Assembly (NCBI RefSeq): GCF_024502345.1
Contig: NZ_JALDNN010000001.1
Direction: 5' to 3' (one strand)
DNA from: Escherichia coli
Lineage (GTDB): Bacteria > Pseudomonadota > Gammaproteobacteria > Enterobacterales > Enterobacteriaceae
DNA length: 64,000 nt
Part shown: piece after piece, positions 1 through 64,000 of the stretch
Layout of the letters: each line of letters starts with the position of its first letter
How positions within the stretch are numbered: the first letter of the stretch is position 1
Translations under genes and position numbers: made by a program
Notes under the pieces: model-generated
Told to the model about the DNA's origin: nothing
The model's input: only the letters and a program-made list of their open reading frames with translations
Database searches by the model: none

Positions 1-10
1 AGGAGACCTG

Positions 11-835
11 ATGATTTTGACTCCCATACGACGATATGGGGCGATGATTCTTATGTTACTCACTCTGGTGTTTTCGAGTGAGGTGTTAGCGAAGACGCAC
101 ACAACAACAGCGAGTCAAAAGTCCCACTTAACTAAAGCTAGTAATAAACAGGTAAGCAGTAAACAAGAGTATTCTCGCAATAGTGCAAAGAGTAGTTCAC
201 TTCCTGATTTGCGAAAATACCCTTCCGGAACACCAAGGAAAAAGGCGTTTCTCCGGACCGTAATGCCTTACATTACCAGCCAAAATGCAGCCATTACTGC
301 AGAACGTAACTGGCTGATTTCAAAACAGTATCAGGGCCAATGGTCACCTGCTGAGCGTGCGCGTCTGAAAGACATCGCCAAACGCTACAAGGTGAAGTGG
401 TCTGGTAATACGCGAAAAATCCCGTGGAATACCTTGCTTGAACGCGTAGACATTATCCCCACCAGTATGGTGGCGACGATGGCTGCAGCAGAAAGCGGTT
501 GGGGAACGTCGAAGCTGGCGCGCAACAACAACAATCTTTTCGGCATGAAATGCATGAAAGGACGTTGTACCAATGCGCCGGGTAAAGTGAAAGGGTACTC
601 ACAGTTTAGTTCTGTCAAAGAATCGGTGAGCGCCTATGTCACTAACCTCAATACGCACCCGGCTTACTCTTCGTTCCGTAAATCGCGTGCGCAGCTGCGT
701 AAAGCGGATCAGGAAGTGACTGCCACAGCGATGATTCACAAGCTGAAGGGCTACTCGACCAAAGGGAAGAGTTATAACAACTACCTGTTCGCAATGTACC
801 AGGATAACCAACGGTTAATCGCGGCGCATATGTAA
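11..835 (+). CDS. bax: Bax protein (putative glucosaminidase family), 274 aa
   Basis: Full-length 274-aa ORF with N-terminal signal-like segment; recognised as Bax; lies next to xylR as in E. coli synteny. Confidence 0.85.
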   Translation: MILTPIRRYGAMILMLLTLVFSSEVLAKTHTTTASQKSHLTKASNKQVSSKQEYSRNSAKSSSLPDLRKYPSGTPRKKAFLRTVMPYITSQNAAITAERNWLISKQYQGQWSPAERARLKDIAKRYKVKWSGNTRKIPWNTLLERVDIIPTSMVATMAAAESGWGTSKLARNNNNLFGMKCMKGRCTNAPGKVKGYSQFSSVKESVSAYVTNLNTHPAYSSFRKSRAQLRKADQEVTATAMIHKLKGYSTKGKSYNNYLFAMYQDNQRLIAAHM

Positions 836-849
836 TTGTATTTCCTCGA

Positions 850-919
850 GCCTTATCCGACTTGTCGGTCGGATAAGGCTTTTGATCGCATCAGGTGGTT
901 GTGCTGAGTTACCTGATGC
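850..919. repeat. Two REP-like palindromic hairpins (gccttatccgac/gtcggataaggc and gcatcaggt/acctgatgc) between convergent bax and xylR; probable bidirectional terminator
   Basis: Perfect 12-bp inverted repeat at 850-879 followed by TTTT, second 9-bp inverted repeat at 887-919. Confidence 0.5.
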
Positions 920-942
920 GACGCCGACAATTCTCATCATCG

Positions 943-2121
943 CTACAACATGACCTCGCTATTTACATCGCGATACTCTTTTGGCGTCGTGTCATATGCT
1001 TTTTTAAAAACAGAGTAGAAATATTGCAGCGATGGATAACCGCACATTTGCGATATCTCATTGATCGACAAGGTGGTTGAAATCAGCAGACTGCGCGCTT
1101 TCTCCAGCTTCTCGGCATGAATCATGGCATGGATGGTTTCACCCACCTCTTCTTTAAAACGCTTCTCAAGATTGGAGCGCGAGATCCCGACCGCATCGAG
1201 TACCTGATCCACTTTAATCCCTTTACAGGCGTGATTACGAATGTAATGCATGGCCTGAATAACGGCGGGATCGGTCAGCGAGCGGTAATCTGTTGAGCGC
1301 CGTTCAATGACGCGAACTGGTGGGACCAAAATTCGCTGTAGCGGCATTTCTTCTTTATCTAATAATCGATGCAACAGTTTTGCCGCCTGATAGCCCATTT
1401 GCCGCGCGCCCTGAGCGACCGAAGAAAGGGCGACACGCGACAGATAGCGGGTCAGTTCTTCGTTGTCGATGCCAATCACGCATAATTTTTCCGGTACGGG
1501 AATGTGTAGATGTTCACATACTTGCAGAATATGCCGCGCCCGGGCGTCAGTAACGGCAATAATCCCGGTTTGCGGTGGCAGCGTTTGTAGCCAGTCTGCC
1601 AGCCGATTTTGCGCGTGTTGCCAGTTCTCTGGCGCGGTTTCTAACCCCTGATAAACCACTCCGCGATACTTTTCTTCGGCGACAAGCTGACGAAATGCAT
1701 ATTCGCGTTCAGTGGCCCAACGTTTGCCGCTTGATTCCGGAAGACCATAAAAAGCAAAGCGGTTAACGCCTTTCTCTTTTAAATGCAAAAATGCGCTTTC
1801 AACCAGCGCATAGTTATCGGTGGCAATGTAATGAACGGGTGGGTAACTTTCTGCAAGGTGATACGAGCCGCCAACCCCAACAATGGGGACGTCGACATCA
1901 GCCAGCGCTTGCTCGATCTGTTTGTCGTCGAAGTCGGCAATGACGCCATCTCCTAACCAGTCCTTGATTTTATCAATGCGGGCGCGGAAATCTTCTTCAA
2001 TGAAAATATCCCATTCCGATTGTGACGCCTGTAAATATTCCCCTACGCCTTCTACTACCTGCCGGTCATAGGCTTTATTGGCATTGAACAGTAATGTGAT
2101 GCGGTGACGTTTAGTAAACAT
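943..2121 (-). CDS. xylR: Xylose operon transcriptional activator XylR (AraC-type HTH with periplasmic-binding-protein-like domain), 392 aa
   Basis: 392-aa ORF; C-terminal AraC-family HTH; last gene after xylFGH. Confidence 0.95.
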   Translation of the reverse strand: MFTKRHRITLLFNANKAYDRQVVEGVGEYLQASQSEWDIFIEEDFRARIDKIKDWLGDGVIADFDDKQIEQALADVDVPIVGVGGSYHLAESYPPVHYIATDNYALVESAFLHLKEKGVNRFAFYGLPESSGKRWATEREYAFRQLVAEEKYRGVVYQGLETAPENWQHAQNRLADWLQTLPPQTGIIAVTDARARHILQVCEHLHIPVPEKLCVIGIDNEELTRYLSRVALSSVAQGARQMGYQAAKLLHRLLDKEEMPLQRILVPPVRVIERRSTDYRSLTDPAVIQAMHYIRNHACKGIKVDQVLDAVGISRSNLEKRFKEEVGETIHAMIHAEKLEKARSLLISTTLSINEISQMCGYPSLQYFYSVFKKAYDTTPKEYRDVNSEVML

Positions 2122-2198
2122 GGTTCTTTTCCTGCTGAATCATGCAAAAACTCAAAACCGGTAATACGTTACCGGCTTTGAGAAAATTTTTATCAAAA

Positions 2199-3380
2199 TC
2201 AAGAACGGCGTTTGGTTGCGGAGTCCATCCATACTGCCAGCAACAGAATCGCACCTTTAACGATATACTGCCAGAAGGTCGGTACATCCATCATACTCAT
2301 GCCGTTATCCAGTGAAGCCATGATAAATGCCCCCATTACCGCTCCAGCCACGCTCCCGACACCGCCAGCCAGGCTGGTGCCGCCAATCACGCATGCTGCA
2401 ATTGCGTCCAGCTCGGCGATATTCCCCGCAGAAGGTGAACCAGCGCCAAGTCGAGAACTGAGGATTAATCCGGCGATGGCTACCATTAATCCGTTAATTG
2501 CGAACACGGCAAGTTTGGTGCGTTCAACGTTAATCCCGGAGAGCCGTGCTGCTTCCAGATTGCCGCCGATGGCATAAATGCGTCGTCCAAATGCCGTCCG
2601 CGTTGCCATAAACATTCCGCCGAGTAACAGCAACGTCAGCAGCAGAACAGGAGTGGGAACGCCACGGTAATCATTCAACAGCCAGATTGCGCCTAATACG
2701 ATGATAGCGGTTAAAGCCTGGCGACCGACTACTGCGGTAGAGGCCGGAGACTGCAAACCCAAAGCCTGACGGCGCATTCTTCCGCGCCATTGCCAACCAA
2801 CAAAAGCCATTAAGCCAAGCGCGCCAATGATGAAGCCGGTGCTGGCGGGGAGATAGCTTTGCCCAATTTGTGACATCGCGGCGCTGGTGGGGGATACAGT
2901 CGTGCCGTTGGTGATGCCAATGAGTATGCCGCGAAATGCCAACATGCCCGCGAGAGTGACAATAAATGAAGGGACTTTGCGGTACGCGACCCACCATCCG
3001 TTCCAGGCACCGAGAAGCAGTCCCAGAACCAACGTCACAATGATGGTAAGTGGCAAAGGCCAGCCTAGCCAGACGTCACAAATCGCCGCGACGCCACCTA
3101 ATAGCCCCATCATTGAGCCGACGGAAAGGTCGATTTCAGCAGAAATTATGACGAACACCATTCCTACCGCGAGGATGCCGGTAATCGCGGTCTGGCGTAA
3201 CAGGTTGGAGACGTTACGGGCGCTTAAGTAGGCACCATCGGTGGTCCAGGTAAAGAACAGCATGATTGCGATGATAGCTGCAATCATCACGAAGACCTGC
3301 AAATTCAGTGATTTCAGCCCGGAGAAGCCACCGGATGTCGGTACGGCCAATTTCACTTCAGACGGATTGCTTTTCGACAT
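2199..3380 (-). CDS. xylH: Xylose ABC transporter permease XylH, 393 aa
   Basis: 393-aa highly hydrophobic multi-pass ORF; overlaps xylG stop region; operon context. Confidence 0.95.
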
Positions 3381-4899
3381 GATGTTCGCTCCTCAATGCG
3401 GCTTCCATCACCTGCTCCTGAGTCAGGTTATGATTTATCAGGTTGGCTTTTAGTTTCCCTTCATGCATCACTAGTACACGATCGCTAAGGCCGAGCACTT
3501 CAGGTAATTCGGAAGAGATGACAATAACGGCAATACCCTGCTGGACGAGTTGGTTAATTAATTTGTAGATCTCGTATTTCGCGCCAATATCGATACCCCT
3601 GGTGGGTTCATCAAGAATGAGAATGCGCGGGTTAAGTAACAGACAGCGAGCGAGGATCGCTTTTTGCTGATTGCCGCCGCTCAAACGTCCAATAGCAAGG
3701 TCGGGGGACGACGTTTTAACTTTGAGTTGCTGGATTGATTCCAGAATACATTTTTGCTCTGCCGCGTCATCAAGCTGGCTAATGCCACCGGTAAATTTAT
3801 TGAGTGCGGCGAGGGTAATATTTTTACCAGCCGCCATTACCGGAACGATGCCGTCGCGCTTTCTGTCTTCGGGGACCATCGCAATCCCCTGGGCGATGGC
3901 TTGCTGACAGTTACGAATATCTACCTGTTTGCCATCAATATAAATTTTTCCTTCCCATTGTCCGGGCCACACACCAAACAGGCACTGAATGGTCTCGGTA
4001 CGTCCGGCACCAACGAGTCCGGCAATACCCAGTATTTCGCCACGTTTCAGGGAAAACGAGACATCATTAACTCGTTTAATATGACGATTAACCGGATGCC
4101 ATGCCGTCAGATGTTCAATACGTAATATTTCATCTCCGGTGGTATGTGGTTCATTAGGGTAAAGCGCGGTTAACTCTCGCCCGACCATCATGGTGATAAT
4201 ATCGTCTTCACTCATTCCGGCAGCATCACGCGTACCAATGTGCTGTCCGTCGCGAATAACGCAAATCGTATCGGAAATCGCTTTGACTTCGTTGAGTTTG
4301 TGCGAAATATAAATACAGGCGATACCGTGCTGTTGTAGATCGCGAATAATATCCAGTAAAACCGACGTTTCCTGCTCAGTTAATGAGGCTGTCGGTTCAT
4401 CGAGAATTAACAAGCGCACCTGTTTATTAAGTGCCTTGGCAATTTCAACCAGTTGTTGTTGCCCAAGCCCTAAATCGCCAACGCGGGTATCAGGTGAAAT
4501 GGATAAACTGACCTGTGCGAGCAGCTTCTGACAGCGTAGCGTCATCAGGTCATAATCCATAATGCCATTGTGGGTTATTTCGTTACCCAGGAAGATATTT
4601 TCCAGCACGGTCAATTCTTTCACCAGGGCCAATTCCTGGTGAATGATGGCGATACCTTTGCGTTCGGTATCGCGGATGTGACTCGCCTGAATCTCTTCTC
4701 CCGCAAAAATAATTTCGCCTTCGTAGGAGCCATGGGGATAAATACCACACAGCACTTTCATCAGCGTTGATTTACCAGACCCATTTTCCCCACAGAGTGA
4801 GACGATTTCGCCAGCATTCAACCGCAAGCTGACGTTATCAATCGCCTTCACACTGCCGAAGGTTTTGGTAATGTTCTTCATTTCAAGTAGATAAGGCAT
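3358..4899 (-). CDS. xylG: Xylose ABC transporter ATP-binding protein XylG (duplicated ABC domains), 513 aa
   Basis: 513-aa ORF with two Walker A motifs ([18 protein letters not shown]) and LSGG signature motifs. Confidence 0.95.
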
Positions 4900-4976
4900 A
4901 ACGACTCCACCTAAGCCAATTCATTCACGCGGCATGGAGAGAAATCACGCCCCCGCTCCGCGCCGGGGCGTAACGC

Positions 4977-5969
4977 TTACAGCTCGCTCTCTTTGTGGAA
5001 TCCGTCTTTAACTACCGTGTCTTTGATGTTGTTTTTATTCACATCGATCGGTGTCAGGAGGCGGGAGGGCACATCTTTCAGGCCATTATTCAGTGTGGTA
5101 TCTGCTTTTGGTTCCTGACCATTGCCCAACTCAACGGCAATTTCTGCGGCAGTATTTGCCAGCAATGTAATAGGTTTATACACCGTCATAGTTTGCGTAC
5201 CGGCAGCAATACGTTTAATACCTGCGAGATCCGCATCCTGGCCGGAAATTGCTACTTTCCCTGATAAACCTTGCGCGCTTAATGCCTGAATTGCCCCACC
5301 TGCGGTGGCATCGTTTGAGGCAACTACAGCATCAATTTTGTTATTATTGGCGGTTAGCGCGTTTTCCATAATTTTCAATGCGTTTTCCGGTAACCAGCCA
5401 TCAACCCATTGGTCACCAACGACTTTAATTTTTCCGGAATCAACGTAAGGTTTTAACACTTTCATTTGTCCGGCGCGGAACAGCTTGGCGTTGTTATCTA
5501 CCGGCGAGCCGCCCATCAGGAAGTAATTACCTTGCGGAACAATATCGACCAGGGCTTTTGCCTGCAGTTCACCGACTTTTTCGTTATCGAAAGAAATATA
5601 AAAATCGATATCCGCATCGTTAATCATACGGTCGTAAGCTAATACTTTAATGCCTTCTTGTTTGGCTTCTTTTACAACGTTACTTAATACCTGACCGTTA
5701 TACGGAATAATGACAAGAACATCGACACCCCGGTTAATCATGTTTTCAATCTGCGACATTTGTGTTTCTTCATTGCCATTTGCAGACTGTACAAATACTT
5801 TCGCGCCGAGAGATTCTGCCTTTTTCACAAAAATATCTCGATCTTTTTGCCAGCGTTCAAGACGGAGATCATCAATCGCCATACCTATTTTGACTTCTTT
5901 GGCGTGTGCCGCAACGTTGGTAAGCAGAAGTGAGGTGCAAAGGGTGAGTAGAATGTTCTTTATTTTCAT
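4977..5969 (-). CDS. xylF: D-xylose-binding periplasmic protein XylF, 330 aa
   Basis: ORF track gives 356 aa; start placed at internal Met (MKIKNILLTL...) giving signal peptide and 330 aa. Confidence 0.93.
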   Translation of the reverse strand: MKIKNILLTLCTSLLLTNVAAHAKEVKIGMAIDDLRLERWQKDRDIFVKKAESLGAKVFVQSANGNEETQMSQIENMINRGVDVLVIIPYNGQVLSNVVKEAKQEGIKVLAYDRMINDADIDFYISFDNEKVGELQAKALVDIVPQGNYFLMGGSPVDNNAKLFRAGQMKVLKPYVDSGKIKVVGDQWVDGWLPENALKIMENALTANNNKIDAVVASNDATAGGAIQALSAQGLSGKVAISGQDADLAGIKRIAAGTQTMTVYKPITLLANTAAEIAVELGNGQEPKADTTLNNGLKDVPSRLLTPIDVNKNNIKDTVVKDGFHKESEL

Positions 5970-6334
5970 GGTGTAGGGCCTTCTGTAGTTAGAGGACAGC
6001 TTTAATAAGTAACAATCACCGCGATAAACGTAACCAATTTTTAGCAACTAAACAGGGGAAAACAATTACAGATTTTTATCTTTCGATTACGATTTTTGGT
6101 TTATTTCTTGATTTATGACCGAGATCTTACTTTTGTTGCGCAATTGTACTTATTGCATTTTTATCTTCGAGGAATTACCCAGTTTCATCATCCCATTTTA
6201 TTTTGCGAGCGAGCGCACACTTGTGAATTATCTCAATAGCAGTGTGAAATAACATAATTGAGCAACTGAAAGGGAGTGCCCAATATTACGACATCATCCA
6301 TCACCCGCGGCATTACCTGATTATGGAGTTCAAT
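5970..6334. promoter_or_regulatory. Divergent xylF / xylA control region (XylR and CRP-dependent promoters)
   Basis: 365-bp AT-rich intergenic region between divergent xylF and xylA; CRP-like half sites tgtga-N6-tcaat near 6222-6237; exact XylR sites not resolved by eye. Confidence 0.6.
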
Positions 6335-7657
6335 ATGCAAGCCTATTTTGACCAGCTCGATCGCGTTCGTTATGAAGGCTCAAAATCCTCAAACCCGTTA
6401 GCATTCCGTCACTACAATCCCGACGAACTGGTGTTGGGTAAGCGTATGGAAGAGCACTTGCGTTTTGCCGCCTGCTACTGGCACACCTTCTGCTGGAACG
6501 GGGCGGACATGTTTGGTGTGGGGGCGTTTAATCGTCCGTGGCAGCAGCCTGGTGAGGCACTGGCGTTGGCGAAGCGTAAAGCAGATGTCGCATTTGAGTT
6601 TTTCCACAAGTTACATGTGCCATTTTATTGCTTCCACGATGTGGATGTTTCCCCTGAGGGCGCGTCGTTAAAAGAGTACATCAATAATTTTGCGCAAATG
6701 GTTGATGTCCTGGCAGCCAAGCAAGAAGAGAGCGGCGTGAAGCTGCTGTGGGGAACCGCTAACTGCTTTACAAACCCTCGCTATGGCGCGGGTGCGGCGA
6801 CGAACCCAGATCCTGAAGTCTTCAGCTGGGCGGCAACGCAAGTTGTTACAGCGATGGAAGCAACCCATAAATTGGGCGGTGAAAACTATGTCCTGTGGGG
6901 TGGTCGTGAAGGTTACGAAACGCTGTTAAATACCGACTTGCGTCAGGAGCGTGAACAACTGGGCCGCTTTATGCAGATGGTGGTTGAGCATAAACATAAA
7001 ATCGGCTTCCAGGGCACGTTGCTTATCGAACCGAAACCGCAAGAACCGACTAAACATCAATATGATTACGATGCCGCGACGGTCTATGGCTTCCTGAAAC
7101 AGTTTGGTCTGGAAAAAGAGATTAAACTGAACATTGAAGCTAACCACGCGACGCTGGCAGGTCACTCTTTCCATCATGAAATAGCCACCGCCATTGCGCT
7201 TGGCCTGTTCGGTTCTGTCGACGCCAACCGTGGCGATGCGCAACTGGGCTGGGACACCGACCAGTTCCCGAACAGTGTGGAAGAGAATGCGCTGGTGATG
7301 TATGAAATTCTCAAAGCAGGCGGTTTCACCACCGGTGGTCTGAACTTCGATGCCAAAGTACGTCGTCAAAGTACTGATAAATATGATCTGTTTTACGGTC
7401 ATATCGGCGCGATGGATACGATGGCACTGGCGCTGAAAATTGCAGCGCGCATGATTGAAGATGGCGAGCTGGATAAACGCATCGCGCAGCGTTATTCCGG
7501 CTGGAATAGCGAATTGGGCCAGCAAATCCTGAAAGGCCAAATGTCACTGGCAGATTTAGCCAAATATGCTCAGGAACATAATTTGTCTCCGGTGCATCAG
7601 AGTGGTCGCCAGGAGCAACTGGAAAATCTGGTAAATCATTATCTGTTCGACAAATAA
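6335..7657 (+). CDS. xylA: Xylose isomerase XylA, 440 aa
   Basis: Start at MQAYFDQ with tggag RBS 7 nt upstream; protein is unmistakable xylose isomerase ([11 protein letters not shown] motifs). Confidence 0.95.
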
Positions 7658-7728
7658 CGGCTAACTGTGCAGTCCGTTGGCCCGGTTATCGGTAGCGATA
7701 CCGGGCATTTTTTTAAGGAACGATCGAT

Positions 7729-9183
7729 ATGTATATCGGGATAGATCTTGGCACCTCGGGCGTAAAAGTTATTTTGCTCAACGAGCAGGGTGAGGTGGTT
7801 GCTTCGCAAACGGAAAAGCTGACCGTTTCGCGCCCGCATCCACTCTGGTCGGAACAAGACCCGGAACAGTGGTGGCAGGCAACTGATCGCGCAATGAAAG
7901 CTCTGGGCGATCAGCATTCTCTGCAGGACGTTAAAGCATTGGGTATTGCCGGCCAGATGCATGGAGCAACCTTACTGGATGCTCAACAACGGGTATTGCG
8001 CCCTGCCATTTTGTGGAACGACGGGCGCTGTGCGCAAGAGTGCACTTTGCTGGAAGCGAGAGTTCCGCAATCACGAGTGATTACCGGCAACCTGATGATG
8101 CCCGGATTTACTGCGCCTAAATTGCTATGGGTTCAGCGGCATGAGCCGGAGATATTCCGTCAAATCGACAAAGTATTATTACCGAAAGATTACTTGCGTC
8201 TGCGTATGACGGGGGAGTTTGCCAGCGATATGTCTGACGCAGCTGGCACCATGTGGCTGGATGTCGCAAAGCGTGACTGGAGTGACGTCATGCTGCAGGC
8301 TTGCGACTTATCTCGTGACCAGATGCCCGCATTATACGAAGGCAGCGAAATTACTGGTGCTTTGTTACCTGAAGTTGCGAAAGCGTGGGGTATGGCGACG
8401 GTGCCAGTTGTCGCAGGCGGTGGCGACAATGCAGCTGGTGCAGTTGGTGTGGGAATGGTTGATGCTAATCAGGCAATGTTATCGCTGGGGACGTCGGGGG
8501 TCTATTTTGCTGTCAGCGAAGGGTTCTTAAGCAAGCCAGAAAGCGCTGTACACAGCTTTTGCCATGCGCTACCGCAGCGTTGGCATTTAATGTCTGTAAT
8601 GCTGAGTGCAGCATCGTGTCTGGATTGGGTCGCGAAATTAACCGGCCTGTGCAATGTCCCAGCTTTAATCGCTGCAGCTCAACAGGCTGATGAAAGTGCC
8701 GAGCCAGTTTGGTTTCTGCCTTATCTTTCCGGCGAGCGTACACCACACAATAATCCCCAGGCGAAGGGGGTTTTCTTTGGTTTGACTCATCAACATGGCC
8801 CCAATGAACTGGCGCGAGCAGTGCTGGAAGGCGTGGGTTATGCGCTGGCAGATGGCATGGATGTCGTGCATGCCTGCGGCATTAAACCGCAAAGTGTTAC
8901 GTTGATTGGTGGCGGGGCGCGTAGTGAGTACTGGCGTCAGATGCTGGCGGATATCAGCGGTCAGCAGCTCGATTACCGTACGGGGGGGGATGTGGGGCCA
9001 GCACTGGGCGCAGCAAGGCTGGCGCAGATTGCGGCGAATCCAGAGAAATCGCTCATTGAGTTGTTGCCGCAGCTACCGTTAGAACAGTCGCATCTACCAG
9101 ATGCGCAGCGTTATGCCGCTTATCAGCCACGACGTGAAACGTTCCGTCGCCTCTATCAGCAACTTCTGCCATTAATGGCGTAA
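7729..9183 (+). CDS. xylB: Xylulokinase XylB, 484 aa
   Basis: 484-aa FGGY-family sugar kinase ORF immediately downstream of xylA. Confidence 0.95.
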   Translation: MYIGIDLGTSGVKVILLNEQGEVVASQTEKLTVSRPHPLWSEQDPEQWWQATDRAMKALGDQHSLQDVKALGIAGQMHGATLLDAQQRVLRPAILWNDGRCAQECTLLEARVPQSRVITGNLMMPGFTAPKLLWVQRHEPEIFRQIDKVLLPKDYLRLRMTGEFASDMSDAAGTMWLDVAKRDWSDVMLQACDLSRDQMPALYEGSEITGALLPEVAKAWGMATVPVVAGGGDNAAGAVGVGMVDANQAMLSLGTSGVYFAVSEGFLSKPESAVHSFCHALPQRWHLMSVMLSAASCLDWVAKLTGLCNVPALIAAAQQADESAEPVWFLPYLSGERTPHNNPQAKGVFFGLTHQHGPNELARAVLEGVGYALADGMDVVHACGIKPQSVTLIGGGARSEYWRQMLADISGQQLDYRTGGDVGPALGAARLAQIAANPEKSLIELLPQLPLEQSHLPDAQRYAAYQPRRETFRRLYQQLLPLMA

Positions 9184-9351
9184 ACGTTATCCCCTGCCTG
9201 ACCGGGTGGGGGATAATTCACATCTATATATCTCACTAATTAATTAATATTTAGTATGAATTTATTCTGAAAATCATTTGTTAATGGCATTTTTCAGTTT
9301 TGTCTTTCGTTGGTTACTCGTAATGTATCGCTGGTAGATATGGAGATCGTT

Positions 9352-9693
9352 ATGAAAACCTCAAAAACTGTGGCAAAACTATTATTTGTTGTCGGGGCGC
9401 TGGTTTATCTGGTTGGGCTATGGATCTCATGCCCATTGTTGAGTGGAAAAGGCTATTTTCTTGGCGTGTTAATGACAGCAACTTTTGGCAACTATGCATA
9501 TCTTCGCGCAGAAAAACTCGGGCAATTGGATAATTTTTTTACCCATATTTGCCAGTTAGTTGCGTTAATCACTATCGGTCTCTTGTTTATCGGTGTTTTA
9601 AATGCACCTATCAATGCTTATGAAATGGTGATCTACCCCATCGCCTTTTTTGTCTGCTTGTTTGGTCAAATGCGTTTGTTTCGCTCGGTATGA
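9352..9693 (+). CDS. yiaB: Small inner-membrane protein YiaB (YiaAB two-helix family), 113 aa
   Basis: Start chosen at MKTSKTVAKLL with ggag RBS; ORF track start 9310 probably too far upstream. Confidence 0.8.
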   Translation: MKTSKTVAKLLFVVGALVYLVGLWISCPLLSGKGYFLGVLMTATFGNYAYLRAEKLGQLDNFFTHICQLVALITIGLLFIGVLNAPINAYEMVIYPIAFFVCLFGQMRLFRSV

Positions 9694-9738
9694 GCAACAT
9701 AAAGCTCTTACACATTCAGGAATGAAAGGAATACTGTG

Positions 9739-10176
9739 ATGGACAACAAAATATCAACCTATTCACCCGCCTTTAGTATTGTGTCATGGATAGCTCTCGT
9801 TGGTGGTATCGTTACCTATCTGTTAGGGCTATGGAATGCAGAGATGCAGTTAAATGAAAAAGGGTATTATTTTGCCGTACTGGTGTTAGGACTGTTTTCT
9901 GCTGCGTCTTATCAAAAGACCGTTCGGGACAAGTATGAAGGCATACCGACCACTTCCATTTATTATATGACCTGCCTGACTGTCTTTATTATCTCTGTTG
10001 CATTACTGATGGTAGGTCTGTGGAATGCGACATTATTACTCAGTGAAAAAGGTTTTTATGGACTGGCTTTCTTCTTAAGCTTGTTTGGTGCAGTAGCGGT
10101 GCAGAAGAATATTCGTGATGCCGGAATAAACCCGCCAAAAGAAACACAGGTTACCCAGGAAGAATACAGCGAATAA
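9739..10176 (+). CDS. yiaA: Small inner-membrane protein YiaA (two YiaAB repeats), 145 aa
   Basis: ATG at 9739 (ORF track begins at GTG 9736); contains two copies of the GLWNA...EKG(Y/F)Y module. Confidence 0.8.
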
Positions 10177-10217
10177 TTCACGTAAGCCCGGTCAGTCCAA
10201 TGTGAACGGGCTTTTAC

Positions 10218-11213
10218 TTAACTCACTAATCTGTTTCTGTCGATTCGTTGTACCAGCATAGAAAGTAACAAACTCGCTGCCAACGTCGCGCAAAAGATCC
10301 AAATAATATCCAGTATTGGCCAATTTTTAAGCTCAATTCCCCGGGTGCGCAGCGCATGGATAATCAAGGCGTGGAATCCGTATATACCCAATGAATGGCG
10401 GGAGATTAAGCCAAGTCCGCGAATGGTACGCGTATCCAGCGTGTTTTTAACCAGAGTCAATAGCGCGATTGCGCAGATAAAAACCATCGGCCCACAGTAA
10501 AGATACCAGGTATCGGCAAAATTTCCGCGCCACTGCAATTCATATAATGTCCCGCGAGAGATAATAAAAACCCCCGTCGCAAACAGCGCGGCGCTCACCC
10601 ACGACAGTGCTTTATGCTGTGTGTCCATCATCCCTATAGCGCGGCCCAACATGCCATACAGAATGTAGTAAAAAGTATCGCCATTGATATATAAGTTAAT
10701 TGGCAGCCATTCAAAACCGTCAATTTTCTGCGGCACTGTGTTTGGGTTAGCGATAATGCCAATCACCGCCATTAGCACCAGCAACATTTTTCCGCCGACG
10801 TTCTTCACCTGAATCAGCGGTGAAACCAGATAAATCACCGCAATCGCGAAGAAAAACCACAAGTGGTAAAACACTGGCTTTTGCAGCAGGTTTTTCAGCG
10901 CTAACTCCATATTGATGGAGGTAAACAGCGCAATGTAGAGCAGTGCGATTGCGCTATAAAAAATCAGACATAAGCCGATACGCAAGAAATGGCGCGGCTG
11001 GGCGCTGCGTTCGCCAAAAAAGAGATAGCCGGAAATCATGAAAAATAGCGGCACGCTGACACGAGAGGCAGAATTCAGAACATTGGCGATATCCCATGTG
11101 ACGGGGCTAACACTATGAGCATTGGTCACATACCAGGTAGTGGTGTGAATCATCACCACCATTAAACACGCTATCCCTCGCAGGTTATCAATCCAGTAAA
11201 TTTTGGGCTGCAT
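10218..11213 (-). CDS. wecH: O-acetyltransferase WecH (acyltransferase-3 family membrane protein), 331 aa
   Basis: 331-aa polytopic membrane ORF; synteny between yiaA and ysaB. Confidence 0.85.
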
Positions 11214-11387
11214 CTGTGTCTCTGTATCTGGTTAAAAAAAGTCTGACCGATAAATCATTTGGTTGGCGCACTGGAATAATCTGAGTTTTATCACTACAGC
11301 TTATAGAGGCTTAAGGAAATTCGTAAGATATCAGCCACTATACCGATATAAATAATAAGACTCACCTGCAAACCAGACGGTAATTTA

Positions 11388-11687
11388 ATGATGATGAACG
11401 CTTTCTTTCCGGCAATGGCGCTTATGGTGCTAGTGGGTTGTTCTACACCGTCACCCGTGCAGAAAGCACAACGGGTAAAGGTTGATCCTCTGCGTTCGTT
11501 GAATATGGAAGCGTTATGCAAGGATCAGGCGGCAAAACGTTATAACACCGGCGAGCAAAAAATCGACGTCACCGCCTTCGAACAGTTCCAGGGAAGCTAT
11601 GAAATGCGCGGTTATACCTTCCGTAAAGAGCAGTTTGTCTGTTCTTTTGACGCAGATGGCCATTTTTTGCATCTTTCCATGCGTTAA
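11388..11687 (+). CDS. ysaB: Putative lipoprotein YsaB, 99 aa
   Basis: 99-aa ORF with lipoprotein signal (LVGCS lipobox). Confidence 0.75.
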   Translation: MMMNAFFPAMALMVLVGCSTPSPVQKAQRVKVDPLRSLNMEALCKDQAAKRYNTGEQKIDVTAFEQFQGSYEMRGYTFRKEQFVCSFDADGHFLHLSMR

Positions 11688-11781
11688 GCCCTGCTTTTTC
11701 CCGTTTCGTACTGTATATCTTCCATCCAGCGGGTATACTGATCCCTTCCTTTAAATCCACACGTATCCAGCACGAAATAAT

Positions 11782-12693
11782 ATGCAAAAGTTTGATACCA
11801 GGACCTTCCAGGGCTTGATCCTGACCTTACAGGATTACTGGGCTCGCCAGGGCTGCACCATTGTTCAACCATTGGACATGGAAGTCGGCGCGGGAACCTC
11901 TCACCCAATGACCTGTCTGCGCGCGCTGGGGCCAGAACCGATGGCGGCTGCTTATGTTCAGCCTTCTCGTCGCCCGACCGATGGTCGCTACGGCGAAAAC
12001 CCCAACCGTTTACAGCACTACTATCAGTTCCAGGTGGTCATTAAGCCATCGCCGGACAATATTCAGGAGCTGTACCTCGGTTCTCTGAAAGAGCTGGGCA
12101 TGGACCCGACTATTCACGACATCCGTTTCGTGGAAGATAACTGGGAAAACCCGACTCTGGGTGCCTGGGGACTGGGCTGGGAAGTGTGGCTAAACGGCAT
12201 GGAAGTGACGCAGTTCACTTACTTCCAGCAGGTTGGTGGTCTGGAGTGTAAACCGGTTACCGGCGAGATCACCTACGGTCTGGAACGTCTGGCCATGTAC
12301 ATTCAGGGCGTAGACAGCGTTTACGACCTGGTCTGGAGCGACGGCCCGCTGGGTAAAACCACCTACGGCGACGTGTTCCATCAGAACGAAGTGGAGCAGT
12401 CCACTTACAACTTCGAATACGCGGATGTGGACTTCCTGTTCACCTGCTTTGAGCAGTACGAGAAAGAAGCGCAGCAGCTGCTGGCGCTGGAAAATCCGCT
12501 GCCGCTGCCAGCCTACGAGCGTATTCTGAAAGCCGCCCACAGCTTCAACCTGCTGGATGCGCGTAAAGCCATCTCCGTCACCGAGCGTCAGCGCTACATT
12601 CTGCGCATTCGCACCCTGACCAAAGCAGTGGCAGAAGCATACTACGCTTCCCGTGAAGCCCTCGGCTTCCCGATGTGCAACAAAGATAAGTAA
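11782..12693 (+). CDS. glyQ: Glycine--tRNA ligase alpha subunit GlyQ, 303 aa
   Basis: 303-aa ORF, highly conserved GlyQ sequence; immediately followed by glyS. Confidence 0.97.
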
Positions 12694-12702
12694 GAGGCGG
12701 CT

Positions 12703-14772
12703 ATGTCTGAGAAAACTTTTCTGGTGGAAATCGGCACTGAAGAGCTGCCACCAAAAGCACTGCGCAGCCTGGCTGAGTCCTTTGCTGCGAATTTTACTGC
12801 GGAGCTGGATAACGCTGGCCTCGCACACGGCACCGTTCAATGGTTTGCTGCTCCGCGTCGTCTGGCGCTGAAAGTAGCTAACCTGGCGGAAGCGCAACCG
12901 GATCGTGAAATCGAAAAACGCGGCCCGGCGATTGCCCAGGCGTTCGACGCTGAAGGCAAACCGAGCAAAGCGGCAGAAGGTTGGGCGCGTGGTTGCGGTA
13001 TTACCGTTGACCAGGCTGAGCGTCTGACTACCGATAAAGGCGAATGGCTGCTGTATCGCGCCCATGTGAAGGGCGAAAGCACCGAAGCACTGCTGCCGAA
13101 TATGGTTGCGACTTCTCTGGCGAAACTGCCGATCCCGAAACTGATGCGTTGGGGCGCAAGCGACGTGCACTTCGTGCGTCCGGTGCACACCGTGACCCTG
13201 CTGCTGGGCGACAAAGTCATTCCGGCAACCATTCTGGGCATTCAGTCCGATCGCGTGATTCGCGGCCACCGCTTTATGGGCGAGCCGGAATTCACCATCG
13301 ATAACGCCGATCAGTATCCGGAAATTCTGCGTGAGCGTGGGAAAGTCATCGCCGATTACGAAGAACGTAAGGCGAAGATTAAAGCCGATGCCGAAGAAGC
13401 AGCGCGTAAGATTGGCGGTAACGCTGACTTAAGCGAAAGCCTGCTGGAAGAAGTGGCTTCGCTGGTGGAGTGGCCGGTCGTTCTGACCGCAAAATTCGAA
13501 GAGAAATTCCTCGCGGTGCCGGCTGAAGCGCTGGTTTACACCATGAAAGGTGACCAGAAATACTTCCCGGTGTATGCGAACGACGGCAAACTGCTGCCGA
13601 ACTTTATCTTCGTTGCCAACATCGAATCGAAAGATCCGCAGCAAATTATCTCTGGTAACGAGAAAGTCGTTCGTCCGCGTCTGGCGGATGCCGAGTTCTT
13701 CTTCAACACCGACCGTAAAAAACGTCTTGAAGATAACCTGCCGCGCCTGCAAACCGTGTTGTTCCAGCAACAGTTGGGGACGCTGCGCGACAAAACTGAC
13801 CGCATCCAGGCGCTGGCTGGCTGGATTGCTGAACAGATTGGCGCTGACGTTAACCACGCTACCCGTGCGGGTCTGCTGTCTAAGTGCGACCTGATGACCA
13901 ACATGGTCTTCGAGTTCACCGACACCCAGGGCGTTATGGGGATGCACTATGCGCGTCACGATGGCGAAGCGGAAGATGTCGCGGTGGCGCTGAATGAGCA
14001 GTATCAGCCGCGCTTTGCCGGTGATGACCTGCCGTCTAACCCGGTAGCCTGTGCGCTGGCGATTGCTGACAAGATGGATACTCTGGCGGGTATCTTCGGT
14101 ATCGGCCAGCATCCGAAAGGCGACAAAGACCCGTTTGCGCTGCGTCGTGCCGCACTTGGCGTGCTGCGAATTATCGTTGAGAAGAACCTCAACCTTGATC
14201 TGCAAACGCTGACCGAAGAAGCGGTGCGTCTGTATGGCGATAAGCTGACTAATGCCAACGTAGTTGATGATGTTATCGACTTTATGCTCGGTCGCTTCCG
14301 CGCCTGGTATCAGGACGAAGGTTATACCGTTGACACCATCCAGGCGGTACTGGCGCGTCGTCCGACTCGTCCGGCTGATTTCGATGCCCGTATGAAAGCG
14401 GTATCGCATTTCCGTACCCTGGATGCAGCTGCTGCACTGGCGGCGGCGAACAAACGTGTATCTAACATTCTGGCGAAATCTGACGAAGTGCTGAGCGATC
14501 GCGTGAATGCCTCTACCCTGAAAGAGCCGGAAGAAATTAAACTGGCGATGCAGGTTGTGGTGCTACGTGACAAGCTGGAGCCGTACTTTGCGGAAGGTCG
14601 TTACCAGGATGCGCTGGTCGAACTGGCTGAGCTGCGTGAACCGGTTGATGCTTTCTTCGATAAAGTGATGGTAATGGTTGATGACAAAGAATTGCGTATC
14701 AACCGTCTGACCATGCTGGAGAAACTGCGCGAACTGTTCCTGCGCGTTGCGGATATTTCGCTGTTGCAGTAA
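12703..14772 (+). CDS. glyS: Glycine--tRNA ligase beta subunit GlyS, 689 aa
   Basis: 689-aa ORF 9 nt downstream of glyQ stop. Confidence 0.97.
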
Positions 14773-14790
14773 TAACGCCGTTATTAAAAA

Positions 14791-14817
14791 GCCTGCCATC
14801 TGGCAGGCTTTTTTTAT
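14791..14817 (+). terminator. Rho-independent terminator of glyQS
   Basis: gcctgcca-tc-tggcaggc stem-loop followed by TTTTTTT. Confidence 0.7.
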
Positions 14818-15097
14818 TATCGCTAAATAATACAGCAACCTTTAATAATCTTCTGCTGAATAAAGATTATCTCATATATTAATTTTATGAGGTTTTTTTA
14901 GGATTATATCAAGGAGAAGAAACAAACTTATTAAGCTAGAATAGCCACGGGTGCTTGAGACTGTTTGTCTCAGGTATTCACCGAAAGGCAGACAGAGAAA
15001 AGCCCCACCTGACTATAAATCAAAGTGAGGCTACCCTATGCCTGAACACCATAAGGTTAGCCTCTTACTCGTTGGAAATCAACACAGGGGGCTGGGA

Positions 15098-15250
15098 ATG
15101 CCGCAGAAATATAGATTACTTTCTTTAATAGTGATTTGTTTCACGCTTTTATTTTTCACCTGGATGATAAGAGATTCACTGTGTGAATTGCATATTAAAC
15201 AGGGGAGTTATGAGCTGGCGGCATTTTTAGCCTGCAATTTAAAAGAGTAA
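15098..15250 (+). CDS. hokA: Hok-family type I toxin HokA, 50 aa
   Basis: MPQKYRLLSLIVICFTLLFFTWMIRDSLCELHIKQGSYELAAFLACNLKE; single TM helix plus conserved Cys pair; 70-aa in-frame extension from 15038 also possible. Confidence 0.8.
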   Translation: MPQKYRLLSLIVICFTLLFFTWMIRDSLCELHIKQGSYELAAFLACNLKE

Positions 15251-15380
15251 GAGTCTTCGGCGGGAAGTTATTCCCGCCTTTCTTACGGCGTTGCGCATTC
15301 TCATTGCACCCAAATTTATTTTTCACAAAAATAATACTAGATTTTATTACGCGATCGATTATTTATTTCCTGAAAAACAA

Positions 15381-15410
15381 ATAAAAAAATCCCCGCCAAA
15401 TGGCAGGGAT
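15381..15410 (-). terminator. Rho-independent terminator downstream of cspA (minus strand)
   Basis: On minus strand: tccctgcc-attt-ggcgggga followed by U-run. Confidence 0.6.
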
Positions 15411-15437
15411 CTTAGATTCTGTGCTTTTAAGCAGAGA

Positions 15438-15650
15438 TTACAGGCTGGTTACGTTACCAGCTGCCGGGCCTTTAGCGCCGCTTTCGATGGTGAAGGACAC
15501 TTTCTGACCTTCGTCCAGAGATTTGTAACCATCGTTCTGGATAGCAGAGAAGTGTACGAACACGTCTTTAGAGCCATCGTCAGGAGTGATGAAGCCGAAG
15601 CCTTTGTCAGCGTTGAACCATTTTACGATACCAGTCATTTTACCGGACAT
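15438..15650 (-). CDS. cspA: Major cold-shock protein CspA, 70 aa
   Basis: [23 protein letters not shown]... exact CspA sequence with RNP1/RNP2 motifs. Confidence 0.97.
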
Positions 15651-15930
15651 AGTGTATTACCTTTAATAATTAAGTGTGCCTTTCGGCGATATGGCGTGCT
15701 TTACAGATTTTGAAGCGTTAAAGGAATGTGCACTACGAGGGGTATCAACGATAACTCTTGAAGGGACTTGCCTTACTACACTGCTTTAATGGTCTGTACG
15801 TCAAACCGTTGATGTGCATTAAGCCACGCATTGGCGGGTGATGCAACAATTATTTTTCATATTTATGATTAATCGGTTGGAAAACGGTCCTGTCATCAGG
15901 ACCGTAAACAGCAATAAAGTGGATAAAAGT

Positions 15931-16221
15931 CTATTCCATCAACTGCTTACTTAATGCCGGGTTGGCTTGAATCAAACGCATCAATTTTAGTTCGGCACTT
16001 GAAGGCTTCACGCGTCTGGATTCCCATTCCTTTACCATGGCGACTGATACGCCCAAAACCCGGGCGAAATCATCGATTTTTAACCCTGTCCCTTTTCGTA
16101 ACTGCTCAATTTCGGTACAGGACGTTGTTCTGTGCGTCAGGGTAATTTTCTGCGTTTCATCTTTAAAAACAATCTGTTCCAGGCTGCTCAACAGCTCATG
16201 CATTGGATCTTTATATTCCAT
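15931..16221 (-). CDS. yiaG: HTH-type (XRE-like) transcriptional regulator YiaG, 96 aa
   Basis: 96-aa ORF with C-terminal HTH (GLKIDDFARVLGVSVAMVKEWE). Confidence 0.85.
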   Translation of the reverse strand: MEYKDPMHELLSSLEQIVFKDETQKITLTHRTTSCTEIEQLRKGTGLKIDDFARVLGVSVAMVKEWESRRVKPSSAELKLMRLIQANPALSKQLME

Positions 16222-16654
16222 TGAAAACTCCTCAAATCACACTGCGGGATCGTGAATTGCATCGAAGCTCATTAAGAATAGTCGGGAAAAGCAGACACAG
16301 CGGGGTGAAGTCAGGGCATGCTCTGGCTATGATTCGATTCAGCCAGTCATTTAGCGTGACTTATAGCCACCTAACGATCTGATAAATGCCGATATATTTC
16401 TTACCACTCCCGGTTTGTAAAGATTTCGAAAATCTAACGTTCTGCGAAGGCGTAAATCTCGGGCTACAAAAAAGGCAACGGCAATATCATTTTTTAACAA
16501 TGAAACAACAAATTAACCTTGTTTCATTTTCTCCATGATTTTACCAGGAAGATTACGTAGAAAGGGTATCCTGCAAGCCTGTCCTGGACTATCCTTGTCA
16601 CGTCAGACACGCGTGTGTCGTTGTGCGCTTTTTTTGGGTGAAAGGAGTAAGAAA

Positions 16655-17365
16655 ATGGCGACAGGAAAGTCCTGCTCTCGCTGGTTTGCGCCTCTTGCGG
16701 CGTTATTAATGGTAGTTAGCCTGAGTGGGTGTTTTGATAAAGAAGGCGATCAGCGTAAAGCGTTTATCGACTTCCTGCAGAATACAGTGATGCGTAGCGG
16801 TGAACGTCTACCAACCCTGACTGCCGATCAGAAAAAACAGTTTGGTCCTTTTGTCTCTGATTACGCGATTCTGTATGGTTATTCTCAGCAGGTGAATCAG
16901 GCGATGGATTCCGGTCTGCGCCCGGTTGTAGACAGCGTTAACGCAATTCGCGTACCGCAGGATTACGTTACGCAAAGCGGTCCGCTGCGTGAAATGAATG
17001 GTTCGCTGGGTGTGCTGGCGCAACAACTGCAAAATGCGAAGTTGCAGGCCGATGCTGCGCACTCTGCGCTAAAACAGAGTGATGACCTGAAACCGGTCTT
17101 TGATCAGGCATTCACCAAAGTGGTAACGACGCCAGCTGATGCATTGCAACCGTTGATTCCGGCGGCACAAACTTTCACGCAACAACTGGTGATGGTTGGA
17201 GACTACATTGCCCAACAAGGTACTCAGGTGAGCTTTGTAGCAAATGGCATCCAGTTCCCGACTTCACAGCAGGCAAGTGAATATAACAAACTGATTGCGC
17301 CATTACCGGCACAACATCAGGCGTTTAATCAGGCCTGGACTACAGCAGTTACTGCAACCCAATAA
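16655..17365 (+). CDS. yiaF: Lipoprotein YiaF (DUF3053), 236 aa
   Basis: Start at MATGKS with aaaggag RBS; lipobox LSGC; ORF track start 16535 is an upstream extension. Confidence 0.8.
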   Translation: MATGKSCSRWFAPLAALLMVVSLSGCFDKEGDQRKAFIDFLQNTVMRSGERLPTLTADQKKQFGPFVSDYAILYGYSQQVNQAMDSGLRPVVDSVNAIRVPQDYVTQSGPLREMNGSLGVLAQQLQNAKLQADAAHSALKQSDDLKPVFDQAFTKVVTTPADALQPLIPAAQTFTQQLVMVGDYIAQQGTQVSFVANGIQFPTSQQASEYNKLIAPLPAQHQAFNQAWTTAVTATQ

Positions 17366-17414
17366 AGAGTAAAAGCCCGAGCGATTATCGGGCTTTACTC
17401 CACGCAGTCGCGGC

Positions 17415-18389
17415 TTAGTCCGCGACGTGCGGATTCACACAGTTCTTCTCAACCTTTCCTTGTAACGCATCAATCAAATTATCCACGGCACAGGCGGCCA
17501 TGCCATAACGCGTCTCATGGGTGGCAGATCCAATATGCGGTACTGCGACGACGTTGGCCATTGAGAGCAACGGCGAATCTACGGACAGTGGCTCTTGTTC
17601 GAAGACATCCAGCCCGGCGGCGTGAATTTCCCCTTTCTGCAATGCTGCGATCAGTGCATTTTCGTCAACCACCGGGCCACGTCCGGCATTAATGAAAATG
17701 GCGGAGGATTTCATTTTGGCGAATTGTTCTGCGCCAAACAGATGATGCGTCTCATCAGTTAACGGCAGGATCAGGCAAACGAAATCTGACTCTTGTAACA
17801 GAGTATCCAAATCGCAGTAGCGGGCGTTGAAGCGTTCTTCTGCTTCTTTATGGTGGCGGCGCGCGTTATAGAGGATGGGCATGTTGAAGCCAAAGTGCGC
17901 ACGTTGTGCCAGCGCCATGCCGATCCGTCCCATCCCGACAATGCCCAGTGTTTTATGGTGAACGTCAGTGCCGTACCAGTCCGGGCCTATGCTCGCGGTC
18001 CATTCGCCTGCTTTTACCCGTTCTGCTACCTCCACAACCCGACGAGCGGTAGACAACACCAGCGCCATCAGCGTATCGGCGACGGTTTCTGTTAATACGG
18101 TTGGCGTGTGCATCAGCAGAATTTTTCGGGCGGTAAGCGCATCGACATCAAAATTGTCATAGCCGACGGAGATCGTTGATGTGGCACGCAGTTTCGGCAT
18201 TTTTTCCAGCAATGCGGCATCTACATTCTCGTTTGAACCCAGTAAACCTTCAGCTTCGGCAAAAATTGCTGCATTTTGTTCGACGGTTTGTGGGCTGAGG
18301 TTTGCCACCTGGTGAACGGTGAAATGCTCTTGCAGGCGTTGCAGTAAATCATCAGGTAAGGCTTTGTAGAGGATAACGGACGGCTTCAT
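17415..18389 (-). CDS. ghrB: Glyoxylate/hydroxypyruvate reductase B (2-ketoaldonate reductase), 324 aa
   Basis: D-isomer 2-hydroxyacid dehydrogenase fold with GxGxxG (GIVGMGRIG); start at MKPSVILYK. Confidence 0.93.
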
Positions 18390-18492
18390 GCTTCTCTCCA
18401 TTCACTGATAAGGCGATCACCTTAGCCTGAAATATGATGAAGGAAAACTGAAGAATGCCAGGTGATTTCTGCATCACCTGGCATGAAAGGGA

Positions 18493-19152
18493 TTACAGCG
18501 GGCTTAAGGTAATTTCTACACGGCGGTTTTGCGCCTTACCTTCTGCGGTGCTGTTGCTGGCGATTGGGTTAGCCGGGCCAAGGCCCTGAGTACGGATGCG
18601 GCTGGCGTCCACGCCCTGGGTGATCAACGCGCTGGCAACGGAATCCGCACGTTGCTGGGAGAGACGCATGTTCAGGTCGTGACCACCCGTGCTGTCGGTA
18701 TAACCAATCACGTTAACCGCCGTTTTCGGATACTCTTTCAGCACCATTGCCACGCCGGTCAGGGTGTTAGCGCCCGCAGGTTTCAGGGTCGCGCTGCTGC
18801 TGTCGAAGGTCACGTTGTTCGGCATATTGAGGATAATGTTATCCCCGCTGCGGGTTACGCTAACACCAGTGCCGCGCATTTTGTCACGCAGCTTCGCTTC
18901 CTGCACATCCATGTAATAACCAACGCCGCCGCCCAGAGCTGCGCCTGCTGCTGCGCCAATCAGCGCGCCTTTACCGCGATCTTTCTTCGAAGAAGAGAGC
19001 GCACCAATACCCGCGCCCACGAGAGAGCCCAGACCTGCGCCGATAGCAGATTTACCTGCTTCGCGTTCGCCGGTGTAAGGGTTAGTTGTGCAGCCAGATA
19101 CCGCCAGAGCGCCACTCACTACGGCGGCAATAAGATAAACACGTTTCTTCAT
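18493..19152 (-). CDS. yiaD: OmpA-family lipoprotein YiaD, 219 aa
   Basis: Lipobox (VSGC), Gly-rich linker, C-terminal OmpA-like peptidoglycan-binding domain. Confidence 0.9.
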   Translation of the reverse strand: MKKRVYLIAAVVSGALAVSGCTTNPYTGEREAGKSAIGAGLGSLVGAGIGALSSSKKDRGKGALIGAAAGAALGGGVGYYMDVQEAKLRDKMRGTGVSVTRSGDNIILNMPNNVTFDSSSATLKPAGANTLTGVAMVLKEYPKTAVNVIGYTDSTGGHDLNMRLSQQRADSVASALITQGVDASRIRTQGLGPANPIASNSTAEGKAQNRRVEITLSPL

Positions 19153-19304
19153 TGTTAATCCTTAATAACCTTTTTATTCTTTGCCACGGGTTCCGTGGCG
19201 GGAGATTATGCCGCGTGAACATGAAGATTATTCCTGGGAATACTCGGAAATTTGTAAGTAATATTTAACTGCTCAATACATCTAACCTTTCAGGAGTCTT
19301 CGGT

Positions 19305-21638
19305 TTGGCCAACTCATCCTCACGATATTCCGTTCTGACTGCCGCCCATTGGGGGCCCATGCTGGTTGAAACCGACGGCGAAACCGTGTTTAGCTCGCGT
19401 GGCGCGTTAGCCACAGGAATGGAAAACTCCTTGCAGAGCGCGGTTCGCGACCAGGTTCACAGCAATACGCGGGTACGATTTCCAATGGTGCGCAAAGGCT
19501 TTCTCGCGTCACCGGAAAACCCGCAAGGCATTCGTGGGCAGGATGAATTTGTTCGCGTGAGTTGGGATGAGGCGCTGGATCTTATTCACCAACAACATAA
19601 ACGCATTCGTGAGGCTTATGGTCCGGCATCGATTTTTGCTGGTTCCTACGGCTGGCGTTCAAACGGCGTGCTGCATAAGGCCTCGACATTATTACAACGC
19701 TATATGGCGCTGGCAGGCGGTTATACCGGGCATCTGGGGGATTATTCGACCGGCGCGGCACAGGCGATCATGCCGTATGTCGTGGGTGGTAGTGAAGTTT
19801 ATCAACAGCAGACCAGTTGGCCGCTGGTGCTGGAACATAGCGATGTCGTGGTGCTGTGGAGTGCTAACCCACTCAATACGCTGAAAATTGCGTGGAATGC
19901 ATCCGATGAGCAGGGGCTTTCTTACTTTTCTGCACTGCGTGACAGCGGGAAAAAGCTGATCTGCATTGATCCAATGCGATCGGAAACCGTCGATTTCTTT
20001 GGCTATAAAATGGAGTGGGTGGCACCGCACATGGGCACCGATGTTGCGCTGATGCTGGGGATCGCCCATACGCTGGTGGAAAATGGTTGGCACGACGAAG
20101 CGTTTCTGGCGCGTTGCACCACAGGTTATGCCGTCTTCGCCTCTTATTTGCTGGGCGAGAGTGACGGAATAGCGAAAAACGCCGAATGGGCGGCAGAGAT
20201 TTGTGGTGTTGGCGCAGCGAAAATCCGCGAGCTGGCGGCTATTTTCCACCAAAATACCACCATGCTGATGGCAGGCTGGGGAATGCAGCGCCAACAGTTT
20301 GGTGAGCAAAAACACTGGATGATCGTCACGCTGGCAGCAATGTTGGGGCAAATCGGCACACCCGGCGGCGGTTTTGGTCTTTCTTACCATTTTGCCAATG
20401 GTGGTAACCCCACGCGGCGCGCTGCGGTACTCTCTTCCATGCAGGGCAGCTTGCCGGGTGGCTGCGATGCGGTAGATAAAATCCCTGTCGCCCGCATTGT
20501 TGAAGCACTGGAAAACCCTGGTGGCGCATATCAACACAACGGTATGAACCGACATTTCCCGGATATTCGTTTTATCTGGTGGGCGGGCGGTGCCAACTTT
20601 ACTCATCATCAGGATACCAATCGCCTGATCCGTGCCTGGCAAAAACCGGAGCTGGTGGTGATCTCTGAATGCTTCTGGACGGCGGCGGCAAAACACGCGG
20701 ATATCGTTCTGCCTGCGACTACCTCTTTTGAGCGTAATGATCTCACCATGACCGGTGATTACAGTAATCAGCATCTGGTGCCGATGAAGCAAGTGGTGCC
20801 GCCACGCTATGAAGCGCGTAATGATTTTGATGTTTTTGCCGAGTTAAGTGAACGCTGGGAGAAGGGCGGTTATGCACGTTTTACGGAAGGAAAAAGTGAG
20901 CTGCAATGGCTGGAAACGTTTTATAACGTTGCCCGACAGCGCGGGGCAAGCCAGCAGGTTGAATTGCCGCCATTTGCTGAGTTCTGGCAAGCCAATCAGT
21001 TAATTGAGATGCCGGAAAACCCGGACAGCGAGCGGTTTATTCGCTTCGCTGATTTTTGCCGCGATCCGCAGGCGCATCCATTAAAAACCGCCAGCGGTAA
21101 GATTGAAATCTTCTCGCAGCGTATTGCCGATTACGCTTATCCGGATTGCCCGGGGCATCCAATGTGGCTGGTGCCGGACGAATGGCAGGGCAATGCCGAA
21201 CCGGAACAGTTACAGGTACTTTCTGCTCATCCGGCGCATCGTCTGCACAGCCAGCTGAATTACAGTTCTCTGCGCGAATTGTACGCGGTGGCAAACCGTG
21301 AGCCTGTCACCATTCATCCTGACGATGCCCAGGCGCGCGGCATACAAGATGGCGATACTGTTCGGCTGTGGAACTCACGCGGGCAAATTCTTGCCGGAGC
21401 GGTCATTAGCGAGGGAATTAAACCTGGCGTGATTTGCATTCACGAAGGGGCATGGCCGGATCTGGATTTAACCGCTGACGGTATTTGTAAAAACGGCGCA
21501 GTGAACGTGCTGACCAAAGATCTCCCCAGCTCGCGGCTGGGGAATGGCTGTGCGGGTAATACGGCGCTGGCATGGCTAGAAAAATACAACGGCCCGGAAC
21601 TGACACTTACAGCGTTTGAACCACCGGCCAGCTCATAA
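19305..21638 (+). CDS. bisC: Biotin sulfoxide reductase BisC (molybdopterin oxidoreductase), 777 aa
   Basis: 777-aa ORF beginning at TTG with caggag RBS 8 nt upstream; DMSO-reductase-family sequence. Confidence 0.93.
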
Positions 21639-22047
21639 TCCAGGTGGGTAGTTGGGTTTCATCCTGCCATGCGCAATCGACAATGTGAAAACCCTGCGCC
21701 TGGTAAAAATCTATCGCCGGTTGATTTTTTTGATAAACCTCCAGCATCAGATGGGGATGGCGCTGTTGCACATACTGCATCAGCGCCTTACCAATACCGC
21801 GCCTGACGGCCTTCGGTGCGACAAACATCGCTGCCAGAAATCGGCCTTCCATAATGCTGACAAAACCGAGAAGCTTACTGTCTTCTTCCCAGACCCAGTT
21901 TTGTGCGTTGGCAAGATAGGCATCCCGCACCAGTGGAATGCACTCGCGCCAGTAATTCGCTTTTATAAAGGGATGGCCCCAGGTTGTACTTTCCAGCCAC
22001 AGTTCGAGGATCGCGGGGAGTTCTGAACGTTGCGCTTCCCTAATCAT
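21607..22047 (-). CDS. yiaC: GNAT-family N-acetyltransferase YiaC, 146 aa
   Basis: 146-aa ORF with GNAT motif (RRGIGKALM); 3' end overlaps bisC 3' end. Confidence 0.85.
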
Positions 22048-22607
22048 GGTTTATTTCCCGGATAGCAACAGCAGCCAACCACATGATCATTCACCAGCCC
22101 ACATGCCTGCATAAAGGAGTAACAGATTGTGGTACCGACAAACTTAAAACCACGTTTTTTCAGTGCCTTAGATAGGGCGTCGGAGGCGGGCGTAGATGTG
22201 GGGATTTCGCTCAACGTTGTGGCTTGTGTCACCTGTGGCTGATGATTTACAAACGACCAGACAAAGTCGGCAAACGGTTCGCCGTTCTGTTCCATTTGCA
22301 GGTACGCCCGCGCATTACCAATAATTGCCTGAATTTTCCCGCGATGGCGGATAATCCCGGCGTCCTGTACCAGTCTTTCGACATCCTCTTCCTGCATTGC
22401 GGCAACCTTCACCGGATCGAACTGATGAAAGCAGGCGCGATAGTTTTCGCGTTTTTTGAGGACGGTGATCCACGATAACCCAGCCTGCTGCCCTTCCAGG
22501 CAGATCATTTCGAACAGTTTTTTACTGTCAGTTTCAGGCACGCCCCACTCATTATCATGGTAGGCAATATAAAGCGGGTCCTGACTCACCCAGCCGCAAC
22601 GTTCCAT
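22044..22607 (-). CDS. tag: DNA-3-methyladenine glycosylase I (Tag), 187 aa
   Basis: Start at MERCGWVSQDPLYIAYHDNEWGVPE; 4-nt overlap with yiaC start; ORF track's 242-aa version is an upstream extension. Confidence 0.93.
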   Translation of the reverse strand: MERCGWVSQDPLYIAYHDNEWGVPETDSKKLFEMICLEGQQAGLSWITVLKKRENYRACFHQFDPVKVAAMQEEDVERLVQDAGIIRHRGKIQAIIGNARAYLQMEQNGEPFADFVWSFVNHQPQVTQATTLSEIPTSTPASDALSKALKKRGFKFVGTTICYSFMQACGLVNDHVVGCCCYPGNKP

Positions 22608-22697
22608 ACTTTCCCTCGCTATGTACCCGATCGTAAAAATTTCAGCCGCTTTTCTTGACGCATCGGTGAAAAAGTCAATATTTAATACAGGGCTACT

Positions 22698-32891: not shown

Positions 32892-33008
32892 GAACCTCCG
32901 GGGGCAGGGAGGTTCGGCTCGACGTAGGCCTGATAAGACGCGTCAGCGTCGCATCAGGCAACGGCACCGCACTCATTGTCGGATGCAGCGTACCCGTCTT
33001 ATCCGACC
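32892..33008. repeat. BIME-like cluster of REP palindromes
   Basis: aggcctgataagacgcgtcagcgtcgcatcaggc and gtcggatgcagcgtacccgtcttatccgac REP-type units plus gaacctcc...ggaggttc hairpin. Confidence 0.6.
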
Positions 33009-33584
33009 TAAACGGCAGCACACCACACATTTCCCTGCCAAATTTGCGCCCCATATCTCACAATCCATTAACGGATTTGTGACAGAAACCATTGTCTTTT
33101 TTTATATTTGCTTAAATCTTTTTTTGCGTTACTTATGGCTGGCGCTGGCATTTTCCGCTGTGCGTTTTAGCGTTCATGGTATTAATCGCTCAGATATCCA
33201 CCTTTTCCTCAGATTTTTTCATTAAATGCATAAAACTTAATCACCAAATGTTGCTAAATATTAAGCTGATTGTTCTGGTCATGTTGGAGTAGCACAAATT
33301 TCTCTGCTGCAAATAGCTGTTTGAAGTTTTTTTAATCTTTGTTTGTGGATTCTCACCGTTGGTGTAAATCCCGGTTGGCTGTATTGACGTTTTCACATTC
33401 TGTTGACAGATTGTAGGTCACGAGGGGCATTTTATGGAGGATCCGCACTGTTACACTGATGTTAATTAGTACGGCATCCCCACCTCATAACGTTGACCCG
33501 ACCGGGCAAAAAACAAAAAAGGTCAGGCAGCGACAACCCACTGCAAAGGGTTAAAACAACAAACATCACAATTGGAGCAGAATA

Positions 33585-35192
33585 ATGCGTATTTCCTTGA
33601 AAAAGTCAGGGATGCTGAAGCTTGGTCTCAGCCTGGTGGCTATGACCGTCGCAGCAAGTGTTCAGGCTAAAACTCTGGTTTATTGCTCAGAAGGATCTCC
33701 GGAAGGGTTTAACCCGCAGCTGTTTACCTCCGGTACCACCTATGACGCCTCTTCCGTACCGCTTTATAACCGCCTGGTTGAATTTAAAATCGGCACCACC
33801 GAAGTGATCCCGGGCCTCGCTGAAAAGTGGGAAGTCAGCGAAGACGGTAAAACCTATACCTTCCATCTGCGTAAAGGTGTGAAGTGGCACGACAATAAAG
33901 AATTCAAACCGACGCGCGAAATGAATGCCGATGACGTGGTGTTCTCGTTCGATCGTCAGAAAAACGCGCAAAACCCGTACCATAAAGTTTCTGGCGGCAG
34001 CTACGAATACTTCGAAGGCATGGGCTTGCCAGAGCTGATCAGCGAAGTGAAAAAGGTGGACGATAACACCGTTCAGTTTGTGCTGACTCGCCCGGAAGCG
34101 CCGTTCCTCGCTGACCTGGCAATGGACTTCGCCTCTATTCTGTCAAAAGAATATGCTGATGCGATGATGAAAGCCGGTACACCGGAAAAACTGGACCTCA
34201 ACCCAATCGGAACCGGTCCGTTCCAGTTACAGCAGTATCAAAAAGATTCCCGTATCCGCTACAAAGCGTTTGATGGCTACTGGGGCACCAAACCGCAGAT
34301 CGATACGCTGGTTTTCTCTATTACCCCTGACGCTTCCGTGCGTTACGCGAAATTGCAGAAAAATGAATGCCAGGTGATGCCGTACCCGAACCCGGCAGAT
34401 ATCGCCCGCATGAAGCAGGATAAATCTATCAACCTGATGGAAATGCCGGGGCTGAACGTCGGTTATCTCTCGTATAACGTGCAGAAAAAACCACTTGATG
34501 ACGTGAAAGTTCGCCAGGCTCTGACCTACGCGGTGAACAAAGACGCGATCATCAAAGCGGTTTATCAGGGCGCGGGTGTATCAGCGAAAAACCTGATCCC
34601 GCCAACCATGTGGGGCTATAACGACGACGTTCAGGACTACACCTACGATCCTGAAAAAGCGAAAGCCTTGCTGAAAGAAGCGGGTCTGGAAAAAGGTTTC
34701 TCCATCGACCTGTGGGCGATGCCGGTACAACGTCCGTATAACCCGAACGCTCGCCGCATGGCGGAGATGATTCAGGCAGACTGGGCGAAAGTCGGCGTGC
34801 AGGCCAAAATTGTCACCTACGAATGGGGTGAGTACCTCAAGCGTGCGAAAGATGGCGAGCACCAGACGGTAATGATGGGCTGGACTGGCGATAACGGGGA
34901 TCCGGATAACTTCTTCGCCACTCTGTTCAGCTGCGCCGCCTCTGAACAAGGCTCCAACTACTCAAAATGGTGCTACAAACCGTTTGAAGATCTGATTCAA
35001 CCGGCGCGTGCTACCGACGACCATAACAAACGCGTTGAACTGTACAAGCAAGCGCAGGTGGTGATGCACGATCAGGCTCCGGCACTGATCATCGCTCACT
35101 CCACCGTGTTTGAACCGGTACGCAAAGAAGTTAAAGGCTATGTGGTTGATCCATTAGGCAAACATCACTTCGAAAACGTCTCTATCGAATAA
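33585..35192 (+). CDS. dppA: Periplasmic dipeptide-binding protein DppA, 535 aa
   Basis: 535-aa ORF with signal peptide; first gene of dppABCDF; long upstream leader. Confidence 0.95.
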   Translation: MRISLKKSGMLKLGLSLVAMTVAASVQAKTLVYCSEGSPEGFNPQLFTSGTTYDASSVPLYNRLVEFKIGTTEVIPGLAEKWEVSEDGKTYTFHLRKGVKWHDNKEFKPTREMNADDVVFSFDRQKNAQNPYHKVSGGSYEYFEGMGLPELISEVKKVDDNTVQFVLTRPEAPFLADLAMDFASILSKEYADAMMKAGTPEKLDLNPIGTGPFQLQQYQKDSRIRYKAFDGYWGTKPQIDTLVFSITPDASVRYAKLQKNECQVMPYPNPADIARMKQDKSINLMEMPGLNVGYLSYNVQKKPLDDVKVRQALTYAVNKDAIIKAVYQGAGVSAKNLIPPTMWGYNDDVQDYTYDPEKAKALLKEAGLEKGFSIDLWAMPVQRPYNPNARRMAEMIQADWAKVGVQAKIVTYEWGEYLKRAKDGEHQTVMMGWTGDNGDPDNFFATLFSCAASEQGSNYSKWCYKPFEDLIQPARATDDHNKRVELYKQAQVVMHDQAPALIIAHSTVFEPVRKEVKGYVVDPLGKHHFENVSIE

Positions 35193-35342
35193 TTAAAAGC
35201 CATACCCGGTGGTGCTGTGCCTCTGCGTGCAGCGCCATCCGGCAGCAATACTTCATTCCCTGCCCGACCTGGGCGGGAATTGATTTGTGAGCAATACAGA
35301 CACGCAGTTCCAGGCTGCGGGTCACTACAGAGAATCCGGGTT

Positions 35343-36362
35343 ATGTTGCAGTTTATTCTCCGACGTTTGGGACTCGTCATCCCCACGTTTATCGGTATTA
35401 CCCTTCTCACATTTGCCTTTGTCCACATGATCCCGGGCGATCCGGTGATGATCATGGCGGGCGAACGTGGGATCTCCCCAGAGCGTCACGCGCAGTTGCT
35501 GGCTGAACTCGGCTTAGATAAACCGATGTGGCAGCAGTATCTCCATTACATTTGGGGCGTTATGCATGGCGATCTAGGCATTTCAATGAAAAGCCGCATC
35601 CCGGTTTGGGAAGAGTTCGTGCCGCGCTTCCAGGCCACGCTGGAACTTGGTGTCTGCGCGATGATTTTTGCTACGGCAGTCGGTATTCCGGTTGGTGTGC
35701 TGGCTGCGGTTAAACGCGGTTCCATTTTCGATCACACAGCGGTTGGCCTGGCGCTGACAGGTTATTCAATGCCTATCTTCTGGTGGGGAATGATGCTGAT
35801 CATGCTGGTTTCGGTGCACTGGAACCTGACGCCCGTCTCCGGTCGCGTGAGCGATATGGTGTTCCTCGATGATTCCAATCCGTTAACCGGTTTTATGCTG
35901 ATCGACACCGCCATCTGGGGTGAAGACGGTAACTTTATCGATGCCATCGCCCATATGATCTTGCCCGCCATTGTGCTGGGTACTATTCCGCTGGCGGTCA
36001 TTGTGCGTATGACACGCTCCTCGATGCTGGAAGTGCTGGGTGAAGATTACATCCGCACCGCGCGCGCCAAAGGGTTGACCCGCCTTAGGGTGATTATCGT
36101 CCATGCGCTGCGTAACGCGATGCTGCCGGTAGTGACCGTTATCGGCCTCCAGGTGGGAACATTGCTGGCGGGGGCGATTCTGACCGAAACCATCTTCTCG
36201 TGGCCTGGTCTGGGGCGCTGGTTGATTGACGCGCTGCAACGCCGCGATTATCCGGTGGTTCAGGGCGGCGTATTGCTGGTGGCAACGATGATTATCCTCG
36301 TCAACCTGCTGGTCGATCTGCTGTACGGCGTGGTGAACCCGCGTATTCGTCATAAGAAGTAA
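35343..36362 (+). CDS. dppB: Dipeptide ABC transporter permease DppB, 339 aa
   Basis: Start at MLQFILRRLGL; ORF track start 35217 is an upstream extension. Confidence 0.93.
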   Translation: MLQFILRRLGLVIPTFIGITLLTFAFVHMIPGDPVMIMAGERGISPERHAQLLAELGLDKPMWQQYLHYIWGVMHGDLGISMKSRIPVWEEFVPRFQATLELGVCAMIFATAVGIPVGVLAAVKRGSIFDHTAVGLALTGYSMPIFWWGMMLIMLVSVHWNLTPVSGRVSDMVFLDDSNPLTGFMLIDTAIWGEDGNFIDAIAHMILPAIVLGTIPLAVIVRMTRSSMLEVLGEDYIRTARAKGLTRLRVIIVHALRNAMLPVVTVIGLQVGTLLAGAILTETIFSWPGLGRWLIDALQRRDYPVVQGGVLLVATMIILVNLLVDLLYGVVNPRIRHKK

Positions 36363-36371
36363 GGGGACATC

Positions 36372-37274
36372 ATGTCACAGGTTACTGAAAATAAAGTGAT
36401 TAGCGCACCGGTGCCGATGACCCCGTTACAGGAGTTCTGGCACTATTTTAAACGCAACAAAGGCGCGGTCGTCGGGCTGGTTTACGTCGTCATCGTGCTG
36501 TTTATCGCGATCTTTGCCAACTGGATTGCTCCCTATAACCCGGCGGAACAATTCCGCGATGCGCTGCTTGCCCCGCCCGCCTGGCAGGAAGGCGGCAGCA
36601 TGGCGCACTTGCTGGGCACCGATGACGTAGGGCGTGATGTGCTGTCGCGCCTGATGTACGGCGCGCGTTTATCGCTGCTGGTTGGCTGTCTGGTGGTGGT
36701 GTTATCGCTGATTATGGGCGTTATTCTCGGCCTGATCGCCGGTTACTTTGGCGGCCTGGTCGATAACATCATCATGCGCGTGGTCGATATCATGCTGGCG
36801 CTGCCAAGTCTGCTGTTGGCACTGGTGCTGGTGGCGATGTTCGGCCCGTCGATTGGTAACGCCGCGCTGGCGCTGACCTTTGTTGCCTTGCCGCACTATG
36901 TGCGCTTAACCCGCGCCGCCGTGCTGGTGGAAGTTAACCGCGATTACGTTACCGCGTCTCGCGTGGCAGGTGCCGGGGCGATGCGTCAGATGTTTATTAA
37001 CATCTTCCCGAACTGCCTTGCGCCTCTGATTGTTCAGGCGTCGCTCGGTTTCTCTAACGCCATTCTCGATATGGCTGCTCTTGGTTTCCTCGGCATGGGG
37101 GCGCAGCCGCCAACGCCGGAGTGGGGCACCATGCTCTCCGACGTGTTGCAGTTCGCGCAAAGCGCCTGGTGGGTCGTGACCTTCCCGGGTCTGGCGATCC
37201 TGCTGACGGTGCTGGCATTTAACCTGATGGGTGACGGTCTGCGTGACGCGCTCGATCCCAAACTGAAGCAGTAA
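36372..37274 (+). CDS. dppC: Dipeptide ABC transporter permease DppC, 300 aa
   Basis: 300-aa permease ORF. Confidence 0.95.
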
Positions 37275-37284
37275 GAGGTTCGAA

Positions 37285-38268
37285 ATGGCGTTATTAAATG
37301 TAGATAAATTATCGGTGCATTTCGGCGACGAAAGCGCACCGTTCCGCGCCGTAGACCGCATCAGCTACAGCGTAAAACAGGGCGAAGTGGTCGGGATTGT
37401 GGGTGAGTCCGGCTCTGGTAAATCGGTCAGTTCGCTGGCGATTATAGGGCTGATTGATTATCCGGGCCGCGTAATGGCGGAAAAGCTGGAGTTTAACGGT
37501 CAGGATTTACAGCGTATCTCAGAAAAAGAGCGCCGCAACCTGGTGGGTGCCGAAGTGGCGATGATCTTCCAGGACCCGATGACCAGCCTTAACCCGTGCT
37601 ACACAGTGGGTTTCCAGATCATGGAAGCGATTAAGGTGCATCAGGGCGGTAATAAGAGCACTCGTCGTCAGCGGGCGATTGACTTGTTGAATCAGGTCGG
37701 TATTCCCGATCCGGCTTCGCGTCTGGATGTTTACCCGCATCAGCTTTCCGGCGGCATGAGCCAGCGCGTGATGATTGCGATGGCCATTGCCTGTCGGCCA
37801 AAACTGCTGATTGCCGATGAACCAACCACTGCGCTGGACGTGACCATTCAGGCGCAAATCATTGAACTACTGCTGGAGCTACAGCAGAAAGAGAACATGG
37901 CGCTGGTGTTAATTACCCATGACCTGGCGCTGGTGGCGGAAGCGGCACATAAAATCATCGTGATGTATGCCGGTCAGGTGGTGGAAACGGGCGATGCGCA
38001 CGCCATCTTCCATGCGCCGCGTCACCCGTATACTCAGGCATTGCTGCGTGCGCTGCCGGAATTTGCTCAGGACAAAGAACGTCTGGCATCGTTGCCTGGC
38101 GTTGTTCCCGGCAAGTACGACCGCCCGAACGGCTGCCTGCTTAACCCGCGCTGCCCCTATGCCACTGACAGATGTCGCGCTGAAGAACCGGCGCTGAATA
38201 TGCTCGCTGACGGGCGTCAGTCCAAATGCCATTACCCACTTGATGATGCCGGGAGGCCCACACTATGA
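37285..38268 (+). CDS. dppD: Dipeptide ABC transporter ATP-binding protein DppD, 327 aa
   Basis: Walker A GESGSGKS, signature LSGGMSQR. Confidence 0.95.
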
Positions 38269-39269
38269 GTACGCAAGAGGCCACCTCGCAACAACCGCTG
38301 TTGCAGGCTATCGACCTGAAAAAACATTATCCGGTGAAGAAAGGCATGTTCGCGCCGGAACGTCTGGTTAAAGCGCTGGATGGCGTTTCGTTTAACCTTG
38401 AACGTGGCAAAACGCTGGCGGTAGTAGGTGAATCTGGCTGCGGTAAATCGACCCTCGGTCGGTTGTTGACGATGATTGAAACACCTACCGGCGGTGAACT
38501 GTATTACCAGGGGCAGGATCTGCTCAAGCACGATCCGCAGGAGCAGAAACTGCGTCGGCAGAAAATCCAGATCGTCTTCCAGAACCCCTATGGTTCGCTG
38601 AATCCGCGTAAAAAAGTCGGGCAAATTCTTGAAGAGCCGCTGCTTATTAACACCAGCTTAAGCAAAGAACAGCGTCGGGAAAAAGCCCTGTCGATGATGG
38701 CGAAAGTCGGCCTGAAAACCGAGCACTATGACCGCTATCCGCATATGTTCTCCGGCGGACAACGTCAGCGTATCGCTATTGCCCGTGGTCTGATGCTCGA
38801 CCCGGACGTGGTGATTGCCGATGAACCGGTCTCCGCGCTGGACGTCTCGGTGCGTGCACAGGTGCTCAACCTGATGATGGATTTGCAGCAGGAACTGGGG
38901 CTTTCTTATGTCTTCATCTCCCACGACCTGTCGGTGGTGGAGCACATTGCTGATGAAGTGATGGTGATGTACCTGGGCCGCTGCGTGGAGAAGGGAACGA
39001 AGGACCAAATCTTCAATAACCCGCGCCATCCGTACACTCAGGCGCTACTTTCCGCGACGCCGCGCCTGAATCCGGACGATCGCCGCGAGCGCATCAAACT
39101 CACCGGTGAGCTGCCAAGCCCGCTGAATCCACCGCCGGGCTGCGCGTTTAACGCCCGCTGTCGTCGGCGCTTCGGCCCCTGCACCCAGTTGCAGCCGCAG
39201 CTAAAAGACTACGGCGGTCAACTGGTAGCTTGTTTTGCTGTTGATCAGGATGAAAATCCGCAGCGTTAA
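38265..39269 (+). CDS. dppF: Dipeptide ABC transporter ATP-binding protein DppF, 334 aa
   Basis: Walker [10 protein letters not shown], signature FSGGQRQR; 4-nt overlap with dppD. Confidence 0.95.
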
Positions 39270-39298
39270 CTCACAAAACCGGGGCCATGCGCTCCGGT

Positions 39299-40359
39299 TT
39301 ACTCAATCAGCTTCAACAGTGGCGACAAGCATAGCAAAATGCCGTAAAGCAGAATTAGCCAGGCTTTAAATCCGCGAAGTTTTTCCAGTTGTGCGACTTT
39401 ATAGATCAGGAAAAACGGAATGAGGCACGACACAATGCCATATAACGGGCTTCCCAACTGAAAGAACACCAGCACCGATACACGAAACGAAACCCAAATC
39501 GTCAACGTAATGACGATAAAAGCGCAGATCGCCAGAGTCAGCATGCGTGAGTTAATTTTCTTGGTATCAATAATTCGGCTTAACAGATTGAGAATAATGC
39601 CTTTAATAGCCTCGTGGAAACCGAGATAAATGCCAAAGAATGCGGTCAGTACGGCAAAGATATTCAGCACCGTAGAGGTGATATGAATGATATGTCCAGG
39701 GATCACCTGCGCGGCCAGTGCCAGTGCCGAGATATTTTGTTCAAAGGCAGAAACGGCTTCTTCGTGGCTAATTGAGAAGGTAAACGAAAAGGCAAAAAAC
39801 AGGATCACCGCGATGAGCGTGATATAACTAATTCGATGGGTACGCAGCGCGAGCCGGGTTGCCAGTACTTTATCTGCTTCCCGTTTACGATAGGCAATAT
39901 TCATTGGGTTAAGTACCTGAATAAATACCGCAGAAAAGAAGCAAAATGGAATGGTAAGCAGGACATCGCGGAAAAAGACGGAGGCTTGCGGGAAGGCGGT
40001 TATATTGGCGAAATTCCAGTGCGGGATCATCGCAAAACCGAACACGACAATAATCCCTACTTTGACCACCACCATTGGCCCAGAAATCTTAAACAGTAAT
40101 CGTTCACCACCAGACGCAATCGCTACCAGTACGGCGAAAATAGCGACTTTATAAAGTAGAGATTGTGAAAGATCGGCATCGGTTAAACCGAAGGTTTTCA
40201 GGTACGAGGCGCTGTCGAAAACCACGGAGAGAGAGTAGATAAAAATCCCGTGGATAATCATCAAAAAGTAGATAACCCCGAGGAAAATTCCCCAGTTCTT
40301 CCCCAGGTAATGACTGATAATATCGGTGTAGTCATTACAGGAATCGCTTTCAGAAAGGG
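39299..40359 (-). pseudogene. yhjV: 5'-truncated yhjV (amino acid/H+ symporter family transporter); N-terminal ~70 codons and promoter replaced by IS1
   Basis: Hydrophobic transporter reading frame runs with no stop up to the IS1 left end at 40360; ORF track's 321-aa version starts at an internal TTG/ATG. Confidence 0.8.
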
Positions 40360-40414
40360 GGTGATGCTGCCAACTTACTGATTTAGTGTATGATGGTGTT
40401 TTTGAGGTGCTCCA

Positions 40415-40690
40415 GTGGCTTCTGTTTCTATCAGCTGTCCCTCCTGTTCAGCTACTGACGGGGTGGTGCGTAACGGCAAAAGCACCGCCGGACATCAGCG
40501 CTATCTCTGCTCTCACTGCCGTAAAACATGGCAACTGCAGTTCACTTACACCGCTTCTCAACCCGGTACGCACCAGAAAATCATTGATATGGCCATGAAT
40601 GGCGTTGGATGCCGGGCAACCGCCCGCATTATGGGCGTTGGCCTCAACACGATTTTCCGCCATTTAAAAAACTCAGGCCGCAGTCGGTAA
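40415..40690 (+). CDS. insA: IS1 InsA (transposition repressor / N-terminal transposase part), 91 aa
   Basis: [43 protein letters not shown]... zinc-finger plus HTH. Confidence 0.92.
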
Positions 40691-41112
40691 CCTCGCGCAT
40701 ACAGCCGGGCAGTGACGTCATCGTCTGCGCGGAAATGGACGAACAGTGGGGATACGTCGGGGCTAAATCGCGCCAGCGCTGGCTGTTTTACGCGTATGAC
40801 AGGCTCCGGAAGACGGTTGTTGCGCACGTATTCGGTGAACGCACTATGGCGACGCTGGGGCGTCTTATGAGCCTGCTGTCACCCTTTGACGTGGTGATAT
40901 GGATGACGGATGGCTGGCCGCTGTATGAATCCCGCCTGAAGGGAAAGCTGCACGTAATCAGCAAGCGATATACGCAGCGAATTGAGCGGCATAACCTGAA
41001 TCTGAGGCAGCACCTGGCACGGCTGGGACGGAAGTCGCTGTCGTTCTCAAAATCGGTGGAGCTGCATGACAAAGTCATCGGGCATTATCTGAACATAAAA
41101 CACTATCAATAA
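40609..41112 (+). CDS. insB: IS1 InsB reading frame (expressed as InsAB' transposase by -1 frameshifting)
   Basis: 167-aa ORF in -1 frame overlapping insA 3' end, typical IS1 organisation. Confidence 0.88.
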
Positions 41113-41127
41113 GTTGGAGTCATTACC

Positions 41128-42013
41128 GGATTCCGGTGCCAGCGTGGCGGTCGGCTGGCGAAATGACGTCTGGAGCTGGGATATCGGTACCACGCCGATG
41201 GGCTTCAACGTGGTGGATGTGGTCGGCGGCATCAGTTACAGCGATGATATCGGGCCGCTGGGTTACACCGTTAACGCCCACCGTCGGCCCATCTCCAGTT
41301 CTTTGCTGGCCTTTGGTGGGCAAAAAGACTCCCCGAGCAATACCGGGAAAAAATGGGGTGGCGTACGTGCCGACGGTGTGGGGCTAAGTCTGAGCTACGA
41401 TAAAGGTGAAGCAAATGGCGTCTGGGCATCGCTTAGTGGCGACCAGTTAACCGGTAAAAATGTCGAAGATAACTGGCGCGTGCGCTGGATGACGGGCTAT
41501 TACTATAAGGTCATTAACCAGAACAATCGCCGCGTCACAATCGGCCTGAACAACATGATCTGGCATTACGACAAAGATCTGAGTGGTTACTCACTCGGTC
41601 AGGGCGGTTACTACAGTCCGCAGGAATACCTGTCGTTTGCCATACCGGTGATGTGGCGGGAGCGCACGGAAAACTGGTCGTGGGAGCTGGGGGCGTCTGG
41701 CTCGTGGTCGCATTCACGCACCAAAACCATGCCGCGTTATCCGCTGATGAATCTGATCCCGACCGACTGGCAGGAAGAAGCTGCGCGGCAATCCAACGAT
41801 GGCGGCAGCAGTCAGGGCTTCGGCTATACGGCGCGGGCATTACTTGAACGACGTGTTACTTCCAACTGGTTTGTCGGCACGGCAATTGATATCCAGCAGG
41901 CGAAAGATTACGCCCCCAGCCATTTCCTGCTCTACGTACGTTATTCCGCCGCCGGATGGCAGGGTGACATGGATTTACCGCCGCAGCCGCTGATACCTTA
42001 CGCCGACTGGTAA
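41128..42013 (+). pseudogene. bcsC: 3' remnant (about 295 codons) of cellulose synthase operon protein BcsC (outer-membrane beta-barrel part)
   Basis: Frame continues from IS1 right end; ends ...PQPLIPYADW; full BcsC is about 1150 aa so the TPR region and start are absent. Confidence 0.85.
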
Positions 42014-42094
42014 GTTTTCAGATAGCGCCTCTCTTAATGCCGCTGCGATCGGGTATACTCGGGCGGCAATCTGGGATTTCCGGGGGGAGACAAT

Positions 42095-44083
42095 TTGCGC
42101 GTAAGTCGCTCGTTAACAATCAAGCAGATGGCAATGGTGGCAGCCGTTGTCCTGGTGTTCGTTTTTATTTTTTGCACCGTTTTGCTGTTCCATCTGGTCC
42201 AGCAGAATCGCTATAACACGGCTACGCAACTGGAAAGCATTGCTCGCTCTGTCCGCGAACCTTTATCTTCAGCCATTTTGAAAGGTGATATTCCCGAAGC
42301 GGAAGCTATTCTTGCCAGCATTAAACCGGCAGGCGTGGTCAGCCGTGCCGATGTAGTGCTGCCCAACCAGTTCCAGGCGCTGCGTAAAAGTTTTATTCCA
42401 GAGCGCCCGGTGCCGGTAATGGTTACTCGCCTGTTTGAGCTACCGGTTCAAATCTCGCTGGGCGTTTACTCGCTCGAACGTCCGGCAAATCCGCAGCCAA
42501 TTGCCTATCTGGTGCTACAGGCGGATTCCTTCCGTATGTATAAGTTCGTGATGAGCACCCTCTCAACGTTAGTGACCATTTACTTACTTTTGTCGTTAAT
42601 ATTGACGGTGGCGATTAGCTGGTGCATTAACCGCCTGATTTTGCATCCGTTACGCAATATTGCTCGCGAACTTAACGCCATCCCAGCCCAGGAGCTTGTT
42701 GGTCACCAACTGGCATTACCGCGTCTGCATCAGGATGATGAAATCGGTATGTTGGTGCGCAGTTACAACCTCAACCAGCAATTGCTGCAGCGCCATTATG
42801 AAGAACAGAACGAAAATGCGATGCGCTTCCCAGTGTCGGATTTGCCGAACAAAGCCTTGCTGATGGAGATGCTGGAGCAGGTTGTCGCGCGTAAACAAAC
42901 CACCGCGCTGATGATCATCACCTGTGAAACCCTGCGTGATACTGCGGGTGTGCTGAAAGAGGCGCAACGAGAAATTCTGCTGCTGACGCTGGTGGAAAAA
43001 CTCAAATCGGTACTGTCGCCACGTATGATCCTCGCGCAGATTAGCGGTTATGACTTTGCTGTCATTGCCAATGGTGTACAGGAACCGTGGCACGCAATCA
43101 CCTTAGGTCAGCAAGTGCTCACTATCATGAGCGAGCGCCTGCCGATTGAACGTATTCAACTCCGTCCGCACTGTAGCATTGGCGTGGCGATGTTCTACGG
43201 CGATCTCACCGCCGAACAGCTTTACAGTCGCGCTATTTCTGCGGCATTTACCGCTCGCCATAAAGGCAAGAATCAGATTCAGTTCTTTGATCCGCAGCAG
43301 ATGGAAGCCGCCCAGAAGCGGTTGACGGAAGAGAGCGATATCCTTAATGCACTGGAAAATCATCAGTTTGCTATTTGGTTACAGCCACAGGTCGAGATGA
43401 CCAGCGGTAAACTGGTCAGTGCGGAAGTGTTACTGCGTATCCAGCAACCGGATGGCAGTTGGGACCTGCCGGATGGCTTAATCGAGCGCATTGAGTGCTG
43501 TGGGCTGATGGTTACCGTCGGTCACTGGGTGCTGGAAGAGTCCTGTCGATTGCTTGCAGCCTGGCAAGAGCGCGGCATTATGCTGCCCTTGTCGGTAAAC
43601 CTCTCTGCGCTGCAACTGATGCACCCGAATATGGTGGCGGATATGCTGGAACTGTTAACCCGCTATCGCATTCAGCCGGGAACACTGATTCTGGAAGTGA
43701 CAGAAAGCCGACGTATTGACGACCCTCATGCTGCGGTGGCAATCCTCCGTCCGCTGCGCAATGCTGGAGTTCGGGTGGCGCTGGATGATTTCGGCATGGG
43801 CTACGCAGGGCTGCGTCAGCTGCAGCATATGAAATCGTTGCCAATCGACGTTCTGAAAATCGACAAAATGTTTGTTGAAGGCTTGCCGGAAGATAGCAGC
43901 ATGATTGCTGCAATTATCATGCTGGCGCAGAGCCTGAACTTACAAATGATTGCCGAAGGCGTGGAGACTGAAGCACAACGCGACTGGCTGGCAAAAGCGG
44001 GCGTTGGTATTGCCCAGGGCTTCCTTTTTGCTCGTCCACTCCCTATTGAAATCTTCGAAGAGAGTTACCTGGAAGAAAAGTAG
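42095..44083 (+). CDS. pdeK: c-di-GMP phosphodiesterase PdeK (TM-HAMP-degenerate GGDEF-EAL), start uncertain
   Basis: 662-aa ORF from TTG with ggggagac RBS; EAL-domain motifs (EVTE, DDFG) in C-terminal half. Confidence 0.85.
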
Positions 44084-44229
44084 CTACCCCAAACTGATTA
44101 CAAAACTTTAAAAAGTGCTGGTTTGTGCGAGCCAGCTCAAACTTTTTAACCTTTTTGTTTCAATTATGATCCAGGTACATTTCTGTGATGTTGTCTGGGT
44201 GTTATTTTAAGGCCGCAGGTACCCCATAA

Positions 44230-45552
<1,323 letters not shown>

Positions 45553-45772
45553 TCTCATCACTTATGCCCGCACTCCCTTCCCCGAGTGCGGGTGTTTGCG
45601 CATAATTGACCCCTGTGCCTGAACTTACCACCTGGGTGAGTTCAGGTTTATTTCACTTCTTCCGTGACATTTTCATGTTCTTGCGGTCTAACACGAAGTG
45701 TTTTTAACGTCATTTAGACTGACCGACAACGGGCAGTTTTTTTATTACCAGGATAGTTGATCAGGGGTTCAC

Positions 45773-47269
45773 ATGCAGGGCACAAAAATTCGACTTTTAG
45801 CGGGCGGTTTGCTGATGATGGCCACTGCTGGCTATGTGCAGGCAGATGCGCTCCAGCCTGATCCAGCATGGCAACAGGGGACGCTTTCCAACGGTTTACA
45901 GTGGCAAGTGCTGACCACCCCCCAGCGTCCCAGCGATCGTGTTGAAATTCGCCTGCTGGTTAATACCGGTTCGCTCGCCGAAAGTACACAACAGAGCGGT
46001 TACAGTCACGCCATCCCTCGTATTGCGCTAACGCAAAGCGGTGGCCTTGACGCAGCACAGGCGCGTTCATTGTGGCTGCAGGGGATCGACCCTAAACGCC
46101 CGATGCCGCCGGTAATTGTCTCTTATGACACCACGCTGTTTAATCTGAGTTTGCCCAATAACCGTAACGATTTGCTGAAAGAGGCGCTCTCTTATCTGGC
46201 AAATGCCACTGGCAAACTGACTATCACGCCAGAAACCATCAACCACGCGCTGCAAAGTCAGGACATGGTGGCAACCTGGCCTGCCGATACTAAAGAGGGC
46301 TGGTGGCGCTATCGTCTGAAAGGGTCAACCTTGTTAGGTCACGATCCTGCCGATCCGCTGAAACAACCCGTTGAAGCGGAAAAGATTAAAGATTTCTATC
46401 AGAAATGGTACACCCCGGATGCAATGACGCTGCTGGTGGTGGGAAACGTGGATGCGCGCTCGGTTGTCGACCAAATCAACAAAACGTTTGGCGAACTGAA
46501 AGGCAAACGTGAAACACCGGCTCCGGTGCCGACGCTTTCTCCGCTGCGTGCGGAAGCGGTGAGTATTATGACTGACGCGGTGCGTCAGGACCGGTTATCT
46601 ATCATGTGGGATACGCCGTGGCAGCCGATTCGTGAATCAGCCGCACTGCTGCGCTACTGGCGTGCGGACCTGGCCCGTGAGGCGCTGTTCTGGCATGTTC
46701 AGCAAGCGTTAAGCGCCAGTAACAGCAAAGACATCGGTCTTGGATTTGACTGCCGTGTGCTGTATCTGCGTGCGCAGTGTGCCATCAACATCGAATCACC
46801 AAACGACAAGCTGAACAGCAACCTTAATCTGGTGGCGCGTGAACTGGCGAAGGTTCGCGATAAAGGTCTGCCGGAAGAAGAGTTCAATGCGTTAGTGGCG
46901 CAAAAGAAACTGGAGCTGCAGAAACTGTTTGCCGCCTATGCACGAGCTGATACCGATATTCTGATGGGTCAGCGGATGCGTTCGTTGCAAAATCAGGTTG
47001 TCGATATCGCGCCGGAGCAGTATCAGAAACTGCGGCAGGATTTCCTTAACAGCCTGACTGTGGAGATGTTAAATCAGGATCTGCGTCAGCAGTTGTCGAA
47101 TGATATGGCGTTAATACTGCTGCAGCCGAAAGGCGAGCCAGAATTTAACATGAAAGCGTTGCAGGCGGCCTGGGATCAAATCATGGCCCCATCTACCGCC
47201 GCTGCGACCACCTCTGTCGCCACGGATGACGTACATCCTGAAGTGACGGATATTCCACCTGCACAGTAA
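45773..47269 (+). CDS. yhjJ: Periplasmic M16-family peptidase-like protein YhjJ, 498 aa
   Basis: 498-aa ORF with signal peptide; synteny between dctA and kdgK. Confidence 0.85.
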   Translation: MQGTKIRLLAGGLLMMATAGYVQADALQPDPAWQQGTLSNGLQWQVLTTPQRPSDRVEIRLLVNTGSLAESTQQSGYSHAIPRIALTQSGGLDAAQARSLWLQGIDPKRPMPPVIVSYDTTLFNLSLPNNRNDLLKEALSYLANATGKLTITPETINHALQSQDMVATWPADTKEGWWRYRLKGSTLLGHDPADPLKQPVEAEKIKDFYQKWYTPDAMTLLVVGNVDARSVVDQINKTFGELKGKRETPAPVPTLSPLRAEAVSIMTDAVRQDRLSIMWDTPWQPIRESAALLRYWRADLAREALFWHVQQALSASNSKDIGLGFDCRVLYLRAQCAINIESPNDKLNSNLNLVARELAKVRDKGLPEEEFNALVAQKKLELQKLFAAYARADTDILMGQRMRSLQNQVVDIAPEQYQKLRQDFLNSLTVEMLNQDLRQQLSNDMALILLQPKGEPEFNMKALQAAWDQIMAPSTAAATTSVATDDVHPEVTDIPPAQ

Positions 47270-47364
47270 TGCCTGATGGTGATGAGTTAGCACAACCATC
47301 AGGTATTTATGGATGAGCTGGATAGAGGGGTAACACTTTATCCAGCCTTTTGCATATGCTGCGT

Positions 47365-48294
47365 TTACGCTGGCATCGCCTCACGCGGGATAATCGCGCC
47401 GCGATACTGAATAACGGTACTTGCAGTCAAATGCCCACGTTTCGCGGCATCTTCCGCACTACCGCCTGTCAAACGTACCGCCAGATAACCGGCACTGAAA
47501 GAGTCGCCAGCTGCGGTGGTATCGATCACTTTTTCTTTCGGCAGTTTCACCGCCGGAACATCCACTAACCCTTCGCCAGCAATGGACACCAGGCAAGAAT
47601 CCGCCCCGCGTTTCACCACCACTTCTTTCACGCCCGCGTTATGGGTGCGCGCAATGACGTCTTCCACCGGCTGTTGACCCCACAGCGCGTCTTCATCGTC
47701 CAGCGTCAGGAAGGCGATATCCGTGCATTCCAGCATTTGCTGGTACACCTGCTGTGTCTCTGCTTTGCTGGCCCACAGGCGCGGACGATAGTTATTGTCG
47801 AAAATCACTTTTCCGCCGTTGGCGCGGCATTCGCGCAGCAGGGAAAGCAGTTTCTCGCGGCTGGTCGGGCTTAAGATCGCCAGGCTAATCCCGCTCAGGT
47901 AGAGATAATCGAAATTCGCCAGCTCTGCACAAATCGCCGCAGACTGCTCGCTCTCCAGCCAGAATTTGGCAGCGGCTTCGTTACGCCAGTAGTAGAACGT
48001 ACGTTCGCCGGTGCTGTCGGTTTCAATGTAGTAAAGGCCCGGCAGACGGTTTTCCATCCGTTGGGTCAGGGAAGTATCAACGTTCTCGCCGTGCCAGGCG
48101 TCCAGCATCTGCTGGCTAAAACTGTCCGTTCCCAGCGCCGTTACGTAATGAACGGTTAATGCCGCAGGATCGACCTGACGGGCGATATAGACGGAAGTGT
48201 TCAGGGTATCGCCGCCGAAACCGCGCTTAACGTCCGCGCCTTTCTCGGAAAGCTCAATCATGCATTCGCCAATCACGGCAATCTTTTTGGACAT
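47365..48294 (-). CDS. kdgK: 2-dehydro-3-deoxygluconokinase KdgK, 309 aa
   Basis: Start at MSKKIAVIGECMIEL; PfkB-family sugar kinase; ORF track's 425-aa form is an upstream extension. Confidence 0.9.
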   Translation of the reverse strand: MSKKIAVIGECMIELSEKGADVKRGFGGDTLNTSVYIARQVDPAALTVHYVTALGTDSFSQQMLDAWHGENVDTSLTQRMENRLPGLYYIETDSTGERTFYYWRNEAAAKFWLESEQSAAICAELANFDYLYLSGISLAILSPTSREKLLSLLRECRANGGKVIFDNNYRPRLWASKAETQQVYQQMLECTDIAFLTLDDEDALWGQQPVEDVIARTHNAGVKEVVVKRGADSCLVSIAGEGLVDVPAVKLPKEKVIDTTAAGDSFSAGYLAVRLTGGSAEDAAKRGHLTASTVIQYRGAIIPREAMPA

Positions 48295-48525
48295 AGTCGT
48301 GAACCTGATCTGTAAAAAATTAGCGTTAGTTTGCGCTGTGGTGGTTTGCTGGTCAACCATATTAAAACAGTGTTCCATTATTTTTTTGAGCCAGAACGTA
48401 TTCCTGAAAGATTCCGTTGTGGAGTGAGGAAATTTACCCCGGCCAGGCGGTAAAGTTCTGCCCTTACGCGCCGATAATCTTTGTCGAGTCCAGGCAGCAT
48501 CACTTTTAAACACAGGACATCTTTG

Positions 48526-49293
48526 ATGATAAGGCAGGTTATCCAGCGAATAAGCAACCCTGAAGCAAGCATCGAGAGCTTGCAGGAACGGCGTTTTTGG
48601 TTGCAGTGTGAGCGTGCTTACACCTGGCAGCCGATCTATCAAACATGCGGGCGGTTAATGGCCGTGGAGCTATTAACGGTGGTCACGCATCCCTTGAACC
48701 CTTCGCAACGCCTGCCGCCGGATCGCTATTTTACTGAAATCACCGTCAGCCATCGGATGGAGGTTGTGAAAGAGCAGATTGATTTGCTGGCGCAAAAAGC
48801 CGACTTCTTTATAGAGCACGGCCTGCTGGCATCGGTCAATATTGATGGCCCTACGCTCATCGCCCTGCGTCAGCAACCAAAAATCCTGCGCCAGATTGAG
48901 CGTCTTCCCTGGCTGCGTTTCGAACTGGTGGAACACATCCGCCTGCCGAAAGATTCAACCTTTGCCTCGATGTGTGAATTTGGCCCGCTGTGGCTGGATG
49001 ATTTTGGCACCGGGATGGCAAATTTCTCTGCGCTAAGTGAAGTGCGTTATGACTACATCAAAATCGCGCGAGAGCTGTTCGTGATGCTGCGTCAGTCGCC
49101 GGAAGGCCGCACACTCTTTTCTCAGCTTTTACATCTAATGAATCGCTATTGTCGCGGGGTGATTGTCGAGGGCGTAGAAACGCCGGAAGAGTGGCGTGAT
49201 GTACAGAACTCGCCCGCATTCGCCGCACAAGGCTGGTTTCTTTCACGCCCGGCACCGATAGAAACGCTGAATACGGCGGTTCTGGCGCTATAA
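48526..49293 (+). CDS. pdeH: c-di-GMP phosphodiesterase PdeH (stand-alone EAL domain), 255 aa
   Basis: Start at MIRQVIQRISNPEAS; EAL-domain motifs (ELLTVV, DDFGTG, EGVE). Confidence 0.9.
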   Translation: MIRQVIQRISNPEASIESLQERRFWLQCERAYTWQPIYQTCGRLMAVELLTVVTHPLNPSQRLPPDRYFTEITVSHRMEVVKEQIDLLAQKADFFIEHGLLASVNIDGPTLIALRQQPKILRQIERLPWLRFELVEHIRLPKDSTFASMCEFGPLWLDDFGTGMANFSALSEVRYDYIKIARELFVMLRQSPEGRTLFSQLLHLMNRYCRGVIVEGVETPEEWRDVQNSPAFAAQGWFLSRPAPIETLNTAVLAL

Positions 49294-49362
49294 GCTGCCT
49301 CATTTTCCGCCTGGCTGGACTATCTTTAGGACTGGCACAGGAAGAATATGAGGAAGCGAACG

Positions 49363-51423
49363 ATGAGCAAGGCAGGCAAAATAACCGCTGCGATTTCAGG
49401 GGCTTTCTTGTTGTTGATTGTCGTGGCGATCATTTTGATTGCAACTTTTGACTGGAATCGACTCAAACCGACCATCAACCAGAAAGTCTCTGCGGAGTTG
49501 AATCGTCCGTTCGCTATCCGTGGCGATCTGGGCGTGGTGTGGGAGCGGCAAAAACAAGAAACTGGCTGGCGCAGCTGGGTGCCATGGCCCCATGTACACG
49601 CGGAAGACATCATTCTTGGCAATCCACCGGATATTCCCGAAGTCACGATGGTGCATTTGCCACGCGTAGAGGCAACGCTGGCACCGCTGGCGCTGCTGAC
49701 CAAAACGGTCTGGCTGCCGTGGATCAAGCTCGAAAAGCCCGACGCGCGCCTGATTCGCCTCTCTGAAAAGAACAATAACTGGACGTTTAATCTTGCCAAC
49801 GATGACAACAAAGACGCGAATGCAAAGCCGTCGGCATGGTCGTTTCGGCTGGATAATATTCTGTTCGATCAAGGGCGGATCGCTATTGATGACAAAGTAA
49901 GCAAAGCGGATCTGGAAATTTTTGTCGATCCGTTAGGCAAGCCGCTGCCGTTCAGCGAAGTTACTGGATCGAAAGGTAAAGCGGATAAAGAAAAGGTCGG
50001 CGATTACGTTTTTGGCCTGAAGGCGCAGGGACGTTATAACGGTGAACCGCTCACGGGTAAGGGTAAAATTGGCGGTATGCTGGCGCTGCGTGGTGAAGGG
50101 ACGCCGTTTCCGGTACAGGCTGATTTCCGTTCAGGTAATACCCGTGTTGCTTTTGATGGCGTCGTGAATGACCCAATGAAGATGGGCGGTGTCGATTTAC
50201 GGCTTAAATTTTCTGGCGATTCACTGGGTGATCTCTATGAACTGACGGGCGTTCTGCTGCCCGATACCCCGCCGTTTGAAACGGATGGTCGGCTGGTAGC
50301 GAAAATCGACACTGAAAAATCGTCGGTCTTTGATTATCGCGGCTTTAATGGGCGAATTGGCGATAGCGATATCCACGGTTCTCTGGTCTACACCACCGGC
50401 AAGCCACGACCAAAACTGGAAGGTGATGTCGAGTCGCGGCAATTGCGGCTGGCGGACCTGGGACCGTTGATTGGCGTTGATTCCGGGAAAGGGGCAGAAA
50501 AGTCGAAACGGTCTGAACAGAAGAAGGGCGAAAAAAGCGTTCAGCCTGCGGGTAAAGTGCTGCCTTATGACCGCTTCGAAACCGATAAATGGGACGTCAT
50601 GGATGCCGATGTTCGTTTCAAAGGCCGACGTATCGAGCATGGCAGTAGCCTGCCGATTAGCGATCTTTCTACTCATATCATCCTCAAAAATGCTGACCTG
50701 CGCCTGCAACCGCTGAAATTTGGCATGGCGGGCGGCAGCATTGCGGCGAATATTCATCTGGAAGGCGATAAAAAGCCGATGCAGGGGCGGGCAGATATTC
50801 AGGCTCGTCGACTGAAACTGAAAGAACTGATGCCCGATGTGGAACTGATGCAGAAGACGCTGGGGGAAATGAACGGTGACGCGGAACTACGCGGTAGCGG
50901 TAACTCGGTGGCGGCGCTTTTAGGCAACAGTAACGGCAACCTGAAACTGTTGATGAATGACGGGCTGGTGAGCCGCAACCTGATGGAGATTGTTGGGCTG
51001 AATGTCGGCAACTACATTGTCGGTGCGATATTTGGTGACGATGAGGTGCGGGTGAACTGCGCGGCGGCGAATCTGAATATTGCCAACGGCGTGGCGCGCC
51101 CGCAGATTTTTGCTTTCGATACTGAGAACGCGTTGATTAACGTTACCGGCACGGCAAGTTTTGCTTCGGAACAGCTGGATTTGACTATTGATCCGGAGAG
51201 TAAAGGTATTCGGATTATCACACTGCGTTCGCCGCTGTATGTGCGGGGGACGTTTAAAAATCCGCAGGCTGGGGTGAAAGCCGGACCGTTGATTGCCCGT
51301 GGTGCTGTTGCTGCGGCACTGGCAACGCTGGTAACACCTGCGGCGGCGTTGCTGGCACTGATCTCACCTTCCGAAGGGGAGGCTAATCAGTGCCGGACGA
51401 TTTTGTCGCAGATGAAGAAGTGA
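49363..51423 (+). CDS. yhjG: AsmA-family protein YhjG, 686 aa
   Basis: N-terminal TM anchor then long periplasmic AsmA-like region; start at MSKAGKI (alternative 49348). Confidence 0.8.
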   Translation: MSKAGKITAAISGAFLLLIVVAIILIATFDWNRLKPTINQKVSAELNRPFAIRGDLGVVWERQKQETGWRSWVPWPHVHAEDIILGNPPDIPEVTMVHLPRVEATLAPLALLTKTVWLPWIKLEKPDARLIRLSEKNNNWTFNLANDDNKDANAKPSAWSFRLDNILFDQGRIAIDDKVSKADLEIFVDPLGKPLPFSEVTGSKGKADKEKVGDYVFGLKAQGRYNGEPLTGKGKIGGMLALRGEGTPFPVQADFRSGNTRVAFDGVVNDPMKMGGVDLRLKFSGDSLGDLYELTGVLLPDTPPFETDGRLVAKIDTEKSSVFDYRGFNGRIGDSDIHGSLVYTTGKPRPKLEGDVESRQLRLADLGPLIGVDSGKGAEKSKRSEQKKGEKSVQPAGKVLPYDRFETDKWDVMDADVRFKGRRIEHGSSLPISDLSTHIILKNADLRLQPLKFGMAGGSIAANIHLEGDKKPMQGRADIQARRLKLKELMPDVELMQKTLGEMNGDAELRGSGNSVAALLGNSNGNLKLLMNDGLVSRNLMEIVGLNVGNYIVGAIFGDDEVRVNCAAANLNIANGVARPQIFAFDTENALINVTGTASFASEQLDLTIDPESKGIRIITLRSPLYVRGTFKNPQAGVKAGPLIARGAVAAALATLVTPAAALLALISPSEGEANQCRTILSQMKK

Positions 51424-51429
51424 TGATAA

Positions 51430-51592
51430 TTGCCGGATGTCTGACATCCGGCAATTAAACAGATTTAGATTGTTGGCAAAGTGTGCTTTGTTCATGCCGG
51501 ATGCGGCGTTAACGCCTTATCCGGCCTACAAATCCTTGTGAATTCAATATATTGTATGGAAATTCAGGCCTGATAAGCGTAGCGCATCAGGC
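51430..51592. repeat. Terminator-like palindrome plus two REP units (BIME) between convergent yhjG and yhjE
   Basis: ttgccggatgtc/gacatccggcaa palindrome; gccggatgcggcgttaacgccttatccggc and aggcctgataagcgtagcgcatcaggc REP elements. Confidence 0.6.
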
Positions 51593-51604
51593 TTTTCACA
51601 CTTA

Positions 51605-52927
51605 TTACAACGACTGATGTCGCGTCTCATGGGTCAGCAGCAGGGCGATTAACGTCAAGCCAGCCATCGCCGCCAGATATAACCCCACCGCACCTAACCC
51701 GTAGTTAGTCTGCAACCAGGCTGCGATATACGGCGCAACGGAAGCCCCGAGAATCGACGCTACGTTGTAAGAGAATGATGCTCCGGTGTAACGCACTTCT
51801 GTTGGGAACAGCTCTGGTAACAGCGCGCCCATCGGCCCGAAGGTCAGCCCCATCAGACTTAACCCCAGCAGCAGGAAGGCAAAAACCAGAATCGGGTTGC
51901 CAGAACCGAGCAGCGGGTTAAAGGCGAACAGCGCGAACAGGATGATCAGCGTGGTGATAATTACCATGCTTTTACGGCGACCAAAGGCATCAGCCAGTAA
52001 TCCGGCGACTGGCACCATCACGCCAAAACCAATAACTGCCATCATCAGCATCCACAACACTTCGTTACGCGGCAGGCCAAGCCCAACTGGCGCGGCGGCG
52101 GTACTGAAGGTCATAGAGTAGACCGTCATGATGTAAAACAGCGTATAGGTTGCCAGCATAATGAACGTACCCAGTACGGTTACGCGAACATGTTTGGTTA
52201 GCAGCGTACCCAGCGGGATCTTCACCTGTTTTTTCGCTTTAGCGACTTTCTCAAACACCGGCGACTCATGCAGCGACACGCGAACATACAGGCCGATAAT
52301 GACCAACACCGCCGAGAAGATAAATGGCACACGCCAGCCCCAGCTCATAAACTGCTCGTCGGTCAGTAGCCAGGAAAGCAGCAAGAAAGTGCCGTTGGCA
52401 AAGAAGAAGCCAATCGGTGCGCCCAGCTGTGGGAAGGAGCCATACAGTGCACGTTTGCGCGGGGGGGCGTTTTCAGTCGCCAGCAGCGCCGCGCCGCCCC
52501 ATTCACCGCCTAAGCCCAGACCCTGACCAAATCGAGCCAGCGCCAGCAGCAGCGGGGCGAAAATACCAATCGTGGCATAGCCCGGCAGCAGACCAATCAC
52601 CACGGTCGAAATCCCCATCGTTAGCAACGAGGCGACCAGCGTCGCTTTACGCCCAACGCGATCGCCAAAATGACCAAATACGGCAGAGCCAATGGGGCGC
52701 GCGACGAAGGCGATGGCGAAGGTGGCGAGCGACTGTAGCGTTGCTGCCGTAGGATCGCCCTGCGGGAAGAAGATATGCGGAAACACAATAACGGCCGCAG
52801 TGGCGTAAATGTAAAAGTCGAAGAACTCAATGGCCGTGCCAATGAGAGAGGCGACAAGGACTTTATTACGCGAGTTGATCGGCGTGTATTCTTGCTCGTG
52901 GTCGAGTGTTGTGGCTGTTGCTTGCAT
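51605..52927 (-). CDS. yhjE: MFS transporter YhjE (metabolite:H+ symporter family), 440 aa
   Basis: 440-aa 12-TM-like ORF. Confidence 0.85.
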   Translation of the reverse strand: MQATATTLDHEQEYTPINSRNKVLVASLIGTAIEFFDFYIYATAAVIVFPHIFFPQGDPTAATLQSLATFAIAFVARPIGSAVFGHFGDRVGRKATLVASLLTMGISTVVIGLLPGYATIGIFAPLLLALARFGQGLGLGGEWGGAALLATENAPPRKRALYGSFPQLGAPIGFFFANGTFLLLSWLLTDEQFMSWGWRVPFIFSAVLVIIGLYVRVSLHESPVFEKVAKAKKQVKIPLGTLLTKHVRVTVLGTFIMLATYTLFYIMTVYSMTFSTAAAPVGLGLPRNEVLWMLMMAVIGFGVMVPVAGLLADAFGRRKSMVIITTLIILFALFAFNPLLGSGNPILVFAFLLLGLSLMGLTFGPMGALLPELFPTEVRYTGASFSYNVASILGASVAPYIAAWLQTNYGLGAVGLYLAAMAGLTLIALLLTHETRHQSL

Positions 52928-53240
52928 AATCTTTTCTTATTTTTTGGCTAACGAATAGCCATATTACGCACAGCAAAAGTGATATTTCAATGTGTAACAA
53001 ATCGCGGAAATGGTCAAAAACTAGGCAAAAAGGGGATAATGTTTAGGCCAGTGATTTTTCTTCTATGAAATGCTTCACATAATTTTATAAATGGTGGATA
53101 AAACTGGTTTCAGGTTAAATAAAAGTTACCAACTGGATTTATATGCTGGGGTTATGAGTTGGCATGAAATTGTTTGCTCCTGAAGAGATGTAGTTTCAGG
53201 TGGTTATGTGCATGTCATTGCCTGGTCTCTGGCCGGCTTG

Positions 53241-53295
53241 TACCCCCTCACCCTAACCCTCTCCCCGGAGGGGCGAGGGGATCGACCGTGCGTTT
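53241..53295. repeat. GC-rich imperfect-palindrome intergenic repeat (boxC-like: ccctcaccctaaccctctccccggaggggcgagggg)
   Basis: Motif recognised as a family dispersed in E. coli genomes; located downstream of yhjD. Confidence 0.4.
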
Positions 53296-53318
53296 ATCAG
53301 GCATTATAAACCAATGAA

Positions 53319-54332
53319 TTACCGCTGCGTTTTCCCCGGCATTCGCGGGTCGTCTTTATATTCGGCGGTGGCAATCCACGCCGCGCAAAACAGCGTCAAA
53401 CGGGCGAAGAAGTAGAAAAATGCCATCAGCCCCAGCACGGAACCAAATGCTGCACCAGAGGGGGATTTCATCAACGATGGCAGGGTGTAGGTCATCACGA
53501 TTTTAATCACTTCAAAACCAATAGCAGCCAGAAATGTTCCGCGAATCAGGGCTTTTTTGCGCGGACGGTGGCGCGGCAACCGCCAGAAGATCCAGAAGAA
53601 AAGCAGATAGTTGGCGAAGATGGAAATCGCCAGGCCAATCAACCGCCACGTCGGTTTCAGCCACTCAATGCTGTTCAGGTGCAGGGCGCTAATAATCATT
53701 TGCTGCGCCGAACCGGCAACCGAGGTGATCGAAAGCGTCACAATCAGCGCAATCAACAAACCAATCAGCGAAATAAAATCACGCAGATATTTTACCCAGA
53801 ACTTCTCCTGATCTTGCGGCGAGCGTTCCCAGACATCGCGCGACTGGGCGCGAATCGCTTCACGCAGGTTACCCATCCAGTTGATGCCGGAATAAAGCGC
53901 CACCGCCAGGCCGACAAGCCCTACAGTCGTACGCTGCTGAACGGCGGTGTTGATGGTGTTTTTCAACGTAGCGGCTAGCGTCGGATCGCTGATGTTTTGC
54001 AGAATTTTGTCGAAGATATCCTGTAGCAACATCGGATGGGAGGCCAGCACAAAGCCCCCTGCGGCAAACGACACCATCAAAATCGGGATCATCGACAAAA
54101 ATGAGAAATAGGTGATAGCCGCACCAAACTGGTTACCCAGCCGATCGTTAAAGCGTTCTGTCGCGCGAATAAGGTGCGCAATAATCGGTTGGCGTTGGAC
54201 TTTTTCGGCAGTGGTGGTGACGGTTTCCAGCGCCTGGCTAACTTTGCCGCCTTTCTCGCTATTATCCAACGGCTTAATCGGCTCGTGCTCCAGATCCTGA
54301 GTGGGACGTTTGATCTCGTTTTCCTGCGTCAT
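53319..54332 (-). CDS. yhjD: Inner membrane protein YhjD (YihY/virulence-factor BrkB family), 337 aa
   Basis: 337-aa polytopic membrane ORF. Confidence 0.85.
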   Translation of the reverse strand: MTQENEIKRPTQDLEHEPIKPLDNSEKGGKVSQALETVTTTAEKVQRQPIIAHLIRATERFNDRLGNQFGAAITYFSFLSMIPILMVSFAAGGFVLASHPMLLQDIFDKILQNISDPTLAATLKNTINTAVQQRTTVGLVGLAVALYSGINWMGNLREAIRAQSRDVWERSPQDQEKFWVKYLRDFISLIGLLIALIVTLSITSVAGSAQQMIISALHLNSIEWLKPTWRLIGLAISIFANYLLFFWIFWRLPRHRPRKKALIRGTFLAAIGFEVIKIVMTYTLPSLMKSPSGAAFGSVLGLMAFFYFFARLTLFCAAWIATAEYKDDPRMPGKTQR

Positions 54333-54380
54333 CCGCTCTTTTGTCCTTCTGTCGTGGTCATTCTTAAAAAGTATAGTCGG

Positions 54381-55280
54381 TCAGTCCAGGTACTCTTTCA
54401 TTACGCCAGCCAGCCACTGCATAAACAGGTTTACACGCCGGGAAAGCTCCCGACGCTGCGGATAAACCAGCGAAAGGGAGAGCGGCTCGGCACGGTAGCC
54501 TGGCAACACTTCAATAAGCCGCCCGGCACGCAGGGCTTCGCGCACGGCAATGCGCGGGATCTGAATAATCCCCAGACCGGCAAGACCGGCAGCGAGATAG
54601 TTTTCGCTACTGTTTACCGTCAACATGCCGCCAGACTTAAACCACTGGACGCCATTAACGCTGGCAACCTCAAAACCTAACGGATGTACACCCAGGTGCG
54701 GTGTATAACGCACTATTGCGTGTGAAGTCAGATCATCGGGGCTTTGCGGATAACCAAAGCGCGTCAGATAGTGCGGACTGGCACAGTTGACCATGGTCAG
54801 TTTGCCGAGGGGACGGGCGATAACGCCATCTTCCGGTAACGCGCCAGTGCGTATCACGCAATCAAAACCATCATGAAGAATATCTACCGGACGGTCATGG
54901 CTACTCAGTTCCAGCTCAATTCCCGGATGCAGATAGAGAAATTCCGACAGGCGCGGCAGTAACAGGCTTTTCGCGATTCCTGGCGGGATGTCGATGCGTA
55001 ATTTACCGCTGATACTGGTGGCATCCTGTTGAAACAGACCGTCCAGTTCGTTGATATTACTCAACACATCTTTTGCCCGTTGATAATAGGTCATGCCTTC
55101 TGGCGTGAGTTTGACCCGTCGCGTGGTGCGCTGGAGAAGCTGGGTGCCAAGTTGATGTTCCAGTGCCTGTATCTGGCGCGAAACACTTCCCTTTGGCAAA
55201 GCAAAGAAATCCGCTGCGCGGGAAAAACTTTCCAGCTCCGCGACTTTGATGAACAACTGCATTGCGTGAATTTTATCCAT
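54381..55280 (-). CDS. yhjC: LysR-family transcriptional regulator YhjC
   Basis: Start placed at MDKIHAMQLFIKVAELESFSRAAD (LysR HTH); ORF track start 55352 gives 24 extra residues. Confidence 0.8.
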   Translation of the reverse strand: MDKIHAMQLFIKVAELESFSRAADFFALPKGSVSRQIQALEHQLGTQLLQRTTRRVKLTPEGMTYYQRAKDVLSNINELDGLFQQDATSISGKLRIDIPPGIAKSLLLPRLSEFLYLHPGIELELSSHDRPVDILHDGFDCVIRTGALPEDGVIARPLGKLTMVNCASPHYLTRFGYPQSPDDLTSHAIVRYTPHLGVHPLGFEVASVNGVQWFKSGGMLTVNSSENYLAAGLAGLGIIQIPRIAVREALRAGRLIEVLPGYRAEPLSLSLVYPQRRELSRRVNLFMQWLAGVMKEYLD

Positions 55281-55799
55281 TTCTTTGACCGATTGTTGTT
55301 CACAGCGAAACAGTAACGCACATATCGCATTGTTTATTGTTTTTTCTAACATCTAATGCCGGGTTTCACAATGTTGTCATGACGAATGTGGCGATTTCTC
55401 AGCAGGAAAAGGGCGGAATAGCTTTCTGAGAAAGGTGAATCCCCTTAAACAGAGCGTATTTTTCAGCGATTCCCTTTAAAGTGAATAGAGGACGTATTGG
55501 CTATTTGTGCTTATTTTTGTCTCATTGCCGTTTGTTATTTTGGCTTGTGGTCGCGGAATTTCATTTTTAATTGCATGCGTACTAACCATCAATATAAGGA
55601 AATCCTCAAAATTGTTTTAAATAGTGCCCTCGACATGTAATTTCAGGCGTTTAGCTGTAACTATTTATATCGGTAACTATTTTCTACGCGTCATCTCTGT
55701 AGAATGGCCACCGCCAAATGGCGAATTCTTATTTTTTTTCGCGGGTAATACCCTTCCACTACTTAAGTCTTTTTAACATATTCAGGTGGAGATTCAGTT

Positions 55800-56402
55800 A
55801 TGCAAATAGTCATGTTTGACAGGCAGTCAATATTTATTCATGGAATGAAAATCAGTTTACAGCAGCGTATTCCAGGAGTGAGTATTCAGGGGGCCAGTCA
55901 GGCAGACGAGTTATGGCAAAAGCTGGAAAGTTACCCTGAAGCTTTAGTTATGCTCGATGGCGATCAGGATGGTGAATTTTGCTACTGGCTGCTGCAAAAA
56001 ACCGTGGTGCAATTTCCTGAGGTTAAGGTGTTAATTACGGCGACGGATTGCAATAAACGGTGGTTACAGGAAGTTATCCATTTTAATGTGCTGGCCATTG
56101 TGCCTCGTGATTCAACCGTCGAGACATTTGCGTTGGCGGTAAATAGTGCGGCGATGGGGATGATGTTTCTGCCTGGAGACTGGCGGACGACGCCGGAAAA
56201 GGACATTAAAGATCTCAAATCGTTAAGCGCCCGCCAGCGGGAGATTTTAACCATGTTAGCGGCGGGCGAATCAAATAAGGAGATCGGCAGAGCGCTGAAT
56301 ATCAGTACTGGAACGGTAAAAGCGCATCTGGAATCCCTGTATCGCCGTCTGGAAGTGAAAAATCGCACCCAGGCGGCAATGATGTTAAATATCTCCTCCT
56401 GA
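55800..56402 (+). CDS. yhjB: LuxR/FixJ-type HTH regulator YhjB with atypical receiver-like N-domain, 200 aa
   Basis: C-terminal LuxR HTH (SARQREILTMLAAGESNKEIGRALNISTGTVKAHL). Confidence 0.85.
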   Translation: MQIVMFDRQSIFIHGMKISLQQRIPGVSIQGASQADELWQKLESYPEALVMLDGDQDGEFCYWLLQKTVVQFPEVKVLITATDCNKRWLQEVIHFNVLAIVPRDSTVETFALAVNSAAMGMMFLPGDWRTTPEKDIKDLKSLSARQREILTMLAAGESNKEIGRALNISTGTVKAHLESLYRRLEVKNRTQAAMMLNISS

Positions 56403-56452
56403 AGAGGATAATTTTACAGCCAGCAGGAAGTTAGCGGCTGGCTGTAAAAATA

Positions 56453-58132
<1,680 letters not shown>

Positions 58133-64000: not shown

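Follow-up and report, generated by a model that had tools for sequence, protein, structure and literature searches.

The inner membrane proteins YiaB and YiaA of Escherichia coli give their name to the YiaAB family (PF05360; TCDB 9.B.44; NCBIfam NF008482 and NF008492), a textbook case of a two-transmembrane-segment (2-TMS) element duplicated to 4 TMS (PMC3061005). TCDB class 9.B holds putative transporters of unknown mechanism, and transport by YiaAB proteins is accordingly putative. One study treats yiaB and yiaA of E. coli as separate transcription units, each having its own promoter, and lists both as activated by a mutant Lrp (PMC10127797). Tandem duplication of a hairpin to give two parallel hairpins is likewise known from F-type ATPase c subunits and VIC-family channels (PMC3061005). 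While those proteins depend on an essential mid-membrane carboxylate or pore loop, the conserved residues of YiaA are interfacial, and profile and fold searches revealed no sequence similarity or significant structural similarity between YiaA or YiaB and either group. Small transmembrane (TM) hairpin proteins are also found in the type III secretion export gate (FliQ/SpaQ/EscS and FliP).

Here we analyze the name-giving genes of the family in a 64,000-nucleotide stretch of E. coli DNA (the window, whose numbering is used throughout). Compared with the YiaAB family of E. coli K-12 derivatives, the module, the two-copy architecture, and the chromosomal position are the same and nothing differs; Pfam, TCDB, NCBIfam, and the literature already cover the two genes, their domain, and how it was duplicated. 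The additions made here concern the order in time of the two duplications, the restricted and uneven occurrence of yiaB, an asymmetric loss of motifs from YiaB under continuing purifying selection, and the linkage of yiaA homologues to a regulator gene in Bacteroidota. As a discovery this carries little weight and it leaves current understanding unchanged, although it could guide a targeted experiment: YiaA and YiaB belong to the best-studied bacterium, the conservation of YiaA across phyla is striking for a 145-residue membrane protein, and yiaB cleanly illustrates, in nature, how a young paralogue can lose the cytoplasmic motifs of its family and still be under selection.

The segment is chromosomal, with the gene order xylA, xylB, yiaB, yiaA, wecH, ysaB, glyQ, glyS. 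Coordinates of the features discussed below are summarized in Table 1. Position 9352 is the first base of the yiaB ATG and position 10176 the final base of the yiaA stop codon, such that the interval delimited by the first-pass annotation is exact. Of 5426 complete E. coli genomes, 5425 contained the segment in a megablast search with positions 9200-10250, and in the top matches (99.9% identical) RefSeq annotates YiaB and YiaA at identical positions, flanked by xylB and wecH. Each protein scored best against its own NCBIfam model and above the curated cut-off: YiaA reached 197.8 bits with the YiaA model NF008482 (cut-off 150; YiaB 46.9 bits), and YiaB 169.8 bits with the YiaB model NF008492 (cut-off 130; YiaA 75.9 bits). 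Relative to the K-12 derivative XL1-Blue, YiaB differs at three residues and YiaA is identical. Because Pfam, NCBIfam, and RefSeq annotation agree, the names yiaB and yiaA proposed from the letters alone are correct, as is their placement between xylB and wecH (ORF list and RefSeq gene order), and we regard it as highly probable that the interval represents the known E. coli yiaB and yiaA with a two-step duplication history.

Table 1. Features of the yiaB-yiaA segment (window coordinates) and regulator genes adjoining yiaA homologues in Bacteroidota (coordinates of the individual loci).
Feature	Coordinates	Strand	Description	Basis
xylB	7729-9183	+		ORF list
xylB-yiaB intergenic region	9184..9351	+	168 bp, AT-rich	sequence read
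yiaB CDS	9352-9693	+	113 aa, inner membrane protein YiaB	ORF; NCBIfam NF008492; RefSeq
YiaB module 1	9367..9504	+	residues 6-51; helix, GLWISCPLLSGKGYF turn, helix	PF05360; AlphaFold2
YiaB module 2	9541..9669	+	residues 64-106; degenerate, without W, K-G, and QKxxRD	PF05360 (sub-threshold)
yiaB-yiaA spacer	9694..9738	+	45 bp; AAGGA 5' of the yiaA start	sequence read
yiaA CDS	9739-10176	+	145 aa, inner membrane protein YiaA	NCBIfam NF008482; PF05360
YiaA module 1	9772..9930	+	residues 12-64; helix, 15-residue stretch, helix, QKTVRD	PF05360 (positions 1-53)
YiaA module 2	9961..10119	+	residues 75-127; helix, 15-residue stretch, helix, QKNIRD	PF05360
GC-rich hairpin, then UUUU	10182..10217	.	41-bp gap between the convergent yiaA and wecH stops	RNA fold
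wecH	10218-11213	-	convergent with yiaA	ORF list
Crp/Fnr-type gene upstream of yiaA homologue	L039 4282-4845; L046 4351-4914; L064 4341-4904; L081 4331-4894; L088 4330-4893; eight more loci	same strand as the homologue	Bacteroidota	Pfam

The first-pass annotation had read the two genes as products of an internal and a tandem duplication of a small two-helix membrane module, with two copies in YiaA and at least one in YiaB. Scored as whole proteins against PF05360 ("yiaA/B two helix domain"; gathering cut-off 26.6 bits), YiaA reached 135.5 bits (E 7e-40) and YiaB 44.3 bits (E 2.1e-11), each over two stretches, and the profile search that had been proposed as a check thus hits both proteins above the cut-off. 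Considered module by module, the N-terminal module of YiaA (YiaA-N) scored 77 bits over the full length of the profile, its C-terminal module (YiaA-C) 69.5 bits, and YiaB-N 40.1 bits (E 4.4e-10), with YiaB-C falling below the cut-off at 15.1 bits (E 0.027). BLASTP aligned YiaB to YiaA over 111 collinear residues (31% identity, E 8e-13). Local alignments of single modules, scored against 2000 composition-preserving shuffles, gave z-values of 15.7 for YiaA-N/YiaA-C, 12.1 for YiaB-C/YiaA-C, 10.3 for YiaB-N/YiaA-N, and 7.3 for YiaB-N/YiaA-C, and in none of these four pairs did any of the 2000 shuffles equal the observed score; by the same measure, similarity was undetectable for YiaB-N/YiaB-C (z -0.2) and YiaB-C/YiaA-N (z 0.6). 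Relics of the repeat are also in register at the DNA level, with GLW codons at 9410, 9821, and 10010 and (E/G)KG codons at 9444, 9855, and 10044, both series being spaced by 411 nt and 189 nt (63 codons); module 2 of E. coli YiaA starts exactly 63 residues after the start of module 1.

The repeat is therefore real and well above chance, and the proposed self-alignment bears out the original reading: internal duplication of the module is upheld by the YiaA-N/YiaA-C alignment and the two YiaA profile scores, which also show that YiaA holds two copies, and tandem duplication of the gene by the BLASTP match and the module-wise likeness of N to N and C to C. The copy number given for YiaB held insofar as one copy is clear, but it fell short in that the actual number is two, the second being degenerate. 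Both proteins agree with the PF05360 definition (two TM helices and a conserved linker, the helices being predicted here), and the TCDB 9.B.44 definition (4 TMS arising from duplication of 2 TMS) describes YiaA directly; in YiaB the second element scores below the cut-off by itself but aligns significantly to the second element of YiaA. An alternative in which the repeat reflects mere compositional similarity between hydrophobic helices, without homology, could draw on the two module pairs that align no better than shuffles, and on the E-values of 0.004-0.2 reached by unrelated hairpin proteins (FliP, EscS, SpaQ, and EamA). It is nevertheless already refuted by the shuffle tests, the module comparison, and the PF05360 scores, given that four module pairs beat composition-preserving shuffles (z 7-16), identical polar motifs recur at a constant 63-residue offset, a curated Pfam domain lies above its cut-off in three modules, and the DNA relics are in register; we consider its probability negligible.

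To derive the anatomy of the module, 38 YiaA-type proteins representing many phyla were aligned. Helix a carries one conserved face (F12, S16, W17, L20, G23, Y27, G30, and L31) and leads into a turn of four residues bordered by GLWN and L-(N/S)-EKG-(Y/F)-Y (consensus GLWN-x6-EKG(Y/F)Y), after which helix b and a near-invariant QK-x-(V/I)-RD motif close each YiaA-type module. The pattern originally given for the module had its elements right and its spacers wrong, the true values being 6, 7, and 5 rather than 5-8, 10, and 4, and taken as a literal regular expression it matches neither YiaA nor YiaB. It was also mistaken in ascribing EKG(Y/F)Y and a Q/R-K ending to the YiaB copy, which reads GKGYF and ends in L-R. 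With the spacers set to 6/7/5 and the residue classes relaxed (GKGYF, TF, LR), the pattern matches at residues 29 and 92 of YiaA and at residue 21 of YiaB.

Structure prediction with AlphaFold2 yielded confident models for both proteins, with helices at residues 10-33, 38-66, 73-96, and 101-129 of YiaA (pLDDT 92, pTM 0.82) and at 5-26, 30-55, 61-84, and 89-112 of YiaB (pLDDT 86.5). As modelled, YiaA and YiaB are both two-module, four-helix proteins composed of two parallel hairpins, and the predicted pair of helices in every module is in keeping with the two-helix unit described by the first-pass annotation. Lysine and arginine are concentrated on the side of the N-terminus, linker, and C-terminal tail (7 residues in YiaA and 7 in YiaB, vs. 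2 and 1, respectively, in the two turns), and by the positive-inside rule we therefore infer an N-in/C-in topology for both proteins, which would render the conserved turns periplasmic and place the QKxxRD motifs at the cytoplasmic membrane surface. Experimental topology for YiaA and YiaB reportedly comes from a global study of E. coli membrane protein topology. Within the family alignment, conservation is periodic on one face of each of helices 1 and 3 (p 0.013 and 0.018 vs. shuffles) and is gathered at both ends of helices 2 and 4, and no strongly conserved charged residue is found mid-membrane.

Foldseek comparison of the models to the PDB returned nothing at E <= 0.001, and since a profile search of PDB sequences gave only SpaQ (E 0.21), the family appears to have no solved relative. 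FliQ/SpaQ/EscS and FliP were the only matches outside YiaAB, all of them sub-threshold (E 0.004-0.2; FliP/FliQ-like scores of, for example, 16-17 bits vs. curated cut-offs of 108-217). Kinship with FliP/FliQ-like proteins was rejected as compositional on account of the sub-threshold scores and the lack of a shared motif; no flagellar or injectisome context was found.

The order of the two duplications was approached through module identities over 39 YiaA-type sequences, including the YiaA of the window. N modules are 48% identical to one another and C modules 45%, while N and C modules are only 33% identical, equally so within one protein and between proteins, which places the hairpin duplication before the spread of the family and indicates that no concerted evolution has taken place. 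YiaB-N averaged scores of 53 with N and 27 with C modules, and YiaB-C of 25 and 54, respectively, such that YiaB is a copy of a gene that already encoded four helices; the ten best-scoring YiaA relatives of YiaB are all from Enterobacterales. Taken as a sequence-based history, these comparisons show the hairpin duplication as an ancient event that occurred once, converting a single two-helix hairpin into the four-helix protein that spread across many phyla, and the yiaB/yiaA duplication as a recent one, in which the whole four-helix gene was copied in tandem within some Enterobacteriaceae. The copy yiaB then diverged fast: the QKxxRD motifs of both modules and the EKG turn of the second were lost, and a conserved CPLLSGKGYF turn of its own was acquired while purifying selection continued.

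The distribution of yiaB is narrow. A database search recovered just 141 relatives of YiaB, which belong to Escherichia, Citrobacter, Klebsiella, and their near relatives, and among the loci compared the second tandem gene was present only in Escherichia, Citrobacter, Klebsiella, Salmonella, and Superficieibacter, with the order xylB-yiaB-yiaA-wecH kept in Citrobacter, Klebsiella pneumoniae, Salmonella, and Superficieibacter. It is also patchy: yiaA adjoins wecH without yiaB in Leclercia (L020), Phytobacter (L025 and L042), and strain LSJC7 (L024), and a single yiaA is found at another location in Yersinia, Serratia, Hafnia, Rouxiella, and Xenorhabdus. Citrobacter freundii (L004 5001-5354) and Klebsiella oxytoca (L005 5001-5381) have kept yiaB and lost yiaA from the slot between xylB and wecH, wecH abutting or overlapping the yiaB stop. 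Given that both yiaB-only and yiaA-only species exist, either paralogue can be lost.

Between E. coli and Citrobacter, YiaB proteins are 57-62% identical and YiaA proteins 83% identical, indicating that YiaB evolves faster. Neither of the two QKxxRD motifs of YiaA is left in YiaB, nor is the second EKG turn; the YiaB of Superficieibacter retains EKGYY and represents an intermediate state. Such losses could be taken to mean that yiaB is a functionless, decaying duplicate and a pseudogene in the making, as could the sub-threshold score of its second module, its much faster evolution, its absence from Leclercia, Phytobacter, and strain LSJC7, and the numerous truncated YiaB entries from E. coli. 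However, dN/dS within E. coli is 0.09-0.15 for yiaB (0-0.03 for yiaA), the frame is intact in Escherichia, Salmonella, Citrobacter, and Klebsiella, and the YiaB turn CPL(L/F)SGKGYFLGVL is near-invariant across genera among YiaB orthologues. Furthermore, C. freundii and K. oxytoca have retained yiaB while losing yiaA, and the predicted four-helix model of YiaB is a confident one. Because of the dN/dS values and the near-invariant turn, yiaB is judged to be under purifying selection and not decaying; the decay reading is already largely refuted and is in our estimation very improbable.

Many YiaB database entries from E. coli are 62-102 aa in length yet 96-100% identical over the part that is kept (P0341, P0343, P0354, and others); one of these, the 90-aa entry P0341, was found on 29 contigs. 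The short entries may correspond to frameshifted or differently started yiaB genes in some lineages, or to assembly or annotation fragments.

Beyond Enterobacteriaceae, the family reaches many phyla. When 1.84 billion cluster representatives were searched exhaustively with HMMER, only 524 clusters were detected at E <= 0.001, and among the best 150 of these 524 the complete members are mostly two-module proteins of 130-190 residues. Scanning a single genome for each species confirmed at least 583 relatives, with Enterobacterales, Betaproteobacteria, many Bacteroidota, Bacillus/Neobacillus, Chloroflexi, Acidobacteria, Verrucomicrobia, Desulfobacterota, and Campylobacterota among the matches listed. 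The relatives listed are 53-66% identical to E. coli YiaA, a figure to be read with the scan in mind, since this cross-phylum search (16-sequence alignment) took the two most conserved peptides as its seeds and over-represents well-conserved members. Two single loci were noted in passing. Citrobacter sp. Cu233 (L031 5001-5381) carries a YiaA-like gene of 65% identity at a locus without xylB or wecH, which may be an extra or transferred copy, and a betaproteobacterial metagenome-assembled genome has a second, weak YiaAB-like ORF (L037 7921-8451, minus strand) 2.5 kb from the first.

Gene context was surveyed by scanning the immediate neighbours (119 ORFs) at 61 loci outside Enterobacterales against Pfam. 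The sole recurrent neighbour family was cNMP_binding (Crp/Fnr-type, ~188 residues), encoded directly upstream of the yiaA homologue and on the same strand at 13 loci, each in a Bacteroidota genome (Table 1). Apart from this Bacteroidota gene, no conserved partner was found at the 61 loci.

A literature survey for yiaA, yiaB, YiaAB, PF05360, and the b-numbers returned no functional study and only list mentions without a defined phenotype; many apparent matches to "yiaA" were the misspelt phylotyping marker yjaA or a YIDD-to-YIAA mutant. The list mentions include yiaB as a first-round match, dropped in round 2, in an overexpression screen for Ala-Ala/alanine exporters (PMC10299036), yiaB in a chemical-genetic screen with silver (PMC6071238), a SoxS site close to yiaB in Salmonella (PMC10268841), a yiaA mutation that arose in acid-adapted evolved lines (bioRxiv 10.1101/659706), and a YiaA/B homologue induced 26-fold in a Variovorax biofilm (PMC7494200).

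Three proposals for function can be weighed against these data. The one we favour, tentatively, is that YiaA may be a self-associating accessory protein of the membrane or lipid interface, with YiaB as its specialised partner or variant. Presumably non-enzymatic and without a conserved operon partner, YiaA would probably be a self-contained membrane unit, in which the conserved residues would hold the hairpins together at the lipid-water interface on either side and self-association would occur through the small-residue faces of helices 1 and 3. Conservation is interfacial and on a small-residue face, not on mid-membrane polar residues, and for this reason an accessory protein is preferred over a classical pore. 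The second proposal is that oligomers of YiaA, with or without YiaB, form a small channel or secondary carrier, the glycine- and small-residue-rich helices surrounding a pore whose mouths would be formed by the interfacial E-K and QKxxRD residues. TCDB lists the family beside 2-TMS to 4-TMS channel-forming families (PMC3061005), the parallel two-hairpin repeat with small-residue helix faces would suit such an assembly, and YiaB was picked in the first round of the alanine/Ala-Ala export screen; set against this, the conserved mid-membrane polar residues, structural relatives, and operon context that would be expected are missing, and we consider a channel or carrier unlikely.

The third proposal is that YiaA-type proteins perform one specific membrane task through their invariant interfacial E-K and QKxxRD belts (ex. 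on a universal lipid or lipid-linked molecule), with enterobacterial YiaB as a dedicated variant that would form heteromers alongside YiaA. It is conceivable because E. coli YiaA is 53-66% identical to homologues across phyla (Bacteroidota, Bacillus, Chloroflexi, and Betaproteobacteria) with no conserved partner gene; we nonetheless regard it as distinctly unlikely.

Upstream of yiaB, a ribosome-binding site (GGAGA, 9341-9345) lies 6 nt before the ATG at 9352, making this ATG the likely start of the gene; the frame is open back to a TTG at 9310, from which a protein of 127 aa would result. The yiaB promoter is presumably contained in the xylB-yiaB intergenic region. For yiaA, the annotated start is the ATG at 9739, with an in-frame GTG 3 nt earlier at 9736. 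Promoter and terminator consensus scans of 9050-10350 produced counts at chance level, a sigma-70 consensus scan gave no plus-strand match upstream of yiaB or yiaA, and nothing in 5500-12500 matched Rfam at E <= 0.1. The hairpin between the convergent yiaA and wecH stops has a predicted folding energy of -14.5 kcal/mol (z -2.18 vs. shuffles) and was passed over by the terminator consensus scan because its loop is long; it is possibly a terminator common to both genes.

Sequence variation among E. coli strains is uneven across the segment. Between the window (9699-10098) and strain 18AR0845 (L002 3500-3900), synonymous divergence at yiaA is 0.35, as compared with 0.03-0.17 at xylA, xylB, yiaB, wecH, ysaB, and glyQ in the same strain pair, and local identity falls to 92% at yiaA. 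Strain 18AR0845 belongs to a divergent set of 1118 genomes, out of 5425, that are just 90-95% identical to the window over 9200-10250. This pattern suggests that yiaA is either an old divergent allele or the centre of a recombination tract.

What the first reader, a model, noticed from the sequence alone, without database searches (positions are those of the whole stretch)
14820..15250. hokA type I toxin locus not interrupted by an insertion sequence
Between the glyS terminator and cspA there is a complete Hok-family ORF (50 aa, with an in-frame 70-aa upstream extension) preceded by inverted repeats (cttgagac...gtctcagg) typical of the folded hok mRNA leader. No IS element is present here, whereas I recall an IS150 next to hokA in K-12 that is thought to inactivate the locus. 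The locus may therefore retain its regulatory architecture (mok-like leader ORF, antisense Sok-like RNA), though chromosomal hok loci are often inactive for other reasons.
Basis: partly seen in the sequence, partly recalled or inferred. Interest (0 to 1): 0.4.

Follow-up and report, generated by a model that had tools for sequence, protein, structure and literature searches.

The report
Uninterrupted hokA/sokA toxin–antitoxin locus
This is the ordinary, uninterrupted form of the E. coli chromosomal hokA/mokA/sokA small-toxin/antisense-RNA locus, found in about half of all complete E. coli genomes and already characterised from E. coli C in 1999, so it is real but not new.

Summary
A 50-aa Hok-family ORF (15098-15250) lies between glyS and cspA. 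It has an in-frame 70-aa upstream extension (mokA, from 15038) and a structured leader, and there is no insertion sequence.

The leader matches Rfam RF01794 at 124.9 bits (cutoff 59). The protein matches the NCBIfam HokA equivalog at 131.9 bits (cutoff 89). The predicted 367-nt mRNA folds far better than shuffles (z = -9.6). Its 5' end pairs with a 3' element, and when the 3' tail is removed the 5' end refolds as described for R1 hok (that description is from memory). A Sok-like antisense promoter, stem-loop and U-tail lie on the minus strand.

K-12 does carry IS150 here. It sits inside the mokA/sokA leader and comes with a 39-bp deletion.

The IS-free state is the majority: 2819 of 5426 complete E. 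coli genomes. From the hokA -10 box to the 3' hairpin the window is identical to E. coli C. That allele was characterised by Pedersen and Gerdes (1999) and reported not to mediate post-segregational killing or rifampicin-induced killing.

Verdict: already known, low interest.

The parts
14786..14813 (+). glyS intrinsic terminator; left boundary of the locus
   Evidence: 12-bp stem, 4-nt loop and T-run. glyS CDS ends at 14772.
14937..14942 (+). Inferred hokA promoter -10 box TAGAAT. No good -35 box, so a weak promoter is inferred.
   Evidence: Lies 7 nt upstream of the predicted +1 at 14949. Same position as TATGAT in the R1-type hok alignment. The consensus promoter scan did not call it.
14949..15315 (+). 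Predicted full-length hokA mRNA (about 367 nt). The 5' end is set by homology; the 3' end is approximate.
   Evidence: The Rfam RF01794 match starts at 14949 at model position 1. MFE -139.8 kcal/mol, z = -9.64 against 100 shuffles.
14949..15008 (+). 5' tac region, including the inverted repeat CTTGAGAC (14954-14961) / GTCTCAGG (14967-14974). It pairs with fbi in the full-length RNA and with 15000-15006 in the truncated RNA.
   Evidence: Folds of full-length and truncated RNA. Rfam consensus structure.
15027..15064 (+). Sok-target hairpin containing the mokA SD (GAGG, 15027-15030) and the mokA ATG (15038)
   Evidence: Third hairpin of the Rfam RF01794 alignment. Loop accessibility rises from 0.48 to 0.77 on truncation.
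15038..15250 (+). mokA reading frame (70 codons), in frame with hokA and sharing its stop codon
   Evidence: ORF list. K-12 annotates the truncated remnant as the mokA pseudogene.
15054..15082 (-). Predicted sokA promoter: -35 TTGATT (15082-15077), 17-nt spacer, -10 TAACCT (15059-15054)
   Evidence: Positional homology with TTGCGC / 17 nt / TATCCT of the R1-type locus. Not called by the consensus scan.
14994..15046 (-). Predicted SokA antisense RNA (about 52-55 nt): single-stranded 5' tail, long stem-loop, U-rich tail. Ends are approximate.
   Evidence: Fold at -18.7 to -24.8 kcal/mol, with the same shape as the R1-type Sok. PMC3562002 gives a 52-bp hokA target.
15098..15250 (+). hokA toxin CDS (50 aa; Cys14, Cys29, Cys46)
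   Evidence: Pfam HOK_GEF 83.2 bits. NCBIfam HokA equivalog 131.9 bits. Same protein accession, WP_001135738.1, as E. coli C.
15259..15278 (+). 3' G+C-rich hairpin. Inferred to be the 3' end protector of the processed (truncated) mRNA.
   Evidence: 8-bp stem with 6 G-C pairs. Aligns with the GGCGGGC...GCCCGCC hairpin of R1-type hok.
15299..15311 (+). fbi (fold-back inhibition) element UCUCAUUGCACCC, pairing with the mRNA 5' end
   Evidence: Pairs 14949-54/15306-11 and 14956-60/15299-303, with probabilities of 0.85-1.0. Duplex -18.9 kcal/mol against -9.65 +/- 2.28 for shuffled tails (3 of 2000 as good). Conserved in Klebsiella hokA; compensatory relative to R1.
15386..15413 (-). cspA terminator; right boundary of the locus
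   Evidence: Terminator scan. Inside the cspA thermoregulator Rfam match at 15383-15810.

Best explanation
The region is the ancestral, uninterrupted hokA-mokA-sokA type I toxin-antitoxin locus of the E. coli chromosome.

Shown here: a HokA toxin ORF, an in-frame overlapping mokA ORF, a leader that fits the hok-leader covariance model, and an exceptionally stable predicted mRNA fold. In that fold the 5' end (tac) pairs with a 3' element (fbi).

Inferred by analogy with hok/sok of plasmid R1:
- A weak promoter makes a stable full-length hokA mRNA that is locked by the 5'-3' pairing, so it is neither translated nor bound by antisense RNA.
- Slow 3' trimming back to the hairpin at 15259-15278 removes fbi.
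- The 5' end then refolds and exposes the mokA translation start and the Sok-target hairpin.
- The short SokA RNA, made from the opposite strand, pairs there, blocks mokA (and hence the coupled hokA) translation, and triggers decay.
- If SokA is lost, HokA is made and depolarises the inner membrane.

According to the literature, the allele identical over this transcription unit (E. coli C) does not give post-segregational killing and is not activated by rifampicin. The physiological trigger, if there is one, is unknown.
For: Toxin:
- Pfam HOK_GEF 83.2 bits and NCBIfam HokA equivalog 131.9 bits against a cutoff of 89.

Leader:
- Rfam RF01794 124.9 bits against a gathering score of 59, full model length, starting at 14949.

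mRNA fold:
- Full-length MFE -139.8 kcal/mol, z = -9.64.
- The end-pairing helix has base-pair probabilities near 1. It beats all but 3 of 2000 shuffled tails.
- The truncated RNA refolds its 5' end onto 15000-15006.
- The same end pairing is predicted for R1-type hok, Klebsiella hokA and E. coli C hokA. The difference between R1 (GGCGC/GCGCC) and hokA (GGGUGC/GCACCC) is compensatory.

Antisense:
- The promoter, 5' tail, stem-loop and U-tail parallel those of R1-type Sok.

Identity with the studied allele:
- 100% identical to E. coli C from 14925 to 15292, that is from the -10 box through the 3' hairpin. The HokA protein accession is the same.

Literature:
- hokA/sokA was characterised from E. 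coli C (PMC3562002).
- It gave no PSK and no rifampicin activation, and HokA was toxic on overexpression (bioRxiv 10.1101/2025.08.07.668861).
- K-12 hokA is regarded as inactivated by an insertion element (PMC12214031).
Against: There are no expression data for this strain. The promoters, transcript ends and SokA are inferred from homology and folding only.

Neither promoter passed the simple sigma-70 consensus scan. The sokA -10 box is TAACCT, where the R1-type has TATCCT.

Published work on the identical allele found no killing phenotype under the classic triggers. 'Intact' therefore does not establish 'active'.

The primary paper (Pedersen and Gerdes 1999) could not be read here. Its content is taken from papers that cite it.
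Confidence: 0.88

Rival explanations
1. The locus is intact in sequence but is a functional fossil. It looks complete, yet it is not expressed or regulated to any physiological effect, and it persists only because it is harmless.
For: The allele identical over the transcription unit (E. coli C) gave no PSK and no rifampicin activation, and its authors suggested that chromosomal hok/sok loci are inactive. About 48% of E. coli genomes tolerate IS150 disruption of the locus. Some IS-free alleles carry other lesions: strain S87 has a 17-bp deletion of the mRNA 5' end, and SE15 has a 1-bp deletion that shifts mokA plus an fbi G-to-A change. The consensus scan called no promoter here.
Against: hokA sits immediately after glyS in Klebsiella pneumoniae as well. 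There the ORF, the 5' end and fbi are conserved although the DNA is only 78% identical overall. The fold z-score of -9.6 and the perfect retention of all elements in the window argue for continued constraint. HokA is toxic when overexpressed.
Confidence: 0.1
2. The Hok-like ORF and the inverted repeats are chance features of an AT-rich intergenic spacer. The spacer's only role is to carry the glyS and cspA terminators.
For: None beyond the short length of the ORF and of the 8-bp inverted repeat.
Against: E-values are 9e-24 (Pfam), 6e-39 (NCBIfam) and 8e-30 (Rfam), and the fold z-score is -9.6. RefSeq annotates the gene as hokA in the sampled genomes.
Confidence: 0.01

Closest known systems
hokA/sokA of Escherichia coli C (Pedersen and Gerdes 1999, Mol Microbiol 32:1090; known here through citing papers)
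   Same: Same chromosomal site (glyS-hokA-cspA) and no IS. The DNA is 100% identical from 14925 to 15292: the hokA -10 box, +1, tac, mokA, sokA promoter and body, hokA CDS and 3' hairpin. The HokA protein accession is identical, WP_001135738.1.
   Different: Only flanking differences. These are A/G at 14924 upstream of the -10 box, GC versus A- at 15293-15294 just 5' of fbi, T/C at 15321 after fbi, and a few bases near the glyS terminator.
hok/mok/sok (parB) of plasmid R1 and related IncF plasmids
   Same: Same architecture element by element in the alignment: 5' GG(N)GCUUGAG tac, mok SD and ATG inside a target hairpin, antisense promoter at the same position, Hok ORF, 3' hairpin and fbi about 35 nt further on. 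It is the same Rfam and Pfam family.
   Different: HokA is only about 38% identical to R1 Hok. mokA is in frame with hokA and shares its stop codon. The locus is chromosomal. It is reported not to mediate post-segregational killing.
hokA locus of E. coli K-12 MG1655 (b4455, mokA and sokA pseudogenes, IS150)
   Same: Same gene at the same site. The flanks are about 97% identical.
   Different: K-12 has a 1443-bp IS150 between window positions 15026 and 15066. It lacks the 39 bp at 15027-15065, so hokA is cut off from its promoter, tac, and the mokA start, and sokA loses its -10 box and 5' end. K-12 HokA also differs at G35E and N47K.

Membership tests
Hok/Gef toxin family (Pfam PF01848; NCBIfam NF007290 HokA equivalog) | A membrane peptide of about 50 aa that matches the family profile above the curated cutoff | tested here: met
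   PF01848 at 83.2 bits (cutoff 22). NF007290 at 131.9 bits (cutoff 89), full length 1-50.
Hok/Gef toxin family (Pfam PF01848; NCBIfam NF007290 HokA equivalog) | Conserved cysteines at positions 14, 29 and 46, needed for toxicity in HokB studies | tested here: met
   Cys14, Cys29 and Cys46 are all DNA-encoded in the translation. Their significance is described in PMC12214031 and the 2025 preprint.
[quoted passage not shown] | Structured hok mRNA leader matching the curated covariance model (Rfam RF01794) | tested here: met
   124.9 bits against a gathering score of 59, model positions 1-157, at 14949-15100 (+).
[quoted passage not shown] | An overlapping mok reading frame that starts upstream of hok, with its own SD inside the antisense target | tested here: met
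   ATG at 15038 preceded by GAGG at 15027-15030. The frame is 70 codons and ends at the hokA stop. Translational coupling itself cannot be tested here.
[quoted passage not shown] | A cis-encoded antisense Sok RNA with its own promoter and terminator, complementary to the mok translation initiation region | tested here: inconclusive
   Sequence homologues of the R1-type -35, -10, 5' tail, stem-loop and U-tail are present at 15082-14994 (-). The consensus scan did not call the promoter, and no transcript data are available.
[quoted passage not shown] | fbi-tac pairing of the mRNA 5' and 3' ends, and refolding after 3' truncation | tested here: met
   In silico only. Pair probabilities are 0.85-1.0, the duplex is -18.9 kcal/mol (3 of 2000 shuffles as good), and the truncated RNA refolds. 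The pairing is conserved or compensated in Klebsiella and R1-type loci.
[quoted passage not shown] | Post-segregational killing, or killing after transcription arrest with rifampicin | not testable with these tools
   Reported negative for the E. coli C allele, which is identical over the transcription unit (bioRxiv 10.1101/2025.08.07.668861 citing Pedersen and Gerdes 1999). The locus is therefore a member by sequence and architecture, but not shown to share the plasmid phenotype.

The most novel reading that the evidence does not exclude
The intact hokA/sokA module may be a functional on/off polymorphism in E. coli. The complete allele would do something selectable, such as phage exclusion or stress-induced dormancy. 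The repeated IS150 hits within a 4-bp spot of the Sok-target hairpin would then reflect either recurrent selection to silence it or a structural target preference of IS150. Those hits occur in two orientations, on at least two leader alleles, and together in about 48% of genomes. The clustered substitutions in the Sok-target loop among alleles would reflect diversification of antisense specificity.
Probability: 0.12. Interest if true: 0.4.

Novelty: already known. Interest (0 to 1): 0.1.

Why it matters
It matters little as a discovery. The locus, its architecture and the K-12 IS150 disruption were described in 1999, and RefSeq already annotates hokA here.

The practical value is as a reminder. 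K-12 is the atypical, disrupted state at this locus, whereas about half of E. coli carry a complete hokA/mokA/sokA module. Studies of chromosomal type I toxins based on K-12 therefore miss it.

The population counts obtained here are 52% intact, 31% K-12-type IS150 with deletion, and about 17% with a second, oppositely oriented IS150 at the same spot. They are a modest and possibly useful by-product.

Tried and rejected
1. The primary paper (PubMed 10361310) and a review I recalled as PMC2593563 could not be read; neither is held. Their content is cited second-hand.

2. A literature search for 'hokA' plus 'IS150' returned only irrelevant papers.

3. The junction count for the second IS150 class gave 1167 genomes. 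That figure is inconsistent with the other two counts (2819 + 1667 + 1167 exceeds 5426), so I treat it as inflated. I use about 940 instead, obtained by subtraction. This agrees with the 7 of 40 evenly spaced rows.

4. The weak Rfam hits on the glyS and cspA terminators (STnc370, leader families, istR and others, all below gathering score) were dismissed as terminator look-alikes.

5. The consensus promoter scan found neither the hokA nor the sokA promoter. Both are placed by homology only.

6. Identifying the source strain failed. The usher protein look-up returned only assembly accessions without organism names. The IS1 junction matched none of the 5426 E. coli genomes.

7. The first guess at E. 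coli C coordinates missed the locus. It was found on the third fetch.

8. I did not run the expensive metagenome, genome-collection or protein-database scans. The answer was already clear.

Full report
**1. What is in the sequence**

glyS (12703-14772, +) ends with a strong terminator hairpin at 14786-14813. cspA lies on the minus strand at 15438-15650. Its thermoregulator and terminator match Rfam RF01766 across 15383-15810.

Between them, the + strand carries an ORF at 15038-15250 (70 aa). Its internal ATG at 15098 gives a 50-aa peptide, MPQKYRLLSLIVICFTLLFFTWMIRDSLCELHIKQGSYELAAFLACNLKE. This peptide matches Pfam HOK_GEF at 83.2 bits (cutoff 22). It also matches the NCBIfam HokA equivalog NF007290 over its full length at 131.9 bits (cutoff 89).

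It lies inside a full-length match to Rfam RF01794 at 14949-15100, + strand, with 124.9 bits against a gathering score of 59 and E = 8e-30. That family is called 'sok antitoxin', but the match is on the sense strand and ends at the hok ATG, so it corresponds to the hok mRNA leader.

No insertion sequence lies between glyS and cspA.

**2. Anatomy**

I aligned the window with an R1-type IncFII hok locus that encodes a Hok identical to the R1 sequence I supplied (L004), and with Klebsiella hokA (L005). The alignment places each element.

- *hokA promoter and 5' end.* The mRNA 5' end GGGUGCUUGAGAC starts at 14949. A -10 box, TAGAAT, lies at 14937-14942. There is no convincing -35 box.
- *mokA start.* The SD (GAGG, 15027-15030) and the ATG (15038) sit inside a hairpin at 15027-15064. 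This hairpin corresponds to the Sok-target stem-loop.
- *sokA promoter (minus strand).* The -35 box is TTGATT (15082-15077), followed by a 17-nt spacer and the -10 box TAACCT (15059-15054). It aligns with TTGCGC / 17 nt / TATCCT of the R1-type locus.
- *SokA RNA.* The predicted RNA runs from about 15046 to 14994. It has a single-stranded 5' tail, a long stem-loop and a UUUUCUCU tail, the same shape as the R1-type Sok. A citing paper gives a 52-bp SokA target for hokA (PMC3562002).
- *3' region.* Downstream of the hokA stop there is a G+C-rich hairpin at 15259-15278. About 20 nt further on lies UCUCAUUGCACCC (15299-15311).

**3. Folding tests**

- *Overall stability.* The predicted full-length RNA (14949-15315) has an MFE of -139.8 kcal/mol. 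Dinucleotide shuffles give -94.6 +/- 4.7, so z = -9.64.
- *End pairing.* In both the MFE structure and the ensemble, the 5' end pairs with the 3' element. The pairs are 14949-54 with 15306-11 and 14956-60 with 15299-303, with probabilities of 0.85-1.0.
- *Significance of the end duplex.* It is -18.9 kcal/mol, against -9.65 +/- 2.28 for shuffled 3' tails. Only 3 of 2000 shuffles were as good.
- *Refolding.* When the RNA is cut after the 3' hairpin (14949-15281), the 5' end refolds onto 15000-15006. This is the structure in the Rfam consensus. The target-loop accessibility rises from 0.48 to 0.77.
- *Conservation.* The same 5'-3' pairing is predicted for the R1-type hok, Klebsiella hokA and E. 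coli C hokA. R1 uses GGCGC/GCGCC where hokA uses GGGUGC/GCACCC, which is a compensatory difference.

This is the fbi/tac design as I recall it for R1 hok mRNA. It is shown here only in silico.

**4. Comparison with K-12 and the population**

K-12 MG1655 carries a 1443-bp IS150 annotated between sokA and mokA pseudogene remnants. Its flanks map to window 15026 on the left and 15066 on the right. K-12 therefore also lacks the 39 bp at 15027-15065. That stretch holds the mokA SD and ATG, the sokA -10 box and the SokA 5' end. K-12 HokA also differs at G35E and N47K.

Among 5426 complete E. coli genomes:

- 2819 (52%) hold 14940-15330 in one uninterrupted piece.
- 1667 (31%) carry the K-12-type IS150/hokA junction.
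- The remaining roughly 940 (17%) are mostly a second class. It has IS150 in the opposite orientation, as a simple insertion with a 3-bp AAG duplication at window 15023-15025.

The direct junction count for this second class, 1167, is inconsistent with the other two counts, so I treat it as inflated.

The IS-free state is therefore the majority state.

**5. Identity with the characterised allele**

E. coli C (NZ_CP020543.1) has glyS-hokA-cspA without an IS, and the same HokA accession, WP_001135738.1. The window and E. coli C are identical at every base from 14925 to 15292. This covers the hokA -10 box, +1, tac, mokA, the sokA promoter and body, the hokA CDS and the 3' hairpin.

The only differences in and immediately around the transcription unit are:

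- 14924, upstream of the -10 box;
- 15293-15294, just 5' of fbi;
- 15321, after fbi.

A few more lie further upstream, near the glyS terminator.

According to papers held in the library, hokA/sokA was characterised from E. coli C by Pedersen and Gerdes 1999 (PMC3562002). The E. coli C hokA locus did not mediate post-segregational killing and was not activated by rifampicin. The HokA ORF was toxic when overexpressed (bioRxiv 10.1101/2025.08.07.668861). K-12 hokA is regarded as inactivated by an insertion element (PMC12214031). I could not read the 1999 paper itself.

**6. Not every IS-free allele is intact**

Six IS-free alleles from other genomes, including E. coli C, were aligned with the window.

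- Strain S87 has a 17-bp deletion (14944-14960) that removes the mRNA 5' end.
- SE15 and S87 lack the A at 15097, which shifts mokA out of frame with hokA. They also carry an fbi G15306A change.
- Two alleles (10671, RM14516) carry a tight cluster of seven substitutions at 15032-15045, in the Sok-target hairpin.

The window carries none of these changes. It matches E. coli C, the experimentally studied allele, exactly.

**7. Mechanism and confidence**

With confidence of about 0.88, this is the complete hokA/mokA/sokA type I toxin-antitoxin locus.

The R1-like steps are inferred from homology and folding, not observed: a locked full-length mRNA, 3' trimming, refolding, SokA pairing at the mokA start, and HokA membrane damage if SokA is lost. 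The main rival is that the locus is complete in sequence but physiologically inert. The published negative PSK and rifampicin results support that rival, as does the frequency of disrupted alleles. Against it stand the conservation of hokA directly after glyS in Klebsiella at only 78% DNA identity, with the ORF, 5' end and fbi preserved, and the extreme fold z-score.

**8. Verdict**

The finding is accurate and its interpretation is supported, but it is already known and common. Interest is 0.1.

Noticed in passing
window 40360-41127 (context 39299-42013): An IS1 element (InsA 40415-40690, InsB 40609-41112) replaces about 14 kb that E. coli C carries here: part of bcsC, bcsZ, bcsB, bcsA, bcsQ, bcsR, bcsE, bcsF, bcsG, ldrD and the 5' part of yhjV. 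The strain therefore lacks most of the cellulose-synthesis operon and the ldrD/rdlD type I toxin locus. This yhjV-IS1 junction is present in none of the 5426 complete E. coli genomes. The window may come from Shigella or from an unusual strain.
   Followed up: partly
window 24888-30790: A 5.9-kb chaperone-usher fimbrial operon lies between eptB and yhjX and is absent from E. coli C. It comprises a fimbrial subunit (25226-25762), a PapD-like chaperone (25815-26513), an usher (26542-29115) and two more fimbrial-domain ORFs. From memory, the position fits the lpf (long polar fimbriae) island. The fourth gene is 294 aa here from a TTG start, against 351 aa in other genomes that carry the identical usher, so it may be damaged.
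   Followed up: partly
window 15239-15298 (-): A 19-codon ORF antisense to the hokA 3' end and 3' UTR. RefSeq annotates it as a hypothetical protein in genomes identical here. It corresponds to the small protein gene ysaE (23 aa) of K-12. It overlaps the hokA stop, the 3' hairpin and the region just 5' of fbi. I did not examine whether its translation or transcription interferes with hokA mRNA.
   Followed up: no
window 15023-15027 (in other genomes: L001, L002, L018): IS150 has entered the hokA leader within the same 4-5 bases in two opposite orientations. One is the K-12 type with a 39-bp deletion. The other is a simple insertion with a 3-bp AAG duplication. The second type occurs on two different leader alleles (L002 and L018). 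This suggests an IS150 hot spot at the base of the Sok-target hairpin, or recombination between lineages.
   Followed up: partly
window 15032-15045 (alleles L013, L016, L018): Some E. coli lineages carry seven clustered substitutions in the Sok-target hairpin, which also holds the SokA 5' tail and the mokA N-terminus (MPEH becomes MHRH). The rest of the leader is nearly invariant. This could be diversification of antisense specificity. It was not tested.
   Followed up: no
L005 (Klebsiella pneumoniae CP052389.1) 1-988: hokA lies immediately downstream of glyS in Klebsiella pneumoniae too, so the glyS-hokA linkage predates the Escherichia/Klebsiella split. The record is labelled a plasmid, but it carries glyS and is probably a chromosome fragment.
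   Followed up: no
window 32757-33008 and 62724-62837: Other RNA genes above Rfam gathering scores are a tRNA at 32757-32830 (+), naRNA4 (REP-derived) at 32927-33008 (-) and GadY at 62724-62837 (-).
   Followed up: no
window 14839-14890: The AT-rich spacer upstream of the hokA promoter contains short inverted repeats seen by eye (ATAATCTT...AAGATTAT and CTCATA...TATGAG). They were not tested against chance or checked for conservation.
   Followed up: no

Follow-up and report, generated by a model that had tools for sequence, protein, structure and literature searches.

Where two genes converge, do their 3' ends truly share coding nucleotides, and does such sharing let one transcription unit interfere with the other? 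These questions arise at the junction of bisC and yiaC in a 64,000-nucleotide stretch of Escherichia coli DNA (contig NZ_JALDNN010000001.1; hereafter the window). A preliminary description of the sequence had placed a 32-nt convergent overlap between bisC on the plus strand and yiaC on the minus strand, had concluded that the two transcripts must terminate inside each other's coding sequence, and had suggested that bisC and the tag-yiaC operon could interfere with each other through antisense transcription. The overlap is already known, being annotated in K-12 and catalogued as an excludon, and both double-stranded RNA (dsRNA) and Rho data for it have been published.

Gene layout at the bisC-yiaC junction

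The BisC, YiaC, and Tag translations all scored above the curated NCBIfam cut-offs, with 1088.8 bits for BisC against TIGR00509 (cut-off 1017.55; residues 13-775), 265 bits for YiaC against NF007853 (cut-off 125; residues 1-145 of 146), and 435 bits for Tag against NF007678. Both the BisC and the YiaC profile matches end no more than one to two residues from the C-terminus. Identical bisC and yiaC coordinates were found in the RefSeq/PGAP annotation of FDAARGOS_943, which is 100% identical to the window, and also in that of strain M8, and the RefSeq annotation of K-12 MG1655 (yiaC 3713652..3714092, bisC 3714061..3716394) contains the same 32-nt overlap. By open reading frame coordinates and RefSeq annotation, the position and length first described for the overlap are exact (Table 1). 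Within it, codon position 1 of bisC lies opposite position 1 of yiaC, position 2 opposite 3, and position 3 opposite 2, and each stop codon falls inside the coding sequence of the partner. At the other end of yiaC, its start overlaps the tag stop by 4 nt (ATGA), and the two genes therefore form one operon with tag first.

Table 1. Features of the bisC-yiaC-tag region, in coordinates of the window
Feature	Position	Strand	Description and basis
bisC CDS	19305..21638	+	Biotin sulfoxide reductase, 777 aa; TTG start, TAA stop 21636-21638; ORF and RefSeq
yiaC CDS	21607..22047	-	GNAT lysine N-acetyltransferase, 146 aa; TAA stop 21609-21607; NF007853 equivalog, RefSeq
tag CDS	22044..22607	-	3-methyladenine DNA glycosylase I, 187 aa; ORF, NCBIfam, RefSeq
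Dual-coding overlap, 32 nt	21607..21638	both	BisC residues 768-777 and stop (+); YiaC residues 137-146 and stop (-)
Codons for YiaC residues 133-140	21628..21651	-	Last GNAT beta-strand in the AlphaFold2 model; residues 137-140 inside the overlap
Untranslated 3' extension of tag-yiaC RNA	21355..21606	-	Antisense to bisC; ends in a Rho-dependent termination region, peak about 21355
Candidate hairpin	21522..21544	-	UUCCCCAGC-CGCGA-GCUGGGGAG, then AUCUUUGGUC; 63-85 nt beyond the yiaC stop, inside BisC codons; consensus scan
T7 run	21725..21731	+	87-93 nt beyond the bisC stop, inside yiaC
RNase III duplex, 21 bp, captured by p19	21619..21641	both	yiaC-sense AUUAUGAGCUGGCCGGUGGUU, bisC-sense CCACCGGCCAGCUCAUAAUCC; PMC7373196

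The co-directional overlap of tag with yiaC varies by genus, being 4 nt (ATGA, with a Tag of 187 aa) in Escherichia and one metagenomic relative and 20-23 nt (Tag of 192-193 aa) in Salmonella, Citrobacter, Enterobacter, Kosakonia, Lelliottia, and others (at approximately 4001..4023 in loci L009-L017). Start calls for bisC are unstable; TTG is annotated at 19305 in the window, and other callers arrive at proteins of 759 aa in Enterobacter and 804 aa in Kosakonia. BE104 carries an engineered bisC deletion with an FRT scar of the pKD3/pKD4 type (3764..4009 of locus L002, equivalent to approximately 19305-21607 of the window). The deletion starts after Val51, leaving 51 bisC codons, and ends 8 nt short of the yiaC stop, an endpoint from which we infer that its designers preserved yiaC across the overlap. 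The start after Val51 may, in our own reading, reflect an older and shorter bisC gene model.

Elsewhere in the window, the transposase of the IS4-like element ISEc60 (25019..26209; 15019..25000 of locus L019) directly follows yhjX and is succeeded by slyD-yheV-kefB-kefG-yheS...crp, and in K-12-like strains eptB comes next after yhjX. On the K-12 map, the slyD-crp region lies about 230 kb away. The presence of ISEc60 after yhjX together with the displaced slyD-crp region points to a large rearrangement bounded by IS elements, one breakpoint of which falls within the window, in a strain identical to FDAARGOS_943.

Both protein tails are encoded within the overlap

The BisC protein ends in ...L-T-L-T-A-F-D-P-P-A-S-S and carries the tail motif LTAF[D/E]PP. 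An alignment of its last 113 residues with E. coli TorA (VTAFNGPV; ...EKYNGTVEQVTAFNGPV) and with the Rhodobacter DMSO reductase (LTGFVAPK; ...EKYTGPAVTLTGFVAPK) extends in each case to 2-3 residues from the chain end, and the tail is therefore ancestral to the DMSO-reductase family and is no read-through extension. YiaC has nearly the length of its paralog YjaB (146 versus 147 aa), and residues T135, W136, M138, W140, Q144, and T145 are invariant among 22 homologs. In the AlphaFold2 model of YiaC (mean pLDDT 94.5), residues 133-140 form the last beta-strand inside the fold, and residues 141-146 form a low-confidence tail, with a mean pLDDT of 58 for the last six residues. Judging by this model, at least codons 137-140 would be structurally needed, even though they lie inside bisC.

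Substitution patterns were compared across 12 lineages, using 568 nt of bisC and 409 nt of yiaC as flanks. Invariant columns made up 66% of the overlap compared to 45% of the bisC flank and 35% of the yiaC flank, and 32-nt intervals as invariant as the overlap amounted to 0.2% of the bisC flank and 2.4% of the yiaC flank. The difference was sharpest at third codon positions, which were invariant at 5 of 11 bisC sites and 8 of 10 yiaC sites within the overlap versus 3.7% and 7.4%, respectively, outside it. This invariance in both genes indicates that each frame constrains the synonymous sites of its partner. Of the bisC third positions, the six that vary fall on YiaC residues 139, 141-143, and 146, which are themselves variable, and on the yiaC stop codon; the invariant ones lie opposite YiaC I137, M138, W140, Q144, and T145. 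We also considered the YiaC tail as a pure passenger of the BisC codons and rejected this, as the bisC synonymous sites opposite Q144 and T145 are invariant, indicating that YiaC imposes constraint too. When the more constrained frame is taken for each column type, about 61% of the overlap is expected to be invariant, close enough to the 66% observed that coding alone accounts for its conservation. The overlap is nonetheless among the most conserved 32-nt intervals of the region, and an extra constraint at the RNA level may exist.

Conservation of the overlap across genomes

The preliminary description had proposed that conservation be checked across E. coli, and the bisC-yiaC junction was found ungapped and with at least 95% identity in 5419 of 5426 complete genomes of the species. 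A contig search with YiaC gave five Escherichia loci, and other genera were reached through distant YiaC homologs (52-68% identity, 146-148 aa) and their contigs. The overlap was retained in all 15 nonredundant loci, spanning Escherichia to Kosakonia, at a length of 32 or 38 nt and with YiaC identity down to 52%, and in every locus fetched through the distant homologs tag-yiaC faces bisC with an overlap. Five Escherichia lineages, E. albertii and E. whittamii among them, carry the 32-nt form in an unchanged register even though substitutions have occurred inside it. The same length was present in Salmonella, Citrobacter amalonaticus, Enterobacter ludwigii, Pseudescherichia, and two metagenomic enterics. 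The 38-nt form was found in Kosakonia, Lelliottia, and Metakosakonia.

The composition of the two stop codons bears on this stability of length. The yiaC stop is the complement of the BisC Leu768-Thr769 codons, with CTT-A giving TAA and CTC-A giving TGA, and the YiaC Ile137-Met138 codons (ATT or ATC, then A) in turn supply the bisC stop, TAA or TGA, as their complement. The 38-nt variant arises because a CTG codon for the BisC leucine removes the yiaC stop, so that yiaC extends by two codons to the previous Leu-Thr.

Were one stop or reading frame wrongly annotated, the genes would have no real overlap. Our analysis yielded no point in support of such an artifact, and several observations speak against it: the reading frames fix both stops, the family-profile matches reach the last residues, the BisC and YiaC tails are conserved as protein, the synonymous sites of each gene are constrained by the other frame, and the overlap length recurs identically across genera. 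A different true stop or start for either gene, named at the outset as the result that would remove the overlap, was not found, as both frames match their family profiles to the C-terminal end. The probability of an annotation artifact is accordingly negligible. Chance is not at issue either, because homology reaches the last residues in both frames and the substitutions follow a dual-coding pattern. As far as sequence comparison can tell, the overlap is true dual coding with no mis-called stop.

Transcript ends and termination signals

Each mRNA must reach its own stop codon, which is located in the other gene, and the two transcripts therefore overlap. The early deduction that they end inside each other's coding sequences is right, and it has been demonstrated experimentally for tag-yiaC, for which a Rho-dependent termination region lies inside bisC. 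Adams et al. (2021; PMC7815308, Supplementary file 2) placed the peak of this region at MG1655 position 3714344 (+), classed it as antisense to bisC, and assigned it a Rho score of 7.30 (p = 5.5e-14). Upstream and downstream coverage was 90/23 without bicyclomycin and 60/112 with the inhibitor. Through the MG1655 coordinates, the peak maps 252 nt beyond the yiaC stop on the minus strand, a coarse position given that peaks were scored in 800-nt windows. These published data show that transcription of tag-yiaC continues antisense into bisC for about 250 nt before Rho halts it. The C/G ratio of the RNA is 1.35-1.69 over approximately the first 200 nt beyond the yiaC stop, a modest enrichment compared to a median of 1.0 and a 90th percentile of 1.56 in the window. 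With its bicyclomycin-sensitive drop in coverage inside bisC and its excess of C over G beyond the yiaC stop, the tag-yiaC extension resembles other Rho-terminated antisense transcripts; the region on the yiaC strand is one of several hundred in that study, mostly classed as antisense, and shows no notable difference from them (PMC7815308). Transcription of bisC would likewise be terminated by Rho, within yiaC and tag in the antisense direction.

An intrinsic terminator could instead be embedded in the BisC codons P-S-S-R-L-G, where the candidate hairpin listed in Table 1 would end tag-yiaC and produce a sequence-programmed transcript overlap of about 85 nt. The consensus scan describes a 9-bp stem with six G-C pairs, followed by AUCUUUGG, a poor U-tract. 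Most genera have the stem, compensatory changes affect one of its pairs in three sequences, and the covariation score of 0.100 exceeds the 0.049 of shuffles and was reached by 3 of 500 of them, for a stem that lies within highly conserved BisC codons. Against this, the stem is degraded in Salmonella, Pseudescherichia, and one metagenomic relative, and pairing reaches 88% compared to 84.5% in shuffles, again within those highly conserved codons. The scan for promoter and terminator consensus sites found 7 terminator-like sites in the region compared to 4.9 +/- 2.3 in shuffles, which equals expectation, and promoter-like sites were likewise no more frequent than in shuffled sequence. In addition, the curated Term-seq data of Adams et al. 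(PMC7815308) list no 3' end for yiaC, for bisC, or antisense to bisC, and the Rho signal lies further downstream. We consider it unlikely that this hairpin is the terminator of tag-yiaC, and Rho-dependent termination within bisC is the reading that we retain.

No other termination signal came to light at the junction. The overlap is devoid of an intrinsic terminator, with no A-tract/hairpin/U-tract element in or adjoining it. The 201-nt stretches beyond the two stops fold with z-scores of -0.35 and -0.23, indicating no unusual structure, and an Rfam scan of 18000-24000 at E <= 1 returned no family match apart from one chance snoRNA-like match elsewhere. Neither bisC nor yiaC is present in the SMRT-Cappable-seq supplements. 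The T7 run beyond the bisC stop was considered as a terminator tail for bisC and rejected, since only the E. coli lineage has it.

The SMRT-Cappable-seq literature describes intrinsic terminators that act in both directions between convergent genes. The bisC-yiaC junction is similar to these in having convergent ends that must both terminate in a shared stretch; it differs in that its sole hairpin has a weak U-tract and no listed Term-seq 3' end.

RNA pairing and the excludon question

Evidence for pairing of the two RNAs comes from RNase III products captured by p19. Huang et al. (2020; PMC7373196, Table S3 sheet 'E 21-bp') list a 21-bp duplex labelled 'bisC yiaC' with 184 and 90 reads, and its strands match the window exactly, the yiaC-sense strand at 21619-21639 (-) and the bisC-sense strand at 21621-21641 (+). 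Published data hence show that the bisC and yiaC RNAs form duplexes in small amounts, which RNase III cleaves. The duplex amounts to 2.2 and 1.1 RPM, near the cut-off of 1 RPM, a dsRNA level that 87% of genes reach or exceed in the same study; among the matches listed, the pair was not seen in the high-abundance p19 dsRNA clusters (PMC7373196). A second p19-captured RNase III duplex lies inside bisC at 20510..20532 (261 and 170 reads), about 1.1 kb beyond the yiaC stop on the yiaC strand, suggesting either that some antisense RNA extends well past the mapped Rho region or that an internal antisense promoter exists.

The pair has also been classified by transcript coverage. ExcludonFinder (2025; PMC12288877, Table 1) includes yiaC-bisC among 165 convergent excludons of MG1655, on the criterion that RNA-seq coverage overlaps in at least 50% of 58 data sets. 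With overlapping transcripts and RNase III-processed dsRNA of low abundance in published data, bisC and yiaC do have the descriptive properties of excludons; the trait that defines these, mutually exclusive expression, is hypothetical here. Nevertheless, the listing adds no independent evidence, because overlapping coding sequences automatically give overlapping transcripts. Like the excludons of the Listeria paradigm (PMC12288877), bisC and yiaC are opposite-strand neighbors with overlapping transcripts and an RNase III duplex, and the pair is explicitly listed as such; unlike them, it has a short antisense extension (about 250 nt) that is curtailed by Rho, and its dsRNA is near background.

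Could the overlap have been retained because convergent transcription provides mutual repression, whether by colliding RNA polymerases or by RNase III acting on the paired 3' ends? A selected excludon of this kind would agree with the place of yiaC-bisC in the MG1655 excludome, with the RNase III-cut duplex from the overlap, with the reach of tag-yiaC RNA into bisC, and with conservation of the arrangement over the Enterobacteriaceae. Excludon pairs are, moreover, more syntenic than other neighbors, which argues for function in general (PMC12288877). However, transcript overlap here follows automatically from the overlap of the coding sequences, dual coding accounts for the sequence conservation, the duplex stands at a level that most genes attain and outside the abundant clusters among the matches listed, and Rho confines the antisense extension to about 11% of bisC. 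Selection for mutual repression is therefore improbable in our estimation; if it were true, a repair enzyme for biotin and methionine sulfoxides and an operon for DNA-alkylation repair and lysine acylation would be expressed in a mutually exclusive manner. Antisense interference between bisC and tag-yiaC, as first suggested, is a possibility only. More doubtful still is a stronger version in which the overlap is an actively maintained reciprocal switch, with tag-yiaC and bisC interfering in cis and the conserved hairpin and invariant overlap acting as extra RNA-level signals. Such a switch, if it existed, would set DNA alkylation repair and a lysine acetyl/lactyl-transferase against the repair of oxidized biotin and methionine.

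The window contains a second convergent overlap of coding sequences, 12 nt long, between hokA (15098..15250, +) and an annotated 19-aa ORF (15239..15298, -). The pair ysaE-hokA is listed as a convergent excludon by ExcludonFinder (PMC12288877).

Origin and meaning of the overlap

We conclude that the junction is very probably a genuine and ancient dual-coding, tail-to-tail overlap of two unrelated genes, for which no dedicated regulatory function is needed. The overlap would be locked in, since neither BisC nor YiaC could lose its C-terminus, and the building of each stop from conserved codons of the partner would help to fix it. It is thus most likely kept because both protein tails are needed and because the stops are made of the partner's conserved codons. 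RNA pairing and cleavage by RNase III would then be by-products of the overlap, and since transcription of both units is weak, pairing together with polymerase collisions would alter expression little if at all.

Comparison with a survey of E. coli places the locus among ordinary convergent overlaps. Lillo and Krakauer (2007; PMC2174442) counted 58 such overlaps, the commonest phase at lengths of at least 5 nt being (123:132), with 49%, and predicted intrinsic terminators in only 20% of the genes concerned. Similar to these pairs, bisC and yiaC are bona fide opposite-strand genes with shared 3' ends, the commonest phase, and stops within partner codons, and like approximately 80% of the genes in this class they have no convincing intrinsic terminator. 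In contrast to the modal overlap of 4 nt (PMC2174442), theirs spans 32 nt and has kept its length in at least nine genera, and unlike a recent extension by stop loss, both tails are under selection. The bisC-yiaC pair is therefore a typical, rather long, and unusually well conserved member of the convergent-overlap class.

The finding has little significance beyond bookkeeping, apart from offering a clean and well-conserved natural case of convergent genes whose ends are dual coding. For genetic work on the locus, the last 32 nt of bisC must be left untouched in any deletion or recoding of that gene if yiaC is to stay intact, as in BE104, and synonymous recoding of either tail alters the other protein. 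The pair could also be a convenient test case for the regulatory cost or benefit of ordinary convergent overlaps.

Follow-up and report, generated by a model that had tools for sequence, protein, structure and literature searches.

Elements of the IS1 family are about 768 bp long, have imperfect terminal inverted repeats of about 23 bp, and carry insA and insB' with an A6C frameshift site; a simple insertion leaves a direct target-site duplication of 9 bp, occasionally 8 bp. The classical IS1-mediated adjacent deletions reportedly go back to the work of Reif and Saedler in 1975 on the gal region of E. coli K-12. Where an insertion sequence (IS) lacks its duplication, the absence is attributed to adjacent deletion or to recombination between two IS copies (PMC11708052). 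The window analyzed here, a 64-kb stretch of E. coli DNA, resembles both the classical IS1 deletions and the IS deletions of the LTEE (PMC11708052): one IS lies at a novel joint, there is no duplication, the flanking gene or genes are truncated, and the lost segment is uninterrupted in relatives. Those deletions arose under laboratory selection, whereas the window comes from a natural isolate, for which we infer the mechanism with no precursor observed.

Loss of function in the cellulose genes is convergent in ExPEC ST95, other STs, Shigella, and Salmonella (Nhu et al. 2024, PMC10881479). Like the window, these are natural lineages of Enterobacteriaceae in which the cellulose/pEtN-cellulose pathway has been inactivated, recurrently and independently. 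However, the passages of that paper considered here describe frameshifts and loss-of-function mutations, and the terms “IS1,” “insertion sequence,” and “bcsC” do not occur in it, whereas an IS1-bounded deletion has taken away the whole locus in the window.

Of 5,426 complete E. coli genomes, 89 lack bcsA. IS1-bounded bcs deletions occur in at least four other E. coli, all with different endpoints, and IS-free ones are also found:

GN25: yhjV'-IS1-'bcsC
Res13-Lact-PEB20-37-A O9:H10: yhjV-IS1-'bcsB
CP8-3_Sichuan: yhjV'-IS1-bcsR
WP7-S17-ESBL-04: 'bcsE-IS1-'bcsC
E. coli HS: bcsG'-'bcsC, IS-free, annotated “cellulose synthase operon protein C, truncation” (ABV07944.1)
81EVA: ldrD'-'bcsC, IS-free

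The first four match the window in element, locus, orientation, and missing duplication, and they too have lost the cellulose genes in part or completely, but their breakpoints differ and neither window junction is present in them. Of these five IS1-bounded deletions, only those of the window and GN25 run from inside yhjV into bcsC. HS and 81EVA have similarly lost bcsA and bcsB and kept a bcsC 3' remnant beside pdeK, and the HS endpoint in bcsC is just 16 nt from that of the window; unlike the window, they have no IS at the joint, an intact yhjV, and different backgrounds (99.0% identity). HS had been suggested as the source of the window by a 289-aa BcsC remnant ORF and was ruled out by its different, IS-free deletion and 97-99% identity. 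In addition, DFL.5 has an IS1-bounded rearrangement at yhjV with no duplication and other endpoints, and one Logan contig (L033), which we count apart from both the IS1-bounded and the IS-free deletions, has a bcs deletion with other endpoints again. The deletion in the window adds one allele to this known pattern of independent E. coli bcs losses, and is not novel in kind.

Structure of the yhjV-IS1-bcsC joint

The joint and its surroundings contain the following features:

39299..40359, minus strand: yhjV remnant, codons 71-423 plus stop (K-12 yhjV nt 212-1272, by blastn)
40306..40315, plus strand: native yhjV 10-mer GGTAATGACT, matching the IS1 right repeat in its outermost 10 nt; any role is putative
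40360..41127, plus strand: complete IS1, IS1A/IS1B-like, 768 bp, at the deletion joint
40360..40382, plus strand: IS1 left terminal inverted repeat (IRL), an exact match to GGTGATGCTGCCAACTTACTGAT
40415..40690, plus strand: insA, 91 aa (NCBIfam NF033558 positions 1-81, plus the IS1 zinc-binding domain)
40609..41112, plus strand: insB' frame, 167-aa ORF (NF033558 positions 76-199; 143.8 bits, cut-off 100)
41105..41127, plus strand: IS1 right terminal inverted repeat (IRR), ATCAATAAGTTGGAGTCATTACC
41128..42013, plus strand: bcsC remnant, last 294 codons plus stop (K-12 bcsC nt 2588-3474, by blastn; 886-887 nt)
42095..44083, plus strand: pdeK/hmsP, intact, full-length, no stops (NF008807, 782.8 bits, cut-off 733)
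48526..49293, plus strand: pdeH, intact, full-length, no stops (NF008617, 461.9 bits, cut-off 190)

The element lies exactly where the initial annotation had placed it, at 40360..41127, with 768 bp between terminal inverted repeats. These repeats are 23 nt long and imperfect (18/23 complementary, 78%), and the element is 99.0-99.3% identical to annotated IS1A/IS1B copies of other E. coli. An A6C programmed -1 frameshift motif is found at 40666..40672, within TTTAAAAAAC at 40663-40672, and the InsAB' transposase is the predicted product after frameshifting from insA into the insB' frame. The copy is full-length and apparently functional. It is the sole IS of the 64-kb window, in which no other IS1 copy was found.

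To the left of the element, yhjV has lost its first 211 nt relative to K-12 (by blastn), that is, 70 codons plus 1 nt, in agreement with the earlier estimate of about 70 codons. The remnant is 98.6% identical to K-12, with neither gaps nor stops, and is identical to the intact yhjV of strain AHM8C212RI at 1061/1061 positions; it thus shows neither pseudogene decay nor any hint that the event is old. It covers only positions 60-397 of NCBIfam TIGR00814, with a score under the cut-off, and its open frame runs on into IS1, the earliest candidate start codons being at 40264 and 40261. The 10-mer GGTAATGACT is situated 44 nt outside the left end of IS1 and was also picked up as an inverted repeat; outside IS1 it occurs once in the 64-kb window, against about 0.12 occurrences expected.

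To the right, 2,587 nt of bcsC (75% of the gene) are gone, and the initial annotation was correct that only about its last 295 codons are left, the exact figure being 294 sense codons and the stop. This remnant is 99.3% identical to K-12, again with no gaps or stops, and represents the C-terminal beta-barrel part of the protein, lacking the signal peptide and the TPR region (NCBIfam NF008520 positions 864-1157 of 1157; 646 bits against a cut-off of 858).

By blastn, the left flank (window 35202..40359) corresponds to K-12 MG1655 3,705,931..3,700,774 and the right flank (window 41127/8..52713) to K-12 MG1655 from 3,686,586 downwards. What is missing between them is 3,686,587..3,700,773, or 14,187 bp, which in K-12 contains ldrD, rdlD, bcsG, bcsF, bcsE, yhjR/bcsR, bcsQ, bcsA, bcsB, bcsZ, and the 5' part of bcsC, the same genes that had initially been listed as lost; a blastn search found no match to this interval across the whole 64-kb window. 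The loss amounts to 15,159 bp in comparison with AHM8C212RI, the closest available relative, in which ldr is present in three copies. The earlier figure of 13-14 kb was therefore of the right order but slightly low (14.19 kb against K-12, 15.16 kb against AHM8C212RI). Both flanks are otherwise collinear and co-oriented with K-12, with the single IS1 exactly at the joint.

The 9-mers on either side of IS1, CAGAAAGGG and GGATTCCGG, differ, as had been pointed out, so there is no target-site duplication. As controls, two simple IS1 insertions that other strains carry in yhjV each have a perfect 9-bp duplication, and none of five rearrangement-associated IS1 copies has one. Since the duplication is absent, this IS1 copy is not a simple insertion, although its identity as IS1 is unaffected. 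The allele can be recognized by its junction strings of 25-26 nt, GCTTTCAGAAAGGGGGTGATGCTGCC and GGAGTCATTACCGGATTCCGGTGCC. The yhjV breakpoint adjoins an AT-rich run (TTTTTAAATAAAT in K-12), and the bcsC site has 67% G+C.

Could yhjV and the 3' end of bcsC be naturally adjacent, through an ancestral absence of bcs, with IS1 simply inserted between them? Both genes are truncated mid-frame, and a simple insertion would leave the 9-bp duplication that is missing here; together, the truncations and the missing duplication effectively refute this explanation. In addition, bcsA is present at ≥80% coverage in 5,312 of the 5,426 complete genomes, among which no lineage with such an adjacency, raised at the outset as a possible objection, was found, and all of the locus is still present in the genome that best matches the left flank, albeit with an internal stop in bcsA.

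Both pdeK, which follows the bcsC remnant on the strand shared with the IS1 genes, and pdeH remain, as had been claimed. By contrast with these, bcsA, bcsB, and full-length BcsC of the E. coli-type (type II) bcs cellulose secretion system are all absent from the 64-kb window. The xyl operon and nearly all other genes of the window are intact. A Shigella origin, which the combination of IS1 with cellulose loss had suggested, was rejected for this reason, for the single IS in 64 kb, and for the E. coli label of the exactly matching proteins.

Occurrence of the junctions in other genomes and contigs

We found neither junction, and no simple-IS1 precursor at either endpoint, in the 5,426 complete E. 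coli genomes, JGI metagenome contigs, or GTDB representatives; similarly, literature searches (IS1 with bcs, bcsC with IS1) returned no description of this specific allele. We found the exact allele only in the source lineage, with the addition of one Logan contig matching each junction. The nearest flanks among the genomes searched are only 98.9-99.0% identical, too distant to date or polarise the event.

The left joint is matched by a contig from an independent read set, ERR14375843 (L035), which matches 32933..40359 with 100% identity and stops precisely at this joint. The right joint is matched by a contig from SRR16526992 (L036), which covers the whole IS1 and the identical IS1-bcsC joint on a different SNP background (0.7% difference from the window in the adjacent 1.1 kb). 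The bases to the left of IS1 in L036 differ from those of the window, with only 2 nt shown there, and its IS1 differs from ours at 6 positions, all in one central patch at 40621-40755. Please note that L036 could be chimeric; it is short, and its numbering resembles that of a metagenome assembly.

Some candidate markers had to be set aside. Truncated ORFs (271- or 289-aa BcsC; 258-, 308-, or 320-aa YhjV) proved non-specific as markers of the allele, mostly representing frameshifted or interrupted genes in error-prone assemblies; the only junction-specific ORF is one of 299 aa that starts inside IS1. Plasmids with IS1 and bcsC (pHI1B-o111 and others) have full-length bcsC followed by IS1, not the window joint. 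Co-oriented IS1 copies in or near yhjV are present in 15 of the 5,426 genomes, with 294, 567, 615, 675, 994, or 1061 nt of yhjV left. This does not make yhjV an IS1 hot region: the breakpoints are scattered and there is no enrichment, the 15 observed comparing with about 24 expected, a rough estimate from a median of roughly 9-10 IS1 copies per genome and a 2.7-kb target.

It is worthwhile to consider here whether the joint is an assembly artefact, with two IS1 copies flanking an intact bcs locus that the assembler collapsed. Short-read assemblies do break at, or collapse, repeats of 768 bp, the absence of the bcs genes is established for the 64-kb window only, and L035, with its end at the edge of IS1, fits a deletion as well as a collapse. 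Nevertheless, we regard such an artefact as very improbable. An NCBI contig that encodes exactly the proteins of the window is chromosome-scale (4,736,520 bp) and probably long-read, and such an assembly resolves 768-bp repeats; two IS1 copies would each need a duplication, with the 5' parts of yhjV and bcsC then beside IS1, which is not what is seen; and equivalent IS1-bounded deletions are present in several independent complete genomes. As read from the sequence, the structure of the window is that of a genuine chromosomal deletion associated with IS1, in a natural strain of E. coli.

Routes to the deletion

The initial annotation proposed an IS1-mediated adjacent deletion or recombination between two IS1 copies, and our results support this pair of mechanisms, which is the standard explanation for an IS without duplication at a joint (PMC11708052). 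The two have identical end products, and the sequence of the window fits both.

Our main reading, to which we give a probability of about 0.5, is that IS1 inserted at one endpoint and an intramolecular adjacent deletion then removed 14.2-15.2 kb. IS1 would first have entered one endpoint by ordinary transposition. Replicative transposition of IS1 within the same molecule, into the AT-rich 5' part of yhjV, would then have removed all DNA from IS1 as far as the new target, and with it one copy of the first 9-bp duplication; work by Galas in 1980 and Zerbib in 1985 is said to have found that IS1 prefers AT-rich targets. The same IS1-bcsC joint in a second strain background (L036) mildly favors bcsC as the first IS1 site, and L036 presents the pattern that would be expected, with the same mild preference, if IS1 stayed fixed in bcsC while the events to its left varied.

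Tentatively, and as the less probable route, RecA may instead have recombined two direct IS1 copies, one in yhjV and one in bcsC, each once with its own 9-bp duplication, to leave one hybrid IS1. This would yield the same product of one IS1, no duplication, and collinear flanks, and it is a frequent cause of missing duplications (PMC11708052). Independent IS1 insertions are found elsewhere both in yhjV and in bcsC (for example, MS 21-1 and CP182368.1 for yhjV, and strains 81, N9, and C for bcsC), and L036 has IS1 at the same bcsC site in another background. On the other hand, two prior, independent, same-orientation insertions in one lineage are required, no genome among those searched has a precursor insertion with its duplication at these exact sites, and the window IS1 does not present a left/right hybrid pattern against L036, the 6 differences falling in one central patch.

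Capture of IS1 at a double-strand break during the deletion, a single event with no transposase-type target cutting, would also leave IS1 exactly at the joint with no duplication, and the IS-free deletions of HS and 81EVA indicate that the region breaks and deletes without an IS. Such capture has been proposed for IS5 and IS481 (Ngan et al. 2024, PMC11708052), but it is hypothetical and not demonstrated for IS1, and all 14 IS deletions of the LTEE were explained as ordinary adjacent deletions (PMC11708052). Moreover, the right joint common to L036 argues for a resident IS1. We consider capture at a break improbable, and adjacent deletion from an IS1 already in place remains our main reading.

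Predicted consequences for the strain and for cellulose loss

Because the genes are absent from the 64-kb window, we predict a strain that produces neither cellulose nor pEtN-cellulose, has lost one Ldr/Rdl toxin-antitoxin locus, and has an inactive YhjV transporter; the c-di-GMP phosphodiesterases PdeK and PdeH are expected to persist. An altered biofilm/rdar morphotype is predicted, and possibly altered host inflammation (compare PMC10881479). No link to virulence can be made for the strain of the window.

The deletion of the window raises no new question. In a reading that we think doubtful, the IS1-'bcsC joint would be an allele shared by two or more E. coli backgrounds, or, alternatively, its exact site and the yhjV 10-mer would be true IS1 target hot spots. 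If the joint is shared, the cellulose-loss allele would be old and maintained, or moved between lineages by recombination; if the sites are hot spots, the yhjV-bcs locus would be predisposed to repeated loss. Either way, were this true, bcs loss in commensal E. coli would be selected and mechanistically channelled, and no accident. Whole-locus deletions bounded by IS1 contribute, beside point mutations, to the recurrent inactivation of the cellulose pathway.

The IS1 element and the missing interval

Re-reading of the sequence bore out the initial annotation of 39299..42013, in which the following element lies:

40360..41127, IS1, 768 bp

No other IS1 copy lies in the 64-kb window. The left end of the element is an exact match to the canonical left terminal inverted repeat (IRL), the 23-nt ends pair as the expected imperfect inverted repeat, and the A6C frameshift motif is found at 40666..40672. 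The NCBIfam IS1 transposase model is matched in two halves by the insA and insB' frames, and identity to annotated IS1A/IS1B copies of other E. coli is 99.0–99.3%.

The endpoints of the deletion were placed by blastn against K-12 MG1655. The left flank ends at K-12 3,700,774, leaving nt 212–1272 of yhjV (minus strand, first 211 nt gone), and on the right the match resumes at K-12 3,686,586, leaving nt 2588–3474 of bcsC, that is, its last 294 codons and the stop. These values agree with the earlier estimates of about 70 missing 5' codons of yhjV and about 295 remaining codons of bcsC. The 14,187 bp of K-12 between the endpoints have no blastn match anywhere in the 64-kb window; as had been claimed, ldrD, rdlD, bcsG, bcsF, bcsE, yhjR/bcsR, bcsQ, bcsA, bcsB, bcsZ, and the first 2,587 nt of bcsC are gone with them. 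Relative to strain AHM8C212RI, whose yhjV is identical to the remnant (1061/1061) and which carries three ldr copies, 15,159 bp are missing. Because strains differ in ldr copy number, the true size of the loss depends on the ancestor. The IS1-bounded loss of the cellulose locus is confirmed as real.

The remainder of the window

Elsewhere the window and K-12 3,737,187 to 3,663,698 are collinear, except for the IS150 of K-12 and the following island, which K-12 does not have:

24888..30790, lpf fimbrial island, 5.9 kb, between yhjX and eptB; the lpfA-E long polar fimbriae operon by annotation of matching genomes

Intact copies were found for 43 of the 47 K-12 genes tested, including pdeK and pdeH, the linked c-di-GMP phosphodiesterase genes that had been said to remain. 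The other four are the truncated yhjV and bcsC and the frameshifted gadA and yhjY. In gadA (60115..61517), a 2-bp CG insertion at 60452–60453 relative to K-12 creates a premature stop (codon 138 of 467), and the gene is apparently a pseudogene; gadX, gadW, and the remainder of the acid-fitness region that lies in the window are intact. In yhjY (22765..23462), the A8 tract at nt 9 of the gene reads as A7, so that codon 12 becomes a premature stop; the frameshift may be genuine, or it may reflect a sequencing error in the homopolymer. The stretch dppB-dppF (35343..39269) is unusually divergent, with 95.4–97.4% identity to K-12 against 98.5–99.9% for neighbouring genes, and looks like a recombinant patch. 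Between yhjE and yhjG, about 130 nt (51467..51596) share 86% identity with the dppA-dppB intergenic region of K-12, suggestive of a dispersed intergenic repeat.

Junctions, target sites, and the route of deletion

The 9-mers adjoining IS1, CAGAAAGGG and GGATTCCGG, do indeed differ, and there is no duplication. IS1 copies at the yhjV/bcs locus of other strains served as controls: two simple insertions within yhjV (MS 21-1 and CP182368.1) are each flanked by a perfect 9-bp duplication, and none of the five copies bordering deletions or rearrangements has one (GN25, WP7-S17-ESBL-04, CP8-3_Sichuan, Res13 O9:H10, and DFL.5). The IS1 of the window belongs to this duplication-free class.

The conventional routes to a duplication-free IS at a deletion joint are adjacent deletion, in which a resident copy transposes replicatively within the molecule, and homologous recombination of two direct copies (PMC11708052). 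Either would yield exactly the product seen in the window, and the two are inseparable by sequence alone; the proposal of an IS1-mediated event of one or the other kind, and not a simple insertion, is supported. Capture of an IS at a break during deletion, a hypothetical mechanism from the same paper, is possible. Collapse of two IS1 copies during assembly is unlikely in a contig of 4.7 Mb.

The source lineage is not among the 5,426 complete RefSeq genomes; the left flank reaches at most 98.9% identity there (over 16 kb), and the right flank 99.0% (over 12 kb). Records of its exact DppF (WP_256632700.1) are limited to a single NCBI genome and a single Logan run. Neither junction was found in the complete genomes, JGI metagenome contigs, or GTDB species representatives. 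Logan contig L035 (ERR14375843) is 100% identical to 32933..40359 and ends exactly at the IS1 edge. A second Logan contig, L036 (SRR16526992), was retrieved via a 299-aa ORF that begins within IS1 and is specific to the junction. Its positions 1..1918 correspond to window 40359..42273, covering the entire IS1 and an identical IS1|bcsC joint, with eight differences across 1,146 nt of bcsC'/pdeK and six within IS1. The two bases left of IS1 are unlike those of the window, and its flank reaches at best 99.7% identity to complete genomes. L036 may derive from an allele shared with the window, from a repeated insertion of IS1 at this site, or from chimeric assembly.

We mildly favour adjacent deletion over recombination of two direct copies, with a resident IS1 at the bcsC joint that would have transposed within the same molecule. 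This is because the IS1|bcsC joint recurs in a second background (L036) with a different left side, and because the yhjV breakpoint adjoins an AT-rich run and the bcsC site is 67% G+C. AT-rich targets are preferred by IS1.

Native yhjV also contains GGTAATGACT, the outermost 10 nt of the right inverted repeat (IRR) of IS1, at 40306..40315, 44 nt from the left end of the element. It is the single copy outside IS1 in the window (about 0.12 expected per window). The inverted 9-mer AGTCATTAC lies at 40330..40338, 21 nt from that end, and on the other side of GGTAATGACT another strain has a simple IS1 insertion 14 nt off. We do not claim a hot spot, because the other yhjV breakpoints are scattered and IS1 in or near yhjV (15/5,426 genomes) is close to the expectation from IS1 density. 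The likeness is at present no more than a curiosity.

Loss of the cellulose locus in other E. coli

Of the 5,426 complete genomes, 89 lack bcsA and a further 25 have <80% coverage of it. Among the independent alleles at this locus are those below.

Other alleles at the cellulose locus
GN25: yhjV'-IS1-'bcsC, breakpoints other than those of the window
Res13 O9:H10: yhjV-IS1-'bcsB
CP8-3_Sichuan: yhjV'-IS1-bcsR
WP7-S17-ESBL-04: 'bcsE-IS1-'bcsC
DFL.5: yhjV'-IS1 joined to an unrelated region
81EVA: ldrD'-'bcsC, without IS
HS (CP000802.1): bcsG'-'bcsC, without IS; endpoint 16 nt from that of the window
Logan contig L033: bcsA'-yhjV deletion

The HS deletion ends at ~7990..8000 of the CP000802.1 record, equivalent to window 41143 near the IS1|bcsC junction, and its joint has CGTG microhomology. 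By a rough estimate, the chance of two independent endpoints this close in a 3.5-kb gene is about 1%.

In AHM8C212RI (NZ_CP104613.1, 25565..28183), the strain nearest to the window on the left flank, the bcs locus is complete, yet the annotation of bcsA includes an internal stop, a further independent inactivation of cellulose synthesis. Several plasmids of E. coli, among them pHI1B-o111 (NZ_CP066840.1, 1307..5784), have a 'bcsZ fragment and full-length bcsC bordered by IS200/IS605 and IS1; these plasmids have captured a chromosomal cellulose gene.

A 2024 publication (PMC10881479) reported that cellulose genes have lost function convergently in Shigella, Salmonella, and sequence types of E. 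coli, and described how this loss affects virulence. The deletion described here adds to a well-known kind, the IS1-bounded deletion and the recurrent loss of the cellulose locus, and its consequences are predictable from the genes that are gone.

What the first reader, a model, noticed from the sequence alone, without database searches (positions are those of the whole stretch)
41114..42013. IS1 right end creates an in-frame TTG-initiated ORF fused to the BcsC C-terminal fragment
The ORF 41114..42013 begins inside the IS1 terminus (ttg gag tca tta ccg) and continues in frame into the BcsC remnant. If read-through or outward transcription from IS1 occurs, a roughly 299-aa orphan outer-membrane beta-barrel fragment without a signal peptide could be made; most likely it is an inert remnant.
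Basis: inference. Interest (0 to 1): 0.3.

Follow-up and report, generated by a model that had tools for sequence, protein, structure and literature searches.

The report
IS1 deletion scar with accidental ORF
An IS1 insertion sequence sits where about 14 kb of the E. coli cellulose-synthesis locus was deleted, and the 299-codon reading frame running from its tip into the leftover end of bcsC is an accidental by-product with no sign that it is expressed, so the finding is ordinary.

Summary
An intact 768-bp IS1 lies at 40360..41127. Its right inverted repeat holds a TTG at 41114. That TTG is in frame with the last 886 nt of bcsC and gives an ORF at 41114..42013. The ORF has five IS1-derived codons followed by BcsC residues 864-1157.

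The structure is a deletion scar. The left flank is a 5'-truncated yhjV and the right flank is the 3' end of bcsC. There is no target-site duplication. 14,188 bp of the K-12 map are missing: ldrD/rdlD, bcsGFE, bcsRQABZ and most of bcsC.

Nothing supports expression of the ORF:
- The TTG has no Shine-Dalgarno sequence.
- The IS1 end forms no hybrid promoter with the flank.
- The only upstream + strand promoter match is IS1's own promoter, described in the literature as weak and self-repressed.
- The product would lack a signal peptide, all TPRs and the first part of the 16-strand barrel.

In-frame fusion is a one-in-three chance event at any IS1 right end. The real biological content is loss of cellulose synthesis. 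Independent bcs deletions in other E. coli strains show that this recurs.

Interest is low.

The parts
39299..40359 (-). yhjV remnant. It is truncated at the 5' end: the first 211 nt (70 codons) of the K-12 gene are missing. No in-frame start codon occurs before the TTG at 40264.
   Evidence: The flank maps to K-12 yhjV with 0 mismatches in the 60 bp next to IS1. Translation is open from the junction. The ORF list shows the first start at 40264.
40360..41127 (+). Complete IS1 element of 768 bp. It is the only copy in the window and has no flanking target-site duplication (left flank cagaaaggg, right flank ggattccgg).
   Evidence: Sequence. Length and ends. Single IRR match in the window. 99.2-99.6% identical to annotated IS1A/IS1B-family copies.
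40367..40394 (+). IS1's own promoter, overlapping the IRL (CTGCCA-16-TATGAT). It is the only + strand promoter-like site upstream of the ORF.
   Evidence: Promoter scans. The literature describes this promoter as extremely weak and repressed by InsA (PMC12428005).
40415..40690 (+). insA (91 aa).
   Evidence: Pfam Zn_ribbon_InsA and HTH_Tnp_IS1.
40609..41112 (+). insB' frame. It is reached by a -1 frameshift at the A6C motif near 40665. Its TAA stop at 41110-41112 lies 1 nt before the TTG of the ORF.
   Evidence: Pfam DDE_Tnp_IS1, E = 2e-78. Sequence.
41105..41127 (+). IS1 right inverted repeat. It holds TTGGAG (41114-41119), which is both the known position of IS1's outward -35 box and the ORF's start codon.
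   Evidence: Exact match to GGTAATGACTCCAACTTATTGAT on the - strand. Outward -35 concept: PMC8764528.
41114..42013 (+). The reported 299-codon ORF: 14 nt of IS1 plus the bcsC remnant.
41128..42013 (+). bcsC 3' remnant of 886 nt, encoding BcsC residues 864-1157 plus the stop codon. It is a pseudogene fragment.
   Evidence: Maps to K-12 bcsC. 100% protein identity to 6TZK. The window has 2 private substitutions, both synonymous, against 23 other alleles.
42095..44083 (+). Intact pdeK/hmsP (yhjK), the first intact gene downstream. It has its own strong Shine-Dalgarno sequence.
   Evidence: ORF list. Annotation of the homologous region. SD energy -9.4 kcal/mol.

Best explanation
The ORF is a non-functional by-product of an IS1-associated deletion.

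An IS1 element sat in this region. It most likely first inserted at one of the two present junctions. It then made an adjacent deletion by intramolecular transposition, or it recombined with a second IS1 copy. Either way, about 14 kb between yhjV codon 71 and bcsC codon 863 were lost. That removed ldrD/rdlD, bcsG, bcsF, bcsE, bcsR, bcsQ, bcsA, bcsB, bcsZ and three quarters of bcsC.

The strain therefore cannot make phosphoethanolamine-cellulose. The last 886 nt of bcsC remain as a pseudogene stub.

The IS1 right end happens to hold a TTG in one open frame, and the junction fell in the matching codon phase. A 299-codon ORF results.

The ORF has no ribosome-binding site and no promoter of its own. 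If trace amounts were made, the product would stay in the cytoplasm because it has no signal peptide. It could not close a 16-strand barrel and would be degraded.

Shown: the anatomy, the deletion, and the absence of expression signals. Inferred: the order of events and the lack of expression.
For: Anatomy and deletion:
- IS1 is complete and bounded by non-matching 9-mers.
- The flanks map with 0 mismatches to K-12 positions 14,188 bp apart (gene content).
- The fragment equals BcsC 864-1157 and covers only Pfam BCSC_C positions 64-334 of 336. The barrel is a 16-stranded domain of about 400 residues. The solved construct spans residues 707-1157 (PMC8892547).

Expression signals:
- SD pairing before the TTG is +1.6 kcal/mol. 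The background mean is -2.3, and five real genes in the window score -5.3 to -10.3.
- The candidate -10 hexamers placed 16-18 bp after the IS1 TTGGAG are GTGCCA, TGCCAG and GCCAGC. None resembles TATAAT (sequence), and neither scan reports a promoter there.
- Any such hybrid promoter would start transcription downstream of the TTG anyway.
- The only upstream + strand promoter match is IS1's own weak, InsA-repressed promoter.
- The N-terminus has no signal-peptide-like hydrophobic core.

Comparative evidence:
- Annotators of the comparable stub in E. coli HS called it a truncation.
- IS1-flanked bcs deletions with other endpoints exist in E. coli strain 81 and EcPF16.
- IS1 is a classic producer of adjacent deletions that lack direct repeats (PMC9330008).
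Against: - No intrinsic terminator is predicted on the + strand between insB' and the ORF, or between dppF and IS1. Read-through RNA across the junction is therefore possible.
- Transcription entering IS1 from upstream host DNA has been documented for other IS1 copies (PMC12428005).
- The insB' stop lies 1 nt before the TTG, so termination-reinitiation is conceivable.
- The remnant has no nonsynonymous or disabling changes. With only 2 private substitutions, this cannot separate recent origin from selection.
- No expression data could be examined.
Confidence: 0.9

Rival explanations
1. The ORF is expressed at a low level. RNA starting at the IS1 promoter, or reading in from dppF through the antisense of yhjV', crosses the junction. 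Ribosomes that finish insB' at TAA 41110-41112 reinitiate at TTG 41114. This gives a cytoplasmic BcsC barrel fragment with some effect, such as stress induction or toxicity.
For: - The stop and the start are 1 nt apart.
- No + strand terminator is predicted upstream.
- Upstream transcription is known to run into IS1.
- The frame has been left intact.
Against: - insB' is translated only after a rare -1 frameshift, and the IS1 promoter is weak and autorepressed.
- The TTG has no SD pairing.
- The 1-kb untranslated antisense stretch of yhjV' would favour Rho termination (inference).
- The fragment lacks a signal peptide and part of the barrel.
- The in-frame phase is a one-in-three accident.
Confidence: 0.05
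2. The bcsC stub persists because it carries transcription signals for the downstream pdeK/hmsP gene. Deletions that reach further would be counter-selected. On this reading the ORF is irrelevant and the DNA matters.
For: All independent bcs deletions seen keep pdeK and at least 871 nt of the bcsC 3' end. These are the window, HS, strain 81 and EcPF16.
Against: - No consensus promoter was found in 41128..42095. The single relaxed match, at 41514, is weak.
- HS was found by a search that forces its endpoint to lie near here.
- Strain 81 and EcPF16 belong to one lineage, so only about three independent events were seen.
- With cellulose synthase gone, the main known target of PdeK is absent (PdeK's role).
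Confidence: 0.05
3. On origin only: the single IS1 is the product of homologous recombination between two directly oriented IS1 copies, one in yhjV and one in bcsC. It is not the product of an IS1 transposase-driven adjacent deletion.
For: Both routes leave one IS1 without a target duplication. A Logan contig (L013) has the same IS1/bcsC junction but a different base 2 nt to the left of IS1. That is compatible with an older IS1 insertion in bcsC whose left side varies between strains.
Against: - No genome with IS1 at either site in an otherwise intact locus was found among 5,426 complete E. coli genomes.
- The window holds only one IS1.
- Nested one-sided deletions next to IS1 occur at this locus in another lineage. 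That is the hallmark of transposase-driven adjacent deletion.
Confidence: 0.3

Closest known systems
IS1-mediated adjacent deletions (intramolecular transposition; reviewed in PMC9330008, which cites Turlan & Chandler 1995)
   Same: A single intact IS1 is retained. There are no direct repeats. Contiguous host DNA is lost from one IS end to a new target.
   Different: The event itself was not observed. Recombination between two IS1 copies would give the same product.
E. coli strain 81 / EcPF16 bcs deletions (NZ_CP088131.1, NZ_CP054224.1)
   Same: IS1 lies in the same orientation between a truncated bcsG or bcsE and an N-terminally truncated bcsC. pdeK/hmsP is intact downstream. PGAP annotates the stub as a pseudogene.
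   Different: The junctions are different. The bcsC remnant there is about 2.24 kb, and yhjV and the ldr genes are retained.
E. coli HS 'cellulose synthase operon protein C, truncation' (ABV07944.1)
   Same: The bcsC stub is almost the same (starting 15 bp further in) and the bcs core genes are lost.
   Different: No IS is present. The 12,801-bp deletion occurred at a 6-bp microhomology, CGTGGC. bcsG', the ldr genes and yhjV are retained.
IS1 hybrid (fusion) promoters (Prentki et al. 1986, as cited in PMC9330008 and PMC8764528)
   Same: The outward-facing TTGG.. box lies 8 nt from the IS1 tip, at 41114-41119.
   Different: No usable -10 hexamer lies at 16-18 bp in the bcsC flank. No hybrid promoter is formed here.

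Membership tests
IS1 family insertion sequence | 768-bp length with imperfect terminal inverted repeats of about 23-30 bp | tested here: met
   Element at 40360..41127. IRL is GGTGATGCTGCCAACTTACTGAT. IRR is an exact match to GGTAATGACTCCAACTTATTGAT.
IS1 family insertion sequence | insA and insB' frames joined by an A6C -1 frameshift site, with InsA and DDE_Tnp_IS1 domains | tested here: met
   Pfam PF03811, PF12759 and PF03400. The motif ttaaaaaactc is at about 40664.
IS1 family insertion sequence | 8-9 bp target-site duplication flanking a simple insertion | tested here: not met
   The flanks are cagaaaggg and ggattccgg. This is expected for a deletion derivative and does not argue against IS1 identity.
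BcsC outer-membrane cellulose channel (functional protein) | N-terminal signal peptide | tested here: not met
   The ORF starts MESLPDSGASVAVGW. The native protein starts MRKFTLNIFTLSLGLAVMPMVEA.
BcsC outer-membrane cellulose channel (functional protein) | 19 periplasmic TPR repeats | tested here: not met
   The fragment begins at residue 864, past TPR19, which lies within residues 707-1157 of the solved construct. The only Pfam hit is BCSC_C.
BcsC outer-membrane cellulose channel (functional protein) | Complete 16-stranded beta-barrel | tested here: not met
   Only BCSC_C profile positions 64-334 of 336 are present. The first 154 residues of the 6TZK chain are absent. The exact number of strands lost was not determined because the AF2 model failed.
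BcsC outer-membrane cellulose channel (functional protein) | Sequence homology to BcsC | tested here: met
   100% identity over 294 aa to 6TZK and 9B8A.
IS1-generated hybrid promoter | Outward -35 box in the IR plus a -10 hexamer 16-18 bp away in the flank | tested here: not met
   TTGGAG matches TTGACA at 3 of 6 positions. The candidate -10 hexamers are GTGCCA, TGCCAG and GCCAGC, read from the sequence. Neither scan reports a promoter there.
Expressed protein-coding gene | Ribosome-binding site before the start codon | tested here: not met
   Anti-SD duplex energy is +1.6 kcal/mol for TTG 41114. GTG 41144 scores -4.6 and ATG 41198 scores -4.9. About a fifth of random positions (21%) reach -4 or better. 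Real genes score -5.3 to -10.3.
Expressed protein-coding gene | Evidence of transcription and translation | not testable with these tools
   No RNA-seq, ribosome-profiling or proteomic data for this strain are available here.

The most novel reading that the evidence does not exclude
The TTG in the IS1 right inverted repeat, placed 1 nt after the insB' stop, might act as a portable reinitiation codon. One in three IS1 right-end junctions would then yield a low-level N-terminally truncated fusion protein. Here that would be a cytoplasmic BcsC barrel fragment with a measurable effect, such as proteotoxic stress or titration of a Bcs partner or chaperone.
Probability: 0.03. Interest if true: 0.35.

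Novelty: already known. Interest (0 to 1): 0.08.

Why it matters
The ORF itself matters little. The useful content is practical:
- The strain has lost its whole cellulose (bcs) locus, the LdrD/RdlD toxin-antitoxin pair and an intact YhjV transporter, through one IS1-associated event. It is predicted to be cellulose-negative.
- The 299-, 289- or 271-codon ORFs that gene callers report here should be annotated as a bcsC pseudogene fragment, not as a gene.
- This is one more independent example of recurrent bcs loss in E. coli, which is already described for Shigella, EIEC and other lineages (preprint 10.1101/2025.05.09.653004).

Tried and rejected
- Source strain and other carriers of the junction. 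The junction is absent from 5,426 complete E. coli genomes, from GTDB species representatives and from JGI metagenome contigs. The only other carrier is one 1.9-kb Logan contig (L013). Its bcsC stub differs at 7 synonymous sites, and the base 2 nt to the left of IS1 differs. Two bases of flank were too little to interpret.
- Shigella origin. I considered it and dropped it. The window has a single IS and is otherwise collinear with ordinary E. coli genomes, at up to 99.9% identity in the first 15 kb.
- A deletion or insertion hot spot near bcsC codon 863. The HS endpoint lies 15 bp away, and many assemblies have bcsC split at codons 840-877. I rejected this as an ascertainment effect: those loci were retrieved by searching for the exact 289-aa and 271-aa C-terminal ORFs, which forces the lesion to lie just upstream.
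- Counting the lost beta-strands. A single-sequence AlphaFold2 model of BcsC 707-1157 was unusable (pLDDT 30). The Acheson 2019 structure paper is not held.
- A 19-nt similarity between the yhjV flank and the IRR/bcsC junction (16 of 19). I judged it chance, because eight similar families occur in 4 kb.
- Literature searches for this junction, and for a pdeK promoter inside bcsC, found nothing specific.

Full report
**Observation**

The sequence at 41100-41130 reads ...cactatcaa taa g TTG GAG TCA TTA CC|G GAT TCC.... The mechanical ORF list gives 41114..42013 (+, 299 aa, TTG start).

The IS1 boundaries are 40360 (GGTGATGCTGCC...) and 41127 (...AAGTTGGAGTCATTACC), exactly 768 bp. The right inverted repeat occurs once in the 64-kb window.

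The element looks intact:
- insA (40415..40690) has the InsA zinc-ribbon and HTH domains.
- The insB' frame (40609..41112) has DDE_Tnp_IS1.
- The A6C frameshift motif is present.
- It is 99.2-99.6% identical to IS1 copies annotated as IS1A/IS1B family in RefSeq.

The first 14 nt of the ORF are therefore IS1, and codon 5 straddles the junction. From residue 6 the ORF is native BcsC residue 864 onward, out of 1157.

That part is 100% identical to the solved E. coli BcsC chains 6TZK (residues 707-1157) and 9B8A. It matches Pfam BCSC_C positions 64-334 of 336.

**Is it more than chance?**

No. All three frames are open across the last 15 nt of IS1. Only the frame with TTG 41114 holds a canonical start, and that frame is closed upstream by TAA 41096-41098. 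Any junction in the matching codon phase, one in three, extends that TTG into the flanking gene.

**What is really there**

The 60 bp to the left of IS1 map without mismatch to yhjV (minus strand here). The 60 bp to the right map to bcsC. In K-12 these two positions are 14,188 bp apart.

The K-12 annotation shows what lies between: the first 211 nt of yhjV, ldrD/rdlD, bcsG, bcsF, bcsE, yhjR (bcsR), bcsQ, bcsA, bcsB, bcsZ and bcsC codons 1-863. The ancestor may have had more ldr repeats, as strain 81 and HS do, so the true loss is about 14-16 kb.

The 9-mers flanking IS1 differ (cagaaaggg versus ggattccgg). This is not a simple insertion. It is the single-IS, no-direct-repeat product typical of IS1 adjacent deletion or of recombination between two IS1 copies (PMC9330008).

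The window is otherwise ordinary E. coli. It runs xyl - glyS - cspA - lpf - bisC - eptB - dppABCDF on one side and pdeK/hmsP - dctA - yhjJ - kdgK ... gadA on the other. It is collinear with many genomes and has no other IS.

**Can the ORF be expressed?**

Transcription:
- The only + strand sigma-70-like site upstream is the IS1 promoter in the IRL (CTGCCA-16-TATGAT, 40367-40394). The literature calls it extremely weak and repressed by InsA (PMC12428005).
- IS1 ends carry an outward -35 box that can form hybrid promoters when a -10 lies at the right distance (PMC8764528; PMC9330008). Here that box is TTGGAG at 41114-41119. The hexamers 16-18 bp downstream are GTGCCA, TGCCAG and GCCAGC, read from the sequence. 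The two scans report no promoter there.
- Such a promoter would start RNA downstream of the TTG in any case.
- No + strand intrinsic terminator is predicted between dppF and the ORF, so read-through RNA cannot be excluded.

Translation:
- The anti-Shine-Dalgarno duplex energy upstream of TTG 41114 is +1.6 kcal/mol, meaning no pairing.
- The background mean is -2.3 kcal/mol.
- dppD, dppF, insA, pdeK and dctA score -5.3 to -10.3 kcal/mol.
- The alternative starts that gene callers use, GTG 41144 (289 aa) and ATG 41198 (271 aa), score -4.6 and -4.9 kcal/mol. About 21% of random positions reach -4 or better.
- The insB' stop (41110-41112) is 1 nt before the TTG, so termination-reinitiation is conceivable. 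However, insB' is read only after a rare frameshift.

Product:
- There is no signal-peptide-like N-terminus.
- There are no TPRs.
- The N-terminal part of a 16-strand, roughly 400-residue barrel is missing.
- Such a fragment could neither be exported nor close a barrel (inference).

**Evolutionary signal**

Against 23 other bcsC alleles, the stub has two private substitutions, both synonymous, and no amino-acid change relative to K-12. That is too little to separate a recent deletion from selection. It is what a young pseudogene looks like.

**Distribution**

The junction is absent from 5,426 complete E. coli genomes, from GTDB representatives and from JGI metagenomes.

The exact 299-aa ORF is on record once, in a 1.9-kb Logan contig with IS1 upstream. 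Its stub differs at 7 synonymous sites, and the base 2 nt to the left of IS1 differs. This is compatible with an IS1 that first inserted in bcsC and then lost different amounts of DNA on its left in different strains, but two bases of flank do not prove it.

Independent bcs deletions exist elsewhere:
- E. coli HS lost 12,801 bp between bcsG and bcsC at a 6-bp microhomology, without any IS. Its stub is annotated as a 'truncation'.
- Strains 81 and EcPF16 carry bcsG'-IS1-'bcsC and bcsE'-IS1-'bcsC, annotated as pseudogenes.
- Those two strains are nearly identical downstream (4 SNPs in 7.3 kb) yet differ at both IS1 junctions. These are nested IS1-adjacent deletions in one lineage.

Loss of cellulose synthesis in Shigella, EIEC and other E. 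coli lineages is already described.

**Verdict**

The feature is a known kind of event: an IS1-associated deletion scar. The ORF is an accidental, unexpressed-looking by-product. The biologically meaningful statement is that this strain has lost its bcs locus.

Confidence is 0.9 that the ORF has no function. The residual uncertainty is trace expression by read-through and coupling, or a role for the DNA stub in pdeK transcription.

Noticed in passing
L001 (NZ_JBYQQI010000002.1 plasmid) 509-5798; also hits H5-H25: At least 20 E. coli plasmids of about 90-160 kb carry a full-length bcsC (98% identical to the window's stub) with a bcsZ 3' fragment, bracketed by IS1 copies. This looks like composite-transposon capture of a chromosomal bcsC.
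   Followed up: partly
L010 (E. coli HS, CP000802.1) around 5995-6005: HS lost bcsG'..'bcsC through an IS-free 12,801-bp deletion at a 6-bp microhomology, CGTGGC. The endpoint is 15 bp from the window's IS1 junction. HS was retrieved by a search for the exact 289-aa ORF, so the proximity is an ascertainment effect.
   Followed up: yes
L002 6001-6768 and L025 5001-5768: E. coli strains 81 and EcPF16 are nearly identical downstream (4 SNPs in 7.3 kb, identical IS1). Yet their IS1/bcsC junctions differ by 5 bp and their left junctions by 1.6 kb (bcsG' versus bcsE'). These are nested IS1-adjacent deletions within one lineage.
   Followed up: yes
L003-L009, L011, L012, L015-L024: Many E. coli assemblies have bcsC split by frameshift or stop near codons 840-877, giving separate 289-aa or 271-aa C-terminal ORF calls. 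I did not check whether these are real mutations or assembly errors. The clustering is forced by how the loci were found.
   Followed up: no
window 39299-40359 (-): The yhjV remnant is open from the IS1 junction but has no start codon until TTG 40264. It would give a 321-aa N-terminally truncated transporter ORF and is also probably dead. The IS1 left end forms no hybrid promoter toward it.
   Followed up: partly
window 40327-40345 and 41115-41133: A 19-nt direct similarity (16 of 19 matches) links the yhjV flank just left of IS1 with the IRR/bcsC junction, including AGTCATTAC. It is probably chance: eight such families were found in 4 kb.
   Followed up: partly
L013 (Logan SRR16526992) 1-1918: This is the only other record of the exact IS1/bcsC junction. 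Its IS1 differs at 6 positions and its bcsC stub at 7 synonymous positions, and the base 2 nt to the left of IS1 is T rather than G. The same junction therefore sits in a different allelic background. This is unexplained.
   Followed up: partly
window 14949-15810, 32757-33008, 62724-62837: Rfam gathering-level hits: sok antitoxin RNA (14949-15100, +), cspA 5' UTR thermoregulator (15383-15810, -), a tRNA (32757-32830, +), naRNA4 (32927-33008, -) and GadY (62724-62837, -). All are expected for this E. coli region.
   Followed up: no
window 15400-40359: The best identity of this stretch (lpf - bisC - eptB - dpp - yhjV) to any complete E. coli genome is only about 99.2%. The first 15.4 kb reach 99.9% in the same genomes. 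This suggests a recombinant or mosaic segment, or a poorly sampled lineage.
   Followed up: no

What the first reader, a model, noticed from the sequence alone, without database searches (positions are those of the whole stretch)
55800..56402. YhjB: orphan LuxR-type regulator with an atypical receiver-like domain next to LysR-type yhjC
YhjB has a clear C-terminal LuxR HTH, but its N-terminal domain has only a partial set of receiver signature residues (a candidate Asp in VMLDGD, no obvious conserved Lys-Pro motif), and no histidine kinase gene is adjacent. It may be a phosphorylation-independent regulator.
Basis: inference. Interest (0 to 1): 0.2.

Follow-up and report, generated by a model that had tools for sequence, protein, structure and literature searches.

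The report
YhjB: regulator with a pseudo-receiver domain
This is the known E. coli gene yhjB, a DNA-binding regulator whose sensor-like half keeps the shape of a phosphorylation switch but has lost three of its five catalytic residues; in related bacteria it sits next to a lysozyme-type gene rather than a kinase, and Escherichia has lost that neighbour.

Summary
Window 55800-56402 (+) is E. coli yhjB (200 aa), between the LysR-type gene yhjC/rcdB and treF, with no kinase gene within 9 kb.

- **DNA-binding half:** residues 140-195 are a clear LuxR/GerE helix-turn-helix (E 3e-22).
- **Receiver-like half:** residues 1-125 have the receiver fold. AlphaFold gives pLDDT 86, Foldseek finds LiaR, VraR and RcsB, and hhalign to NarL-type regulators gives 99.9% probability. 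Pfam's Response_reg model does not match.
- **Active site:** only two of the five catalytic residues remain, D7 and the acceptor D53. The metal-binding Asp is Arg8, the Thr/Ser is Ala81 and the Lys is Arg103.
- **Conservation:** this pattern is fixed in all 59 orthologous loci examined, under strong purifying selection (dN/dS 0.04-0.09 within Escherichia).

By the current definition YhjB is therefore a pseudo-receiver (atypical) response regulator. Canonical phosphotransfer control is unlikely but not excluded.

New here: the family is never kinase-linked. It is linked to a GH24 lysozyme gene in 72 of 85 related loci. In distant relatives this is a full DUF2589-lysozyme cassette. In closer relatives it is a catalytically dead lysozyme next to yhjB. 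In Escherichia it is absent.

This is an ordinary, known kind of protein with a modest new evolutionary angle.

The parts
55800..56402 (+). yhjB coding sequence (200 aa plus stop)
   Evidence: ORF list. Annotated yhjB in 5423 of 5426 E. coli genomes. Orthologue alignment.
55800..56174 (+). Pseudo-receiver domain, residues 1-125, (beta-alpha)5 fold
   Evidence: AlphaFold2 gives b1 2-6, a1 10-23, b2 28-32, a2 35-44, b3 49-53, a3 58-71, b4 76-81, a4 86-95, b5 97-102, a5 107-118, mean pLDDT 86. Foldseek top hits are LiaR, VraR and RcsB. hhalign to NarL-type regulators gives 99.9% probability. No PF00072 hit.
55818..55823 (+). Codons D7-R8, in place of the acidic pair DD1-DD2 (NarL D13-D14)
   Evidence: hhalign mapping. 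D7 is present in all intact family members. Position 8 is Arg in all 59 orthologous loci and is never Asp in 86 regulators.
55956..55958 (+). Codon D53, the position of the phospho-acceptor Asp (NarL D59)
   Evidence: It lies at the end of b3 in the model. It is conserved except in the Pectobacterium/Brenneria group, which has N or S.
56040..56042 (+). Codon A81 at the conserved Thr/Ser position (NarL S87)
   Evidence: hhalign. It lies at the end of b4. Across 86 regulators the position is A, V, L, M, I or F, never S or T. The flanking T80 and T82 are not conserved.
56106..56108 (+). Codon R103 at the conserved Lys position (NarL K109)
   Evidence: hhalign. It is Arg in all orthologues and Lys in most distant paralogues.
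56217..56384 (+). LuxR/GerE-type helix-turn-helix, residues 140-195
   Evidence: PF00196 E 3.2e-22. PDB matches to the NarL, VraR and DesR DNA-binding domains. It is nearly invariant across the family.
56412..56449 (.). 13-bp-stem hairpin shared by convergent yhjB and treF (bidirectional terminator-like). It occupies almost all of the 50-bp gap where other genera carry lysozyme and HEPN genes.
   Evidence: Folding gives -23.3 kcal/mol on + and -20.8 on -, with z -6.1 and -7.5. Synteny comparison.
55594..55609 (.). Inverted repeat ATAAGGA-AA-TCCTCAA about 200 bp upstream of yhjB; candidate operator for a GerE-type dimer
   Evidence: Conserved across genera. It is a perfect TTAAGGAttTCCTTAA in K. 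oxytoca and TTCAGGAttTCCTGAA, a change on both arms, in Pseudocitrobacter. It matches the RcsAB-box consensus at 9 of 14 positions (PMC4325325). In the window alone it is not above chance.
55698..55757 (+). Conserved promoter-proximal/leader block: -10-like TAGAAT (55700-55705), AATGGC repeats, palindrome GGGTAATACCC (55743-55753)
   Evidence: Cross-genus alignment of yhjB upstream regions. No consensus sigma-70 promoter was called on the + strand, so this is inferred from conservation only.

Best explanation
YhjB is a NarL/FixJ-architecture transcription factor. Its N-terminal domain is a pseudo-receiver: it keeps the (beta-alpha)5 receiver fold, DD1 (D7) and the acceptor-position Asp (D53). 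It has replaced the directly metal-binding Asp with Arg8, the Thr/Ser with Ala81 and the Lys with Arg103. It also lacks the usual D+4 Pro, D+8 Gly and K-3 aromatic residue.

Inferred mechanism: with no Mg2+ site and no Thr/Lys to hold a phosphoryl group, the domain no longer works as a kinase-driven switch. It more likely serves as a fixed dimerisation or regulatory module. The remodelled, Arg-lined pocket is conserved because it stabilises one conformation. Activity would then be set mainly by how much protein is made, and possibly by a partner or ligand.

Evolution: the family is ancestrally tied to a lysozyme-type cassette rather than a kinase, and Escherichia kept the regulator after losing that neighbour.

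Shown here: identity, fold, residue mapping, conservation, selection and gene linkage. Inferred: absence of physiological phosphorylation, control by abundance, and regulation of the cassette.
For: Domains and fold:
- GerE HTH E 3e-22 and no PF00072 hit. SUPERFAMILY likewise assigns only residues 134-196 (supplement of PMC8464067).
- The AlphaFold model has a receiver topology at pLDDT 86.
- Foldseek top hits are full-length LiaR, VraR, RcsB, DesR, EvgA, FixJ, NarL and VpsT.

Residue mapping:
- hhalign to canonical NarL-type regulators gives 99.9% probability and maps D13/D14/D59/S87/K109 to D7/R8/D53/A81/R103.
- This meets the definition of a pseudo-receiver, which is the lack of at least one of the five active-site residues. 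DD2 is the residue that binds the metal directly and is non-acidic in about 80% of pseudo-receivers (PMC12632262).
- CheY with Lys at DD2 (D13K) is poorly phosphorylated yet constitutively active (PMC4671073).

Divergence and conservation:
- The N-domain alone finds only 46 of 1.84 billion representative proteins at E<=1e-3.
- The F-D-R...D...A/V/L...R pattern is fixed in 59 orthologous loci spanning 47-96% identity.
- dN/dS within Escherichia is 0.04-0.09 for the gene and 0.06-0.16 for the N-domain.
- A frameshift allele occurs in only 2 of 5409 complete genomes.

Linkage:
- No kinase-like gene lies within 10 kb in 85 related loci, apart from a weak RcsC-like hit about 9 kb away in three Klebsiella loci.
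- A GH24 lysozyme gene adjoins the regulator in 72 of the 85 loci.

Experimental reports:
- QseC does not phosphorylate YhjB (PMC2726761).
- Epitope-tagged YhjB gave a ChIP-exo peak in plain glucose medium (PMC8464067).
- Salmonella yhjB is induced 7-20 fold by indole and has a SoxS site upstream, which fits control at the level of expression (PMC3405474, PMC10268841).
Against: - D53 and D7 are retained and strongly conserved. The review notes that substitutions at DD, T or K do not always abolish phosphotransfer (PMC12632262).
- A paper cites Yamamoto et al. 2005 as finding that YhjB stimulates dephosphorylation of EnvZ and NtrB in vitro. This could mean inefficient phosphotransfer. I could not read the primary paper.
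- The ChIP-exo evidence is one weak site inside dhaK, with signal/noise 3.75.
- I could not inspect side-chain geometry in the model.
- Regulation of the lysozyme cassette by these regulators rests on gene linkage only. No shared operator was found between the cassette promoters and the yhjB loci.
Confidence: 0.62

Rival explanations
1. YhjB is a weak but genuine response regulator. D53 is phosphorylated inefficiently by a kinase encoded elsewhere or by acetyl phosphate, and the unusual Arg8/Arg103 site only tunes the kinetics.
For: - D53 and D7 are conserved in nearly all family members.
- YhjB is reported to accelerate dephosphorylation of EnvZ and NtrB in vitro (PMC3405474 citing Yamamoto 2005).
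- Substitutions at DD, T or K do not always abolish the chemistry (PMC12632262).
- YhjB is included in E. coli response-regulator panels (PMC2726761).
Against: - Three catalytic positions are changed at once, including the directly metal-binding DD2, which is now a cation.
- The D+4 Pro, D+8 Gly and K-3 aromatic residue are also absent (sequence).
- No kinase is linked in 85 loci.
- QseC does not phosphorylate it.
- In the Pectobacterium/Brenneria and Burkholderia relatives the D position itself is N, S or E. The family's function therefore does not depend on an Asp there.
Confidence: 0.22
2. YhjB is a pseudo-receiver regulator switched by a ligand or partner protein rather than by abundance. 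Candidates are an anion or metabolite bound in the Arg-lined pocket, redox at Cys61 or Cys84, or heteromer formation with another FixJ/NarL-type protein such as RcsB.
For: - Strict conservation of R8, R103 and the first 26 residues (b1-a1) in orthologues suggests a selected interaction surface.
- Ligand-, redox- and partner-controlled pseudo-receivers are documented (PMC12632262).
- An RcsAB-box-like inverted repeat lies upstream of yhjB.
Against: - No ligand or partner is indicated by gene context.
- The c-di-GMP motif W[F/L/M][T/S]R of VpsT is absent. 'WRTT' at 128-131 is not conserved in orthologues.
- Cys84 is not conserved in Salmonella.
- Nothing was tested directly.
Confidence: 0.13
3. 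E. coli yhjB is a functionless relic that is decaying after loss of its neighbouring lysozyme and HEPN genes.
For: - Escherichia lacks the neighbour genes present in other genera.
- E. coli genomes lack the DUF2589 cassette altogether.
- Only one weak ChIP-exo site was found.
- Frameshifted alleles exist.
Against: - dN/dS is 0.04-0.09 within Escherichia, including the N-domain.
- The gene is present at at least 80% coverage in 5402 of 5426 complete genomes.
- The frameshift allele is in 2 of 5409 genomes.
- The upstream region is strongly conserved.
Confidence: 0.03

Closest known systems
Canonical NarL/FixJ-family response regulators (NarL, NarP, RcsB, UhpA, UvrY, EvgA; VraR, LiaR, DesR)
   Same: The two-domain architecture and fold are the same: an N-terminal (beta-alpha)5 domain, a linker and a four-helix GerE HTH. 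These are the best sequence and structure matches. DD1 and the acceptor-position Asp are kept.
   Different: DD2 is Arg, T/S is Ala, K is Arg, and there is no D+4 Pro, D+8 Gly or K-3 aromatic residue. It falls below the Pfam Response_reg threshold. It has no partner kinase gene.
Pseudo-receiver / atypical response regulators as defined by Bourret et al. 2025 (e.g. ChxR, HP1043, GlnR, RamR, BldM/WhiI, JadR1, SecR)
   Same: It has the receiver fold but lacks catalytic residues, it is an orphan, and it has a DNA-binding output. Loss of DD2 is the commonest change in this class (PMC12632262).
   Different: It keeps the Asp at the acceptor position, so it is not an aspartate-less receiver. It has paired Arg substitutions at DD2 and K. 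Its mechanism of control is unknown. The linkage to a lysozyme-type gene does not appear in the parts of that review I read.
VpsT / CsgD (LuxR-type regulators with atypical receivers)
   Same: The architecture is the same. VpsT is among the structural matches and CsgD among the HTH matches.
   Different: It has no W[F/L/M][T/S]R c-di-GMP motif (sequence), and the N-domain is not detectably closer to these proteins than to canonical receivers.
FimZ (E. coli orphan NarL-type regulator)
   Same: It is an orphan, it is LuxR-type, and DD2 is not acidic: FimZ has D-T where canonical proteins have D-D.
   Different: FimZ keeps the T/S and K positions and aligns as a normal receiver in the canonical set. 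YhjB has lost three positions.
CheY D13K/D13R mutants
   Same: There is a basic residue at DD2. In CheY this gives poor phosphorylation but constitutive activity (PMC4671073; 10.1101/781468 abstract). This is a precedent for how the YhjB pocket might work.
   Different: Those are engineered single substitutions in a single-domain protein. YhjB also changes T and K, and its activity state has not been measured.

Membership tests
NarL/FixJ (LuxR C-terminal) two-domain regulator architecture | C-terminal GerE/LuxR-type helix-turn-helix | tested here: met
   PF00196 at residues 140-195, E 3.2e-22, 78 bits against a 23.5 cut-off.
NarL/FixJ (LuxR C-terminal) two-domain regulator architecture | N-terminal (beta-alpha)5 receiver-fold domain | tested here: met
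   AlphaFold topology at pLDDT 86. Foldseek hits to LiaR, VraR and RcsB at E 1e-12 to 1e-10. hhalign 99.9% over residues 1-199.
True (phosphorylatable) receiver domain | DD1 acidic (NarL D13) | tested here: met
   D7. It is present in all intact family members.
True (phosphorylatable) receiver domain | DD2 acidic, the direct Mg2+ ligand (NarL D14) | tested here: not met
   R8. It is Arg in all 59 orthologous loci and is never Asp in 86 regulators.
True (phosphorylatable) receiver domain | Phospho-acceptor Asp at the end of b3 (NarL D59) | tested here: met
   D53.
True (phosphorylatable) receiver domain | Thr/Ser at the end of b4 (NarL S87) | tested here: not met
   A81; b4 spans 76-81. The position is never S or T in 86 regulators, and the neighbours T80 and T82 are not conserved.
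True (phosphorylatable) receiver domain | Lys at the end of b5 (NarL K109) | tested here: not met
   R103. It is Arg in all orthologues and Lys only in distant paralogues.
True (phosphorylatable) receiver domain | Recognised by Pfam PF00072 above its gathering score | tested here: not met
   No PF00072 match was listed at E<=1. Some distant family members carry weak precomputed PF00072 hits.
True (phosphorylatable) receiver domain | Partner histidine kinase | tested here: inconclusive
   None lies within 9 kb in E. coli or within 10 kb in 85 related loci by tblastn with NarX, UhpB and RcsC plus precomputed Pfam. A kinase encoded elsewhere cannot be excluded.
True (phosphorylatable) receiver domain | Demonstrated Asp phosphorylation | not testable with these tools
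   Only second-hand literature is available. QseC does not phosphorylate YhjB (PMC2726761). YhjB is said to speed dephosphorylation of EnvZ and NtrB (PMC3405474 citing Yamamoto 2005).
Pseudo-receiver / atypical response regulator (Bourret et al. 2025) | [quoted passage not shown] | tested here: met
   Three of five are lacking: DD2, T and K. The definition is in PMC12632262.
Pseudo-receiver / atypical response regulator (Bourret et al. 2025) | Activity independent of Asp phosphorylation | not testable with these tools
   Inferred from residues and gene context only.
Aspartate-less receiver (ALR) subset | Acceptor Asp replaced | tested here: not met
   D53 is present. The Pectobacterium/Brenneria (N/S) and Burkholderia (E) relatives would qualify.
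VpsT-type c-di-GMP-binding LuxR regulators | W[F/L/M][T/S]R motif (recalled from the VpsT literature) | tested here: not met
   The 200-aa sequence has no such motif. 'WRTT' at 128-131 does not fit and is not conserved.
RcsB auxiliary partners (RcsA, BglJ, GadE, MatA, DctR) | Heteromer formation with RcsB | not testable with these tools
   The only lead is an RcsAB-box-like repeat upstream of yhjB.

The most novel reading that the evidence does not exclude
YhjB-type regulators (LuxR HTH plus pseudo-receiver) and a lysozyme-centred cassette may form an undescribed, ancient regulatory module. The cassette holds two DUF2589 proteins, a GH24 lysozyme, two small membrane proteins and a secreted barnase-fold protein. 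It is found across Enterobacterales and in Burkholderia. The regulator would switch on a holin/endolysin-like release or lysis device. In the Escherichia-Salmonella-Enterobacter lineage the cassette shrank to a catalytically dead lysozyme (Q-D-V in place of E-D-T) plus a membrane HEPN protein, and it vanished in Escherichia. That would leave a regulator that selection has kept for a new, unknown job.
Probability: 0.3. Interest if true: 0.5.

Novelty: new member of a known kind. Interest (0 to 1): 0.3.

Why it matters
YhjB is one of the few E. coli K-12 transcription factors still without a function, and it is routinely listed as an orphan response regulator. If it is a pseudo-receiver protein, kinase-hunting is probably the wrong strategy. 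More useful experiments would be D53, R8 and R103 mutants, overexpression regulons, and tests in species that still carry the neighbouring genes.

The consistent linkage of this regulator family to a lysozyme-type cassette gives a concrete, testable lead to an ancestral function. It also flags an uncharacterised, very highly conserved DUF2589 cassette.

None of this overturns current understanding. Pseudo-receivers make up several percent of receiver domains, and loss of DD2 is their commonest feature.

Tried and rejected
- **Primary paper:** I could not read Yamamoto et al. 2005, so the in-vitro phosphotransfer statement is second-hand.
- **c-di-GMP (VpsT-like) control:** rejected, because YhjB and its orthologues have no W[FLM][TS]R motif.
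- **Decay or pseudogene:** rejected by dN/dS and by the frameshift allele being in only 2 of 5409 genomes.
- **Shared operator:** a palindrome TGCGAATTCGCA (variants TGCGAGCTCGCA, TGCAAATTTGCA) lies about 40 nt upstream of DUF2589A in the cassette loci. It is absent from the yhjB-orthologue loci and from the window and from the Burkholderia and Pectobacterium promoters.
- **Candidate operator at the ChIP-exo site:** the repeat at 55594-55609 is not present at the single published YhjB site in dhaK. In the window alone it is not above chance.
- **SoxS box:** the Salmonella SoxS box GCACATTTTGTTAAA is not recognisable in the E. coli intergenic region.
- **Cassette function:** PADLOC and PHROGs gave nothing for the cassette proteins except 'endolysin'. 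The only paper mentioning DUF2589 is unrelated. No paper was found for the Pectobacterium 'virulence regulator' Q8GCQ8.
- **DUF2589A structure:** the AlphaFold model failed (pLDDT 49), so no fold search was run.
- **Kinase detection:** in related loci this relied on tblastn with three E. coli kinase sequences that include the kinase domain (NarX, UhpB, RcsC; the EvgS query was N-terminal only) plus precomputed Pfam for five loci. It is adequate for adjacent HisKA_3-type kinases but not exhaustive.
Full report
**1. What is there**

Window 55800-56402 (+) is a 200-codon ORF with a Shine-Dalgarno-like GGTGGAG upstream. It matches annotated yhjB in 5423 of 5426 complete E. coli genomes. Most matches are 95-99% identical and 96 are at least 99% identical.

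The annotated gene order in a near-identical strain is yhjE, yhjD, rcdB (yhjC, LysR-type, divergent), yhjB, treF (convergent), ccp, gadA, gadX, gadW. No histidine kinase lies within 9 kb. A strong hairpin at 56412-56449 folds at -23.3 kcal/mol with z -6.1. It fills most of the 50-bp gap between the yhjB and treF stop codons.

**2. Domains**

The C-terminal 56 residues are an unambiguous LuxR/GerE helix-turn-helix (PF00196, E 3.2e-22). Pfam's Response_reg model gives no match at E<=1. SUPERFAMILY, as tabulated in the supplement of PMC8464067, also assigns only residues 134-196.

Several results show that the N-terminal half is nevertheless homologous to receivers along its whole length.
- NCBIfam response-regulator models (ErdR, MadR, RcsB) align over residues 1-197, far below their cut-offs.
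- phmmer against the PDB finds VraR, NarL and DesR.
- An AlphaFold2 model (mean pLDDT 86) has the classical order b1 2-6, a1 10-23, b2 28-32, a2 35-44, b3 49-53, a3 58-71, b4 76-81, a4 86-95, b5 97-102, a5 107-118. A low-confidence linker (129-137) and four HTH helices follow.
- Foldseek against the PDB returns full-length LiaR, VraR, RcsB, spr1814, ChrA, DesR, EvgA, FixJ, NarL and VpsT.

**3. Scoring the active site**

I aligned 35 family members (A4). Separately I aligned seven canonical E. coli NarL-type regulators taken from MG1655 together with two canonical hits (A3). I then compared the two profiles. hhalign gave 99.9% probability and E 2e-35 over residues 1-199. The mapping, in true NarL numbering, is:

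| NarL residue | Role | YhjB residue |
|---|---|---|
| D13 | DD1 | D7 |
| D14 | DD2 | R8 |
| D59 | acceptor Asp | D53 |
| S87 | Thr/Ser | A81 |
| K109 | Lys | R103 |

The predicted strand ends agree: b3 ends at 53, b4 at 81 and b5 at 102. Secondary signatures are also missing. Position D+4 is Asp57 rather than Pro. Position D+8 is Cys61 rather than Gly. Position K-3 is Ile100 rather than Tyr or Phe.

[quoted passage not shown] By that definition YhjB has a pseudo-receiver domain and is an atypical, orphan response regulator. The same review says that DD2 binds the metal directly and is non-acidic in about 80% of pseudo-receivers (PMC12632262). YhjB is not an aspartate-less receiver, because D53 is kept.

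**4. Decay or design?**

The N-domain alone, searched against 1.84 billion representative proteins, finds only 46 at E<=1e-3. Canonical receivers appear only at the very bottom of that list. The domain is therefore far from the mainstream.

It is not drifting, however. I examined 86 regulators: the window copy plus 85 related loci from a genome-wide scan and contig look-ups.

| Position | Residues observed across the family |
|---|---|
| 7 (DD1) | Asp in every intact copy |
| 8 (DD2) | Arg in all 59 orthologous loci (47-96% identity, Escherichia to Enterobacter); K, Q, P, T or E in distant paralogues; never Asp |
| 53 (acceptor) | Asp except in Pectobacterium/Brenneria (N or S) |
| 81 (Thr/Ser) | Always hydrophobic, never Ser or Thr |
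| 103 (Lys) | Arg in orthologues; Lys in most paralogues |

Selection data point the same way.
- Pairwise dN/dS against other Escherichia lineages is 0.04-0.09 for the gene and 0.06-0.16 for the N-domain.
- Frameshifted 211-aa products appear in databases. The +G allege behind them is present in only 2 of 5409 complete genomes.

The remodelled pocket is a selected state.

**5. Phosphorylation**

A cationic residue at DD2 removes the Mg2+ ligand that phosphotransfer needs. The T and K residues that hold the phosphoryl group are also changed. In CheY, the D13K substitution at DD2 gives a poorly phosphorylated yet constitutively active protein (PMC4671073). This is a precedent for a fixed 'on-like' conformation.

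Two points argue the other way. D53 is retained. One paper, citing Yamamoto et al. 2005, states that YhjB stimulates dephosphorylation of EnvZ and NtrB in vitro (PMC3405474), and I could not read the primary source.

Other reports are compatible with kinase independence.
- QseC does not phosphorylate YhjB (PMC2726761).
- The review notes that DD, T or K substitutions need not abolish the chemistry entirely.
- In ChIP-exo of 40 candidate factors, YhjB was among the 34 that gave a signal. It gave a single weak site inside dhaK, with signal/noise 3.75, in glucose minimal medium (PMC8464067).
- Salmonella yhjB is induced 7-20 fold by indole. A SoxS site was mapped in the Salmonella yhjB-yhjC intergenic region (PMC10268841).

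I put about 0.6 on kinase-independent function and about 0.2 on weak genuine phosphorylation.

**6. What the family is linked to**

No kinase-like sequence lies within 10 kb of any of the 85 related loci, except a weak RcsC-like hit about 9 kb away in three Klebsiella loci. The precomputed Pfam tables for five loci agree. The recurrent neighbour is instead a GH24 'phage lysozyme' gene.

*Orthologous locus (yhjD-yhjC-yhjB...treF).*
- 49 of 59 loci carry a lysozyme homologue convergent with yhjB, starting between -48 and +151 bp from its stop.
- 47 of 59 also carry a membrane-anchored HEPN_STY4199 gene.
- The ten loci without the lysozyme are six Escherichia, three Citrobacter amalonaticus and Intestinirhabdus.

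*Paralogous group (32-45% identity).* This group covers Kosakonia, Cronobacter, Ewingella, Rahnella, Pectobacterium, Brenneria, Leminorella, Pseudescherichia and a second Enterobacter copy.
- 23 of 26 loci carry a cassette: DUF2589-A, DUF2589-B, lysozyme, a secreted barnase-fold protein, and two small membrane proteins.
- The barnase-fold protein matches a PDB binase at E 7e-5, and the barnase catalytic Glu and His are not kept.
- Two of the three exceptions are truncated contigs.

*Catalytic state of the lysozymes.* The cassette lysozymes keep the E-D-T catalytic triad in 23 of 23 cases. The yhjB-adjacent ones have Q-D-(V/I/L) in 47 of 48 cases. These are conserved pseudo-lysozymes, and they are truncated in Salmonella and Citrobacter.

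*Wider distribution.*
- A Burkholderia ubonensis regulator is 26% identical to YhjB over its full length. It has Ser at DD2, Glu at the D position and Arg at K. It sits divergently next to DUF2589-A, DUF2589-B, a lysozyme and five unknown genes.
- E. coli genomes have no DUF2589 cassette anywhere.

The simplest reading is this. The regulator family is ancestrally coupled to this cassette. The cassette was reduced to a dead lysozyme plus HEPN in the Salmonella-Enterobacter lineage and was deleted in Escherichia. yhjB has stayed under selection, presumably with other targets. Direct regulation of the cassette by these proteins is inferred from linkage only.

**7. Upstream region**

Aligning 260 bp upstream of yhjB from 13 taxa shows blocks conserved from Escherichia to Klebsiella and Kluyvera.
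- An inverted repeat lies at 55594-55609 (ATAAGGA-AA-TCCTCAA). It is perfect in K. oxytoca (TTAAGGAttTCCTTAA). In Pseudocitrobacter it carries a change on both arms (TTCAGGAttTCCTGAA).
- A -10-like TAGAAT lies at 55700-55705.
- A block extends to 55757 and includes the palindrome GGGTAATACCC.

The repeat matches the RcsAB-box consensus TaAGaatatTCcta at 9 of 14 positions (PMC4325325). It is the kind of site a GerE-type dimer binds. It could be an autoregulatory or Rcs-dependent operator. It is not found at the dhaK ChIP site, and in the window alone it is not above chance. It remains a lead.

**8. Comparison and verdict**

YhjB works like, and is built like, a NarL/FixJ regulator. It fails three of the five defining active-site tests for a true receiver and meets the definition of a pseudo-receiver. 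The closest functional analogies are orphan atypical regulators such as ChxR, HP1043, GlnR, RamR and BldM, and the CheY D13K mutant. VpsT-type c-di-GMP control is excluded by the absence of the motif.

The gene and its orphan status are already known. The explicit residue analysis, its conservation, and the lysozyme linkage are modest additions. The finding is correct and largely ordinary, so I score interest at 0.3. The most novel reading not excluded is an undescribed regulator-plus-lysis/secretion cassette module. I give it a probability of about 0.3.

Noticed in passing
window 55594-55609: The inverted repeat ATAAGGA-AA-TCCTCAA about 200 bp upstream of yhjB is conserved across genera. It is perfect in K. 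oxytoca and changed on both arms in Pseudocitrobacter. It matches the RcsAB-box consensus at 9 of 14 positions. It may be an operator for RcsB or for YhjB itself.
   Followed up: partly
window 55652-55682 and 55698-55757: A tandem direct repeat TAGCTGTAACTATTT / TATCGGTAACTATTT was found; its first copy is conserved as cTGTAAcTATTcATA. A -10-like TAGAAT and a conserved leader block with the palindrome GGGTAATACCC (55743-55753) follow. No consensus sigma-70 promoter was called on the + strand.
   Followed up: partly
window 56403-56452 versus L013:7604-9847 and L016:7583-10375: Between yhjB and treF, Escherichia has only a 50-bp hairpin. Salmonella, Citrobacter, Kluyvera, Klebsiella and Enterobacter carry a lysozyme homologue there, and most also carry a membrane HEPN_STY4199 gene.
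   Followed up: yes
L013:7609-7965, L016:7583-8047 and 46 other loci: The yhjB-adjacent lysozyme homologues have Q-D-(V/I/L) in place of the GH24 catalytic E-D-T in 47 of 48 loci. In Salmonella and Citrobacter they are also truncated to about 116 aa. This is a conserved pseudo-lysozyme, STM3605 in Salmonella LT2.
   Followed up: yes
L015:8365-11604; also L009, L011, L073-L096, L098: There is an uncharacterised cassette: DUF2589-A, DUF2589-B, an active-type GH24 lysozyme, a secreted barnase-fold protein lacking the barnase catalytic Glu and His, and two small membrane proteins. The Cronobacter copy adds an RNase-A-like (CdiA-CT) protein. PADLOC has no match, and the only PHROGs match is endolysin for the lysozyme.
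   Followed up: partly
L015, about 35-50 nt upstream of the DUF2589-A start (near 11640-11655); same position in L073-L096: The palindrome TGCGAATTCGCA keeps its symmetry in its variants (TGCGAGCTCGCA, TGCAAATTTGCA, TGCGCAACCGCGCA). A conserved CCAATATTTTC lies about 45 nt further upstream. It is absent from the yhjB-orthologue loci.
   Followed up: partly
proteins P0305-P0424; alignment A6: DUF2589-A is unusually conserved. It is 63-84% identical between Enterobacterales, Burkholderia, Pseudoalteromonas, Paludibacterium and Desulfurivibrio. AlphaFold nevertheless gave a poor model, pLDDT 49. Pseudoalteromonas has the DUF2589 pair without a lysozyme or regulator.
   Followed up: partly
window about 56286 (L097:987): A +1 G insertion (GG to GGG) in the HTH region gives the 211-aa frameshifted YhjB seen in many draft and metagenome assemblies. 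It is in only 2 of 5409 complete E. coli genomes, so much of its apparent abundance may be homopolymer sequencing error.
   Followed up: yes
window 54381-55352 (-): The longest yhjC/rcdB ORF is 323 aa from an upstream ATG. RefSeq annotates 299 aa (900 nt) in a near-identical strain, so the mechanical ORF start probably overshoots.
   Followed up: no
L006:2849-3481 (E. coli K-12 fimZ): FimZ, another orphan NarL-type regulator, also lacks an acidic DD2. It has D-T where the other six canonical E. coli regulators have D-D.
   Followed up: no
L011:6001-6615 (protein P0169): The Pectobacterium family member, which has Asn at the acceptor position, is named 'Virulence regulator' in UniProt entry Q8GCQ8. 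No paper in the library explains the name.
   Followed up: partly
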